This document shows, piece after piece, positions 1-64,000 of a stretch of 64,000 nt of DNA. The stretch is from Rebecca billardiae RCC1528. Taxonomy: Eukaryota > Protista > Haptophyta. A program made the translations under genes and the position numbers. Below the pieces are notes generated by a model. That model worked only from the letters and a program-made list of their open reading frames with translations, was not told the DNA's origin and made no database searches. Position 1 is the stretch's first letter. The number at the start of each line of letters is the position of its first letter. The stretch spans positions 1,240,001 through 1,304,000 of the forward strand of contig OZ251246.1 of NCBI GenBank assembly GCA_965240325.2. The letters are read 5' to 3'.

Positions 1-870
1 CACGCATTACAATCCCCAAAGCTGTTCCCGTGTTTGAACGCGCGACTGTCGGCGAGAGATGGCAGACCGGGAAGATGACCCAGGTATGAACCGTTCGCAT
101 GGCTCGTTCCAGAAGGCTACGCAGCATGCCACGGGCGTGCGGCGCAGCGTGCCTCGCATGGCAGGCGGGCAAGCGCGGCGGACAACGCGCTGACGACGCG
201 CACAGGTCCATCCCGGTCATCGTTTTCGCGATCGATCGGCTTCCCGGACCGGGAGTTCGGCGGCCTGGAAAAAGGGACTTCAAGCGCGAGGAAAAGAGCA
301 CGGCTGCGGTCCGAAAAAGCCAGAGAGATTGTGTTTTCATTTTTTAATTGCTGTGGGCCCACCTACCCGGCCCGTAGGGCCGTACTGAGACTCTGACTCA
401 GTGAGACGGTCCGACCGTGAGCACTTATTCCGGGACGCGCGACAGGCAGCGCGCGAGTCGTCCGCCGGTTGCTGTTTACTGCTGGCCCGGGGCGCGTGAC
501 TCTCGAACGATGATGAATCCTCGTCATCTGACATCTGATCAACGGTGCTGCGCTCATCCTCCGCCGAGGGCGAAAGCAATGGACAACATGCTGCTGGCGT
601 GCTGCGGCGCCCGGAGTGCATCCGCCACTGCTATTCGTCGCGCGATGCGCGCCCGCGGCCAGACGGGCGGGTGCGGCAGGCGAGGCCGCCCCAGCAGCGA
701 CAGTCGTCGCCGCCGTCGACGCCTTCTCATGCGCGCGCGCGCGCGCCCCGCCCTGCACCGAGTGTGCGCGCGTGCGTGCGCGCGTGCGCGCGTGCTGGGG
801 CGCGGCGCGGCGGCGGCGTGGGGCGCGCGGCGCGGCGGCAGTCCGCCCGCCCGCGCACGGCTGTCCGCGG

Positions 871-2221
871 TCATCGTGACGGCGGCGGCGAGTCCGGCGA
901 TGTGCGGCCAGTGCGGGTCTTGGCGCCGCTCCCCGCGCCGCCGTCCGCGCCGCCGTTCTGCGTCTGCTGGGCGTGGCCCCACCTGGCCCACCAGGGCGGC
1001 GGGTGCGCGGCGCGCTCCACCTCCGCCTCCTCCGCCGCCTTGCGCTCGGCGGCCGCCTTGCCGTCGTCGAGCCACTTGGCCCAGAAGGGCGGCGGGCGCG
1101 CCGAGCGCTCCTCCGCCTCCTCCGCGCGCACGCGCGCGCGCATCTCCTTGGAGGGCTCGCACGGCCGGATCGCGCGCACGCCCGCCTTCCGGTTCACCTT
1201 GTCCACGTACGCGCGCATACGCTGCTCGACCTTGGCCTCGCCCAGCGCCACCTTGGAGCGGCCGCCGTACTCGAGCGGCAGGTTGGAGGCGGGGATGTAC
1301 TGCAGCAGCTTGCCGCGCTGCACGTCCTTCGCGGTGAGGAACACCAGCTTCGCCTCGCAGATGTCGGACATGATCGGCTTGAGGATGGTGTACAGAGTGT
1401 TGTACCACACCGGCGTGTTCACCACGATGATGCGCGCGGCGCGGTGCGGGTAGTGCTGCGGCCGAGGGCAACGGGCGGAGGGGCGGCGCGCGCACGCGCG
1501 CACGCGCCGCTGAGCGCGCGGCGCGGTGCGGCGTGCGCTGCGGCGTGCGCTGCGGCGTGCGCTGCGCGGTGCGTCCGCTCCCTCCGCGCGTTGCCCTCAC
1601 CGCGTTGGTGAAGGAGACGATGCGCTTGATCAGGTCGAGCAGCTCCAGGGAGAGAGAGTCGAAGGAGAAGCCCGCGCAGTCGAAGAGCACGGTGGCCTGC
1701 GCGCCCTCCTTCGGCGCGGCGATGTTCCACGTGTACTCCGTGTGCCACACGTAGTGCCGAAACCCCATGTAGGGCGAGATGCCGCAGCGCTTGAGCGCGC
1801 CCGCGTCCAGCCGGCCGACCATCTCCCAGTACGTGGGGCGGCCCTCCTTGTCGGGCAGGTGCAGCGCGTGCGGGTAGTGCTTCTTCACGGCGTGGAAGTA
1901 CTTGTGCGGCTCGGTCAGGATCCGGTCCACCCCCTCCGCCTCGCGCCAGCGCAGCGTCGCCGCCCAGCGCCGCTTCGCGCGCTCGAAGGTCTTCTCGGCG
2001 AGCTGGAAGTTGAGCGGAACGTTCTCCTCGGGGGAGGTGGCGGAGGTGGGGGCGGGCTTGCGCCGGCGCCACCAGCGCGAGCGCGCGGCGCGCGAGACGA
2101 CCGTCGCCGCGCGCGGCAGCAGCTCGGGCCCGCCCAGGTGGTGCGCCAGCCACGCGCACAGCAGGCCGAGCACGAGCGCGTGCCGCCGCCGGCTGCCGAC
2201 GACGTGCAGCACCATCAGCAT
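871..2221 (-). CDS. CRAL-TRIO (Sec14-like) lipid-binding domain protein, 2 exons (2221-1601, 1455-871); start uncertain
   Basis: Motifs YPHALHLPDKEGRPTYWEMVGRLD, VLFDCAGF, then HYPHRAARIIVVNTPVWYNTLYTILKPIM...IPASNLPLEYGG. GT-AG intron 1600-1456 joins the two frames. First in-frame ATG is at 2221; the frame stays open to about 2410. Confidence 0.85.
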
Positions 2222-2556
2222 GCAGCGGAGGGAGAACGCGCGCGCCGGGGCCGCGGCGGGGAGCGCGGCGTGCACGTCCGGCTGGCCGGCCGCGGCGGGG
2301 GCGGGCGGGGCGGCGGGCGGGCGCTCTCGCCGCGCGCGCGCGACGCGCCGGCCGTGCCGCGGCTGCCGATGCGCCGCCGCTGAGCAGGCTGTGTCGTCAC
2401 CCCGCCTCACGCCCTCCCGCCGCCACAGTGCTGCGGGCGAGTTTGGCGCCGCGCCCAGTGCGACGAGGCCCGGATAGTCCGGCTAATCTAGTTGATGGCA
2501 CAATTCATTAGCCAGCTGCCCACCGCGTGGCCGCATCAAGCCGGCCTGCTTGCAGC

Positions 2557-5500
2557 ATGGCGCGCGCGACGACGACGACCAGCGTGCCGCCTCTCGCGCG
2601 CGCGCTGGCGACGGTGGCGTTGCTCGCGAGCACGGCCCTGCTCGCGCCCACGTCGGCGGCCGCGGTGGGACCGAGCGCCATGGGCGCGCGGAGAGGGCTG
2701 CGGCTCGCTCGCGCCGCGCGGCGCTGCACCGCCGCGCAGCCGCGCTGCGTCGCGGCGGAGCCGCAGCGTGCGTTCGAGGGCGGGCCAAAGCAGTTCCCGC
2801 TCGCGGCGATCGTCGGCATGGAGAACGTGAAGACGGCTCTCCTCCTCGCATCGATCAACCCGTACATTGGCGGCGTCGTCATCGCCGGCTCGCGCGGCAC
2901 CGCCAAGTCGGTGATGGCGCGCGCCGCGCACTCGCTGATGCCGCCCATCTCCGTCGTCAAGGGCTCGCGGTACAACATCGACCCGGACGGGCCGGAGGGT
3001 GCGCGCGGCGGCTGCGCGCGCGAGCTGGCACGCGCCTGCTCTAGGGGGTGGCGGCTGCGCGTGTGCGGGCGTGCCGCCGTCCGCCTGTTGACGTCCCTAC
3101 GCCGCTCCCGCCTCTCTGGCTCCCGCCTCTCTGGCTGCCGCCTCTGCGTGCGCGCGTTGCGTGCGCGCGTTGCGTGCGCGCGTTGCGTGCGCGCGTTGCG
3201 TGCGCGCGTTGCGTGCGCGCGCGTTGCGTGCGCCCGCGCGCGCGTGCTGCTGCGCAGGCGAGGTCGACTCCTTCCTCGCGGCCGAGCTCGAGAAGTCGGG
3301 CAAGTCTCTGCGCGAGCTCGAGCAGGAGGTGGTGCCGGTGCCCTTCTGCCAGGTGCCGCTGGACGTGCTCGAGGACCGGCTGCTCGGCAGCGTCGACCTG
3401 GAGAAGTCGCTGCAGGTGCGGGCCATCCTCCAGGCCGACGGGCGGCGCGCGCGGGGGCGGGCCTCGCCGCGCGGGCCGCGGCGCGCGCCGGGGCGCAGCG
3501 CCCCCTGCCCCTGCAGTGTGGCGCGCACGCACGTGCACATCCGCACCGGCGCCCCTCACGCGCACGCCGCCCGCCGCGCCCGCCCGCCGCGCCCCTCGCG
3601 CGCAGACGGGCGAGACGGTCTTCGAGCCCGGGCTGCTCGCGCGCGCGCACCGCGGCGTGCTCTACATCGACGACATCAACCTGCTGGACGAGTCGATCTC
3701 CAACCTGCTGCTGAGCGTGATCTCGAGCGGCGAGGTTGTGGTGGAGCGCGAGGGGCTGAGCGTGCGCCACCCGTGCCGCCCGATCATGGTGGCGACGTAC
3801 AACCCGGAGGAGGGCGAGCTGCGCAACCACCTGCTCGACCGCATCGGCATCGCGCTCTCCGCCGACGCCGAGCCGCTCTCCCTCGAGGAGCGCATCGAGG
3901 CGGCGGAGACGGCCAACCGCTTCGCGTACACGCCCGGCGCGGTGATCGCGGAGAGCGAGGAGACGCAGGAGGGCATGAAGTCCACGCTCGTGTACGCGCG
4001 CGAGTTCATGAAGGACGTGCGCATCGCCAAGGCGCAGGTGGAGTACCTCTGCGAGGAGGCCATCCGCGCGGGCGTGCAGGGCCACCGCGCCGAGATGTTC
4101 GCCGCCGAGGTCGCCAAGGCGTCCGCGGCCATCGAGCAGCGCACAGAGGTGCTCGCAGACGACCTCACACTCGCCGTCAAGCTCGCCATCATCCCGCGCG
4201 GCACGCAGGTGCAGGGCCCCGGCGAGGATGACGAGATGATGCAGCAGCCGCCGCCGCCGCCGCCGCCGCAGGACCAGATGGACGACGAGGATCAGCAGGA
4301 CGAGAACGAGGACGAGCCCGAGGAGGAGGAGGAGGAGCAGGACGAGGAGCAGGCGCCGCCCGCGCTGCCCGAGGAGTTCATGCTCGACCCCGAGGGCGTG
4401 GCGCTCGACCCCGACGTGATGCAGTTCGCCATGCGCTCCAAGACGGGCCAGTCGGGCAAAGGCAACCTCATCTTCTCCGAGGACCGCGGGCGGTACATCA
4501 AGCCGATGCTGCCCAAGGGCAAGGTGAAGCGGCTCGCGGTCGACGCGACGATGCGCGCGGCCGCGCCGTACCAGCGCACGCGGCGCGAGCGCGCGGCCAG
4601 CGGCCCCAAGCGCAACAAGCCGGTGTACATCGAGCAGTCGGACGTGCGCTCCAAGAAGATGGCGCGCAAGGCGGGCTCGCTCATCGTCTTTGTCGTCGAC
4701 GCGTCGGGCTCGATGGCGCTCAACCGCATGAACGCGGCCAAGGGCGCGGCCATCAACCTGCTCACCACCGCGTACCAGTCGCGAGACAAGATCGCGCTCA
4801 TCGCCTTCCAGGTGCGGCGCACGCACCGCGCGGCGCACGCACCGCGCAGCGGCCGCGGCAGGGGCAGGGCCGCAGGGGCAGGGGCGGCAGGGGCAGGGGC
4901 GGCGGGGGCAGGGCAGGCGCGCGCGCGCACCGCCGCTCACGCGCGCACGCGCACGCGCGCGCGCACGCGCACGCGCACGCGTGCGCGCGCAGGGCGAGGC
5001 CTCGACGGTGCTGCTGCCGCCCACGCGCTCGATCGCGATGGCCAAGAAGCGGCTCGAGCGCATGCCGTGCGGCGGCGGCTCGCCGCTCGCGCACGCCCTG
5101 TCGAACGCCGTGCAGGTCGGCCTCAGCGCGCAGAAGTGCGGCGACACGGGCGACGTGGTCGTCGTGTGCGTGAGCGACGGCCGCGCCAACGTGCCCCTCG
5201 CCACCTCGCTCGGGCTGGACGAGCCAGCCGCGCCGGAGGGCGAGGGCGCCGAGGGCGGCGCCGGGTCGGACAAGGCGGCCAAGGAGGCGCTCAAGGAGGA
5301 GGTGCTGGCGATGGCCAAGCAGCTGCGCGCGCTGCCCGGCTTCAAGCTGCTGATGCTCGACACCGAGAACAAGTTCGTCTCCACAGGTGCTCGCGCGCAC
5401 GGGCGGCGCGGCGCTCGGCTGCGTGTACGCCGTTGGGTGCGCCGCGGCTGTGCTGAGCGTGCGCACACACCCCGCGCGCCGCCTGCACCCATCGCCCGCC

Positions 5501-5631
5501 CACCGCGTCGCGCAGGCATGGCCAAGGAAATAGCGGCGGCTGCGGGCGGGCGGTACCACTACATCCCCAAGGCGACCGAGCAGAGCATGGCCGCCGTCGC
5601 CAACACGGCGCTCGCCGGACTCAAGGGCTGA
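2557..5631 (+). CDS. chlD: Magnesium chelatase subunit D, plastid-targeted; 5 exons (2557-2998, 3258-3415, 3606-4811, 4993-5386, 5516-5631)
   Basis: AAA+ part ([48 protein letters not shown]), Pro/acidic linker, and C-terminal VWA ([30 protein letters not shown]). All four introns are GT-AG and phase-consistent. N-terminal hydrophobic stretch plus Arg/Ala-rich transit-like region. Confidence 0.96.
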
Positions 5632-6108
5632 GCGCAGGCGTGCCGGCGGCAGAGCGCGCGCCTCGGGCGGCGCGCGCGCGCCCGACCCAGCTGCGCAGGC
5701 TGGCTCGGAAGGAGGCGTCGTCCGACGCCCGCGCTGGCGCGCACGCCGCAGGCGCGAGCCGGCTGGCGGCTGTGGCTCGAGTCATGTAGTGGACGAGTGC
5801 GCGACATGCAGTGGCGACTCTCGTCGCGTCCGCGTGGCGCGGCTTAACGCTGCGCGCTATAAATAAAGTTTGCCCACGCCGCCTGACGGCCTGACCCGCC
5901 CTGAGGCGGCTGAGGAGTGAGGCCTGACCGCGCGTCCGCGTACCGGGCCAATCTTAATATTAAATCGCGCGCCTATATAGCTAAGTATATATAGCCTGCT
6001 ATATAATATATACTTATAAATACTCGGTCCGGATTCGGACTATTGTCGTCTACTTATATGCTGCTGTTAGAGTCGCAGTCGTATTACGCGTACGACTGAC
6101 ATTGCGGA

Positions 6109-6765
6109 CTACTCCGACAACGACGATGCGTCCGATGATGGCAGCACCGCCGTGCTGAGCTGCTCCCCCCTGGTGGAGGCCTTGAACTTGGGCAGCGCAT
6201 CGCCCACGTCCAGCACGCGCTGCGCGTAGTACATGTGGTGCAACGGGCGCCACGCGGGGGGCAGCCGCGCATACGGCCCACCGGCCTGGCCGTCAGTGGC
6301 GTCACTCTCCTCGCCGTTGTCGACCAAGTCGTCCACCAGCGCGAGGGGCACGGCGCACGTCTGGCTGGGCGCGGCGCCGAGCGTTGCGCGCACGGGCGTG
6401 TAGCAGCGCGCGCAGCGCGAGCGCTTCACGTTGCGCGAGGTGCGCGTGTGCACGAGCTCGCCCGTCACGGTGACGTCCGCGGCATTGAATAGCGCCATCG
6501 CCATGAACGGCGCGCCCGAGAGCTTGCGGCACGTCGAGCAGTGGCAGATGCTCGCGCCAAGCGGCTCGGCGGCCATGCTGACGGCCACCTGCCCGCAATA
6601 GCACCGCCCACTCGCGCGCACGCGCGCCTCGCTGCCGCTGCGGGCGTGGGGCGAGGTTGCCGCGCGCAGGCGCACGGCTGGCGCGCGCACTCGCGGCCGG
6701 ACGCTCGCGCCTGCCGGCGCCACCGCCGACGCGAGCAGCGCGAGCAGCCCGACGGCACGCGCCAT
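6109..6765 (-). CDS. GFA / CENP-V family Zn-binding protein with N-terminal signal peptide
   Basis: GRCYCGQV...ICHCSTCRKLSGAPF...RSRCARCYTP cysteine pattern, PLHHMYY near the C-terminus; hydrophobic N-terminus MARAVGLLALLASA. Confidence 0.85.
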   Translation of the reverse strand: MARAVGLLALLASAVAPAGASVRPRVRAPAVRLRAATSPHARSGSEARVRASGRCYCGQVAVSMAAEPLGASICHCSTCRKLSGAPFMAMALFNAADVTVTGELVHTRTSRNVKRSRCARCYTPVRATLGAAPSQTCAVPLALVDDLVDNGEESDATDGQAGGPYARLPPAWRPLHHMYYAQRVLDVGDALPKFKASTRGEQLSTAVLPSSDASSLSE

Positions 6766-7264
6766 GTCGCGCCTTTGCCGCCTTCGATGACGCGCCGTTT
6801 GCCTGACGACGATTGGTGACTAATTCTATGATTTAAAGACACAGGCACGAGGGCGCAGCTCTCCTGATTCGTCTGTAGTGGTACTGGTCGAAGCTTGCAG
6901 CAGTTGCAGTGGTGTGAGCGCGTTGATGTTGGTCCCCATGGCGGATGTCGTTGTTGTCGTCGTCCGGACGTCGTCAGGCCCACCAGGAAGTGCATGGGTA
7001 CGAAAGCAAAGGCGAGTGAGCATGTTGGCGTCGGCCAGGCCGTCCCCTACTTGGTCACTGCTCTGACGAGCTATTTGTTTTTATTTAACAAAAAAGTGTT
7101 GATGATGAAAAGTTACCACGAGCAGCCCGGATCACCCCCCGGTGGGCGGGCCTTGGCGCACCCGGCTAAGCCGAGTAAGCGCGGGCCGTAGTGATCACCG
7201 CGGATCGCGGTCGTCTACGAGTGCACCCGGGAGCGAGACGCCCGAACTGCTGGCGAGCCCTTAC

Positions 7265-7330
7265 GACAGCGTGCCACGGTAGGGTAATAAGCCGTAAGAG
7301 TTACGGCTTACCCTACTGTGGCACGCTGTC
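7265..7330. repeat. Near-perfect ~30-bp-stem inverted repeat (hairpin)
   Basis: GACAGCGTGCCACGGTAGGGTAA(TAA)GCCGTAA-gag-TTACGGCTTACCCTACTGTGGCACGCTGTC; one mismatch and a 3-nt bulge. Confidence 0.9.
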
Positions 7331-7525
7331 ACGGTGTAGTAGTACATATATATACCCGCCTCGTCAGACAGTTCGTCCCTGACGAAATTAATGATGACTG
7401 CCGAGCTGCGCCCGCCTGGCTCAGGTCGACTGTGAGCGAGCGAGGCTTCCCGCGCGGTGCCGGTCTGCGACTGCGAGCCGTGCGCGCGCCGTCGGCGTCC
7501 ACGCGGCACGGGCCGTGCGCGGCGC

Positions 7526-9019
7526 TTACACGTCCGGCAGCACGCACTGCGGGCGGGGGCGGCGCGCGGCGTGGCGCGGCGGCGCGTCCGGTGAGCCCTC
7601 GCGCGCGCGCCTCGCGCGTTGCTGCGCGCGCGTTCCGCCGCGCGCACCGTCTCCATGATCTTGGCGGTGACGGAGTAGGGGTCCATGTTGGACGCGGGGC
7701 GGCGGTCCTCGAAGTAGCCGCGCTTGTCCTTCTCAGTCATGCGCGGGATGCGCACGGAGGCGCCGCGGTCGGCGACGCCCCACTTGAACTGGTGGATCGA
7801 GGCGGTCTCGTGCTTCCCCGTCAGGCGGCGCTTGTTGTCCTCCCCGCCCGTCGGGTCGTACGCCTGGATGTGCTCCTGCTGCTTGCCGGGCGCGCCCAGC
7901 CGCTCCATGTACTTCTCGATGGCCGCGTACCCGCCCGCGCGCCGGGTGGCGTCGGTGGAGACGTTGGTGTGGCAGCCCGCGCCGTTCCAGTCGCCGGCGA
8001 TGGGCTTGGGGTCGAAGGTGACGACGATGCCGAACTCCTCGCACACGCGCACGAGGAAGTAGCGGCTCATCCACAGCTGGTCGCCCGCCTCGATCCCGTC
8101 GCACGGGCCCACCTGGTACTCCCACTGGCCCGGCATCACCTCGCCGTTGATGCCCGAGATCTTGATGCCCGCGGCGAGGCAGCACTTGTAGTGCGCCTCG
8201 GCGACGCGGCGGCCGAACGCGTTCTCCGCGCCGATCGAGCAGTAGTACGGGCCCTGCGGCTTCGGGCGCCCCGGCGCCTTGGGCCAGCCGTACGGGGTCT
8301 CGCGCTGCAGCGAGGTGCCGCGGAAGGCCGTGCCCGGGTGCGAGCGCTCGAAGAGCGTGTACTCCTGCTCGATGCCGAACCAGGGGTGCTGCGAGGCGCA
8401 CTTCTTCATGATCTTCTCCGCCGCCGCGCGCGTGTTGCCGTACACGCCCGGCTTGTTCGGCAGCGGCGCGCCCAGCCCGCGCGGGCCGTTCGGGTCGGGC
8501 AGGTAGTTCTCGCACAGCACCACGACGTGCGGCCGCCCGCGGAAGGGGTCGTCGTACACGGCGACGGGCTTGAGCAGCACCTCCGAGTCGCTGCCCGGCG
8601 CCTGGTTCGTCGACGAGCCGTCGTAGTTCCACACCGGCAGGTCCGCCGGCTTGCTGCCGGGCGCGAGGGCGCGCGCGCGCGCGCCGCGCGCGGTCAGCGG
8701 TGCGCCCGCGCGCGCCGCGCGCGCGCGGCGGCGCCGGTCGCGCGGCGCGACGCGCGAGCTGCCGGGCGTGGCCGTGATGTGCCCCCGATCCACGCGGCGC
8801 GCGCGCGCGCCGCGCGTCGCGCCGCGCTCACAGGCTGGAGCCGGCCTTGAGCGTGCGCGTCTTGCAGCGCATCTCCATGTCCGAGCCGAGCCAGACGTAC
8901 TCGGCCTGGATCTCGCCGTCCTTCGCCTTGAGGTCCATGAACTTCTCGACGATCTCAAACTTGAGGTCGGTGTACGGCGGGATCACCTCCTCGGGGGGGA
9001 CGCTGCCGCAGTTGCCCAT
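7526..9019 (-). CDS. GLN1: Glutamine synthetase type II, 3 exons (9019-8832, 8653-7648, 7546-7526)
   Basis: [98 protein letters not shown]. Two GT-AG introns; intron 1 has a CTGAC branch point. Protein ends ...IMETCVLPDV*. Confidence 0.96.
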
Positions 9020-9784
9020 GGTGCGCGCGAGTGGTGCTGTTTGCGGCGGGGTGCGGGTGGATCCAAATGCGGGCGCAGGGCCGAACAGACGGGGGAGCTC
9101 TGGCCAGGACCCGCGCGACACGTGGGCGCGCCCGCCGCGGCCGAAGCGCGGGAACCGGCGCGGGGAGGACCCAAAAGCGGCGGTTTTATCGAGCCGGCTC
9201 TCACAGCAACTTACAAGATGCCGCGCCGCTCTCAAGATTCTAGCGTCTGGATGGGCGGAAGCCAGTATTCGGAATCCATTAGCGCTGTTCGATAGCCTGA
9301 AAAAGGCGCGATGCTCGTAGTCATCACATACCTCGCACACATGGCTTTCAGCCATCAAGTACTACTCATGATGCGCGAATGATGATGGCAGAAGGAGATC
9401 GAAGGAGTCTTTTTTTCGGCCCCGGCCGACGCGGTACCTGTCGCTTCGGAAGCCCCCTCCCTCCAAGCGTTGACTTGAGATCACCCGAAACCCGCGTCAG
9501 TAAATGGCTGCGGCCGAGTGGCTCGCTAAACTAACCGCCTACACTGAACTCGGAACGCTCCAGAGTCAGGGACTGTGTGTGCACACATGCGTCACTATGA
9601 TCATGCAGCCCCCACTTGGCAGCCCACTGGCAGCCGAAGGCACACGCCGCGCCTGCGACACGTGCCAATGACAATGATGATCTCGCCCGGCCACGTGACG
9701 TCCGGCACTCCGTGTCGCACGCTCAGACAGCCGCGGCCGCGGCCGGTGGTCTCAGCGGCGAGGCGAGCAGCGGCAGGCCGTTGA

Positions 9785-10471
9785 TCACAAGCCGGCGAGC
9801 AGCTCGTCCGCGGCCGCGGCCGCGGCCGCGGCGTGCGCGGCGGAGCCCGCGCCGGCGGGCGCTCCGTCCGCTGCGCCGTGAGCGTGTGCGCCGTGTGCGC
9901 CCCGCCCCTCCGCCTCGTCGCCGCTGCACGCGCCGTCGGTCGAGGGCGCGTGCGCGTCGTGCCCGCCGTGCTCGTGCTCATCGAGCGCGCCGAGCGGCCC
10001 CGCCGACAGCGGGAACGGCAGCGAGTCGTCGGTGAGCGCCAGCGGCAGGTGGGAGAGGTCGACCTTGGTGAGGTAGTCGTCGTCCGCGCCCATGGCGCCC
10101 ATGGTGCCGTCTGCGCCCTCGCCGCCCAGCTGCAGCGCAGCGCCCACGTCCGCGTGGCCCATCAGCACGTCGTCGGCGAGCGCGCGGACCTCCTCCTCCA
10201 TCAGCGCGGCGTCGACGCCGCAGCCCGCCGCGCCGCGCGCGCGCCCGCCGCGCCCGCCGCGCCTGTCCGCGCTCGCGCGCGCGGCGGCCATGTAGGCGCG
10301 CGCGCGGCCGAGCTCGCTGTCCTCGTCGTCGTCGTCGGGCAGCTCGGGGTGGCGGGGGAGGGCGTAGTCGTCCTCGTCCTCCGTGCCGCTGTCCGCGCCG
10401 TCGTCGTCGTCGTACTCCTCGCCCTCGTACTCCTCACCCTCGCCCTCGCCCTCCTCCTCCTCCTCCTCCTC

Positions 10472-10535
<64 letters not shown>

Positions 10536-12982
10536 GTCGCAGCGGCCGCGGCCGCGGTCGCGGCCGCGACGCCGATGGCGGCGGCGCGCCTGCGGCGCTG
10601 GCGGCGCACGCCGCCGGCCTCGCCCATCGCGGCGGCGGCGGCTGCGGCGCCGAGCGGCGCGCGCAGCCTCGCGCGGTGCGCCCTCCGCCCTCCGCCGCCG
10701 GCCGCGCGCAGCCGCTGCCCCTGCGGCTGCGCGCCGCCCTCCGCCGCCCTCGCCTTCTCGTCGGCCGGAATCATGCGCACCGCGTTGAGGTTGAGCACGG
10801 CCGCGCGGTGGTGGGGCGCGACGGCGGCGCCGGGCGGGGCCTGCTTGAGCGCGGACTCGGCGAAGTTGAGCACCGCCTTCGGCCCGTGCAGCTGCAGCGC
10901 GAACTCGTCGTACGCGCGCGCCGCCTGCAGCTCGGTGCCGAAGCAGCCGATCACAACCTCCTTGCCGTTGCGCTTGACGCGCGCCTTCCACCGGCCGTGC
11001 CGCTTCGAGACGCCCCGGTAGAGAGAGGTCTTGCGCGAGGTGACGCGGCCGCGGCCCTCGGCGGTGGGCGAGTCGGAGCCGTCGCGCGAGCCGCCCTCGT
11101 CCGCGCCGGTGCTGCCCCCGTGCTCCGTCCACCCGCCGCCGCCGTCCGAGCCCGGGCCGGGCCGCGCGGCGAGCGCAAACGCGGCGCGGCCCGGGCCGGC
11201 GCCGAGCCCGCGCGCGCCGCCCGCGCCGCCCGCGCCGAGCGAGCCGGCGGCGGCGGCGGCGTCGGACGCGTCGGCGGCGGCGGGGCCGACGGCGTAGCCG
11301 TAGCCCACGCCGCCGCCGCCGGGGCCCGCCACGCCGGCCACCGGCGGCGAGCACACGCCCAGCGGCAGCGGCGCGCCGTCCGACGGGATCGGCGTGGCGC
11401 ACGCGACCGCTGCCGCGCCGCCACCTGTGCCGCCCGTGCGCGCGCGCTTGGCCAATGAGCCGGAGGGCTTGGCGCCGCGCGCGCCGCCGCCGGCGCTGCC
11501 GCCGCCGGGCGGCACGAGCGGCGCGGCGAGGCGCTGCGGCGTGCACCCGGCGGTCGCGGCGACCGCCGCGGCCACCGCCGCGCGGTTGCGCGCGCCGCCG
11601 TGCGCGCGCTGCGCCTGCTCCAGCGCGCGGGACGCGGGCAGCTCCGAAGCCTCCGCCCACGCGCGCGCGCCCGGCGGCACGCTCGACGCGCGCGCCGCAG
11701 CGTCCGCCGCGTCCGCGGCGGCGCACGCGGCGGAGGGCGCGGCGGCGGCGTGGGCGGCGGAGGGCGGCACGGGCGAGCCGCCCGCGCGCAGCGCTGCGTG
11801 CGCCTGGTCGAGGTGCGCCATCACAAACGCGCACGCGTCCGCGCGCGAGACTGCGGAGAGAGAGGAGCCGCGCCGGCAGGAGGAGTCACGGCGCAGCAGC
11901 AGGCTGCCGCCGCCGCACCCGCACGCGGCGGCGGCGGCGGCGCGCGGCGCGGAGGCGCGCGGGAGGGCGTCCGCGTCGGGCTCGGGCTTTGGCCCGAGCT
12001 TGCCGCCCCCGTCCTCGTCCAGCCGCGCCGCCGCGTCCGCCGCGTCGAAGAGGTCGGCACCGTGGGCGCCACCGTCAGCGCTCACGCCGCACCCGCCGAC
12101 GTGCGTCGAGGCCTCGAGCCAGGCGAAGGCTGCGCGCGCGATGGAGGACTCGTCGGCGGGCGCGTCGGCGTGCGTGCCCGCCAGCCGCGCGAGCCCCAGC
12201 CCGAACGCGCCGCGGCAGAAGCACGCAGGGCACGTCCAGCGCGCGCCGGCCGCGCCGGCCGCGCCGGCCGCGCCGCCGCGCGCCCGCGCGCCCGCGCCGG
12301 CCGCGGCCGAGCGCGCGCGCGCGCCGCCGGCGCGCTCGTCGGCGGCGGGCGCAGCGTCGTCGGCGTCGCTGAGCTCGAGGTGCAGCGCGCGCAGCACGGG
12401 CAGCGCGCCGCTCGCCGCCGCCTCCGCCGCCGACGTCGCGCCGCTCCCTGAGCTCGAGACGCCGACGGCGCCGGGCGGCGACGGCGCCTCGTGCGCGCCG
12501 TGGGCGCACAGCGCGCGCACGCACGCCGGGTGGAAGGCGGCGGCGCAGGCCTCGCACGCGCGGAGCGCGTCGTCGTCGCCCTCGTCGCCCGCGCCCTCGC
12601 CGCACAGCCCGCACGCCTCCGCCGCGGCGAGCCGCCCGCCCTCCGCCGCCGACTCGGCGGGCGGCGCGCCCTCCGCGGGCCGCACGGCGTGCAGCGGCAC
12701 CCACTCGTCGACGCCCAAGGGCGCGCCGTCGAAGCGGACGAGGACGCGCGTGGCGGTGGCGAGCACCACGGTGGCGTGGCGCGCGCGCCCGGCCGGGCCC
12801 GCCGCCGGCCGCCGGCCGCCGCCGCCGCCGCTCGCGGCGCTGGGCGCGGGCTGCTCGCTGAGCACGAGCACGGCCGTGCCCGCGGCGAGCGGGCGGGCCG
12901 GGAGCGAGTCGGCGTGGGCGCAGGCGCCCGAGGCGGCGCGAGCGTCGCCGCGCCGCGCGGCCGCGCCGCCGCCGTCGCGGCC

Positions 12983-13013
<31 letters not shown>

Positions 13014-13195
13014 GCGCCGCCGCCGTCGCGGCCGGCGGCGCCGCCCGCGCCCGACGCGGCGGCGCGCGCGGCGGCGGCGGCGGCGGCGCGCTCGTTCTTG
13101 GCGGATTGGAGCGCCGCGACCTTCTCGGTCGGGCGCACGGATCGCTTCCCCAGCGCCGACACCCGCGGCCCCGGCGGGGGTGGCCGCGTGGGCAT
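9785..13195 (-). CDS. Chromatin/transcription regulator: Tudor-knot/chromo-barrel-like + PHD finger + AP2/ERF DNA-binding domain + acidic tail
   Basis: VLVRFDGAPLGVDEWVP (Tudor-knot-like); CGLC...CEAC...FHPAC...WTCPAC (PHD); YRGVSKRHGRWKARV...IGCFGTELQAARAYDEFALQLHGPKAVLNF (AP2, about 10860-11020); poly-D/E tract. First ATG is at 13195 (the track's 13366 start is TTG). Confidence 0.85.
10452..10533 (-). repeat. Coding trinucleotide repeat (GAC)n(GAG)n giving poly-Asp/Glu
   Basis: Plus strand (TCC)n then (TCG)n run; translates as a long Asp run followed by a Glu run. Confidence 0.9.
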
Positions 13196-13871
13196 CGTGT
13201 CGGGAGAGGGTGTGGCGGTGGTTGCAGGGTGCGTTAGGCCTGGGCGCTCCCGCGTCCGTCCTCCGCCCGGTGGCCTTTCTGGGCTGGCGCTGGCGCGTTT
13301 ACGACCGCTGGCTGGGCGCCCCTTGGCAGGGGCGCTTGCGGCCTCATGCGGCTTGGTCAAGGTCAATCATCCTAACGGCCCCCCTGAAGAGGGCCTATTG
13401 ACGAGACCTGTCCCACTTTCCCTGAGTCCGGCTCGACGCCGATTGGCCGAGGCCGATGCACGCGTCCGCGAGGCTAATTGCAAACCGCCAAGAAAGCCTC
13501 GCGAGCGCGCCGTCTGTCTCATCATTCGTGGGGTCTCTACTATGATGCAATCTCGCCCAATACGCCGAATAAGCGCCTCGCGGGTAGTTGGCTCTCATTC
13601 TGGTTCGTTCTGGTAATCTGGTTCGTTCTGATGGGTCGGCCTCCGCCGCGAGGGCCCCGGACTTCCCGCTATTCCGGATTCTAGCCGCGCCCTTCCCGGA
13701 CTGCCGACCTCTTGAGCAACAGGACCGCGGCGCGCAGCAGGTCCAGCAGGGAGCGCTGCAGCTGCCGCTGAGTCAACAGGCGGCGCGGCAACTCGAGACG
13801 CGCGCCCGGGCGCGCATCCAGGCGCGGCGGCGGGCGGTTCACGAGGCGGCGGCGCGCGCGGGCGGCGCGGC

Positions 13872-15612
13872 ATGGCGGCGCCCATGTCCCAGAAGACCGC
13901 CATGTCGCTCTTCAAGCGGATGAACTACTTCAAGAAGCTGCCCGAGGACCTGACGATCTCGACCGCGCACGGCTCGGTCATGACGATCGTCGGCCTCATC
14001 GCGATGGTGGTGCTGTTCGGGCTCGAGCTCAGCGCGTTCCTCGACGTGAAGGTGGAGACCGCGATCGAGGTCGACGACACCGTCGACACGATGATCCGCG
14101 TCAACTTCAACCTCACCGTCGACGACATCCCGTGCGAGTTTGTCTCGGCCGACATGACGGACGCGACCGGCACGTACGAGCACAACATCACGCGCCGCAT
14201 CCAGAAGACGCGGCTGAGCGCGCTGCGCCGGCAGATCGCGATCCACCCGGAGATGGGCGCGGGCAAGCCCGCGTACGTGCTCCCCTCCGACGACGAGCTC
14301 GCCGCGCTCGAGGAGAAGCGGATCGCGGCCGCGGCCGAGCGGCAGGCGGCGGAGGCGCAGGGCGCGGACACGAGCAAGCTGCTCGACGTGCACGGCAACC
14401 CGCACGGCGAGGTGGTGGCGCTCTCCGAGTCGTCGCTCGCGGACTACGTGCGCACGCACGACATGGTCTTCGTCAACTTCTTCGCGCCGTGGTGCCACTG
14501 GTGCCGCGAGCTCGAGCCCATCTGGGACGCGGCCGCGGCCAAGCTGCCCGAGCTGCACTACGGCGAGCACGTCAAGATGGCGAGCGTCGACTGCGTCGCG
14601 CACGTCGAGTTCTGCCGGACGATGCACATCCGCGCGTTCCCGACGCTGACGCTGTACTCGGACCACACGATGGACCACTCGCTGCTCTACCGCTCCACGC
14701 GCTCGACCGAGGCCATCCTCGACTTTGTGGAGACGAACGCGCAGCGGCACCACGTGCCGCACGAGGACAAGGCGGAGCACGAGAGCAAGGTGGCGGCGCT
14801 CTCCACCAAGCAGACGCACGGGCACGGGCCCGAGGCGTGCATGATGTCGGGCGTGCTCGTGGTGAAGAAGGTGCCCGGCGCGATGCACATCAAGCTGCAC
14901 TCGCCGCAGTACTCGCACGCTGCCGAGCTGATGAACGCCTCGCACGTGCTGCACCACCTCTCGTTTGGCGGCGCGCCCGACGAGAGCGCGCCGCTCGAGA
15001 AGCGGCAGAGCGCGACGCAGATCCTCAACGTGGGCAGGTCGCAGGTGGCCGACGTGCCGTTCGTCACGGACGCGATGGGGCGCACCTTTGTGCACTACCA
15101 CAAGGTGCGCGCGCAGCAGCAGCAGCAGCGCGCGCGCGCCGCCGGCGCGGCGCGGCGTTGGCCGCGGCCACGCTCACGCGCTCGCGCCCTCCGTCCCTCC
15201 GTGCTGCCTGCCTGCCTGCCGCAGGTGGTGGCCAAGGTGCGGCAGAAGCTGAACGGCGCCACGTTCGGCTCGTACGCGTACACGATGCACTCGTCCACGC
15301 ACGAGGAGGTGGAGGAGGCGCTGCCCGCCATCAAGTTCGTGTACGACTTTGCGCCGATGAAGGTGCGCCGCGCGGCGGCGCGCGCGGCGCGCGGCGCGGC
15401 GGCGCGGCTGAGCCCGAGCGCTCGCCCGCGCCGTGCGTGCGCGCCCTGTGCGCGCGCGCGTGCTGCAGGTCGTGTACAAGGAGTCGTCCACGCCCACGTA
15501 CCACTTTGTCACCTCGCTGTGCGCCATCATCGGCGGCTTCTTCACGCTGCTCTCGCTCGCCGAGTCGTCGATTCACTTCTCGATCGAGACGATCTCAAAG
15601 AAGCTCATGTGA
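13872..15612 (+). CDS. ERGIC/Erv41-Erv46 family protein with internal thioredoxin domain (PDI-C / PDIL5 type); 3 exons (13872-15104, 15225-15362, 15469-15612)
   Basis: N-terminal FKKLPEDLTISTAHGSV + TM + VNFNLTVDDIPCEFVSAD; Trx FFAPWCHWCRELEPIW; COPII C-domain CMMSGVLVVKKVPG, PAIKFVYDFAPM, TSLCAIIGGFFT. Spliced C-terminus ends KKLM* (KKXX ER-retrieval signal). Confidence 0.92.
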
Positions 15613-16030
15613 GACGCAGCATGGACAGTCTCAGTCTGCCGCTGCGCGGGGACAGAGTGCGCAATGTGCGTGTCACACTGGTCCACTGCCGATCGGCTCT
15701 CCGGCTCTGATGAGGCAGACAGCCGGCGCCATATTCGTGATCGGACCGGCGGCGCGGCTGAGCCTGAAGACTGAGGGGCCATCATTGGACAACGTCGTAG
15801 ACTGCCGCCAATGATCAGAACGCTGCGTTGCGGAACCCGCGTTGCGCACATCATAACGCCTGGGAGCTGACGAGCGGTGTGCGTAGCTAGTTATAGCTAA
15901 CTATATAGTGCGCTTATTCACTCAGTCAATGCTGGGTAACGGGGCGTAGTGGAAATGTCGTTTCATGGGACCGCGTAACGTTACTGTGCGACAAGTTTTG
16001 GGGCGCGGGCGGCACTCCTCTGCGGGCGCC

Positions 16031-16801
16031 ATGGCCGCGGACGCGATGGCCTCGGCCTCGGCCGTCTTCTCGCAGCTGTCTGAGGCGTCGACGACGTCCG
16101 AGCTGCGCGCGGCGCGCGTGCAGCAGCAGCAGTCGCTCGAGAACGCGCTCTACGCCTCGCAGGTGCGCGGCTGGGTCCTCGCGCGCACGCCTGAGCGCGT
16201 GTTTGACCCGCAGGGCGCGAGCCGGCGGCAGTACGGCGAATGGTTCCGCCTGCTCGACGTGGAAGGCATCGGGCACGTGAGTCGGGGCTCGATTGAGACC
16301 CTCTGCAACGCGATCGGCACCCCCGTCGCCGAGCCGCGGCTGCGCGCCATGTTTGCCACCGTCGAGAAGCGGCTGGACCAGCCGCTGACAGAGCCGGAAT
16401 TCCTCAAGCTGATGGCACACCACGGGCACGAGCTCGGCGCGCTGCAGAAGGACCAGGGCACCGTCGCCGTGGCGTTCCTCGCCGTGCGGCGCGCGAGCCT
16501 GCTCGAGGGCATGACCGACTCGACGCGCCGGCGGCACACGGTGCGCGACATCCAGCGCACGCTCCGCCGCCTGCGCCAGGCAGAGACGGCCGCTGCGGCC
16601 GAGGCGCGAGCCGCCCGCCGCGCGCTCATGGCGCGCGGCGGCGAGAGCCTGGACGCCCTCAAGCAGCTGGACGACGAGCTGCTTGGGGACGAGGACGAGG
16701 GGGACGAGGAGGAGGAGGGGGAAGCGCCGACGGCGCCGGCGGTGCCGCCGACAAAAGCTGCTGTTGAGAAGCGTGCATCAGTCAGCCATCCCGGACCGTA
16801 A
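16031..16801 (+). CDS. Degenerate EF-hand (calmodulin/centrin-like) protein
   Basis: WFRLLDVEGIGHVSRGSIETLC...LRAMFATV...LTEPEFLKLM helix-loop-helix pair; coding-like codon usage. An upstream in-frame ATG exists at 15965. Confidence 0.6.
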   Translation: MAADAMASASAVFSQLSEASTTSELRAARVQQQQSLENALYASQVRGWVLARTPERVFDPQGASRRQYGEWFRLLDVEGIGHVSRGSIETLCNAIGTPVAEPRLRAMFATVEKRLDQPLTEPEFLKLMAHHGHELGALQKDQGTVAVAFLAVRRASLLEGMTDSTRRRHTVRDIQRTLRRLRQAETAAAAEARAARRALMARGGESLDALKQLDDELLGDEDEGDEEEEGEAPTAPAVPPTKAAVEKRASVSHPGP

Positions 16802-18016
16802 GCGGTAAGATATGGCAGACGATGATACGGCTGAGCGCGGCCCTGTTACTCATCTGTTAGACTACGCGGGCCGCTCAATAAAATATGGCTAACTATACTA
16901 TAAGTACTGCTCGTCGTCAATTATATTTATAATCTGCTGTGAGCAGCCCGTTCGGATGTGCCGTGACGCCATCGGCAGGGCCACCCGAATATCGGCCATC
17001 ATGATGCCAGTCGTGCTGACCGCGAGTGGACGATGAAGTGATCATCGTCGTATGATGTCATCACTATATATATACAACCGGCGGTCGTCCGACCCGAGTA
17101 CCGTAGTGCGGCACTGCACAGCGGCCCGGACCCGGACGCCGGTTATCTGCGCGGGATTTCCGGTCCGACATTGGACTGTCGTACTACGTGTATACTGATG
17201 ACTCTGAGTACTCTCTGACTCGGCGCCCGGACATCAGCTAGTGCCCGACGCGCAGGCGGCCGGCCGCCCGGTGATATGATAGATATCGTCAGACGAGAAT
17301 CGTCATCAGCAGCTAGATTTCGGTCCGATGCAGCGGCCGGCGGCGGATCATCATGCGAATGGCGCATATACTCGTGAGAGGCTCGCGGGAGCAGTCGAGT
17401 ACCGCCTACCCGGGACCCGGTCCCGGGGACGTGAACTTACCCCCGGGTGCGGCACCAGCAGATACGGTGATGATGATGCCACCGTACGGCGGGAGTAGTC
17501 ACCCGGCGCGGACCGGACTCCCCGGGTCACTCCGGGTAGTAGTCGGTAGACGGTACGGTCCGCGCCGCGGTACCGCCCCGAAGCCTAACGCATCAGCTAC
17601 TAGGGACCGGCCGCCGGACGGAGTCGATGTAAGTGCGCGCGCGATCATCATATATATATATATATATCGTCGGACGCCCGCGCGCCTGATATGATGCGAC
17701 GCGATGCCACGAGCAATATCGCCGCCTCGCCGGGACCGGATGCCGTGTGCACTCGATCTGAATGACTGTGAGAGACCGTCGTAGTCTGGAGTCGGATCCG
17801 GGATCGTCATCTAATTGATCGTCGTCACATCAGTGCTGCAGCTGCTGATATCGGCCGCCCGCGGATCACGTCACTATATTCTCGGGCGGCCTCAAGCGCA
17901 CTATATATCTAGCAGCGCAGCATTGGGGCGCTCATCGTCAGTCGTAGTCGATCTGAATGGCGCGACGACGATACGATCTTATTGCATACATATATGCATG
18001 TCAGCAGTAGAAGTCA

Positions 18017-20665
18017 TCAGATCTCGGGCGGGCGCAGCCGCGACGACGACGCCTGCTGACTCGGCGGCGCCGAGCCCGACCGCGCTGCCGGCGGCGGCGG
18101 CGCGCCGCCCTCGGCCGCGCCGTGGCCCCCGTAGCTGCTGGCGCGAGGATCGATCGGCGGCGCCTCGACCGACGGCCTGTCCGAGTGTATGGGCGAGAGG
18201 CCGAGGCTCTCGTCGCTGCCCTCCTCCAGCTCGACGCCCGCGAGCTCCGTGTACGAGGGCCGCGCCTGCCGGCCCGCAAAGCCGGGCTCGCCCTTGGCCG
18301 CGCCGACGGCCTGCAGGAAGCGGCTCGCGCCCGAGGGCGAGGGCCTGATGTCGCCCGAGGGGCGCGACGCGCCGGGCGGCGTCGAGCCGGCCGCGAAGTT
18401 GACGCCGGGCTTCTCCGCGCGCGGCGACGGCGGCGCGGCCGTCTCGTCCGGCAGCGCGTCCGGGCGCGAGGCGCCCTGCCCTCCGGTGGGCGTGCGGTGG
18501 TACGGGAAGCGGCTGTTGCCGAGGGCGGGCGACTGCCCGCGCGACGCGCCGCGCGAGGGCTTCTGCGAGTTGCGCCGACTGCCCGCCAGCACGGCGATCG
18601 GCGCGGCGACGGCGGACCAGCGCGAGGGCGCGGAGGTGCGCGGCGTGAACGGGTTGGACCAGCGCGGCATCCGGCCGCCGTACCCGCGGCCGCGCGGCGT
18701 CTCCGGGCAGTGCGGGCTCATCGGCGTGTCCTCGTGCTCCGCGCCGTGCGGCCGCTGCAGCGGCTCGTCGTCGTCGTCGGCAAAGCCGCCGTGCGAGCCG
18801 CGCATGTCCGTGGCGGCGGAGGCGCGCGCGCGGCTCTTCGTGCGGCCCGAGACGGTGCGGCGGAACACCCCCGCCGCGCGTCCGGACGACTTGGTCACCT
18901 TGGCCGCCTTTGCGTCGATGTCGCGGTCGGGCAGCACGCGGAAGAGCAGCAGCGTGTGCAGCGTGGTGATGCCGGGCAGGCACGCGAGCACGAGCGAGGG
19001 CAGCGCCACGCCCGCGAAGAGGACGAGGTCGACGAGCGCCCAGTACGCGAGGACCGTGTCGTGCAGCGCGGTCTGCGCCGTGAAGCGCGCCGTCGCGAGC
19101 AGCCGGCGCGAGGCCGAGATGAGGTCGGCGCCGTCGTCCGCGTCGCTGGTGGCGGGCACGAGCCACGCCATCACCGAGGTGCCCACCTGCGCGCTCAGGT
19201 AGCGCAGGCAGAGCAGCACGAGGCCGGCGGCGTGCGCGGCGGCGGGGGAGCGCGGGCGCGCGCCGCGCACGAGCCGGCCCCAGCTGCCCCACGTGAGCAG
19301 CACCCACAGCTCCACGCCGTGCGCGCACAGCAGCGCGAGCGCGCACAGCACGTGCACGCCGCGCAGCGCGGCCTCCGAGCGGCACGCGCGAGCGCACGCG
19401 CGCGCGCCAAACGCGACGAGCGCGACGAGCACGATGGCGGGGAGCGGCGAGGCGAAGAGGAAGAGCTCGAGCGTCGCGCGCGCCGTCTCCGCCTCCGAGA
19501 GCACGTCGATCAGCATGTCGCGCGCCAGCGCGAGCAGCGCGCACAGCGCCATCGTGCGCCTGCCCGGCACGATGTAGGACGTGTACGGCCGGTTGTTGTT
19601 GGCGGCCAGCTCGGCGCGCGCCCACGCCACCCAGCCGTCCGCGCCCGGCTCGAGGAGGAAGGCGGCGCCGTCGCGCACGTCGGCGGCGAGCAGCCTGCGC
19701 AGCGCGAACTGGTGCGGGTTGAAGACGAACGGCGCGTACAGCCACGAGAGCACCACCGAGCCCATCGCCAGCCAGAACGAGAAGCCGGGCAGCACGATCG
19801 GCCGCGCGCTCAGCGCGAGCGCGAGGATGGCGGCCAGGTCCGCGCCCGGCAGCATGTTGGACTGGCCGAACGCGCGGTACAGCGCGGAGAGCGGCTGGCG
19901 CGTCGCGCTCATCGAGCGGCCGGTCGCGATGTACGACGCGCCGCCGCTCGAGATCTCCTTCTTGAACGAGTAGCCCGTGAGCTGCGCCTGGAAGGCGAAG
20001 AACATCCACGAGAAGGTGAGCAGCTGCTTGCCAATCATCACGACCGCGGCGATCACGCCCTGGTTGATCGAGAGCTCGAAGAAGAGCGGCATCGCCTGCA
20101 CGGTGACGAAGAGGAGGAGGAGCGGGCCGAACTGCGCGTCGATCAGCGCCGACGCGATCGACGCGTACGACGCGCTCGGCTCGCCGCCCGAGAGCGCGTA
20201 GTCGACGTGGCCGATGGCGAGGTCGCACAGCACGAAGTAGAGCAGCGTGAACGCAAACACCCAGATCGAGAGCTCCATCAGCACGGGGCTGAGGTAGTAG
20301 CCCGTGTGCGCGTAGTAGAAGCCGAGCATGCGCGAGAACTGCAGCCGCGTGCCCAGCCGGTAGCTCTGCCGCGTGAGCGTCATCTCCGCCGCGCCGCGGC
20401 TCAGCTTGGAGACGAACTTCATCTGCGAGACGAAGGACATCTCGCGCCCCTTGCCCACCTGGAAATACTCGCGGTGCACCACGTTGCCGCCGCGCAGCAT
20501 CAGGTCCATCCCGGCGAACACGTCCTCGGAGAGGTTGAGCCCCTTGGTCGCCTTGGACACGCCGCCCTGCGCCATCATCGTCAGCTTCTCCTGCGCGCCC
20601 CCCGGGGGGGAGGGGGCGCGACGGCGCGCGCGCGCGTCAGCCCAGCGGCGCGGCGCAGCGCGCAA

Positions 20666-20708
<43 letters not shown>

Positions 20709-23700
20709 GCGCGGCGCGCGCGGCGGCGCGGCGCGCTGTGCGCGCGCCATGATGTCGGGGTGGCCGTAGTACTGGCGGGAGAGGAGCGGGCGGTCCATCG
20801 TGCGCTGCATCATCGTGCCGAACACGTACTCCGACGTCGCCGAGAAGTTCGCCACCGTGCCGAGCGCCGAGTAGATGTGCTCGCGGAAGCCGACGATGGA
20901 GACGCGCTCGCGCGTGTTGTTGATCTCGGCGCCAAACTCGGCGAGCACGTTGCCCACCTTGAGCGCCTCCTCGAGGTAGCCCTCCTGGTTCGCGTCGATG
21001 GTCTGCAGCAGCCGGCCGCGCACGTAGATCAGCGCGTGGTTCTGGTTGTCCCCCTTCCCGTCGCCGAGGATCGGGTGGCCCGGCAGCTCGACGCGGTAGC
21101 GCGGCACGCGCCGCAGCGGGTTGTCCGAGCGGTGCTTGCACGAGCCGTCGATGAGGCACGAGTAGTAGCGCACGCCGTGCGGCGCGGACGGGGCGTCCTC
21201 CTCCTCGATGTACGCGATCTTGAGCTTGGGCCACTCCTCGAGCATCGCCTCCACGCCGCCGAGGTACTCGTCGTCGAAGTGGTGGTAGCGCTGCATCGAG
21301 ACGACGCACGAGAACTTGATCGACACGATCGCGCGCCGCTCGGCGCGCGAGAGCGCCGGGCGCTGCGCCTGCAGCAGCAGGTCGTACGCGCGCTCGAAGG
21401 CCATCATGCCCGCGACGGTGCGGTACAGCGACTGCGTGCGGTGCGACGCCCACTTGCGCAGCTCGAGCAGCGCCTCCTCCTTCTTGTGCGGCGTGTCGGG
21501 CACGCCCGCCAGAGCCGCGCCGCCCTCGAGCTCGGACGCGCCAACGCCGCCGTCGTCGTCGCTCGAGTCGTCGTCGTCGTCGTCGTCGGCGGCGGCGGAG
21601 GGATACGGCGAGGCGAAGGGCGAGGCGCGGCGGACGCCGTCGAAGGGCGAGGCGCGGCGGGCGCCGACGCCGCCGGCGGCGGAGGAGGCGCTGCCGCGGC
21701 GGCCGCCCACGCCTCCGTCGACGCTGCTGTGGCGGCTGCCGACGGCGGCGGCGGCGCCGCCGTTGCCGCCGTTGCCACCGTTGCCCGCGGCGGCGGCGGC
21801 GGCGCCGCCGACGGCGCCGGTGAGCGAGAAGCGGCGGCCGAACTTGGCGGCGACGGACATGCGCTTGAGCCGGCGCGCCGCCGTCCGGTCGCCCATCTCC
21901 TGCACCTTGCCCGCGAGGTGCGCGCACACAAAGCTCCACGCGCCCTCGCCCACGCGCCCGCGGAAGTTGTTCAGCTCGTCGGGGAAGTACTCCATCAGCA
22001 GCGAGATGAGCGGCTCGGGCACCTGCGCGGCGGGGTCGACGCCCGCCTTGGCCGAGCGCCCGCCGCCGCCCGCCGCGCCCACCTCCGCCTTGGCCAGCTC
22101 CTTCTCCGAGACGAGGATGGTCTCGCCGTAGTGCGGGATGAGCACCGAGAAGGTCGGCAGCGCCTCGACCGGCAGCGGCGACGGCATGCGCGCCATGCCG
22201 AGCGTCTGCATGAAGAAGGTGAGGCGGCGGCGCGCCTCGGACGAGGCGGGGAGCAGCGCGTCCACGTGCTTCCGCGCGCCGCCGCCCTCCGCCGCGCCGC
22301 GCTCCTCGCGGAAGATCTCGGGCACGAGCAGCTCGCGCACGAGCGGCGCGCCCGGCAGGCTGGCCGAGCCGCCGCGCGGCTCGTTCAGCCCGGTGCCGGT
22401 CGCGGAGCGGAGCTGCAGGCCGGCGGGCGGCGCGTCGGCGTCGTCGCGCCCGTCGACGCCGCCGTACTCGAGCCGGCGCAGCTCGTCGAGCGAGAGCAGG
22501 TCCGTCTCGAACATCGAGTGCACGATCGCGTTCCACAGCCGCGCCCACTTGCGCTCGAGCGACGGGTGCAGCCCCTCGTCCGAGGCCGACGCGCGCCCGC
22601 CGTGCTCCGCGCCCTTGTCGAAGGCGAAGATGCGGCGCACGGCGGCGGCGGGGAGCTCGGAGAGGCGGCGGAGCTGCTGCAGCTCGCGCGCGCACGTCGG
22701 GTTCGCGCCGTGCAGGATGTACGCGCCGCGCGCCGTGCCGAAGAGGCAGACGCCGAGCACGTACCAGTAGTAGGTGGACGAGCAGTGCACGCACAGCGCG
22801 TCAAACCACACGAGCGACTGCTGCAGCACGCGCGCGATCAGCGCGCGCGAGCCGTGGAGCTCCCAGTGCAGCCGCAGCTGGAAGAGCGGGCGGAGCGGCT
22901 GCGCCGCCTCCAGCCGCGCCGTCGCCACCGCCGCCGCGCGCAGGATCACCTGCGTCTCCGTCACCGACTTGGCGGCGAAGACGATGAGCCAGAAGAGCGC
23001 CATCGGCATCAGCGTGCCCCTGGGCGCGTACATGTGCGCGTCGAACTGCGCGGTCTTGCGCCGGATGCCCGGCGGGCGGAAGGTGGTGCGCAGCATCACG
23101 ATGGTCGAGAACGCGACGTACAGCACGCGCAGCACCACGTTGTTCGGCAGCCGCGCCAGCGTGGCGAAGAGCGAGACCTGGATGACGTACGGCAGCGACT
23201 TGTCCGCGTCCAGCAGCGTGTGCCACACCGACGAGCCAGGCTTGATCCGGATCTTGGCCATGTCGGCGACGAGGTGGACGAGGCCAGGGACGAGGAAGCC
23301 GGCGTACACGGCGAGCTCGGACGCCGGCTCCGCCCACGTGCCGAACGAGAAGCGGCGCAGCGCGAGCAGGTACAGCCCGTAGAAGGAGACGAAGTGCACG
23401 GTGACGACGCGCACGTACGCGACAAAGCAGCAGTGCCACGAGTGCACCTCCGCGTGCCGCTTGCAGCCGGACAGCGAGCGCGCCCAGTCGGCCTCGGCGA
23501 GGCGCGCCCAGCGCTCCGCCGCGGGCCAGTCCACGATGGGCAGCCCCTCCTTGTCCACGATCTTGCCGATCCGCTCGGGCGTCCACGTCATCTCGTTCCA
23601 GTCGTCGTAGTTCTGCCGCGCCTTGTGCTCGGGGAAGGGCCGCTCGAGCGGCGCGCGCTTCTTGGAGAAGCCGGAGAAGTTGGCGTCGAAGATGTGGGCG

Positions 23701-26700
23701 TAGAGCGGGCGCACGTACTGCGTGAGGTACGTGCCCGGCGGCGCGTCCGCCTCCTTCGGCTCGCTCTCCTCCCACGCGTCGTAGTCCGCGTGCTCCGAGT
23801 TGAAGGTGTCGTGCTCGGTCGAGGCGGGCGCGATCTTGTCCGCGTTGTGGTTGCGCGCACACTCGAAGAAGAAGCAGAGGATCTCGGGGCAGAAGCGGAT
23901 GTTGCCCGCCTCGCCCCAGAGGCACAGGTACAGCGCCATCTCGTGCAGCCGCTGCACGTGCGACGGCGCGCGCCACTGCACGAACACGACGCGCTTGCGC
24001 CGCGCGAACGAGAAGAGGCCCGCCGAGGTGTCGAGCCAGCGCTCGAACGACTCGAACATGAGCTGGTGCAGCTGCGTCGCCGCGTCGTACTCGTCGCCGC
24101 ACGCGGCGGTCTGCGCGTGCCACAGCTGGAGCAGGTGCGAGTACTGCGAGTGCACCGAGTCGCGCTGGAAGCCGAACACGCGGCCGAGGTGCTTGAACAG
24201 CGCCTGCAGCTGCTCCTGCGACGTCTGGCACACCTGCGGCCGCGGCGCGCAGTCGCCCGGCTCGCTCGGCTTGAACTCGGCCGCGGTCTCGGCGGCGCGG
24301 ATGAGCGAGGCGCGGCGCACGCCGCACGCCGCGTGGACCGGCTGCACCGCGTCGCCGCCCGCCGCGCCGCCCGGCGCCGCGCCGCGCCCGCCGCGCCCGA
24401 GCCGGCCGCGCACCGCCGCGCGCGCGGCGCCGAGCCGGCGCGCGCACGAGCGGCGCACGCGGCCGCGCACGCGCGGCCGCACGAGCGGCACGAGCAGGCA
24501 GGCCCAGAGCACGCCGGCGAGCACGACGTACGCGGTCCACGCGGGGCGGAGCGCCTGGCACTGCAGCGTGCGCACGAGCAGGTTGCAGCACTCCGCGCCG
24601 CCCGTCCCCCGCTCCGACCAGACGCGCAGCACGTGGTTGGCGCGCTGCCGCACCGAGCAGCCAAAGTAGCGCCCGCCCGGCGCGACGTCGTCGCACGCCG
24701 CCGCCGCCTCGGCGGAGGCGTTGCGCGCGCGCGCGCACTGCAGCTCGATGAGCTCGAAGAGCTCGTCCACCGACGACGCCTCGAGCGTGAGGCACGTCCC
24801 CGCGTGCACGCCCGCCGACTCGTTGCCCAGGCCGCGCGCGGGGATGCGCGCGCAGCGGCGCGCCCAGCCCTTTGCGCGCACGAGGCAGCGCGGGCCGGTC
24901 CAGCCCTCGTCGCACGCGCACGTCGCGGTGGCGTTGGGCGCGGTGGGGTCGGCGGCGGGGACGCACGTGCCGTGCGCCCCGCAGCGCAGCACCTCCGCCG
25001 CCTCCTCGCCGCCCTCGTCCTCCGCCGCGATCGTCACCTCGTTGCACGTCGCGCCGCCGGCGGTGAGCGGCTTGGTCGGGTCCTCGGCCAGGATGGGCAT
25101 GTACCGCGAGCGGTGCGCCTCGATGAACGCGCGCGTCGGGCGGGCGGGCGGGTCGCACCCGACGTTGCGCGCGCCCTCGCGCTGGTACACGCGCACGTAC
25201 TCGACCTCGTACGCCACGGGCAGCATCTCGCACAGCTCGGCGAGCCACTGGCGCGTGTTGACGCCGTCGACGATGCACGTCGTGCACTCGGTGCGCTTGC
25301 AGTCGACGCAGCACTCGCACAGCGACTCGTCGCAGTACGGCCAGCCCCAGCGCGGCGACATGTCGAGGTTGAGGATGAGGTACATCGGCTCGGTCGGCAC
25401 CTCGCGCGGCAGCAGCGTCCCGTCGTCCAGCCCCTCCGCCGGGTCGAACGTCACGCGCCGCTCGGTGGTGAGCACCGAGGCGGGCACGTGGAACTGCTGC
25501 GCGCCGTCGAGCGTGAAGCGCACAAAGCCGTCGGCCCCGCCCACCACCTCGCACTGGTAGAGGTGCTGCTCCTCGAAGTGGGTGCGGCCGAGGCCCGTGA
25601 TCGCCGAGAACGCGTCGGTGTGCAGCCGCTTGCCCTGCGGGCAGTCCGAGTGCCCGTACCCCTCCTCGAGGCAGTAGTCGTCGCCCTGGGCGAGCGCGCG
25701 GCGCGCGGCGCGCGCGGAGCGGGCGGGCGGCCGCCGCGCGCGCGCGCGGGAGGGAGGGGGCGTGGGCGCGGCGTGGGCGGGCGAGCAGCGCGCGCGGCGC
25801 GCCGGGTGGCGCCCGCCCGCGCCCGCCGCCCCGCGTGCGCGCGCTCCGCGCGCGCGCGCTGGCGCCGCGCGTGCGTGCACCCAGAACTCGTAGTTGATGC
25901 TCACGTTGTACGCGGTGCCGTAGATCGGGCCGTACGCCTCAGCGCTCGGGTACAGCTCGGGGTAGTACTCGAGCTCGGAGCGGCCGTCCGGGCCGGTGAC
26001 GTTGCGCGGCAGGCAGCCCAGCCGCGGCCGCTCCTTCGCGTTGTGCGGCTGCCCCGGCCCCGCCTGCACGCTCGTCGCCACCATCGGCAGCGCGACGTCG
26101 ATGCGGCGCAGCACGCCCTCGTCCACGCTGTCGCACGCGCCGCTGTCCAGCTTGTTCGCGCCGTAGTCGTAGCGGAAGGAGCCGGGCATCACCTCGACGA
26201 TATCGATCTCGGGCGCGCCGCGCCCCGTCCCGTTGTTGCACGCGTCCAGCTCCTGCAGCCCGTACTGGTTCGCGTCGTGGTCGGGCTGCGCGGGGCACTG
26301 GTCGTAGTTGAACGGCCAGATGTGGTCGGTCGAGAGCTTGAACGTCGCGCGGCCGAGGTTGCCCATCATCCAGAAGGCGGGCCACAGGCCGGACTGGTCG
26401 TGCCGGCCGGGCATCTTCGCCGAGAGCTCGACGTAGCCCTCGGTGAAGCAGAACTTGTTCTGCGCGCGCGCGCGCGCGCGCAAAGAGCCCGCCCTCAGCG
26501 CGCAGCCCTCGGCCCTCGGCCCTCGGCCCTCAGCCCTCAGCCCTCAGCCCTCAGCCCTCAGCCCTCGGCCCTCGGCCCTCGGCCCTCAGCCGTCCGCCGT
26601 CCGCCGAGCCGAGGTGCGCAGGGGGGCGCGCGCGGCGCGGCGCGGCGCGGCGCGGCCCGGCGCGGCGGGGCGTGCGCGGCGTGCGCGGCGTGCGCAACGG

Positions 26701-27154
26701 CTGCGCGCACGCGCCGTGCGCGTACCCACGTCTGCAGCATCGGCGTCTGGTAGTGGCGCATGACGTCGCGGTCGTGCTCCCAGTGCCAGTCCTGCTCAGA
26801 CGCGCTCAGCAGCAGCTTGCCGCCCTTCGTGGTGGCGAGCGACGAGTTGTACGCGTTGTACTGGTAGTTGGAGTACACGGGCGACTCGAGCCCCGTCCAG
26901 ATCGGGTCGTCGCCGTCGAAGAAGGTGCGGCCCTCCTGCTCGAACTCGTCGGACATCACGAGCTCGTACCGCACGCCGTTGATCACCTTGGTGCGCGCAG
27001 AGTCGGGCGTGTCCTCGTCGATCCACTCCTCGGGGTCGGCGTCGGGCGCGGCGTCGGCGCGGGCCGCCGGCGCCGCCGCGAGCGCGAGCAGCGCGCCCAG
27101 CGCGAGCGCCGCGCGCCGCACGCGGGCGCGGCGTTGGAGCCGCCCCGTCGGCAT
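18017..27154 (-). CDS. Fusion of KRE6/SKN1-type GH16 beta-glucan transglycosylase + EGF-like + TM + FKS1/callose-synthase-type 1,3-beta-glucan synthase (GT48); 4 exons (27154-26726, 26459-25881, 25685-20748, 20590-18017), ~2,840 aa
   Basis: Signal peptide; LVMSDEF..GRTFFDGDDPIWT, MLQTW|NKFCFTEG, GLWPAFWMMGNLGRA, GRGAPEIDIVE, PMYLILNLDMS, EYVRVYQ (KRE6/SKN1); CACDEGWTGPRC (EGF-like); LYLCLWGEAGNIRFCPE (FKS1 domain 1); EARRRLTFF, WASHRTQSLYRTV, LGDGKGDNQNHA, QTIDANQEGYLEEALK, GFREHI, YGHPD, GGVSKA..LNLSEDVFAG, EYFQVGKGRE (GT48). Confidence 0.93.
26505..26591. repeat. 7-bp minisatellite (GCCCTCA/GCCCTCG)n in intron 1 of the glucan synthase
   Basis: About 12 tandem copies of gccctcR read directly. 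Confidence 0.9.
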
Positions 27155-27381
27155 GGGTGAGTGAGGCCGCCACATCCACTTTATTATTTCTTTGCCACAT
27201 CCGCCTCGTGAGCCCCCGCCCGCGCGGCCGCCCTCACGGCCTATCATAAACCGTACTACTGTCAGTACTTTATGCCGTACGCCTCGAAAAGGTGCGGCAC
27301 GGCTGACAACAGCTGCTCGTTGAGATGCGATCTCGATAGATGAATGATGAGCCTAGAGATATTTGTTTTCTCAATCGACTA

Positions 27382-27975
27382 CAGGTGGATACGGGTGATC
27401 TGGACAGTGGCCGACCCAACTCACGCAGAGGCCTCCCTGGGAGCATTGGGGTCGAAGGGGCGCCAGGGACGGACTTCAGGGGGTCCCTGGAGTTCCGCCG
27501 CAGCGCGCTTTCTGCGCTGCGGGCCCGTCTCCGCGCGTGGCGGCCGCAATGGCACTGTCCAATTAGCCCCTGGCACTGGCTGAGGCATGGGAATCGAGCT
27601 CAGAGACGCGCGCGCGGAGGAAAAGCGTGTGCAGCGGCTCGGACGGTTGCTCTGGGACCTACCCACGCCAGCGCAACCGCGCCTTGCCTCGGAGTCCGCC
27701 CTTCCTGAGTCCGCGCACGCGCCTTGCGGCTTGAAACGCTGGCGTTCGCCCTTGTGCGCGGGACTCACGAAACAAGGCGAAGGCGGCGAGAAGCGCGACC
27801 TGGCGCGTGCGCAGACGACGTCTCACGACCAGGTGAGTTCAGCGAACATCGTGCGCCGTCGTGGCGACCCGCCAGTGGGCGCTCGTGCTCGTTCGCCCAC
27901 GAGCCCTCGCCACGAGGCCCGCCGCCCGCTGAGTGTCCAGATAGCCCCTGTGTCCAGTTAGCCCGTATCCACCTG
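27382..27975. mobile_element. Tc1/mariner-pogo-type MITE (594 bp) with TA target-site duplication
   Basis: TA|CAGGTGGATACGGG(tgat)CTGGACA ... TGTCCAG(ttag)CCCGTATCCACCTG|TA. Extra copies of the TGTCCAnnTAGCCC motif at about 27557 and 27934. No transposase ORF. Confidence 0.88.
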
Positions 27976-28157
27976 TATCTTCGACTCTGTGAGTCTTGGA
28001 AAGGTGTTTATGATAAAGCTAGGGATAATCAACCTGCATCAAACGTCAATAGACGATCTGTATTACAATAGCGGTAGTCATCCTCGATTTACGAGCGGCA
28101 ACCGCCACCGCCGCCAGCCCGTGAATCGTCCAAAACGGGCCGCGCGGAGGCCAGGAG

Positions 28158-29487
28158 CTTGTCAGACAAACCCACGGGGGACGGCCCCGCGCGCGCACGG
28201 CGCGATGGCGGCCTCACGCGGCGCGCTCGGACGCGCACCCACGGCCGCTGCGGGTGCGCGCGCGAGGTCGGCGCGGCTCAAGACACCTATGGGGCTCAAT
28301 CGCGCGCGCTCCCGCCCGCCCTCGCCGCCCTCGCCGCGCGCAGGGCCCGGCTACTTTCCGCGCGACGCGTCCACGAGGCGGCCCGCCGCGCGAGAGCGCG
28401 CGCGCGCGTGTGCCAGAGGCCCAATTAAGATGAGCCACGGCCTCTGCCCGATGGGCCTAGGTGTTGGCGCGTCGGCGAGCCCCCGCGCGCGACGATCGTC
28501 GCGCATACTCAGCGGAGATGAGCGGTTTTGTTGCTTGTTGAGCATATTGTTCGAACAGCTCAAATGCACATGTAAATCATGTTACCGCATGGCACGTTCT
28601 CGGGCACCTGCTGCGTAGACAGTGCGCTCGACATGTGAGCGATCATCTGCAGGCTCGTGCACATCCCCGCTGATGGCGTGGTGTGGTCTGATGTGGAGCA
28701 GGAAGGTGTCCACTGCTGCACGAAGATGGCCCGGTCAGGCTGTCGGGAGTCGGCCCGCATCGGCTCCGCCGGCTGGGCGCGGTAGTCACAGAGAGGTCGA
28801 GACACAGTGAGCGACGAAGCAGACCGCAAGGTATCAGGAGACGCAACGGACGTGCTAGTTCAGAAGTTGATCGAAGCTCCGGATGCGGACACATCCCCGA
28901 ACTGTGCGACGCGGCGTGCCGGCGGCGCCGACCGACACGCCAGGGCTGTATTGACTGAACCGGTTGCTGGCTGTCACGCGCGTGCGTGCGGCCTGACCGA
29001 CACCAGCATGGCTCAAGGCGCAGTAGTGATGTTCATCACTCTCAGGCTCACGCAGAGAAGCGAAAAACGACCGTTGAATACCTCCACGCCGGCCCCGGTC
29101 ATTGCTTGTCGGCCAGGCCGCACTGGCTGAGGAGCCGCGCGTCCCAGTCAGCAGGTCTCTGCGCGCGAATCGGGCGGCGAGGGCGTGGGACAAGGCGGCG
29201 CGATTGCTGTCATCGGGTTTTCTCGCCACCACGAGGCGCCCGCGCACGGCTGTCAAGCTCGTATGCGGCCCTGGGCGCGTGGCGCAGGCGGGCCCTCGCG
29301 TCGCCAAGGGCGTCGCCCGGTGAACACCATCCCGCCGTTAGGGCTGGCGTCGGCGTCCGCGCACGCGCGACGCCTATTTGCTGCGCACCGGACGGCCGGC
29401 TCCCCGTGGGGAGCCGGCCGTCCGGTTGGTGATCTGCGCTTTCCGGACATTCCGCCGCCAGGCGCCAGCGTGGGTTTATCTGACAAG
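28158..29487. mobile_element. Non-autonomous TIR DNA transposon (1.33 kb), 19-bp TIRs, 7-bp TSD CCAGGAG
   Basis: ccaggag|CTTGTCAGACAAACCCACG ... CGTGGGTTTATCTGACAAG|ccaggag; one TIR mismatch; no recognisable transposase. Confidence 0.85.
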
Positions 29488-29546
29488 CCAGGAGGCACCG
29501 CGCCACATTTGGGCCCCCGCTTTACGAGCTCAAGCGTGCAGTGGCG

Positions 29547-29782
29547 ATGCGCGTCGCATTGTCAGCCGCACGCATCATGGCAGTTCTGCCGCGGCTGGGC
29601 GAGGCCGGCGCCGATGGCGGCGCGCGCGCGCCGGGCGCTCGGCGGCGCGCGGCGCGCGCCCGCCGCCGCCTTCCGCGCGCGCCCGCCGCCTCCGCCGCCG
29701 CGGCGTGCCGCGCGCTGCTGCTCGCCGCGCCCGCGCGCGCGGAGGGCGCAGAGGGCGGGCGCACGGACGAGCTCGCCTTTCA

Positions 29783-29814
<32 letters not shown>

Positions 29815-32630
29815 GCTGCTGGGCGGCGATCGCGTGGCCGCGCTTCGCGAAGCGGCGCGCCGACCAGGAGAAGCTCCTCGCCCCCTCGCGCGCGCGCTCG
29901 AACGGCGCGCTGATCGCGCCGTCTCGCGGCGCGCGCGCGGCGGCGGGCCCCGCGCTCGCTCAGCCGCCCGGCACGCCGCGCGTGTACCAGGGGCTGGGCG
30001 GCGGCGACCTGCTGCGCTCGCGGCGCTCGCGGCTGGAGGAGTCGGGCATCCGCGCCGCCGCCGCGCGGCGCGCCGCCGCGGAGGCCGCCGCCGCCGCCGC
30101 CGCCGCCGATGCCGACGCGGCGGCGGCGCAGGCGGAGGCGCTGCGCGGCGCCTCGGCCGAGCTGGCCGCGCTGCGCGACGCGAACGAGGCGATGCCCACC
30201 TCGCCGCTGGCGCAGCGGAGCGAGGTGGCGGCGCTCGAGGCGGAGCTGGAGCGCGTCAAGCGCGCCGTCCGCGCCGAGCGCGAGGAGCACGAGCGCGAGG
30301 TCGGCGCGCTGGGCTTGGCGATGCGTCGGCTCGAGGGCGCGCACGACGAGGCGCGGCGGCAGCAGCTGGCGCAGCTGCACGCGGCCGAGGCGGCCGCGGC
30401 GGCGAGGCCGGCGGCGGCGGCGGCGGCGGCGGCGCCGGTGATCGCGGGCGCGGACCCGGAGGAGCTCGACGCGCTCGCCGCCGAGCTGAACAGCGTGCGC
30501 GCGCGCATGGAGGCCGACCGGCAGGCCTCCGCCGCCGAGCGCGCGCGCTCTGCGGCCGAGCTCGAGCGCGTGCGCGCGCACGTGGCCGAGGCGCTGGCCG
30601 CCGCGCGCGCCGCCTCGCGCAAGCCGCCGGTGGAGGTGGCGGCGACGAACACGGAGCCGGAGACGCACGCGGTGGGCACGAGCACCGACTCGCCCCGCGC
30701 CACCTCGCCGCTCCCCTCGCCCGACCCGGCCGCGCAGCACCCGCTCGAGGCGGCGCGCGCGCGGCTCGCGTCCGCGTCCGCGTCTCACTCGAGCTCGTCG
30801 GACGCGCTGCGCACGCGCGTCCGGGGGCTCGAGGCGAAGCTCGCGGAGCTCGAGGGGCGGATGGGCGCGGCGGGCGCGGGGGCGGCGCCGGCGGCCGCGC
30901 CCGCGCCCGCGCCCGCGCGCTCGCCCACGCCGTGGCGCCCGCCCGCGCCGACGTTCGTGCCGCCGCCGCCGCCGCCGCCGCCGCTCAAGCTGCAGCCGCC
31001 GCCCGCCTCGCCCGCCGCACCGCGCGCCGCCGCGCCCGCCGCCGCCGCGCCCGGCGGCTACGCGCGGCCGTTCGGCACGCCGCCGCCGATCCTCGTGCCG
31101 CCCTCGACGCAGCTCGAGCCCCTGCCCACCGGCCCGCGGCGCGAGCCCTCGCCGCGCCGCCCGCACCGCCCCTCCGCGGGCGTGCGCTTTGCGCCCGCCG
31201 CCGAGCCGGCGCAGCGCGAGGGCGCGCGCTCGGAGCGCGCGCTCAGCGAGAGGCAGCGCGCCGCCAGCCGCGAGCTGGCGTACCACGCGGTGGACGAGCC
31301 CGCGCCGGGCGCGCCGCTGCGCAACGAGATCGCGCCGAAGGTGGTGGTGGGCAAGGCGTACGAGATGCGCCTCGGCCCCGGCGCCAAGGGCCGCGCGGGG
31401 CTCGAGGAGTCGCTCGAGCTCGCCAAGGACTCGGGCGAGGCGGGCGGCGAGCGGCCGGAGTGGGTGCCGCTGTTTGTCTCGATGAAGCCGCCGCCGGAGG
31501 GGGGGTACTCGCCGGGGGTGACGGGCTCGGCGGCGGCGCTCAAGCAGCCGGACGGCGGCTGGCGGCTGCGCTACCGCATGGACGAGCCGGCAAAGCCGTA
31601 CGACGCGCGCAGCTACGGCCCGCGCGAGGTGGCGCTCGAGTCGCTCGACGGCGTGCCGCTCAGCTCGCGCGCCACGAGCGTCGAGCCCGCGCGCAGGCTG
31701 CTGCCCGCGCGCCGCGTCGAGCTGTACGACGCGGTGAACGGCGAGCCGATCACGGGCGCGACCGCGTCGGTGGTGGACGCGTCGGGCGAGCAGCGGCTCG
31801 TCACCGCGCCGCCGCGGCGCGGCTCGGAGGGCCTCTCGCTCGACCTGAGCCTGCTGCCGGACGGCGAGACGGCGGTGGAGGTGCACGCGGACGGGTACGA
31901 GGGGGCGCCCCTGCGCTACCTCAAGCTGGGCGAGCGCACGCGCGAGGACGAGGTGGAGAGGGTGTTCCTCTCGAGGCGGGGCACGATGCGCCCGACGCAG
32001 GTGCGCGTCGTGCTCGCGTGGCGCGCCCACCCCGCCGACCTCGACCTGCACGTCGTCTCCTCCAAGGGCGGGCACGTGTACTGGTCGCACAAGGAGCACG
32101 CGGAGATGCACTTTGACATCGACGCGCGCAAGGGGTACGGCCCCGAGACGGTCACGCTCGAGCCCAAGCCGGGGATGGCGTACCGCGTGTTCGTGCACAA
32201 CTACACCGCGGTGAACGACCACCCGAACGAGCACGTCGTCGCCGACGACCTCGCGCGCTCGGGCGGCATCGTGACGCTCTTTGACGGGCGCGGCCGGCCG
32301 CCCCTGCGCTGGGCCGCGCCCGACCGGCCGCTCTCCAACCACCTGTACTGGGACGTCTTCACGATCGCGTGCGACAGGGAGGGGCGGATCGGGATCGTCT
32401 CCGAGCCGAACGCGCTGCTCGCCAAGCGGCCGGACAAGCCCGCCTCGGCGAACATGCGCAAGATGCGCAAGTCGCTGCTCTCCGCGCTCGCCACGAGCGG
32501 CGCGTCGCCCGAGGTGGGCGCGCGCTGCGCCGGGCGCGGCGGCGGCTCGTTTGAGGAGGGGCAGGGCGCGTACGCGCAGCCCACGTACGGCGCGCCGCAG
32601 CCCAGCCGCCTGCGCTACCAGCAGCGGTAG
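29547..32630 (+). CDS. Membrane-anchored coiled-coil/Pro-rich protein with C-terminal beta-sandwich and YfaP/DUF2135-like domain
   Basis: Poly-Leu TM from a (CTG)n run; long coiled coil; VELYDAVNGEPITGATASV (carboxypeptidase-regulatory-like); VRVVLAW...DLDLHV...DIDARKGYGPETVTL...YRVFVHNY. Start uncertain (ATG 29547 or 29577). Confidence 0.7.
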
Positions 32631-32804
32631 GCGGCAGGGGCACGCGGCGGCGGCGGCATCCGCCGTCAGAAGGAGTATGTACCGGACGCGACGTGACGTA
32701 GCCGTCCCGGTCGTCCGCGCCCGCTCGCGCCCTTTGGCTTTAGAGTTTAGTGATGGCTCAGTTCTTGACAATACGCGTATGTCGTATACGACTAATCTCG
32801 CGCC

Positions 32805-33000
32805 TGCCTGAGCTGTGTGCGTCTCTGCTTATTATTCTTAGTAAACTGTACGCATGCAAAAGTGCAATACAGCAATGTTGCTGACAAGGACGGCGGCGGT
32901 GAATGAAATGGCGGGTTGGTCTCCCGCGGCCTGCGCCGCGCACTGGCAAGGGTACAGTTTACTAAGAATACGAGACGCACAGTCGCACACAGCTCAGGCA
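32805..33000. repeat. Foldback / MITE-like imperfect long inverted repeat (~196 bp)
   Basis: Left TGCCTGAGCTGTGTGC..GTCTC..TATTCTTAGTAAACTGTAC pairs with right GTACAGTTTACTAAGAATA..GAGAC..GCACACAGCTCAGGCA; no clear TSD. Confidence 0.8.
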
Positions 33001-33063
33001 ACAGTACCGTATACCATACCGCGAACAATAACTATACGACAGTATCGCGTGTGAGCATGCACA

Positions 33064-34509
33064 ATGGCGGCGGCGGCGGCCATGCGGGCTGCGCTCGCCG
33101 TCCTCGCGGCGCTCCTGGCGCTGCTGCCCCACGCGGCCGCGCGGTCGCGCGCGCCGGCGGGCGAGCACATCGAGCTCCCGGCCGAGTGCGACTACCTCCG
33201 CTCGCCGGGGATCCTCAGCCCGCCGCACGTGCTCGCGGCCGCGCGCGCGCGCGCGGCCGCGAGCCCGATGCGAGGCGGCGTGCTCTCCGCGCCCGTGCGC
33301 TACTTCATCGCGATGCGCGACATCCACGTGGGCTCGAGCTGGCTGAGCGGACTGCTGCGCACCCACCCGGGCGTGCTCACCGCCTCCCGCGAGTGGTTCA
33401 AGCTGTACCGCTGCTGCCTCGGCACGCCGCTCGGCGAGGGCGCGCCGCGCCCGTTCCGCAACAAGTTCCTGCACCGCTTCGGGCTGGACGGGGGCTGCCC
33501 GCCGAGGGCCGAGCTGCACGCGCTGTGGGCCCGCGCGCTGCGCCAGTGGTACGAGCTCCACGAGGGGGGCGCGGAGGAGGTCGCGCGCGAGTACGCGCCC
33601 GCGCTCGCCGCCCAGCTGGGGCAGGGCGCACTGACCGCGCGGCGGCGCGCGCTGAGCGCGGACGCGGCCATCCGGCTGCGCGAGCCGCCCTCGAACCCCA
33701 CGGCGCTCGGCTTCAAGAACCAGCTGCCCGTGGACTTCCTCGACGACGCCGGGCCGGACGAGCCGCTCGGCGCGGGCGGGCGGTGCCGCGGGCTGCGCGC
33801 CGCTGAGCGGCTCTCGCACGAGGCCGCCTTTTGGCGCGCGCTGGCGCGGCTGGGCGTGCGCGTGATCTGCCTGCACCGCGCCAACGCGGTCGCGCGGCTC
33901 ATCTCCAACGCGGTGAACACCGAGGCGAAGCGCGCCGACCCGCGCTTCGTCGTCAACATGACGGAGGCACGCGTGGCGCACGAGGTGTCGCGCGAGTCGC
34001 GCTTCAGGCGCGTGTGCGAGCGCGCGTCCTCGGTGGTGCCCGTGTTCTGGGTGGGGTACGAGGACCTCTACCTGGGGGACACGGACGGCCTCGTCGCGCA
34101 GATACACGCCTTCCTCGACCTGCGGCCGAGCAGGGTGCGCTCGACCCGGACGAAGCGCAACGCGAAGGAGCTGGCGCCGCGCGTCGCCAACGCCGCCAGC
34201 CTGCGCGCGCGCGGCGGGCTGACGGCGCGCATGCTCAACTCGACGTTCGGCACGGCACAGGGCGCACGCTGCGCGTCCGGCACGCCGCCGAGCGGCCACG
34301 GCGCGCCGACCGAAGCCGCCGCCGCCGCGCCGGCACGGGACGACGGCGGTGCGCCGGCTCGGCGGCGCGGTGGCGCTCGGCGGGCACGCCGCCGCCGCCG
34401 CCGGCGGCAGCGTCGACTGCTCGCCGCAGCAGCAGCAGTGCTCAGGGCAGATGCCGCCCGTGGCCGTGAGCCGCAGGCCGCGGCAAGCTCGGACGACGCG
34501 ATGGATTGA
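33064..34509 (+). CDS. Secretory-pathway P-loop sulfotransferase-like protein (Stf0/NodH-like)
   Basis: Signal/anchor MRAALAVLAALLALL; YFIAMRDIHVGSSWLSGLLRTHPGV (5'-PSB-like); ALGFK; VICLHRANAVARLIS (3'-PB-like); VGYEDL...QIHAFLDL. Confidence 0.7.
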   Translation: MAAAAAMRAALAVLAALLALLPHAAARSRAPAGEHIELPAECDYLRSPGILSPPHVLAAARARAAASPMRGGVLSAPVRYFIAMRDIHVGSSWLSGLLRTHPGVLTASREWFKLYRCCLGTPLGEGAPRPFRNKFLHRFGLDGGCPPRAELHALWARALRQWYELHEGGAEEVAREYAPALAAQLGQGALTARRRALSADAAIRLREPPSNPTALGFKNQLPVDFLDDAGPDEPLGAGGRCRGLRAAERLSHEAAFWRALARLGVRVICLHRANAVARLISNAVNTEAKRADPRFVVNMTEARVAHEVSRESRFRRVCERASSVVPVFWVGYEDLYLGDTDGLVAQIHAFLDLRPSRVRSTRTKRNAKELAPRVANAASLRARGGLTARMLNSTFGTAQGARCASGTPPSGHGAPTEAAAAAPARDDGGAPARRRGGARRARRRRRRRQRRLLAAAAAVLRADAARGREPQAAASSDDAMD

Positions 34510-35188
34510 TTATATATACATATATGTATCATATACGCGCGCACCGCCCGATTATTACTACGCGACCTGCCAGACTCGCGCGGCGGCGGGGTCGTCGTCC
34601 TGCGCTGCGCCGGCAGTAATCCAGTGACGAGTACGACGTATATAGTGCCGCGCCATCCGAGCCGATCGGATGCGGTCGTGCTGCGCTATAGCTATATCAA
34701 GACGCGCATTTATTGTTGGCGTCCGGGCCGCGCGGCGGTTCCGCCGCGTGATGTGCCGAGTCGTCGTTGCCCACCCTACGGTTGCATGATGTGATGATTA
34801 TCGACGATGCTGACAACGCGCTATAGCGCTATATAATATATAAGATGACGACGACGATGTAATCTGTATGGCACTGGCCGGCGCGGACGGTAGAGGTTGA
34901 GGAGTTGTGCCAAATACAGCATTCACAATTGGCCCGATAGCAGGTGTTCTACTATGTACACTTATTAGACGGGTAATCCTGTCTCTCACGCCACGCTGCT
35001 GCAACTAAGTGCAACCCGAGCAGGTTACTGTGCTGGAAAAACATCACAACCGAATTAAATATGGTGTATTTTTCAGAGCATATTACAATGTTTAAATACC
35101 ACATTGCGTAGTGTTATTTTTTTTTTACAAATACCATGTATTATTCGCGTAGTTGTTTTGATTTTGTACATGGGTACATTAAAACTGC

Positions 35189-35190
<2 letters not shown>

Positions 35191-35246
<56 letters not shown>
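35191..35246. repeat. (ATT)n microsatellite, about 18 copies
   Basis: Read directly from the sequence. Confidence 0.97.
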
Positions 35247-35247
<1 letters not shown>

Positions 35248-35888
35248 ATAAATACCGTCATTTATTATTCGCGTCAGAAAAGTACTCCCTGAGGCGCAAT
35301 AGAACTCACTTACTGTATAGTGTATCCCAGAGACAAGCGTGTACATTTCCGTCTTGGATTCCATTAGATTCGCATCATCATCATTACATAAAAACATTTT
35401 CCTGCCCATCTGATCCGGCCTGCGCGCTTTATCCGGGTCGCCCGATCAAATCTTCCCATCAACTCCCAAGTTACGTGGTCGAGAGGTTTTCAGGTTACAT
35501 ACTACCTTTTTACGCGGCAGGATGGCGGCGCCGCGCACCTCGCCGCCCCGCAAGTGCGCGCGCCAGGGCCGCTACAGCATGGGCAATTCAATCACTGACG
35601 GCTGACAGCGTGGCTTAGGAGTAGCTATAGACATCAGTTCACCTCACGGTGAATGCCTGGGCCGCGCTGGCGGCGACCTCGTCGTCGATAAGTGCCCCTC
35701 AAGTAAGCATCTTCCAGTCACTTGGCCGCGTTGTACTCGATGGCTCCCGCGCAATCATATGCGGAGAGAATCGCTTGTCTCGAGCATGCGCCGGCCTTTG
35801 CGGGTCGGAGCAAACTGCACCGACGTGCTCGGCGCGCGCTGATCGAAGACGAGGTGCTACGACGTACGAGGCTCAGGCAATCGCACGC

Positions 35889-36473
35889 GCACATGCAGCG
35901 CAGAGCTGTTCCAGACCTCGAAGCCGAGAATTTGTTTGCTACGACGCTGAACAGTTCGCCCCTGCACTGCTTGGTGCTACCGCTCCTCGGTGCTACCGCT
36001 CCTCGGTGCTACCGCCCCAGGAGTGATTTAGAAATGAGCGGGGGTGTGTGGGGGGGCGCAGCCCCCCCACAATGAGTCGACGGTTTGACCACTCCGCCAG
36101 CGCACATGCAGCGCAGAGTTGTTCATCCAGACCTCGACGCCGAGATATTGTTTGCTACGGCGCTGAACAGTTCGCCCCTGCACTGCTTGGTGCTACCGCT
36201 CCTCGGTGCTACCGCTCCTCGGTGCTACCGCCCCAGGAGTGATTTAGAAATGAGCGGGGGGGTGTGGGGGGGCGCAGCCCCCCCACTCACTCAATGAGTC
36301 GACGGTTTGCCACTAGGTACCACCGCCAGCGCACATGCAGCGCAGATCGCGAGTCGTTGTTCATCCAGACCTCGAAGCCGAGATATTGTTTGCTACGGCG
36401 CTGAACAGTTCGCCCCTGCACTGCTTGGTGCTACCGCTCCTCGGTGCTATCGCTCCTCGGTGCTACCGCCCCG
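35889..36473. repeat. Tandem repeat family A, 213-229-bp unit, ~2.7 copies
   Basis: Units start GCACATGCAGCGCAGA at 35889, 36102 and 36331. Each holds a 16-bp GGTGCTACCGCTCCTC sub-repeat; the two complete units also carry a GGGGGG-CGCAG-CCCCCC hairpin. Confidence 0.92.
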
Positions 36474-36576
36474 CCCATCACTCATGCGGTGCCATTTAAT
36501 TTATTATTAGAAAGTTCTGAGTGAGCGGGTGCCCGCACTGGCTGACGTGCGGGCCCGGGCGGTGTAAAGTAGTAGC

Positions 36577-37394
36577 GTTACCTCGTGCCCCAAAAACCAT
36601 GTAACCTGAGCCTGGATGGCAAAGCAGAGCAGGCGATGAGCCGAGCAGCAGCACTCGAGCTGGCTGGCGCGGTGGCCCAGGTGTGGTTACCTGATACCTA
36701 GTGCCCGCAAAACCACGTAACCTGAGCCCGGATGCCAAAGCCGAGGCGGTGAGCCGAGCAGCAGCACTCGAGCTGGCTGGCGCGGTGGCCCAGGTGTGGT
36801 TACCTCGTGCCCGCAAAACCATGTAACCTGAGCCCGGATGCCAAAGCCGAGGCGGTGAGCCGAGCAGCAGCACTCGAGCTGGCTGGCGCGGTGGCCCAGG
36901 TGTGGTTACCTCGTGTCCGCAAAACCATGTAACCTGAGCCCGGATGCCAAAGCCGCAAGGCGATGAGCCGAGCAGCAGCAGTCCAGCGGGCTGGCGCGGT
37001 GGCCCAGGTGTGGTTACCTCGTGTCCGCAAAACCACGTAACCTGAGCCCGGATGCCAAAGCCGAGGCGATGAGCCGAGCAGCAGCACTCAAGCTGGCTGG
37101 CGCGGTGGCCCAGGTGTGGTTACCTCGTGTCCGCAAAACCATGTAACCTGAGCCCGGATGCCAAAGCCGAGGCGATGAGCCGAGCAGCAGCAGTCGAGCT
37201 GGCTGGCGCGGTGGCCCAGGTGTGGTTACCTCGTGTCCGCAAAACCATGTAACCTGAGCCCGGATGGTAAAGCCGAGGCGATGAGCCGAGCAGCAGCAGT
37301 CGAGCTGGCTGGCGCGGTGGCCCAGGTGTGGTTACCTCGTGCCCGCAAAACCATGTAACCTGAGCCTGGATGCCAAAGCAGAGGTGCGATGAGC
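36577..37394. repeat. Tandem repeat family B, ~106-bp unit, ~7.6 copies
   Basis: GTTACCT-type unit starts recur at 36577, 36686, 36799, 36905, 37013, 37119, 37225 and 37331; consensus GTTACCTCGTGYCCGCAAAACCATGTAACCTGAGCCCGGATGCCAAAG... Confidence 0.95.
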
Positions 37395-37405
37395 AAATCG
37401 TCAGT

Positions 37406-38437
37406 GCTGAGAACGAGCGGATGCATCATCAGCACAATTCCCGCCGAAAATATCGGAGCACGGCTGCAGGTCCAAAAGTCTCCGGAAAATGACGAGCAGC
37501 ATAGGCACTGCTAGAAAATCCCGAAAATCCCGCCGAGAATAGTTGCTGCCTTTCTGCCGGCTTCAGATTCGCGCTGAGAAAATGAGCGGATGCATTCTTA
37601 GTTTGAATTCCCGCCGAAAATATCGGAGCACTGCTGCCAGTCCAAACGTCTCCGGAAAATGAGCGGGAGCATAGGCACTGCTAGAAAATCCCGAAAATCC
37701 CGCCGAGAATAGTTGCTGCCTTTCTGCCGGCTTCAGATTCGCGCTGAGAAACTGAGCGGATGCATTCTTAGTTTGAATTCCCGCCAAAAATATCGGAGCA
37801 CTGCTGCCAGTCCAAAAGTCTCTGGAAAATGAGCGGGAGCATAGGCTCTGCTAGAAAATCCCGCCGGAAATACTTGCTGCCTTTCTGCCGGCTTTAGAAT
37901 CGCGCTGAGAAACTGAGCGGATGCATTAATAGTTTGAATTCCCGCCGAAAATATCGGAGCACTGCTGCCAGTCCAAAAGTCTGCGGAAAATGAGCGGGAG
38001 CATAGGCTCTGCTAGAAAATCCCGCCGAAAATAGTTGCTGCCTGTCTGTCGGCTTCAGATTCGCGCTGAGAAACTGAGCGGATGCATTCATAGTTTGAAT
38101 TCCCGCCGAAAATATCGGAGCACTGCTCAGTCCAAAAGTCTCCGGAAAATGAGCGGGAGCATAGGCTGTGCTAGAAAATCCCGCTGAAAATAGTTGCTGC
38201 CTGTCTGTCGGCTTCAGATCCGCGCTGAGAAACTGAGCGGATGCACCCTCAGCGCAGATTCCCGCCGAAAATATCGGAGCACTACTGCCAGTCCAGAAGT
38301 CTCCGGAAATGAGCGGGAGCATAGGCACTGCTAGAAAATCCCGCCGAAAATAGCCGCTGTCTTTTTGCAAGCCTCAAATCCGCGCTGAGAAACTGAGCGG
38401 ATGCATTATCAGTTTAAATTCCCGCCGAAAATATCGG
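37406..38437. repeat. Tandem repeat family C, 160-170-bp unit, ~6.3 copies
   Basis: GCTGAGAAACTGAGCGGATGCA...TTCCCGCCGAAAATATCGGAGCAC... recurs at about 37406, 37573, 37743, 37904, 38064, 38224 and 38384. Confidence 0.95.
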
Positions 38438-39346
38438 GCTGCTACCTGGCGAACGATGCTTGCGCGCACGTGAGTTGCTCTACTGTGTAACCATTTTACT
38501 GAGCAACCGCCGCAATCGAAACGCATTTCTCTCGCAAATGATTAATGAACATGCGCGCGTCACGCGCGTGCTCGTCGCTATCGTCAAGCTGAATATTCCA
38601 TATTTTTTATTCTCCATATTCTCAATATTCTCATTCTCTCATTTTCTCATTTTTTCTTTTTTTCATTTTCTCATTAACTGATAAATTATTATATTCGAAA
38701 TTGTTTTCATTATTCTCAATTATTCTCATCATTCTCAACTATTCTCTATATTCTCATTACTGTGAGTATAAAATTTGAGTATAAAATTAACAAGTAAATA
38801 TTCCAAATATGCACATATATATATTCTTAAATACGTTATTTCAAACTAGCAGAGGCTACTACAGCAGCGCTTTGTTTTTTAAAAATATATCAACGGCCCG
38901 CCATACAATAAAAGTATATATATATATACGTATATATAATATATACTTTCCACTTGTCATCCGATAAATATGTGCAATAAGGGGATACCTTTATTAATGA
39001 AAATATTTTATAATTGAAGCTAGGGCGTTCCACGCTCTAAATAGGGGAAAGGGGTACATCACGCTGGATCTGTAGCTGAAATGCGTACCCCTTTAGAGCT
39101 GTTGGCACGACTCCTCAACCTCCTCCGCGGACGAGTGCCGGACGACGGCCCGAGCCAGATGCCGGCCGGCACGGGCATCCGCGCCATCCCGACCGCGACA
39201 GTCGTCGGCTCGTCATCATGCGTCTCTCTGCAGGATCCCGCAGGGTTCTCCGCCTCGGCAAGACCGCCCACTCGTCCAGAGCGCCGAGTCGGACGCCCGG
39301 CGGAGCTCTTCAGGAAGCGCGCGGTTCATGAGGAGCTGCGGGTGCG

Positions 39347-40327
39347 CTACTGGCGCAGCAGGCCCTCGGCGATGCGGCTCACCGCGCCCTCGTCCGCACC
39401 CTCGCGGTGCGCGAAGTAGACCTCGGTGCTCAGCCGCGGCGTGGCGCCGAGCGTGGCGCACGCGCGCTCGAGCGCCTCGCTCCACTCGTCGACCATCCCG
39501 CCGCGGCCCACGAGGTGGAAGTGGCACTCGGCCAGGCTGACGCCCGCGGCGCGCAGCTCGGCGGCGATCAGCGCGGGCGCGCACGCGTCCAGCCGGCCGG
39601 CGGACGCGCGCTCGGCGTCGGCGGCGGTGCCGGCGGCGCTGAGGCACGCGCGCCACTCGAAGCGCGGCGTGCCGTCCGGCGCGGCGCCCGCGCCGTGCGC
39701 GATGTCGTCGAGCTCCTCCGCGCACACCACGTCGCCCGGCTCTCTGTAGCCGGCGAACAGCCGCACGGGCGGGGGCAGCACGCCCGCGGGCGCGCGCCAC
39801 GCGGCGGCGCACTGCTCGACGAAGCCGAGCTGCGGGCCGACGCCCACGCCGGTGGACAGCAGGAACACGCGCTTGCACCCCTCCCACGCCACGCCCTCGA
39901 AGATGGGCGTGCTGAAGCGGCCGCCGAACGCGAGGCTGGAGAAGGGCTCGAGGCCCTCCAGCAGCTGGCTCTTCCGCGTACCGCCGGCCGGCGTGGCGTG
40001 CTCGGGCGCGAACTCGGGCGGCTCGCCGGCGATCACGCGATAGATCACGTCCACCGCCCGCGCGTCGCGGTCGAAGCGCGTGACCGTGTACGGCCCGCGC
40101 CTGGGCGTGCCGTCCGCGTCGGTCGGCTCGAGCGCGAGCACGTGCCCGGGCGCGTACTCGAGCTCGACGCCGTCGGGGGCGGCGACGCGCACGAGGCGCG
40201 AGCGGCCGTTGGGGCAGACGGCCGCCGTGCAGACCACGCGCCCGACGTGCATCGTGTACGACGGCGGCGGCGCCGCCATGCCGCACAGCGCCGCCGCGAG
40301 CCACGCGCACGCCGAGGGCGCGACCAT
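39347..40327 (-). CDS. Ferredoxin-NADP reductase-like (FAD-binding FR-type / NAD(P)-binding) oxidoreductase with signal-like N-terminus
   Basis: LEYAPGHVLAL, RRGPYTV, DVIYRVI, RKSQLL, RVFLLSTGVGVGPQLGF, VRLFAGYR, FHLVGRGGMV, TEVYF follow the FNR-superfamily motif order. Confidence 0.75.
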   Translation of the reverse strand: MVAPSACAWLAAALCGMAAPPPSYTMHVGRVVCTAAVCPNGRSRLVRVAAPDGVELEYAPGHVLALEPTDADGTPRRGPYTVTRFDRDARAVDVIYRVIAGEPPEFAPEHATPAGGTRKSQLLEGLEPFSSLAFGGRFSTPIFEGVAWEGCKRVFLLSTGVGVGPQLGFVEQCAAAWRAPAGVLPPPVRLFAGYREPGDVVCAEELDDIAHGAGAAPDGTPRFEWRACLSAAGTAADAERASAGRLDACAPALIAAELRAAGVSLAECHFHLVGRGGMVDEWSEALERACATLGATPRLSTEVYFAHREGADEGAVSRIAEGLLRQ

Positions 40328-41033
40328 ACTGTGTCGATCGTGATTCGTCTCGCGCGCGCGCCTTGCTGTGCAGCGCCCCGCGCCCGCGGGAATTCGTCGT
40401 CGGATTCCGGACCATTTGTCCATTTCCCGCGCGCGCTTTCAGTTGTGGCTTGTGCCGAGCGAGCACCGCCGTCGGCATTCGGCCGTCCGGTGCCTCTATC
40501 AGCTCACACGCTTCACAGGCGACCCAGCAGCGCGGCAGGCTGGCTCGGACGAGCCGGCGGCAGCTGCCACTGCCACTACTGATCGATCGACTACTGACCG
40601 ATCGCCGCACGTGTCACTGTGCATGGGCTGATCCCAATCCGGCGCGCGGCTCTGAGCGCGGCCCCTGCAGGGCTGCAGTCCGTGACGGCTGAGAAGTCTC
40701 CGGGACGAGTGCCAGAGAATCAAGTTAGGTCGCGCAGGCATGCGCAACTGCGGACGGCCCTCGGGCCGCCGTGGCCTCCGCGCCGCCGGCCGCACTCGGC
40801 ATGCCGTGTGTACACATGCCGCCCGGTGCCGCCGCGTCAGCCCGAGGCGGCGCGGGGCGGCGCGCTGGACCACGCTGGCACAGCACGCGCGGCCACCCCG
40901 CGCTCCGCTCGCCCCGCAGCCGACCGCCCGCGGCGCCGGCGCGGCCCGCCCCTGCGCGGCGCGGACGGCGCGCGGGGGCGGCGCGCGCTCGCGCGCCGCC
41001 GCCGCCGCGCCGCCGGCCGCGTCGGCGCGCGCG

Positions 41034-41624
41034 TCAGTAGCCGTACGCGCCGCCGCCGCCGCCGCGCCGGCCGCCGCCGGCCGCGGCTGCAGCGCCGTAC
41101 GCGAGCGCGGACGCGCCGTACGCGACGCCGCCGTCCACCGGGCTGCCGGGGAAGGCGTGCGCGAGGCCGAGCGCGTACGCGCCGTTGCCGCCGGCCGCGA
41201 CGGGCCCCGGCGCGCTCGGCGCGCGCGCGCCCGCCCCGTACCCGTACCCCGCGGCGACGGCGGCGAGCTGCGCGGGCTGCAGGCCGGCGGGCGCGAGGCC
41301 GGGCTGCTGCGCGCTGAACGGCGCGGGCGGCGCGCCGTACGCGCCGTACGCGCCGAGCGCGTAGCCGCCCTGCGCGGCGCCGGCGCCCTGCGCGGCGAGG
41401 AAGCCCGCCGCCGCGCGCGCCGCGCCCGCCGCGCCGTACGGCCCGCCGTGCGCCGGCGCGGGCGCCGGGATGAACATGGCGCCGAGGCCGCCGAGGCCGC
41501 CCAGCCCGCTCAGCGCGCCGCCGCCCGCGCCGCCGAGCGCGCCGTGCGCGCCGGCGAGGCCGAGGGCGGCGGCGTTGGCCGCGCCGCCGCCGCCCGCGCC
41601 GCCGCGCGCGCCCGCGCCCCCGCC

Positions 41625-41668
<44 letters not shown>

Positions 41669-42206
41669 CCCGGTGCGCGCGGATCGGCCTGCCGGCGGGC
41701 GCGGTCACCTTGGTCGCGCGCCGCTTGCCGCTGTCGCCGTCGGGCGCGGCGGCGTACTCGACGGCCTCGCCGACGGTGAGCGCGCGGAAGCCGACGGCGT
41801 GGATAACCGACTGGTGCACGAAGATGTCATCGCCGCCGTCCGCCGGCGTGATGAAGCCGAACCCCTTGTCCGCGCGCCAGCGCGCGACCACGCCGGTCGA
41901 GCGCGCCTCGCCCGCCGCCCACAGCCCGGGCAGCTTGGAGCCGTCGGGCGCGGTGACCGAGGCGGCGCGCGCGCGGCCGTTCTCCTCGTGCGTGAGCTCG
42001 TACCGCACCGCCTCGCCCGCCGTGAGGCAGCGGAAGCCGTCCATCTTGAGCGCCGACTGGTGCACAAACACGTCGGCCGCGGCGGGCGCGCCCGCGTCCG
42101 CGTCGCTGCCCGGCGCGCCCTCCGCGGCGGCGGGGGCGGCGTCGCGCGGCGTGATGAAGCCAAAGCCCTTCTGCAGGTTCCAGCGCTTCACGATCCCCTC
42201 GGGCAT
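41034..42206 (-). CDS. Cold-shock domain protein with two CSDs and a Gly/Ala/Tyr-rich low-complexity tail
   Basis: GIVKRWNLQKGFGFITP...DVFVHQSAL...GFRCLTAGEAVRYE and GVVARWRADKGFGFITPADGGDDIFVHQSVI...GFRALTVGEAVEY. Confidence 0.93.
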
Positions 42207-42638
42207 GGCGGCTCGGGCGCGGGGTCGGGCTGGGCTGCGCGCGTGCGAGGACGGCCGAGTTCGCAACGCGAGCGCTTTAGCAAAGGCCCGTTCACGTGGC
42301 CCCAGCTGGGTCCGTCCACGCCGGGTCTTTTGCGCAGCCGAGCTCCAATCGGGACCGCCTGGACCGCCACCCTGAAAGCTACTGGGGCGCGGCAGTGAGT
42401 ACCGTATGATACGGTTGAGGGAGTTGCACGCCCCCTATGTTCAATATGTGATGCGGGTATGAAGAGAGCCGTCAAGCTCATCGGCCCAACCGGACTCGAG
42501 CTTCCGGACCAACGCGGAAAACCCGCCGACGATGATGAAAAACAGCGCACAAAGCCGAACAGAAAAGTAAGCAAGCCTGCCGACTGACGATCGTCGGCCT
42601 GTGCTGCAGCAAGGAGGCCGCGACCGACGCGCGCACCC

Positions 42639-43573
42639 ATGCCGGCGGCAAGCGGAGCGTCCAAATCGTCCGCGCGGCGCGAGGCGGACGCGGTGCCGGT
42701 CGATCTCTTCGCCGGCGAGCTGCGCATCACCAAGGCGCAGCTCAACGGTGCGCGCGCGCGCGACCGCCCGGCGACCGCCACGCGGCCCGGCCGAGCGCGC
42801 GCGTGGCGCCCAGCCGACGCGCGCGGCGCCCTCTCCGCGCGCGGCGCGCGCGCGCGCGCGCAGCCGTCTCCGAGCTGCACGCGTCGATCCAGGCGATCTC
42901 GCGCAGCGCGCGCCGGCGCGGCGGCTCCGCGCACGCCGGCCCGTCCGACGAGGAGGCGGGCGCCGCGTTCGAGGCGCACGTGCACGCGGTGCTCACGCGG
43001 CTCGAGGCGAGCGCGGCGGGCGGCGGCGGGCAGGGCTCGCCGCCCAAGCCGAGCGCGTCGCCGCTCGCCGTGCTCGAGGCGCAGCACGAGCTGCTCGGCT
43101 TCCTCGACGGCGAGTACCTCGGCGCGCTGCGCCAGCTGCCGCTGCCGGCCGCGTGCCTGCCCGCGCTCGCCGCGCTGCAGCGCGCGCACGCCGGGCTGTT
43201 CCACGCGTGCACGCAGGTGGCGGTGGAGGTGCACGCGACGCAGGCGAAGCGTATCACGCAGCTCGAGGAGGAGCGGCGCGCCGCCGAGCAGGAGTGCTCG
43301 CAGCTCCTCCTCGCCGCCGAGGCGCTCGAGAGTCAGCTCGCGGACGCGCGCGCCCAGGCCGCGGAGGCGCGCCGCGAGGCGGAGGAGGCCAAGGAGGTGG
43401 CGCAGGCGCACAAGGACGCGGCCGCCGCGGCGGAGGTGGCGCGGGACGAGCACGAGCGCAACGCCGCGCTCGCTCGCGCCGCCGCCGCCGCGCGCGGCGC
43501 CGCGCTCCCGCGCGCGCCGCCGGCGCGCGGCGCGTCGCACGACGCGGCGGCCGGCGGCGGCGGCGGCGCAGAC

Positions 43574-43614
<41 letters not shown>

Positions 43615-45349
43615 CGGCGCCGACGGCGCGCCGTCGGCGGCGACGACGCCCGCGACGCCCGCGCCCGCCGGTGGCGCGCCCGGCGCGCCGCCCGCCGCCG
43701 GCCCGCCGCGCTCGGCCGGCGCCGCCGGCGGCGGGCGCGGCGGCGGGCGCGTCGCGGGCGGGCCGCTCGGCGGGCGGCGCGCGGGCGGCGGCCGGCCCTC
43801 GTCCGCGGGCGGCTCCAAGCGCTCGCCCGCGGTGCGCGCGCTGACGGTGGCGGAGACGCGCGAGCTGATCGCGCAGCTGATGGCGTCGAAGGCGCACGCC
43901 GACGCGCGCGCCGACGCGCAGCGCCTCCCGCGCGAGACCCTCGCCACGCACGTCGCCTCGCACCTGACCACCAAGTACGGGCTGCGGCCGCTGATCGCAG
44001 AGTGGGCGGCCGCGCTCGGCGCCGCCGTGCGCGCGTACGCGGACGAGGACGCGGACGTGGGCGCGTTCGGCGCGATGCTGGAGGGCGAGGTGGACGAGGG
44101 GTACTGGGAGATGCACGTCGGCGCGAAGGAGATCGTCGCCGACCTGCTCCGCGTCTACCTCAAGGGCAAGCACCCGCTGAAGCCCGAGGCCGAGGTGGCG
44201 CGGCTGTGCGCGCTGCGCGTGGCGGACGCGGAGCCGCTCGAGGAGGACGAGTGGCAGGACGTCGTGCGGTACATGCACGCGCACGCGGAGGCGCTCACGC
44301 TCACGCACGCGATCAAGGAGGGCGTGCGCGCCAAGCGCGCCGCCGACGCGCGCGCCGCCGCCGCCGCCGCCGCCGCCGGCCGCGGCGGCGGCGGCGGCGC
44401 GCGCGCGCGCGGGCCGCTGTCGGCGCGAGACGCGGCGCTGGCGGCGGGCGCGGACGACGGCTCGCTCGGCGCGCGCGCGCTCGCGCTCAAGCAGGCGCGC
44501 GCGCCGGCGGACATGCGCGTGCCCTACTCGGTGGTGCTGCAGACCATCCTCGCCTTCCAGCTGCACCAGCACCGCCGCTTCCTCGCGCCCTTCGTCGAGC
44601 TGTTCCGCGCGGCGGACGGCGACGGCGCCGGCGTGCTGGACGAGGCCGGGCTGCGCGCGCTCGCGTGCCGGGTGGACGGCGGCAAGGACGAGGCGGAGCT
44701 GCGCGCGATGCTGGGGCGCGCGGACCCGCACAACCTCGGCGTGTTCACCTTCTCGCAGGCGGTCGCCGCGCTCGCCGGCGAGATCGTCTCCATGTGCGCG
44801 ATGCGGGGGCGCGCGCCCTCGCCGCGCCGCGCGCCGCGCGCCGCTCGCGCGCGCGCACGCGCTCACGCGCCGCGCGCCGCGCCCGCACCCGCGCCGCGCG
44901 CGCCGCGCAGGGTGACGGGCACGGACGGCGGCGGCAGCGGCGCGGGCGGCGTGCGCGCGCCGGGCAGCAGCTGGCCCGCGCTGCCCAGCTCGCCCGTCTC
45001 GCGCGCGCCCGCGGGCGGCGCCGACGCGCGCGGCGCGCGCGCGTGGGCGCGCGTGGGCGGCGCCGCGGCGGGCGCGTACGAGGGCTACCGCGCGGAGTGG
45101 CACGCGCACGGGCTGAGGGCGCTCTCGCTCGACGAGCTGCACGCGGAGGCGGCGCAGCCGGACGGGCTGGTGGGCCGGGCGAACGAGCTGCGCGCGCTCG
45201 CGCCCGCCGCCGCGGCGATCTACCGGCAGCACGCGGGCAGCGCGGCCGCGCACGGGCCGGTGGTCGTGCCAGGCAAGCCGAGCGCCGCGCTGCGCGCGCT
45301 CGCGCGCGTGCACCCCGAGGTGGTCGCGCTCGGCGAGCCGGGCGCGTGA
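42639..45349 (+). CDS. Coiled-coil, TSNAXIP1-like domain and EF-hand protein; probable exons 42639-42747, 42864-44793, 44911-45349
   Basis: RETLATHVASHLTTKYGLRPLIAEWAAAL...DADVGAFGAMLEGEVDE resembles TSNAXIP1-like proteins (recalled similarity); FRAADGDGAGVLDE and ADPHNLGVFTFSQ are EF-hand-like loops; two phase-consistent GTGCGC...CGCAG introns. Confidence 0.7.
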
Positions 45350-45748
45350 CGGCGCGAGCGAGGCGTGCGCCGCGTGGACGGATGGCGACGCCCGGCTCAG
45401 CGCCGCGCGCGGGGCGGCGGGGCGGCGGGGAGCCGCTGGCAGCGGTGCCGCGGCCGGGTGGGCCGTGGGCGGTGCGTGCACTCTCAACTCCGAACTCGTG
45501 TGTGTGGTCCGGGGCCTGTCGTGATCGAGCCGCTTTGATGATCAGTGATCAGTGATCAACAAAAAACGGAGCGAGATTCGCATACTGTATGTGTATGGCA
45601 ACGGCATAGGCCCCGTCACATACGGTAACAGTATGCAGCTTGACTGAAATAGTCAATGACTGACCCGACCGCTCGCCGACCAGCCCGCCCCGGCCGGCGC
45701 GGGGGGGCTGAGTAACGTACGCCGGTAGGGGCGAGCGAGTGCGCAACC

Positions 45749-48493
45749 ATGGCGGCTGCCAGCCGTGGCGCCGGCGCGCGCTGGCCCGCCACCGTGCTGG
45801 CGCTGGTGGTGGCGGCGGCGAACGTGCGGTGCGCGGCACCGCCGCAGCCGTCGCCGCCGCCACCGGTGCCGCCGAGCCCGCCGCCCTCGCCGCCGCCCTC
45901 GCCGCCGCCCTCGCCGCAGCCGCGAGCACCGCCGCGCCCGCCGCCGCGCCCGCCGCCGCGCCCGCCGCCGAGCCCGCCGCCGAGCCCGCCGCCTCCAAGC
46001 ACACCGGCGCAGCCCAAGCCGCCGCCAAAGCCACCGCCTAGCCCGCCACCGCCGCCTTTCCCCTCGCCGCCGCCGCCGGGGCCGCCCAGCCCGCCGCCGA
46101 GCCCGCCGCCCTCGCCGAGCCCGCCGCCGAGCCGGCCCCCGCCGCCGCAGCCGTCGCCACCGCCGCCGGTGCCGCCGAGCCCGCCGCCGAGCCCGCCGCC
46201 TTCGCCCCCGTCGCTCCCACCACCCAGACCGCCGCCGAGCCCGCCGCCGCGCGCGCCGCCGGCGCCGCCGCCGGCGCCGCCGCCGGCGCCGCCGCCGGCG
46301 CCGCCGCCGAGCCCGCCGCCCTCGCCGCCGCCCAGCCCGCCGCCGAGCCCGCCGCCCTCGCCGCCGCCCAGCCCGCCGCCGCCGTCGGTGCGGCCGCCAC
46401 CGTCTCCGCCGCCACGCGCGCCGCCTCGCGCGCCGCCGCCACCGCTCCCATCCCCGCCGCCTCCCGCGCCGCCGAGCCCGCCGCCATCGCCGCCACCATC
46501 GCCGCCGTCGCCACCGCCGCGGCCGCCGCCGAGCCCGCCGCCGGCGCCGCCACCCAGCCCGCCGCCGAGCCCACCGCCGACCCCCCCGCCGAGCCCGCCC
46601 CCCATGCCGCCCCCTAGCCCGCCGCCGGCGTCGCCGCCGCGCCCGCCGCCGAGCCCGCCGCCCACACCGCCGCCCAACCCGCCGCCCAGCCCGCCGCCGA
46701 GCCCGCCGCCCAGCCCGCCACCCAGCCCGCCGCCGAGCGCGCCGCCCACACCGCCGCCATCGCCGCCGCCCATGCCGCCCCCTAGCCCGCCACCCAGCGC
46801 GCCGCCGAGCCCGCCGCCGAGCCCGCCGCCGAGCGCGCCGCCAGCGCCGCCGCCGAGCCCGCCGCCGCAGCCGCCTCCGAGCCCGCCGCCGAGCCCGCCG
46901 CCGAGCCCGCCGCCGAGCGCGCCGCCAGCGCCGCCGCCGAGCCCGCCGCCGCAGCCGCCTCCGAGCCCGCCGCCGAGCGCGCCGCCGAGCGCGCCGCCGA
47001 GCACGCCACCCAGACCGCCGCCGAGCCCACCGCCGAGCCCGCCGCCGCACTCACCTCCGAGCCCGCCGCCGAGTCCGCCGCCCAGCGCGCCACCGAGGCT
47101 GCCGCCGAGCGCGCCGCCTGCGCCGCCGCCGAGCACGCCGCCGAGCGCGCCGCCAGGCGCGCCGCCAGGCGCGCCGCCGAGCGCGCCGCCGAGCCCGCCG
47201 CCGAGCGCGCCGCCAGCGCCGCCGCCGAGCGCGCCGCCGCAGCCGCCTCCGAGCGCGCCGCCGAGCGCGCCGCCGAGCGCGCCGCCGAGCACGCCACCCA
47301 GCGCGCCGCCAGGCGCGCCGCCGAGCGCGCCGCCGAGCGCGCCGCCAGCGCCGCCGCCGAGCCCGCCGCCGCAGCCGCCGCCGAGCGCGCCGCCGAGCCC
47401 GCCGCCGAGCGCGCCGCCAGCGCCGCCGCCGAGCGCGCCGCCGCAGCCGCCTCCGAGCGCGCCGCCGAGCGCGCCGCCGAGCGCGCCGCCGAGCACGCCA
47501 CCCAGCGCGCCGCCAGGCGCGCCGCCAGGCGCGCCGCCGAGCACGCCGCCGAGCACGCCGCCAGCGCCGCCGCCGAGCCCGCCGCCGCAGCCGCCGCCGA
47601 GCGCGCCGCCGAGCCCGCCGCCGAGCGCGCCGCCAGCGCCGCCGCCGAGCGCGCCGCCGCAGCCGCCTCCGAGCGCGCCGCCGAGCGCGCCGCCGAGCGC
47701 GCCGCCGCTCGCGCCGCCGAGTCCGCTGCCGTCCCCGCCGCCGCTCGCGCCGCCCAGCCACCCGCCTCCCGCCCCGCCGCCGTCGGCGCCGCCGAGCGCG
47801 CCGCCGCTCCAACCGCCGAGCCCTCCGCCTGCGCCGCCACCCGGCCGGCTGCCGAGCCCGGCGCCAACGCCGCCGCCGCCGCGGGCGCCGCCGCCGCGCG
47901 TGCCGCCGGCGTCACCACCGCCGCGCCCGCCGCCGCCGCCGCCGCCCGGCCCGCCACGCGCGCCGCCGAGCCACCCGCCGCCGCCGAGCCCGCCGTCGCC
48001 GCTCGCGTCGCCGCCACCGCGCCTGCCGCCGCCTTCGCCCGCGCGGCGCTCGCCACCGCCGTCCACACCGCCGCCGCCCTCGCCGCACGCGCCGCCGCTC
48101 CCGCCGCCGCCCTCGCCGCGCTTGCCGCCGCCGCCTTCGCCGCCGCTTAGCCCGCCGCCGCCGCCGCGCGCCGAGCCGTTCCCGCCGCCCGCGCCGCCGA
48201 GCCCGCCGCCGTCGCCGCCGCCCTCGCCGCCGCCACGCGCGCCGTCGCCCTCGCCGCCGTGCGCGCCGCCGCCCTCGCCACGCCCGCCCATGCCCACGCC
48301 GCCGCCCGCGCCGCCGCCGCCGCCGCCCTCCGCACCGCCGCGCCCGCCGCCGAGCTCTCCGCCGCCGAGCTCGCCGCCGCCGCCGCCGTCACCGCCGCCG
48401 TCGCCGCCGCCGAGCCCGCCGCCGCCGAGCCCGCCGCCCGTGCCGCCGCCGCCTCCGCGCACCGAGCCCTTCCCTCCGCCGGCGCCGCCGAGC

Positions 48494-48525
<32 letters not shown>

Positions 48526-48528
48526 ACC

Positions 48529-48564
<36 letters not shown>

Positions 48565-49076
48565 CTCGCCGCCCGCGCCGCCGCCGCCGCCGTCGCCGCC
48601 GTCGCCGCCGCCGCCCGCGCCGCCGCCGCCGAGCCCGCCGCCGCCGCCGCCGCCGCTGCCGCCGCTGCCGCCGCTCTCGGCGGCCGCCGGCGCGGCGTCG
48701 CGCGTGCGCAGCCGCGCGACGCTCGAGGGCGAGCCGTCCGCGTGGGACGCGGCGTCGGAGGCGGGGCGGGCGCAGCGCGCGGCGTTCCGCGGCGCGGTGG
48801 CGGCGGGCCTGGGCGTGGCCGAGGCGCGCGTGCACATCGTGGCGGTGCTGCCGGGCAGCGTGGCCGTCGTGTTCGACGTGCTGCACGAGCCGTCCGCGGC
48901 CACGCCCACGCTGGCCGACCTCGCGGCCGCGCTCACGGCCGCGAGCGGACCCGTGCGCGCGGCCGTGGGGTCGGCGCTCAACACGACGGTGCTGGCGCTC
49001 TCGCACCCGCAGCCGCGGCCCGCGCCCGCGCCCGCGCCGAGCGCGGCCGAGCTGGGCGCGTCCGCGTCCGCCGCCG

Positions 49077-49110
<34 letters not shown>

Positions 49111-51589
49111 GCGGGGCGGCGTCGGGCTGGGCGCAAGCGCCGTCTCGACGGCGCCGGGCGCGCGGCGCGGCGCGGGGCGCGGCGCGGTGCTGGGCGGCGC
49201 GCTGTTCGTGTGCGTGGGCTGCGCGCTGAGCACGCTCGCGCTGTGCGTGCTCGACGCGCGCGACGAGGCGGCGCGGCGCGAGGCGGTGCGCGCGCTCGGC
49301 GAGCGCTCGGCGCACGCGGCGGCGCGCGGCGCGCAGCCGCCGGCGCGCGACGCGCACGGCGCGCGCCGGCGCGCGGCCGCGCGGCACGTGCAGCGCCTCG
49401 CGCGCGGCGCGGCGGCGCGGCGCGTGGCCGCGCGGCTGCGCGCGGCGCGCGCGCTCGCGGGGCACTCGGCGGACTGGCCGCTCGCCCTGCGCCTCGCGCG
49501 CGTGCACTCGCTCGGCGGGCTCGCGCTGCGCAGCGCCGCGGCGGGCGCGCGGCGCGGCTCGCACGCGCTGGTCGCGTGGTGCGGCGCCGCGGCCGCGCTC
49601 GCGCTCGCGTGCGCGCTCGGCGCGCACGCGCCGGCGCGCACGCTGGGCGGCGGCGGCGCGGCGGGCGTGGCGCGGCTGGGCGCGCTGTGCGCCGTGCTGT
49701 GCGCGCCGCTCGTCGGCTGCGCGCGCCGGCTGCTCCGGCTGCCGCCCACGCGCCCGCTGTCGCCGGGGTCGCTCGCGCTCGCGACGCGCGCCGCCGTGCG
49801 CCGCCGCGCCGCGCGCCGGCTGCTGCTGCGCAGGCTGAGCGACGGCCGGCTGCTGCACGCCACGCGCCGCTCGCTCACGCGCGGCGCGGCGCGGCCGCGC
49901 ACGGCGGAGGCGAGCGTCGTCGCGCTGCACCGCGCCGCGCCGCCGCCGCCCGCGCCGCCGCGGTGCGCGTGGCGCGCGGAGGGCGAGGGTGAGGGCGTGG
50001 AGGCGGAGGACGACGGCGCGCGCGCGTGGTGGCAGACCGCGGCGCACGGCGGCGGCGCGGCGGCGGTCACGCCGCTCGCGCGCGCCGACGCCACCGCGGC
50101 GGCGGCGGCGGGCGCGGCGCCGCAGCCGCCGCTGCCGCTGCCCGCCGCGCCGCTGCCCGCCGCGCCCGCCGACGGCGCGCGCGTCGCGGGCGCGGCGCGC
50201 GCCGCGCGCTTCCGGCCGGGCCGGTGCACGCGCCGCTCGGTCGAGTCGGAGCTGAGCGCGTGCAGCGCGGGCGCGTGGGCGGAGAAGGCGATGCAGCGCA
50301 CGCCGGACGCGCCGCTCGACCGCGCGGCGCTGCGCGAGCTCGCCGCCGCGTTCCCCGCGGGCGCGGCCGCGCGCGCGCGCGCCGCGCGCGAGCCGGCGGC
50401 CGAGGGCGCGTGCGCGTGCGCGCGCGCGCCGCGCGCGCTGCCGTCGGGCGCGGCCGCGGCCGTGCGCGCGGTCTCGCGCATGCGCACGCTCGCCGCGAGC
50501 ACCGCGGCCGCGCAGCCGCAGCCGCAGCCGCAGCCGCAGCGCGCGGAGGCGGCGCCCGCGCCCTCGCCCGCGCCGGCGCCGCTGCCGCCCAAGCCGCCGC
50601 CGCCGCTCCCTGCGCGCGAGGCGGCGTGCGGGTGCCAGAGCAGCAGCGCGCGCAGCGACGGCGCGGGCGCTGCGAGCGCGCGCTCGCGCTCGCGCTCGGG
50701 CGGCAGGCGGCAGCCGGCGTCCGCCTCGTCCGCGTGCCGCGCCGTCGCGACGTGGCTGACGGCGGACGAGGCGGACGACGACGCGCTCGGGCGCAGGCCG
50801 CACCCGCTCGCGCCCGCGGGCGCGCCGCACCCGCCGCCGCCGCCGGGGCCGCCGCCGCCCGCGCCGCCCTCGGCGCCGCCGCCGCCGCCGCCCGCGCCGC
50901 CGCCGCCGCCGCGCCTGGACGAGCGCGCGCTCGAGGCGCTGCGCGTGCGCTTCGCCGCGTCCGACTCGGACCTGAGCGGCTCGCTCGACGAGCGCGAGCT
51001 GGGCGTGCTGCTGGGCGTGCAGCTGGGCGTGCGCGTGCCGAGGCACCGCGTGCGCGCGCTCTTCGGCGCGCTCGACGCGGACGGCGACGGCCGCATCCAG
51101 TTCCCCGAGCTGGCGGCGTGGTCGGCCAAGGCGCTGCACGGCGCGCGCACGCGCGAGCAGGCCAAGGTGCGGCGGCAGCGCGCGTGGCGCTCGAGCGCGC
51201 GCGCGCGCACCGCCGCGCGCTGGGGCGCGGCGCTGTGCCTCGTCGGCGCGTGCGCCGCGCTCGCGCTCGAGCTCGGCGGCGAGGCGCTCGACGAGACCGG
51301 CGCGGCGCTCGCGCTCGCGGCGGCGGCGCTCGGCGCGCTCGGCGCGCTCGGCGTGGGCGAGCCGGCGCTGCTGTGCGCGGAGGACTGGCTGCGCGCGCAC
51401 GCGCTCGACGCCGCGCTGCAGATCACGCTCGGCCCGGCGGGCGGCGCGCCGCCGCCGCCGCCCGCGCGCGCGCAGCTGCCGGGCGCGCCGCCGCCGGGCG
51501 CGGGCGGCGTGCGCGGCGCGGCGCGGCGCGCGCTCGCGGCGGCGCTCGTGATGCTCATCGGCGGCGTGCCGCCGGCCGACGGCTACTAG
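45749..51589 (+). CDS. Giant extensin-like (Ser-Pro3) membrane protein with SEA-like domain, hydrophobic segments and an EF-hand pair
   Basis: Signal peptide; about 940 aa of SPPP/SAPP repeats (45840-48670); AFRGAVAAGLGVAEARVHIVAVLPGSVAVVFDV; TM-like GALFVCVGCALSTLALCVL; EF loops DSDLSGSLDERE and DADGDGRIQFPE. Confidence 0.78.
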
Positions 51590-51807
51590 AGGCTCCGGCC
51601 GGGGGGAGGACGCGCTGCGTGCACCGCCCGGTGGACGGTAGCCAGTGTCGCGGAATCGAGTCCGCCATCCTGGCTGGAGTAGGTTTCTTTCTTTTGCTCA
51701 GCCCGGACTCCGGAGTCGCCGGCTCGCCGCCGAGGGGCGGCCACACGCCCACACCGGCCGCGAAGAGGCGCGTCGCTCGCCGCCGCGTCGCTGCGTCGCT
51801 GCTGCTC

Positions 51808-52669
51808 TTCTCCAAGTACCACGGGCTGGGCAACGACTACGTGCTCGTGGACAACCGCGCCTCCGCCGAGCCGCTCCTCAGCGCCGCGCGCGCGCGCGCG
51901 CTGTGCGAGCGGCACGTGGGCGTGGGCGCGGACGGCGTGCTGCTCGCGATGCCGCCCGCGGACGGCGCGCACGTGGGCATGCGGCTGGTGAAGCCCGACG
52001 GCTCGGAGCCGCCGCTGTGCGGCAACGGCATCCGCTGCCTCGCGCGCTTCGTCGCCGACCGCGACGGCGACCGCGCGCCGCGCGCGTGCACACGTGGTGT
52101 CGACGGGCGTGGGGCTGGTGCGCTGCGAGCTGCGAGCGGACGGCCGCGTCGCCGTCGACATGGGCGAGCCGCAGCTCGGCGCGGCGGGCGTGCCGACGAC
52201 GCTGCCCGCCGGCGCGGACGGGCGCGTGCTCGACGCGCCGCTCGAGGCGGGCGGCCGCGCGTGGCGCGTCGCGTGCGTGGGCGTGGGCCGCCCGCACGCC
52301 GTCGTGCTGCTGCGGGGCGCGGACGAGCTGCGCGCGCTGCAGCTGCGCGAGCTCGGCCCGGCGTTCGAGGCGCGGACCGACGCGTTCCCGCGCGGCGTGA
52401 ACACCGAGTTCGCGCGCGTCCTCTCGCGCACGCGCCTGCGCATGCGCGTGTGGGAGGCGGGCTCGGGCGAGACGCTCGCGTGCGGCGCGGGCGCGTGCGC
52501 GCTCGTGGTCGCGGCCGCGGCGCTCGGCGTCGCGGAGCGCGCGTGCACGGTCGAGCTGCCGGGCGGCGAGCTCGAGATCGAGTGGCGCGCGGCGGACAAC
52601 CGCGTCCGGATGACGGGCCCCGCGGCGCACGTCTTTGACGGCCAGCTCGCCCGCCCGGGCGAGCCATAA
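51808..52669 (+). pseudogene. dapF: Diaminopimelate epimerase-like gene with a +1 frameshift at about 52090-52093 and no ATG
   Basis: FSKYHGLGNDYVLVD, CERHVGVGADG, DGSEPPLCGNGIRC in one frame; VDMGEP, PHAVV, NTEF, GETLACGAG, LPGGELEIEW, MTGPA in the next. No GT-AG intron at the break. Confidence 0.8.
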
Positions 52670-52762
52670 ATGACGACGTCTCAAAATATATCGCGGCATA
52701 TCAGTGTCAAGAAAGTCTCTATTGAATATGGGGGGTAGGAAACGGAAAGAGCGACGACGACG

Positions 52763-54355
52763 ATGGCTGCTTCCGACGACGACGACGACGACAACACGCC
52801 CCAGCCGTCCGGCGAGCTCCCCGCGCCGACGGCGCGGCGCGCGGTGGAGGTGCGCGCGGCGGAGCGCGCGCTGCGGCTCGGGTACGAGTCGGAGGGCCCG
52901 CCGCCGCCGCCGCGCCTCCGCTCGCGCCTCGCCAAGCTCGAGCCGCTCGCGGCCGCGCTGCGCGCGCGCGAGGGGCCGGACGCGCCGGCCGGGCGCGACC
53001 CCGCCGGCGCGACCGTCTTCGCGCTCGGCCCGGTCGAGCTGGGCGGCGGCGGCGCGCGGTGGCCGTTCGTGCTCTACCTCGGCGCGCCCGACGCCGCGGC
53101 GCTCCACCCCGCCGCCGACCCGCGCCGCGAGCTGAGCGGCCTGCAGCACGACCTGCGGCGCGGCGCGGTGCACGCGCTCGCGCTCGGCGAGCTGCGCGCG
53201 GCCCAGCCGGTGCGGCCGCGCGCGCTGCTGCGCGGCTGGGCGCGCGGGCCGTCCGACGCGGCGCTCCTCGTCGCGCACGCCGCGCCCGGCGGCGCGCACG
53301 CCGCGTGGACGCGGCTGGGCGCGGGCCACGCGCTGCAGCTGCTGTGCGAGACCGCCGCGCCGATGCCGAGCGCGCCCACGCTCGCGCGCCGCGCGCAGCT
53401 GCACGCCGCGATGCGCGGCGCGCGTGGCGCGGCGGCGGAGGCGGAGGTTGCGCGGCTCGCCGAGCTGGAGGCCGAGCTGCGCGCCGACGGCCTCGACGAT
53501 CCCGCCCTCGCCGAGCTCCTCGCCGAGCTCGCGGCGCGCGCGGCCGCGGAGGGGCGCGGCGGCGCGCCCGCGCGCGCGCTCGCGCGCGCGGGCGCGCGGC
53601 TCGGGCCCGACGTCGAGCTGGCGTTCGGGGCGGAGGAGGTGAGCTACGCGCTGTTCGGCGGGCCGCACCAGCCGCTGCGCGGCAGCCGCGGCTGGGCGCA
53701 GACGCCGCCCGCCGCGCTGCGCGCCGCGGCGCACGCGTGCGCGCTCGCGAGCCTGGCGCGCGCGGCCGGGGGCGCCGTCCGCTTTGAGCCGGGCGCGCAG
53801 CAGCGGCAGCAGCAGCAGCAGCCGGGCGGGGCGCACGCGGGCGCAGACGCGCTGGAGGAGACGATGGCGGGGCGGGAGGCGGTCGCCGTGGTGTGGCTCT
53901 GCGTGCGCGAGGCGTGCGCGCGCGGCGCGCTGCCCGCGGTGGGCAGCGCGGTGGGCGCCGCCGCCCTGCTCGCGCCGCCGCCGCCGCCGCCGCCCGCGGA
54001 GCGGCCGCGCGCGCGCCCGCGGCCGCCGCAGCGCCGGCCGGCGGCGGCGCGCGCCGCGCCCGCGGCGGAGCCGCGCGGCGAGGCCAGCGCGGCGGCCGCT
54101 GCCGCCGGTGGCAGCGGCGCTGGCGACGGCGAGGACGAGGACGAGGACGAGGACGAGCCGAGCGTGCCCAACGCGCAGCTGCAGGCGTACCTGCGCGCAC
54201 GCGGCGCCTCGGCCGCGGCGGCGGGCAGCGTGGCGGCCGCGGTGATCGAGACGGTGCGCGTGCGAGGCACGCGCGCGCCCGTCGGGATGGAGGGGCGCGA
54301 GCTCTCGTCGTCGGAGGAGGAGGACGGCTCCTCCTCCGACGGGAGCAGCGCGTGA
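52763..54355 (+). CDS. Hypothetical protein (530 aa), no recognised domain
   Basis: ATG start after an AT-richer intergenic stretch; Ala/Leu/Glu-rich coding-like codons; acidic termini. Confidence 0.55.
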   Translation: MAASDDDDDDNTPQPSGELPAPTARRAVEVRAAERALRLGYESEGPPPPPRLRSRLAKLEPLAAALRAREGPDAPAGRDPAGATVFALGPVELGGGGARWPFVLYLGAPDAAALHPAADPRRELSGLQHDLRRGAVHALALGELRAAQPVRPRALLRGWARGPSDAALLVAHAAPGGAHAAWTRLGAGHALQLLCETAAPMPSAPTLARRAQLHAAMRGARGAAAEAEVARLAELEAELRADGLDDPALAELLAELAARAAAEGRGGAPARALARAGARLGPDVELAFGAEEVSYALFGGPHQPLRGSRGWAQTPPAALRAAAHACALASLARAAGGAVRFEPGAQQRQQQQQPGGAHAGADALEETMAGREAVAVVWLCVREACARGALPAVGSAVGAAALLAPPPPPPPAERPRARPRPPQRRPAAARAAPAAEPRGEASAAAAAAGGSGAGDGEDEDEDEDEPSVPNAQLQAYLRARGASAAAAGSVAAAVIETVRVRGTRAPVGMEGRELSSSEEEDGSSSDGSSA

Positions 54356-54557
54356 TGACTCGGACCGCTTCGGGCGTAGCAGGCCGCGCGTAACTGCCAC
54401 GTGGCCCAGCCGCCAGCGGCGCTGCGCAGCTGAGCAGCTACTGCTAGCGAGGCGTAGCAACCAAGATCGAGGTGGGCTGGACGGGTGAGCGCAGTCCTTG
54501 CGGCGGACGATGCCTCGCCCCATCACGCCGGCTCACAGTGCGCTAACCGCCACCGAA

Positions 54558-57500
54558 CACAGCAACGATTTCTTTTTTAAAGCGGCCGTTAAGGAAACTC
54601 CAACAAATTGATTTTCGGCCGTTAACGGCTGAATCTGGTGGTCCGGGCCAAATCCCGAGACGAGCGTTCGTCCGCTCGGCGTCGCACGGACGCCGTCGGA
54701 GGGCTTGGCGGCCGACCGTTCGACTCGCGGTGCGCGCGTGCGCCGTGCGTGCGCGTGTGGCGGCGTCCACGTCGCCGCTGCGCCACCGGTGCTCTAATCG
54801 CGAGTGTTCCCCAACCTATCCCCCGCCTGCCCCGCACCCGCTCCGCGTCCCGACGCGCCACGCCGATCTACTTTGCTAGGTCTGTTCGTGACACGGTGCG
54901 AATTCGCGCCCGCCCGCACGCCGCCGCGCGCGGGGATGCAGGAAGTACATGGAGGGGCGCGGAGTTTACATTCAGGGGGCGGGTTACTCGTGATCCACGC
55001 ACATGCGCAGCGGGAACGCTTACTTTTGTATGGGTGACCGGGAATTTGTATCGGACTAACTTGCGGCGGCTACGGCCGGCCCGGCCGCGCCGCACCGCGC
55101 TCGCCGCGCGCAGCAATGACGACGGCTGTGCTCACCGTGGGCAAGGGCAAGCGTTCCTGCGCGAAGCCTAGGAAGTCCAAGCTGTATCGCAAAGGTGCCT
55201 AACGCATCGGGCGCCAGGTCTCTGCCGCATCTGCGCGGCTGCGCATGGCCGCGGCGCTGCCGCACGAGATGCTCAAGCTGTCAGCGCGCGCGAGGCGGGG
55301 AGCGAGGTGGACCACTCGATCATGCCGAACGAGAACTACCCGGCGGAGGTCAAGCGCAGCGTCAACAGCCTCGTCGCCATCAAGGCCGAGCGGAAGAAGA
55401 ACAACCTGCTGCGTGTAGCCAAGCTGCTGCTCTTCCAGTGAGACGCGCTCGGGCTTACCTGCCTTCACTCGCTCGACGACGAGGGCGTCGTGCACTAGGC
55501 GCGCGAGAAGGACCGCACACTGCGCATCGTGGGCTCGCGCCAGCCCGAGAGATCTCGACGTGGCTCAACCTGGGCATGCGCCACCCGATCCCGCCGCCGG
55601 TGGCTGGCTCACGTGAGAGCGCGCTGCGCAATCGCGAGCACGCGGGCGCGGGCGTGATGATGATCGGCAGCGAGTCGGCGGCGCGGCCGTGGGCGCAGGC
55701 CGTGGGCGCCGTGCTGGACCGCTTGGAGCGCTACGGCAAGTCCGCGCGCCCGCGCGGGCAGCCGCATGTCCTCCTCCTCTCGGCGGACACGGGCCAAACG
55801 CAGCGCACTCGCGCTCGGCCACGATCGCCATCGTGCGCAACGATGAGGGTGTTGCGCTCGCGTCGTCGGAGGCGATCGCCATCTCGGAGCGGCCGGACTC
55901 GGACATGCCCGAGCTATGGAGTGCGCACGCCGACGGGATCAATGACGTGCTCCGGAGCGGCCGGCTCCCACCGCGACCGGCGCCGCCAGCTGCCGCCGCT
56001 GCACGTGGCCAGCGCGGCAGGGCGGCGCGGCTGGCGGCGCGGCAGGCGGCGCGGCCGGCGACGCGGCCGGCGGCGCGGCCGGCGGCAGCGGCGGCAGCGG
56101 CAGCGGCAGCGGTAGCGGCGTAGCTGGCGGTGCCGCCGGCGCTGGAGTCCGCGCGGCCGGTGGCGTGGTCGGCGGCGCGGCCGGCGGCGCGGCGGGCGGC
56201 GTGGCTGGCAACGCGGGCGCGTCCGCGGGCACGGGCGGCGGCGCGGCCGGCGCGAGCGGCAGCGGCAGCGGCGTGGCTGGCGGCACAGTCGGCGCTGGCG
56301 TCCGTGCGGCCGGTGGCGCGGCCGGCGGCGCGGCCAGCGGCGCGGCTGACAGCGCGGGCGGTGGCGCGGCCGGCGGCGGCACTGCCGGCGGCGGCGCGGC
56401 CGGCGGCGCGGCCGCGCGCGGCCGGCGCGGCCGGCAGCAGCGGCGGCAGCTGCAGCGACAGCGGCGTGACTGGCGACACAGCCGGCGTTGGCGTCCGCGC
56501 GGCCGGTGGCGCGGCCTGCGGCGCGGCCGGCGGCGCGGCTGACAGCGCGGGCGATGGCGGGCCCGGTGGCGGCGCGCCCGACGGCGGCACGCCCGACAAC
56601 TGCGCGCCAGGCGGCGGTGCGCCCGGCGACGCGGCCGGACGCGGCCGGCGGCGCGGCTGGCAACGCGGGCGCGGGTGCTGGCGGCGGCGCGGGCGGCGCG
56701 GGCGGCAGCTGCAGTGGCGTGGCTGGCGGCACAGCTGGCGTTGGCGTCCGCGCGGCTGGAGGCGCGGCCGGAGGTGCGGCCGGCGGCGCGGACAGCGGCG
56801 CGGCTGACAGCGCTCGCGATCGCGCGGCCGGCGGCGGCGCGGCCGGCGGCGGCGCGGCCGGCGGTGGCGCGGCCGGCGGCGGCGCGGCCGGTGCGGGCGG
56901 CAGCAGCAGCACTGGTGGCAGCAGCAGCGGCAGCTGCGTGGCTGGCGGCACCGCTGGCGCTGGCGTCCGCGCGGCCGGTGGCGCGGCCGGCGGCGCGGCC
57001 GGGGGCGCGGCCGGGGGCGCGGCTGGCAACGTGGGCGCGGGCGCGGGCGCGGGCGGCGGCGTGGGCGGCGCGGCCGGCAGTGGCAGCGGCGTGGCTAGCG
57101 GCACAGCCGGTGCTGGCGTCCGCGTGGCCGGTGGCGCGGCATGTGGCGCGGCCAGCCGCGCGGCTGACAGTGCGGGTGGTGGTGCGGCTGGTGGCGGCGC
57201 GGCCGGCGGCGGCGCGGCCGGCGGCGGCGCGCAGCAGCGCGGCCTCGGTGGCAGCACTGCCTCGGCAGGCGGCAGCGCGGCCGGCGGCGGTTTTGGCGGC
57301 GGCGCCGAGGCGGCCGACTACGCGGAGGAGCAGAAGGCCATCGTGGCGTGCACCGGCGCTTACGTCAGCCTCGCCAGCCTCGCCGGCCAGGGCTCGCACA
57401 ACGTCCCACCGCTCCGCTTCAACGTCTGGGCGGTCACGGAGGCGGGCGCAGACGGCGTCTCGCCTCAGGCGGCGGGGGCGCCTCGTGCAGCTCGCGGACG

Positions 57501-58102
57501 AGCAGGTGCAGGGGCATTTCGTGCAGGTGACCAAGCGTGCGATGCCGCTCGTGCACGCGCGCAAGTCACTCGACTCATTCGTCCGCGAGTACGCCGAGGG
57601 GAAGAAGTCGACGGCGGAGCCGCACATCTCGACGGTCGCGCAGCTCGTGCGCCGCGTGTCGCTTGCGACGTGGGCAGAGGAGTTCGGCGACAAGGTGCGG
57701 CGGCTCTGGCTGAAGAAGTACGCCAAGCGGCAGCGCGAATGGCAGCGCAGGGCGGAGACCGACGCGATCGACCTGATCGCGGAGTGCATGACGGCGCGCA
57801 AGCTCCTGCGCGAGGAGGCTGGGCTTCCGGAGAAGGAGTTTTCGGCACTCAGGAGCAAATTGATGGCGGCGCGCTCGCCGGACCGCTCGGTGACGGTGAT
57901 TTACGGCGCGGATGTCGCGCGCGACGGTAGCGGGGCTGGGTAGCGGCAATCAGGCAGCTGACGGTGCGGGCATGCAGGGGGGACCAGCCGCGCGCGCGCG
58001 CCGCCCCCTAGGGGCGCGCGCGCAGCGCATAGTAATTTTTCGAAAATTAATCTGGCCGCTGGACACGCTAACGGCCGCTTTAAAAAAGAAGTCGTTGCTG
58101 TG
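54558..58102. mobile_element. 3.5-kb element bounded by 34-bp CAC-terminal TIRs (CMC/Chapaev- or Transib-like termini), apparently non-autonomous
   Basis: CACAGCAACGATTTCTTTTTTAAAGCGGCCGTTA (54558-54591) versus TAACGGCCGCTTTAAAAAAGAAGTCGTTGCTGTG (58069-58102), 33/34 complementary. Flanks cgaa / cgag. Confidence 0.85.
55116..57943 (+). pseudogene. Disrupted ORF inside the TIR element, with a central Gly/Ala-rich repeat tract
   Basis: Protein-like segments in shifting frames with stops (NENYPAEVKRSVNSLVAIKAERKKNNLLRVAKLLLF; AVGAVLDRLERYGK; IAIVRNDEGVALASSE; RKSLDSFVREYAEGKK...WLKKYAKRQREW). Degenerate GGCGCGGCC repeats at about 56000-57300. Confidence 0.5.
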
Positions 58103-61100
58103 CGAGTGTAGCAGCACGCCCGCCTGCGGCTCCCTGTGACGCGCGCACGCTGGGCCTCGCGCGCCCTCGGCAGCAGCTGCGGCGCGCCGAGTCAGGTGGC
58201 GGAGCGAGGTGGAGCGGCGTGGAGCGGCGTGAAGCGCTCGCGGCTGTGCGTTGGGACGTGCCCGACTCGGCCGTGCCTAGGCGGAGTGCCGGCCACGGGC
58301 GCGTGGCTTGAGCGCAGCAGCACGCCCGCCTGCGGCGCCCGGCGAGGCGCGCACTCTGGGCCTCGCGCGCCTTCGGCAGCAGCTGCGGCGCGCCGAGTCT
58401 GGTGGCGGAGATAGGTGGAGCGGCGTGGAGCGGCGTGGAGCGCTCGCGGCTGTGCGCTCGGACGTACCCGACCCGGCCGTGCCCAGGCGGAGCGCCGGCC
58501 TCGGGCGCGCGACTCGAGTGCAGCAGCACGCCCGCCGGCGGCTCCCTGTGACGCGCGCACGCTGGGCCTCGCGCGCCCTCGGCAGCAGCTGCGGCGCGCC
58601 AAGGCAGGTGGCGATGCGAGGTGGAGCGGCGTGGAGCGGCGTGGAGCGCCCGCGGCTGTGTATCCGGACGTGCCCGCCGTGGCCGTAGCGAGGCGGAGCA
58701 CCGGCCTCGGGCGCGCGACTCGAGTGTAGCAGCACGCCCGCCTGCGGCTCCCTGTGACGCGCGCACGCTGGGCCTCGCGCGCCCTCGGCAGCAGCTGCGG
58801 CGCGCCGAGTCAGGTGGCGGAGCGAGGTGGAGCGGCGTGGAGCGGCGTGGAGCGCTCGCGGCTGTGCGTTCGGACGTACTCGACTCGGCCGTGCCTAGGC
58901 GGAGCGCCGGCCTCGGGCGCGCGGCTGGAGCGCAGCAGCACGCCCGCCTGCGGCGCCCGGCGAGGCGCGCACGCTGGGCCTCGCGCGCCTTCGGCAGCAG
59001 CTGCGCCGCGCCAAGTCTGGTGGCGGAGCGAGGTGGAGCGGCGTGGAGCGGCGTGAAGCGCTCGCGGCTGTGCGTTGGGACGTACCCGCCCCGGCCGTGC
59101 CTAGGCGGAGCGCCGGCCTCGGGCACGTGGCTTGAGCGCAGCAGCACGCCCGCCTGCGGCGCCCGGCGAGGCGCGCACGCTGGGCCTCGCGCGCCTTCGG
59201 CAGCAGCTGCGGCGCGCCGAGTCTGGTGGCGGAGCGAGGTGGAGCGGCGTGGAGCGGCGTGGAGCGCTCGCGGCTGTGTATCCGGCCGTGCCAGCCCCGG
59301 CCGTAGCGAGGCGGAGCGCCGGCCTCGGGCGCGTGGCTGGAGCGCAGCAGCACGCCCGCCTGCGGCGCCCGGCGAGGTGCGCACGCTCGGCCTCGCGCGC
59401 CTTCGGCAGCAGCTGCGGCGCGCCGAGTCTGGTGGCGGAGCGAGGTGGAGCGGCGTGGAGCGGCGTGGAGCGCTCGCGGCTGTGCGTTCGGACGTACTCG
59501 ACTCGGCCGTGCCTAGGCGGAGCGCCGGCCTCGGGCGCGCGGCTGGAGCGCAGCAGCACGCCCGCCTGCGGCGCCCGGCGAGGCGCGCACGCTGGGCCTC
59601 GCGCGCCTTCGGCAGCAGCTGCGGCGCGCCGAGTCTGGTGGCGGAGCGAGGTGGAGCGGCGTGGAGCGGCGTGGAGCGCTCGCGGCTGTGTATCCGGCCG
59701 TGCCAGCCCCGGCCGTAGCGAGGCGGAGCGCCGGCCTCGGGCGCGTGGCTGGAGCGCAGCAGCACGCCCGCCTGCGGCGCCCGGCGAGGTGCGCACGCTC
59801 GGCCTCGCGCGCCTTCGGCAGCAGCTGCGGCGCGCCGAGTCTGGTGGCGGAGCGAGGTGGAGCGGCGTGGAGCGGCGTGGAGCGCTCGCGGCGGTGTGTT
59901 CAGACGTACTCGACCCGGTCGTGCCGAGGCGGAGCGCCGGCCTCGGGGCGCGCGGCGGAAGTGCGGCAGCACGCGGCCGGCGGCGCCCGGTGACGCGGGT
60001 ACGCCGGGCCTGCCCGCCCTCGGCAGCAGCCGTGGCGGCGCGCCGAGTCAGGTGGCGGAGATAGGTGGAGCGGCGTGGAGCGGCGTGGAGCGCTCGCGGC
60101 TGTGCGCTCGGACGTACCCGACCCGGCCGTGCCGAGGCGGAGCCCCGGCCTCGGGCGCGCGACTCGAGTGTAGCAGCACGCCCGCCGGCGGCTCCCTGTG
60201 ACGCGCGCACGCTGGGCCTCGCGCGCCCTCGGCAGCAGCTGCGGCGCGCCAAGGCAGGTGGCGAAGCGAGGTGGAGCGGCGTGGAGTGGCGTGGAGCGCT
60301 CGCGGCTGTGTTGTGTGTCCGGCCGTGCCCACCCCGGCCGTAGCGAGGCGGAGCGCCGGCCTCGGGCGCGTGGCTTGAGCGCAGCAGCTCGCCCGCCGGC
60401 GGCGCCCGGCGAGGCGCGCACGCTGGGCCTCGCGCGCCTTCGGCAGCAGCTGCGGCGCGCCGAGTCAGGTGGCGGAGCGAGGTGGAGCGGGGTGGAGCGG
60501 CGTGGAGCGCTCGCGGCTGTGTATCCGGATGTACCCGACCCGACCGTGCCGAGGCGGAGCGCCGGCCTCGGGGCGCGCGGCGGGAGTGCAGCAGCACGCG
60601 GCCGGCGGCGCCCGGTGACGCGCGTACGCCGGGCCCGCGCCCCCTCGGCGGCAGCTGCGGCGCGCCGAGTCCGAGTCAGGTGGCGGAGCGAGGTGGAGCG
60701 GCGTGGAGCGGCGTGGAGCGCTCGCGGCTGTGCGTTCGGACGTACTCGACTCGGCCGTGCCTAGGCGGAGCGCCGGCCTCGGGCGCGCGGCTGGAGCGCA
60801 GCAGCACGCCCGCCTGCGGCGCCCGGCGAGGCGCGCACGCTGGGCCTCGCGCGCCCTCGGCAGCAGCTGCGGCGCGCCGAGTCTGGTGGCGGAGCGAGGT
60901 GGAGCGGGGTGGAGTGGCGTGGAGCGCTCGCGGCTGTGTATACGGATGTACCCGACCCGACCGTGCCGAGGCGGAGCGCCGGCCTCGGGCGCGCGCGGCG
61001 GGAGTGCAGCAGCACGCGGCCGGCGGCGCCCGGTGACGCGCGTACGCCGGGCCCGCGCCCCCTCGGCGGCAGCTGCGGCGCGCCGAGTCCGAGTCAGGTG

Positions 61101-64000
61101 GCGGAGCGAGGTGGAGCGGCGTGGAGCGGCGTGGAGCGCTCGCGGCTGTGCGTTCGGACGTACTCGACTCGGCCGTGCCCAGGCGGAGCGCCGGCCTCGG
61201 GCGCGTGGCTTGAGCGCAGCAGCTCGCCCGCCTGCGGCGCCCGGCGAGGCGCGCACGCTGGGCCTGCGCGCTGTCAGCATCAGCAGCAGCGGCGCGCCGA
61301 GTCTGGTGGCGGAGCGAGGTGGAGCGGCGTGGAGCGGCGTGAAGCGCTCGCGGCTGTGCGTTGGGATGTACTCGACTCGGCCGTGCCCAGGCGGAGCGCC
61401 GGCCTCGGGCGCGTGGCTTGAGCGCAGCAGCTCGCCCGCCGGCGGCGCCCGGCGAGGCGCGCACGCTGGGCCTCGCGCGCCCTCGGCAGCAGCTGCGGCG
61501 CGCCGAGTCTGGTGGCGGAGCGAGGTGGAGCGGCGTGGAGCGGCGTGAAGCGCTCGCGGCTGTGTATCCGGATGTACCCGACCTGGCCGTGCCGAGGCGG
61601 AGCGCCGGCCTCGGGTGCGTGGGTGGAGCGCAGCAGCACGCCCGCCTGCGGCGCCCGGCGAGCCGCGCACGCCGGGCCTCGCGCGCCTTCGGCAGCAGCT
61701 GCGGCGCGCCGAGTCTGGTGGCGGAGCGAGGTGGAGCGGCGTGGAGCGGCGTGGAGCGCTCGCGGCTGTGTATCCGGCCGTGCCCGCCCCGGCCGTAGCG
61801 AGGCGGAGCGCCGGCCTCGGGCGCGTGGCTGGAGCGCAGCAGCACGCCCGCCTGCGGCGCCCGGCGAGGCGCGCACGCTGGGCCTCGCGCGCCCTCGGCA
61901 GCAGCCGTGGCGGCGCGCCGAGTCAGGTGGCGGAGCGAGGTGGAGCGGCGTGGAGCGGCGTGGAGCGCTCGCGGCGGTGTGTCCAGACGTACCCGACCTG
62001 GCCGTGCCGAGGCGGAGCATCGGCCTCGGGCGCGCGACTCGAGTGAAGCAGCACGCCCGCCGGAGGCGCCCGGCGAGGCGCGCACGCTGGGCCTCGCGCG
62101 CCCTCGGCAGCAGCTGCGGCGCGCCGAGTCAGGTGGCGGAGCGAGGTGGAGCGGCGTGGAGCGGCGTGGAGCGCTCGCGGCTGTGCGTTTGGATGTACCC
62201 GACCCGGCCGTGCCGAGGCGGAGTGCCGGCCCCGGGGCGCGCGGCGGGAGTGCGGCAGCACGCGGCCGGCGGCGCCCAGTGACGCGGGTACGCCAGGGCT
62301 GCGCGCCCTTAGCAGCAGCCGTGGCGGCGCGACGAGTCAGGTGGCGGAGCGCGGTGGAGCGGCGTGGAGCGGCGTGGAGCGCTCGCGGCTGCCCGATCGG
62401 AAGTACTAGCACCGGCCGTGCCGAGGCGGAGCGCCGGCCTCGGGCGCGTGGCTGGAGTGAAGCAGCACGCGGTCGGCGGCGCCCGGCGAGGCGCGCACGC
62501 TGGGCCTCGCGCGCCTTCGGCAGCAGCTGCGGCGCGCCGAGTCTGGTGGCGGAGCGAGGTGGAGCGGCGTGGAGCGGCGTGGAGCGCTCGCGGCTGTGCG
62601 TTTGGACGTACTCGACTCGGCCGTGCCGAGGCGGAGCGCCGGCCTCGGGCGCGTGGCTTGAGCGCAGCAGCACGCCCGCCGGCGGCGCCCGGCGAGCCGC
62701 GCACGCCGGGCCTCGCGCGCCTTCGGCAGCAGCTGCGGCGCGCCGAATCTGGTGGCGGAGCGAGGTGGAGCGGCGTGGAGCGGCGTGGAGCGCTCGCGGC
62801 TGTGCGCTCGGGCGTACCCGACCCGGCCGTGCCGAGGCGGATCGCTGGCCTCGGGCGCGCGGCTGGAGCGCAGCAGCACGCCCGCCTGCGGCGCCCGGCG
62901 AGGCGCGCACGCTGGGCCTGCGCGCTGTCAGCATCAGCAGCAGCGGCGCGCCGAGTCTGGTGGCGGAGCGAGGTGGAGCGGCGTGGAGCGGCGTGGAGCG
63001 CCCGCGGCTGTGTATCCGGACGTGCCCGCCCCGGCCGTAGCGAGGCGGAGCGCCGGCCTCGGGCGCGCGGCTGGAGCGCAGCAGCACGCCCGCCTGCGGC
63101 GCCCGGCGAGGCGCGCACGCTGGGCCTGCGCGCACTTGGCAGCAGCCGTCGCGGCGCGCCGAGTCTGGTGGCGGAGCGAGGTGGAGCGGCGTGGAGCGGC
63201 GTGGAGCGCTCGCGGCTGTGTATCCGGACGTGCCCGCTTCGGCCGTAGCGAGGCGGAGCGCCGGCCTCGGGCACGCGGCTGGAGCGCAGCAGCACGCCCG
63301 CCTGCGGCGCCCGGCGAGGTGCGCACGCTGGGCCTCGCGCGCCTTCGGCAGCACCTGCGGCGCGCCGAGTCTGGTGGCGGAGCGAGGTGGAGCGGCGTGG
63401 AGCGGCGTGGAGCGCTCGCGGCTGTGCGCTCGGACGTACTCGACCCGGCTGTGCCGAGGCGGAGCGCCGGCCTCGGGCGCGTGGCTGGAGCGCAGCAGCA
63501 CGCCCGCCTGCGGCGCCCGGCGAGGCGCGCACGCTGGGCCTCGCGCGCCTTCGGCAGCAGCTGCGGCGCGCCGAGTCTGGTGGCGGAGCGAGGTGGAGTG
63601 GCGTGGAGCGGCGTGGAGCGCTCGCGGCTGCTCGGTCGGATGTAGTCGCTCCGGCCGTGCCGAGGCGGAGCGCCGGCCTCGGGCGCGTGACTGGAGTGAA
63701 GCAGCACGCCCGCCTGCGGCGCCCGGCGAGGCGCGCACGCTGGGCCTCGCGCGCCTTCGGCAGCAGCTGCGGCGCGCCGAGTCTGGTGGCGGAGCGAGGT
63801 GGAGCGGCGTGGAGCGGCGTGGAGCGCTCGCGGCTGCTCGGTCGGATGTAGTCGCTCCGGCCGTGCCGAGGCGGAGCGCCGGCCTCGGGCGCGTGACTGG
63901 AGTGAAGCAGCACGCCCGCCTGCGGCGCCCGGCGAGGCGCGCACGCTGGGCCTCGCGCGCCTTCGGCAGCAGCAGCGGCGCGCCGAGTCTGGTGGCGGAG
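58103..64000. repeat. GC-rich satellite, ~206-bp unit, about 28 copies, continues past the window end
   Basis: A GGTGGCG...AGGTGGAGCGGCGTGGAGCGGCGTG block recurs at 58195, 58401, 58607, 58813, ... 59225, 59431, 59637 and 59843; internal 10-bp GTGGAGCGGC sub-repeat. Confidence 0.97.

What the first reader, a model, noticed from the sequence alone, without database searches (positions are those of the whole stretch)
18017..27154. One-polypeptide beta-glucan polymerise-and-branch machine: KRE6/SKN1 GH16 fused to an FKS/callose synthase
Seen: exon 3 runs without a stop from the C-terminal half of a KRE6/SKN1-type GH16 domain (PMYLILNLDMS, EYVRVYQ), through an EGF-like Cys motif and one TM helix (AYVVLAGVLWACLLVPLV, about 24485-24535), into FKS1 domain 1 and the GT48 catalytic region. 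The GH16 catalytic ExDxxE (EIDIVE, about 26193-26210) and the GT48 SED motif (about 20523-20531) are both intact. Established: fungal FKS1 (beta-1,3 synthase) and KRE6/SKN1 (beta-1,6-glucan) are separate genes, as are the diatom chrysolaminarin synthase and its KRE6-like transglycosylases. Inference: the signal peptide and TM place the GH16 in the lumen where the synthase extrudes its chain, so a tethered enzyme could add beta-1,6 branches during synthesis of the storage glucan. A similar fusion may already be reported from other haptophytes; I cannot check that here.
Basis: partly seen in the sequence, partly recalled or inferred. Interest (0 to 1): 0.9.

Follow-up and report, generated by a model that had tools for sequence, protein, structure and literature searches.

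The report
KRE6-type GH16 fused to glucan synthase
This alga has one 2,839-residue gene that joins a lumen-facing KRE6-type glucan-remodelling enzyme, through a glucan-binding module and one membrane helix, to an intact beta-1,3-glucan synthase; a similar fusion is on record only for oomycetes, and this one seems to have arisen separately.

Summary
A four-exon minus-strand gene (27154-18017, 2,839 aa) encodes, in order:
- signal peptide
- SKN1/KRE6 GH16 (EIDIVE intact)
- EGF
- a CBM43/X8-like module
- one TM helix
- FKS N-domain
- GT48, with all Fks1 catalytic motifs kept

Two lines of evidence show the join is real.
- Third-position GC is 0.98-1.00 through every 20-codon window of the TM-to-FKS linker, while introns are flat.
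- At least 15 divergent protein clusters carry the same collinear junction. They include a complete MMETSP transcript and one-ORF contigs.

No sequencing run was listed, so this organism's own transcript is untested.

The architecture is not unprecedented. Oomycete proteins (Hyaloperonospora, Aphanomyces) have SKN1 followed by GT48, and a 2026 paper calls that fusion oomycete-restricted. Here both domain trees, with AU tests, place the oomycete fusions apart. Their linker is multi-pass, without EGF or CBM43. I therefore read this as an independent variant.

The synthesise-and-branch mechanism is inferred. It is consistent with the S. pombe Ghs2-Bgs3 complex.

First readers of this scan noted at least five similar fusions on other pieces of the same genome. 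I did not check those notes.

Novelty: new variant of a known kind. Interest: moderate.

The parts
18017..27154 (-). Whole gene: 4 exons, 2,839 codons plus stop
   Evidence: Spliced model has a single stop, at its end. GC3 is 0.98-0.99 in all exons.
26726..27154 (-). Exon 1: start codon, signal-peptide-like segment (aa 15-33, ending ARA|DA) and the N-terminal part of SKN1/KRE6 GH16
   Evidence: Pfam SKN1_KRE6_Sbg1, 65 bits. Hydropathy. Codon bias starts at 27154, and upstream ATGs lie in sequence with many A/T third positions.
26460..26725 (-). Intron 1 (GT..AG, 266 nt), with a 7-nt tandem repeat at 26491-26605
   Evidence: Homologues read ...QTW|NKFCF... without a break.
25881..26459 (-). Exon 2: GH16 core, with catalytic ExDxxE (EIDIVE) at 26193-26210
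   Evidence: The motif E-I-D-(I/V)-x-E is kept in all 8 aligned fusions.
25686..25880 (-). Intron 2 (GT..AG, 195 nt, in frame and without a stop, so hidden inside the long ORF)
   Evidence: GC is flat at 0.92/0.91/0.92 over the three positions. This stretch is absent from all homologues.
25059..25685 (-). Exon 3, first part: C-terminal half of the SKN1/KRE6 domain, including its Cys-rich end
24879..24986 (-). EGF-like domain
   Evidence: Pfam EGF_Teneurin, 27.2-27.3 bits against a cut-off of 24.3.
24540..24818 (-). CBM43/X8-like Cys-rich module (6 invariant Cys)
   Evidence: The same module is repeated 4-6 times after GH72 domains in P0092 and P0170. Profile A1 hits the C-terminal region (residues 359-429) of the GH72 enzyme 8PE1, which I read as its CBM43, at E=0.0015. 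The AF2 model has pLDDT 89.7. The best structural matches are the C-terminal regions of Gas2p and Gel4 that I read as their CBM43 domains, Z about 5.
24480..24533 (-). The only TM helix between the ectodomain and the FKS part
   Evidence: Hydropathy peak of 2.26. All window-type homologues have exactly one TM helix here.
24249..24479 (-). Basic, low-complexity cytosolic linker (aa 739-815)
   Evidence: GC3 is 1.00 in every 20-codon window. There is no in-frame Met before the conserved FKS N-domain.
23430..24248 (-). FKS N-terminal (accessory) domain: FGFQRDS at 24156-24176 and Pfam FKS1_dom1 at about 23559-23951
22959..23429 (-). First TM cluster of the synthase
   Evidence: Hydropathy.
20297..22148 (-). 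Cytosolic GT48 catalytic domain, interrupted by intron 3. Motifs: PHYGE 22122-22136, GDGKGDNQNH 21036-21065, DAN 20988-20996, ED 20522-20527.
   Evidence: Alignments to yeast Fks1 7XE4/9ZTC. Residue roles come from PMC12715860. Coordinates.
20591..20747 (-). Intron 3 (GC..AG, 157 nt), with a dinucleotide repeat at 20678-20704
   Evidence: P0001 reads ...GHPDIM|EKLTMMAQGG... without a break.
18932..20296 (-). Second TM cluster of the synthase
   Evidence: Hydropathy. Aligns to Fks1 residues 1204-1510.
18020..18931 (-). Low-complexity C-terminal tail of about 300 aa
   Evidence: GC3 is 0.98. P0001 also has a long, unconserved tail.

Best explanation
SHOWN. The locus is one gene. Its product runs, in order:
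- signal peptide
- KRE6/SKN1-type GH16 domain
- EGF
- CBM43/X8-like module
- one TM helix
- short basic linker
- FKS N-terminal domain
- six-helix-type TM cluster
- GT48 catalytic domain
- second TM cluster
- disordered tail

Both catalytic centres keep their known essential residues. The same layout is conserved in a family of divergent proteins from marine protists.

INFERRED. The signal peptide and the single TM helix put the GH16, EGF and CBM43-like parts on the non-cytosolic side, meaning the vacuole or endomembrane lumen, or the cell surface. The FKS N-domain and the GT domain stay in the cytosol, as in yeast Fks1.

The GT48 part would polymerise UDP-glucose into beta-1,3-glucan and push the chain through its own channel. 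The tethered CBM43-like module would hold the emerging chain. The GH16 would cut and re-join it by transglycosylation, adding beta-1,6 branches. That would yield branched storage glucan from a single polypeptide.

I put the gene being a true fusion at about 0.93. I put the branching mechanism at about 0.5.
For: - Domains: all are in one frame, and the model has one stop, at its end.
- Codon signature: GC3 is 0.98-1.00 in all exons and in every 20-codon window from aa 700 to 880, while the three introns are flat at 0.81-0.92. Only 36 of 2,839 codons end in A or T.
- No room for a second gene: the first Met after the TM helix lies inside the conserved FKS N-domain, and the unconserved gap is only about 77 aa.
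- Homologues with SKN1 + FKS1_dom1 + Glucan_synthase: P0001 (MMETSP transcript, marked complete, 2,721 aa), P0002 (7,452-nt contig holding one ORF), P0004 (intronless 7.7-kb ORF among other genes on a 19-kb contig), P0005 and P0008.
- Collinearity: P0002 aligns in one HSP over aa 43-1601. The TM helix and the FGFQxDS start of the FKS part line up in 8 proteins.
- Spread: 17 cluster representatives hold the junction.
- GT48 residues: Y849/E851, K1082/N1085, D1102-A-N1104 and E1221/D1222 of Fks1 are all kept.
- GH16: ExDxxE is kept. The nearest solved relatives are GH16 laminarinases.
- CBM43-like module.
- Functional analogy: S. pombe Ghs2 (Kre6-like GH16) binds the GT48 synthase Bgs3, is modelled next to its extrusion pore, and both are needed for branched glucan (PMC13612389). 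PhTGS knock-down lowers haptophyte beta-glucan (PMC10543733).
Against: - No RNA or DNA run of this organism was listed. A single full-length transcript and protein are therefore not shown directly for this locus.
- In aa 740-780 all three codon positions are about 0.9-1.0 GC. An extra in-frame intron there cannot be excluded, though it would not break the fusion.
- Neither enzyme activity was assayed. What Kre6-type GH16 proteins do biochemically is still debated (PMC13612389, PMC10543733).
- The compartment (vacuole or cell surface) is unknown.
- The CBM43 assignment rests on weak scores: E=0.0015, Z about 5, and Pfam X8 not significant on the window's own copy.
- The lineage was not established by my own tests.
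Confidence: 0.75

Rival explanations
1. There are two adjacent genes: a stand-alone TGS (signal peptide, SKN1, TM, tail, as in Pleurochrysis PhTGS) followed by a separate glucan synthase. They would be read as one only because stop codons are rare in this very GC-rich DNA.
For: - PhTGS and the diatom TGS1/2 are stand-alone proteins with this N-terminal layout (PMC10543733).
- GC-rich DNA gives long chance ORFs, for example the 2,126-aa antisense ORF and the stopless in-frame intron 2.
- No transcript data are available for this organism.
Against: - GC3 is 1.00 in frame right across the linker.
- Only about 77 unconserved residues separate the TM helix from the FKS N-domain.
- No Met lies before the conserved FGFQRDS motif.
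- The junction is conserved and collinear in at least 15 divergent clusters, including a complete transcript.
Confidence: 0.04
2. The fusion is real, but the GH16 part does not add branches. It might act as a hydrolase that trims or releases chains and so controls chain length, or it might link glucan to another acceptor. The product might be a cell-surface or scale-associated glucan rather than storage glucan.
For: - The nearest solved relatives of the GH16 domain are endo-beta-1,3-glucanases.
- Kre6 biochemistry is unsettled.
- Nothing tested here fixes the compartment.
- GH72-CBM43 relatives of the linker module are cell-wall enzymes in fungi.
Against: - Genetics in S. pombe and in Pleurochrysis link Kre6-type proteins to branched or beta-1,6-rich glucan.
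- Reported haptophyte storage glucans are rich in beta-1,6 links.
Confidence: 0.2
3. The window-type fusion and the oomycete fusion descend from one ancient fusion, which was then lost or split in diatoms, fungi, plants and others. On this view the window shows only another member of the oomycete family.
For: - The domain order is the same: SKN1, membrane segment, FKS1_dom1, GT48.
- Published GT48 and GH16_2 trees group haptophyte with stramenopile sequences (PMC7965971).
Against: - The GT48 and GH16 trees both place the oomycete fusions apart from the window-type ones.
- AU tests reject one clade of all fusions: p=6e-07 for GT48 and p=9e-06 for GH16.
- The oomycete linker is a 5-7-helix block without EGF or CBM43, whereas the window type has one helix.
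- Caveats: these are quick trees, the groups were named after the trees were seen, many rows have no known taxon, and some 'solo' rows may be fragments of fusions.
Confidence: 0.12
4. An assembly mis-join brought a TGS gene and a synthase gene together.
For: The linker (24309-24489) is low-complexity, GC-rich repeat DNA, where assemblies can fail.
Against: - Frame and codon bias continue across it.
- Independent sequences from other sources have the same junction.
Confidence: 0.01

Closest known systems
Oomycete SKN1/KRE6-GT48 fusion proteins (Hyaloperonospora arabidopsidis P0221, 2,643 aa; Aphanomyces astaci P0222, 2,439 aa; mentioned in PMC13612389, which cites Judelson 2017)
   Same: The domain order is the same: an N-terminal SKN1/KRE6 GH16, then a membrane segment, FKS1_dom1 and Glucan_synthase in one chain.
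   Different: - The linker is a multi-pass block of 5-7 hydrophobic helices with a weak TM7S3/TM198-like match. It has no EGF or CBM43-like module.
- Both domains fall in other parts of the trees, and a single clade of all fusions is rejected.
- PMC13612389 calls the architecture restricted to oomycetes. This locus and its relatives contradict that.
S. pombe Ghs2-Bgs3 synthase-remodeler complex (PMC13612389)
   Same: A Kre6-type GH16 on the outer side is paired with a GT48 beta-1,3-glucan synthase. The proposed synthesise-then-branch logic is the same.
   Different: - It is two separate proteins held together non-covalently.
- Ghs2 is type II, with a cytosolic N-terminus. Here the GH16 is N-terminal behind a signal peptide and is covalently joined to the synthase's cytosolic N-terminus.
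Algal stand-alone TGS (Pleurochrysis PhTGS; Phaeodactylum TGS1/2) together with a separate glucan synthase
   Same: The layout is signal peptide, SKN1 domain, one TM helix and a cytosolic tail. The proposed role is in storage beta-glucan (PMC10543733; PMC8541152).
   Different: In those proteins the tail is short and the synthase is a separate gene. Here the 'tail' is an entire GT48 synthase.
Yeast Fks1 (PDB 7XE4, 8JZN)
   Same: It shares the FKS N-domain, two TM clusters around a cytosolic GT domain, and conserved ED, DAN and UDP-Glc-binding residues.
   Different: Fks1 has no lumenal N-terminal extension. The window protein has a low-complexity insert of about 130 aa in the GT domain and a tail of about 300 aa.
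Fungal GH72 enzymes with a C-terminal Cys-rich region (Gas2p 2W61; Gel4 8PE1), which I read as CBM43/X8
   Same: A Cys-rich module next to a beta-1,3-glucan transglycosylase. The module here matches that region by profile and by fold. That these regions are CBM43 domains is from my own knowledge, not from the tool output.
   Different: - The partner enzyme here is GH16, not GH72.
- The match is weak. The window's own copy does not reach the Pfam X8 threshold.
S. pombe Ags1 (alpha-glucan synthase with remodelling activity in one chain; cited in PMC13612389)
   Same: It shows the same design principle of a synthase and a remodelling activity in one polypeptide.
   Different: It makes alpha-glucan using unrelated domain families. 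I did not examine it here.

Membership tests
GT48 (FKS / callose synthase) | Pfam Glucan_synthase and FKS1_dom1 above their curated cut-offs | tested here: met
   Glucan_synthase scores 297.8 and 246 bits against a cut-off of 37.2. FKS1_dom1 scores 72.8 bits against 27.
GT48 (FKS / callose synthase) | Catalytic ED motif, DAN motif and UDP-Glc-binding residues of Fks1 (Y849, E851, K1082, N1085) | tested here: met
   All are conserved in the alignments to 7XE4/9ZTC. Residue list from PMC12715860.
GT48 (FKS / callose synthase) | Two TM clusters flanking a cytosolic GT domain | tested here: met
   Hydropathy clusters lie at aa 1089-1245 and 2081-2535. This is hydropathy only, with no dedicated topology predictor.
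GT48 (FKS / callose synthase) | Beta-1,3-glucan synthase activity from UDP-glucose | not testable with these tools
   Needs an enzyme assay.
SKN1/KRE6 family of GH16 | Pfam SKN1_KRE6_Sbg1 above its cut-off, covering the whole domain | tested here: met
   139.1 and 65.1 bits against a cut-off of 30, spread over exons 1-3. Homologues score 214-232 bits.
SKN1/KRE6 family of GH16 | GH16 catalytic ExDxxE | tested here: met
   EIDIVE at aa 227-232. The motif is kept in all aligned fusions.
SKN1/KRE6 family of GH16 | Type II membrane topology of yeast Kre6 (cytosolic N-terminus, C-terminal GH16) | tested here: not met
   A signal-peptide-like N-terminus is followed by the GH16 and then the TM helix, which is a type I layout as in algal TGS.
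SKN1/KRE6 family of GH16 | Beta-1,6 transglycosylase or branching activity | not testable with these tools
   Needs biochemistry. This is unsettled even for Kre6.
Oomycete GH16-GT48 fusion family | Same domain order in one chain | tested here: met
Oomycete GH16-GT48 fusion family | Multi-pass TM linker directly after the GH16 | tested here: not met
   There is one helix here and in all window-type homologues, against 5-7 in P0221, P0222 and P0115.
Oomycete GH16-GT48 fusion family | Common descent of both domains with the oomycete proteins | tested here: not met
   The clades are separate in the GT48 and GH16 trees. AU tests give p=6e-07 and p=9e-06. These are quick trees, so the result is provisional.
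CBM43 / X8 | Cys-rich module of about 90 aa with the CBM43 fold and sequence signature | tested here: inconclusive
   - Pfam X8 is not significant on the window copy. It gives E=0.0019 on one repeat of P0170.
- The profile hits the C-terminal region of 8PE1 that I read as its CBM43 at E=0.0015.
- Z is 5.1 to Gas2p residues 395-469, and Foldseek E is 0.3.

The most novel reading that the evidence does not exclude
Evolution may have coupled a Kre6-type GH16 to a GT48 synthase at least three separate ways: as a non-covalent complex in fission yeast, as a multi-pass-linked fusion in oomycetes, and as this EGF/CBM43/single-helix fusion in a haptophyte-type lineage. If so, the two enzymes form an obligate functional unit. 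The window-type protein, with its built-in glucan-binding module, would then be a self-sufficient single-chain synthase for branched beta-1,3/1,6 storage glucan. That would explain how haptophytes make their beta-1,6-rich glucans.
Probability: 0.4. Interest if true: 0.7.

Novelty: new variant of a known kind. Interest (0 to 1): 0.55.

Why it matters
How beta-1,6 branches and beta-1,6-rich glucans are made is a long-standing open question in fungi and algae. The 2026 S. pombe work argues that a Kre6-type GH16 works directly at the exit of a GT48 synthase.

A natural covalent fusion that arose independently of the oomycete one is 'Rosetta-stone' evidence for that partnership. It carries its own glucan-binding module. 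It also offers a one-gene system for expression, mutagenesis of either active site, and structure determination.

The finding corrects the published statement that the architecture is restricted to oomycetes. It also points to the probable enzyme of storage-glucan synthesis in an ecologically important group of marine algae. Laminarin-type glucans are a major ocean carbon pool (PMC8541152).

Tried and rejected
- Transcript evidence: the look-up of sequencing runs listed no RNA run and no run of any kind after several busy answers. Read laying could therefore not be used.
- Metagenome scan: the scan with the junction protein returned only two weak EGF-region matches.
- Protein atlas: the protein-atlas search gave only generic GT48 clusters, plus a bacterial GT2-GH16 cluster.
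- Lineage: my third homology search, with the 579-aa GH16-to-linker piece, returned only 3 proteins and no named organism. I did not establish the lineage myself.
- Oomycete citation: I tried to trace the citation for the oomycete fusion. Morris et al. 2009 (PMC2705460) has no mention of it in its text or held supplements. Judelson 2017 is not held. I confirmed the oomycete fusion directly from the proteins instead.
- Literature: searches for an algal or haptophyte report of the fusion found none. Subscription journals are not covered.
- Rejected readings: that the 1,948-codon ORF is a single exon (it hides the in-frame intron 2), and that the long antisense ORF 20373-26753 is a gene (its codon-position pattern is wrong).
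Full report
**1. What is in the sequence**

The region is about 70-78% G+C, so long ORFs occur on both strands. On the minus strand there are three ORFs.
- ORF 20637-26483 (1,948 codons) holds, in one frame, the C-terminal two thirds of a SKN1/KRE6 GH16 domain, an EGF-like motif, FKS1_dom1 and the first half of the GT48 Glucan_synthase domain.
- ORF 26558-27247 holds the start of the SKN1/KRE6 domain.
- ORF 18017-20665 holds the rest of GT48.

Reading the junctions against the homologue P0001 gives four exons: 27154-26726, 26459-25881, 25685-20748 and 20590-18020. The introns are 266 nt (GT..AG), 195 nt (GT..AG) and 157 nt (GC..AG). The product is 2,839 aa with one terminal stop.

Intron 2 is in frame and has no stop, so it hides inside the long ORF. 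It is absent from every homologue and lacks codon periodicity.

**2. Is the GH16-to-FKS join real?**

ORF continuity proves little in this DNA, so I used two independent tests.

The first test is codon signature.
- Third-position G+C is 0.98-0.99 in all four exons. Second positions are 0.46-0.55.
- The three introns are flat at 0.81-0.92 at all positions.
- GC3 is 1.00 in every 20-codon window from aa 700 to 880. That covers the TM helix, the basic linker and the start of the FKS part.
- Only 36 of 2,839 codons end in A or T.
- A whole-window scan finds the same strand and phase on both sides of the junction.
- Within aa 740-780 all three positions are very GC-rich. A further in-frame intron cannot be excluded there, but it would not separate the two halves.
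- The unconserved gap between the TM helix and the conserved FKS N-domain is about 77 residues. The first Met after the helix lies inside that conserved domain. There is no room for a gene boundary.

The second test is homologues.
- I searched with the GH16 region while restricting candidates to long proteins. This returned proteins carrying SKN1_KRE6 + FKS1_dom1 + Glucan_synthase. Pfam confirmed this architecture for P0001, P0004 and P0005.
- P0001 is an MMETSP transcript ORF marked complete.
- P0002 fills a 7,452-nt contig that has a 37-nt leader and a 269-nt AT-richer trailer.
- P0004 is an intronless 7.7-kb ORF among other genes on a 19-kb contig.
- P0002 aligns to the model in one HSP over aa 43-1601 at 48% identity.
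- In a multiple alignment the signal peptide, EIDIxE, the Cys patterns, the EGF domain, the TM helix and the FGFQxDS start of the FKS N-domain all line up in eight proteins.
- An exhaustive HMMER search of 1.84 billion representatives, followed by domain mapping, gave 17 cluster representatives that hold the GH16-to-FKS junction. One of them (P0115) is of the oomycete type.

I could not obtain transcript evidence for this organism. No run was listed, and a metagenome scan found no close relative.

**3. Are both enzymes intact, and what lies between them?**
- Alignment to yeast Fks1 (7XE4/9ZTC) shows conservation of Y849/E851 (PHYGE), K1082/N1085 (GDGKGDNQNH), the DAN motif 1102-1104 and the catalytic E1221/D1222 (LSEDVF). 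The review PMC12715860 lists these as the essential residues.
- The GH16 ExDxxE motif is kept. The nearest solved relatives of the domain are GH16 laminarinases.
- Hydropathy finds an N-terminal signal-like segment, one strong helix at aa 720-738, and then the two TM clusters expected of an FKS.
- Fks1's N-terminal accessory domain is cytosolic. One helix after a lumenal ectodomain therefore gives a consistent topology. This step is an inference.

The 93 residues before the helix (24540-24818) form a module with six invariant Cys.
- The same module is repeated four to six times after GH72 glucanosyltransferase domains in two environmental proteins, and one repeat weakly matches Pfam X8.
- A profile of 24 copies hits the C-terminal region (residues 359-429) of the GH72 enzyme 8PE1 at E=0.0015. 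I read that region as its CBM43.
- An AF2 model is confident, with pLDDT 89.7.
- Its best structural matches, though weak, are the C-terminal regions of Gel4 and Gas2p, which I read as their CBM43 domains, and the C-terminal domain of Ole e 9 (Foldseek E=0.3; VIA Z 5.1 over Gas2p 395-469).

I read this module as CBM43/X8-like, at about 0.75. An earlier first-reader note on another piece of this genome had suggested the same.

**4. How it probably works**

The following is inferred.
- The cytosolic GT48 domain makes beta-1,3-glucan and threads it through its channel.
- On the far side the CBM43-like module captures the chain.
- The GH16 domain cuts and re-joins it, creating beta-1,6 branches.

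Support is by analogy.
- In S. pombe the Kre6-like Ghs2 binds the GT48 synthase Bgs3 and is modelled next to its pore. Both are needed for branched glucan (PMC13612389).
- In Pleurochrysis, knock-down of the stand-alone TGS lowers storage glucan. Haptophyte glucans are rich in 1,6 links (PMC10543733).

The main alternatives are hydrolytic trimming or chain release, and a surface glucan rather than a storage glucan. Neither is excluded.

**5. Comparison with what is known**

In diatoms and in Pleurochrysis the TGS and the synthase are described as separate proteins. The fusion as such is not new.
- PMC13612389 states that certain oomycetes fuse a beta-1,3-glucan synthase to a GH16, and calls this architecture restricted to oomycetes.
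- I could not trace that statement in the cited Morris 2009 paper. I confirmed it from the proteins instead.
- Hyaloperonospora P0221 and Aphanomyces P0222 carry SKN1_KRE6, FKS1_dom1 and Glucan_synthase in the same order.

The oomycete proteins differ from the window type in several ways.
- Their linker is a block of 5-7 hydrophobic helices, with no EGF or CBM43-like module. Every window-type protein has exactly one helix.
- In a GT48 tree, and separately in a GH16 tree, the oomycete fusions sit apart from the window-type fusions.
- AU tests reject a single clade of all fusions, with p=6e-07 for GT48 and p=9e-06 for GH16.

There are caveats. These are quick LG+G4 trees. The groups were named after the trees were seen. 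Most rows have no taxon. Some 'solo' GH16 rows may be fragments of fusions.

I therefore regard independent origin as likely, at about 0.8, but not proven.

Literature searches found no description of this fusion in haptophytes or other algae. The library lacks most subscription journals.

**6. Lineage and paralogues**

I did not establish the organism myself. Earlier agents' notes on this genome call it a very GC-rich haptophyte, and one calls it 'Pavlovales-type'. First-reader notes report at least five further KRE6-GT48 fusions, and one other hydrolase-GT48 fusion, on other pieces of the same genome. I treat these notes as leads and did not check them.

**7. Verdict**
- The architectural interpretation is supported. 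The mechanism is plausible but untested.
- The finding is a new variant of a known kind.
- It widens a fusion thought to be confined to oomycetes, adds a glucan-binding module to it, and gives independent genomic support to the emerging Kre6-Fks partnership.
- Interest is moderate (0.55).

Noticed in passing
window 25686-25880: A 195-nt GT..AG intron that is in frame and has no stop. A plain ORF scan reads straight through it and adds 65 spurious Ala/Arg/Pro-rich residues. In this genome it can be told apart only by its flat GC over the three codon positions and by its absence from homologues.
   Followed up: yes
window 20591-20747 and 26460-26725: Intron 3 uses a GC donor (GC..AG) and holds a (GA)13 repeat at 20678-20704. 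Intron 1 holds about 14 copies of a 7-nt repeat at 26491-26591, extending to 26605 in the 21-nt-period call.
   Followed up: partly
window 18017-27154 (whole gene) and 20373-26753 (+): Codon bias is extreme: 98.7% of codons end in G or C. The antisense strand carries a 2,126-aa ORF with the wrong codon-position pattern, so it is an artefact of base composition.
   Followed up: yes
window about 21476-21857 (aa 1613-1740): A low-complexity insert (Gly/Ala/Ser runs and a poly-Asp stretch) lies inside the cytosolic GT48 domain and has no counterpart in P0001. GC3 stays at 0.93-1.00, so it looks coding. Its role is unknown.
   Followed up: partly
P0092 (1,076 aa) and P0170 (883 aa), environmental proteins: Each is a GH72 glucanosyltransferase followed by four to six tandem copies of the same Cys-rich CBM43-like module found in the window protein. 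By my recollection, fungal GH72 enzymes carry only one CBM43; I did not check this here.
   Followed up: partly
ESM Atlas cluster, rank 37: A bacterial (Armatimonadota) cluster combines GT2 glycosyltransferase domains with a GH16 domain in proteins of about 860 aa. This may be a prokaryotic analogue of a synthase-plus-GH16 fusion.
   Followed up: no
PMC13612389, discussion and references 88-89: The paper says the GT48-GH16 fusion is restricted to oomycetes and cites Morris et al. 2009. That paper's held text and supplements contain no mention of glucan synthase, SKN1 or KRE6.
   Followed up: yes
window 45616-51589: ORFs of about 1,950-1,980 aa on both strands, each starting with ATG. There is no Pfam match for the minus-strand ORF (the plus-strand one was not scanned) and no codon-position periodicity over most of the span. 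This may be repeat or non-coding GC-rich DNA.
   Followed up: no
window 3048-5453 (+), 7264-8958 (-), 9788-13366 (-), 13872-15707 (+), 50026-52635 (+): Neighbouring genes by Pfam, in the coordinate order given: Mg-chelatase/AAA-lid protein, glutamine synthetase, AP2-domain protein, ERGIC_N + thioredoxin + ERV protein, and DAP-epimerase domain protein. None has an obvious link to glucan metabolism.
   Followed up: partly
L001 (19-kb metagenome contig, 70% GC): The fusion homologue P0004 is an intronless 7.7-kb ORF in a compact gene array that includes a UCH protease and WD40 proteins. The organism is unknown.
   Followed up: no
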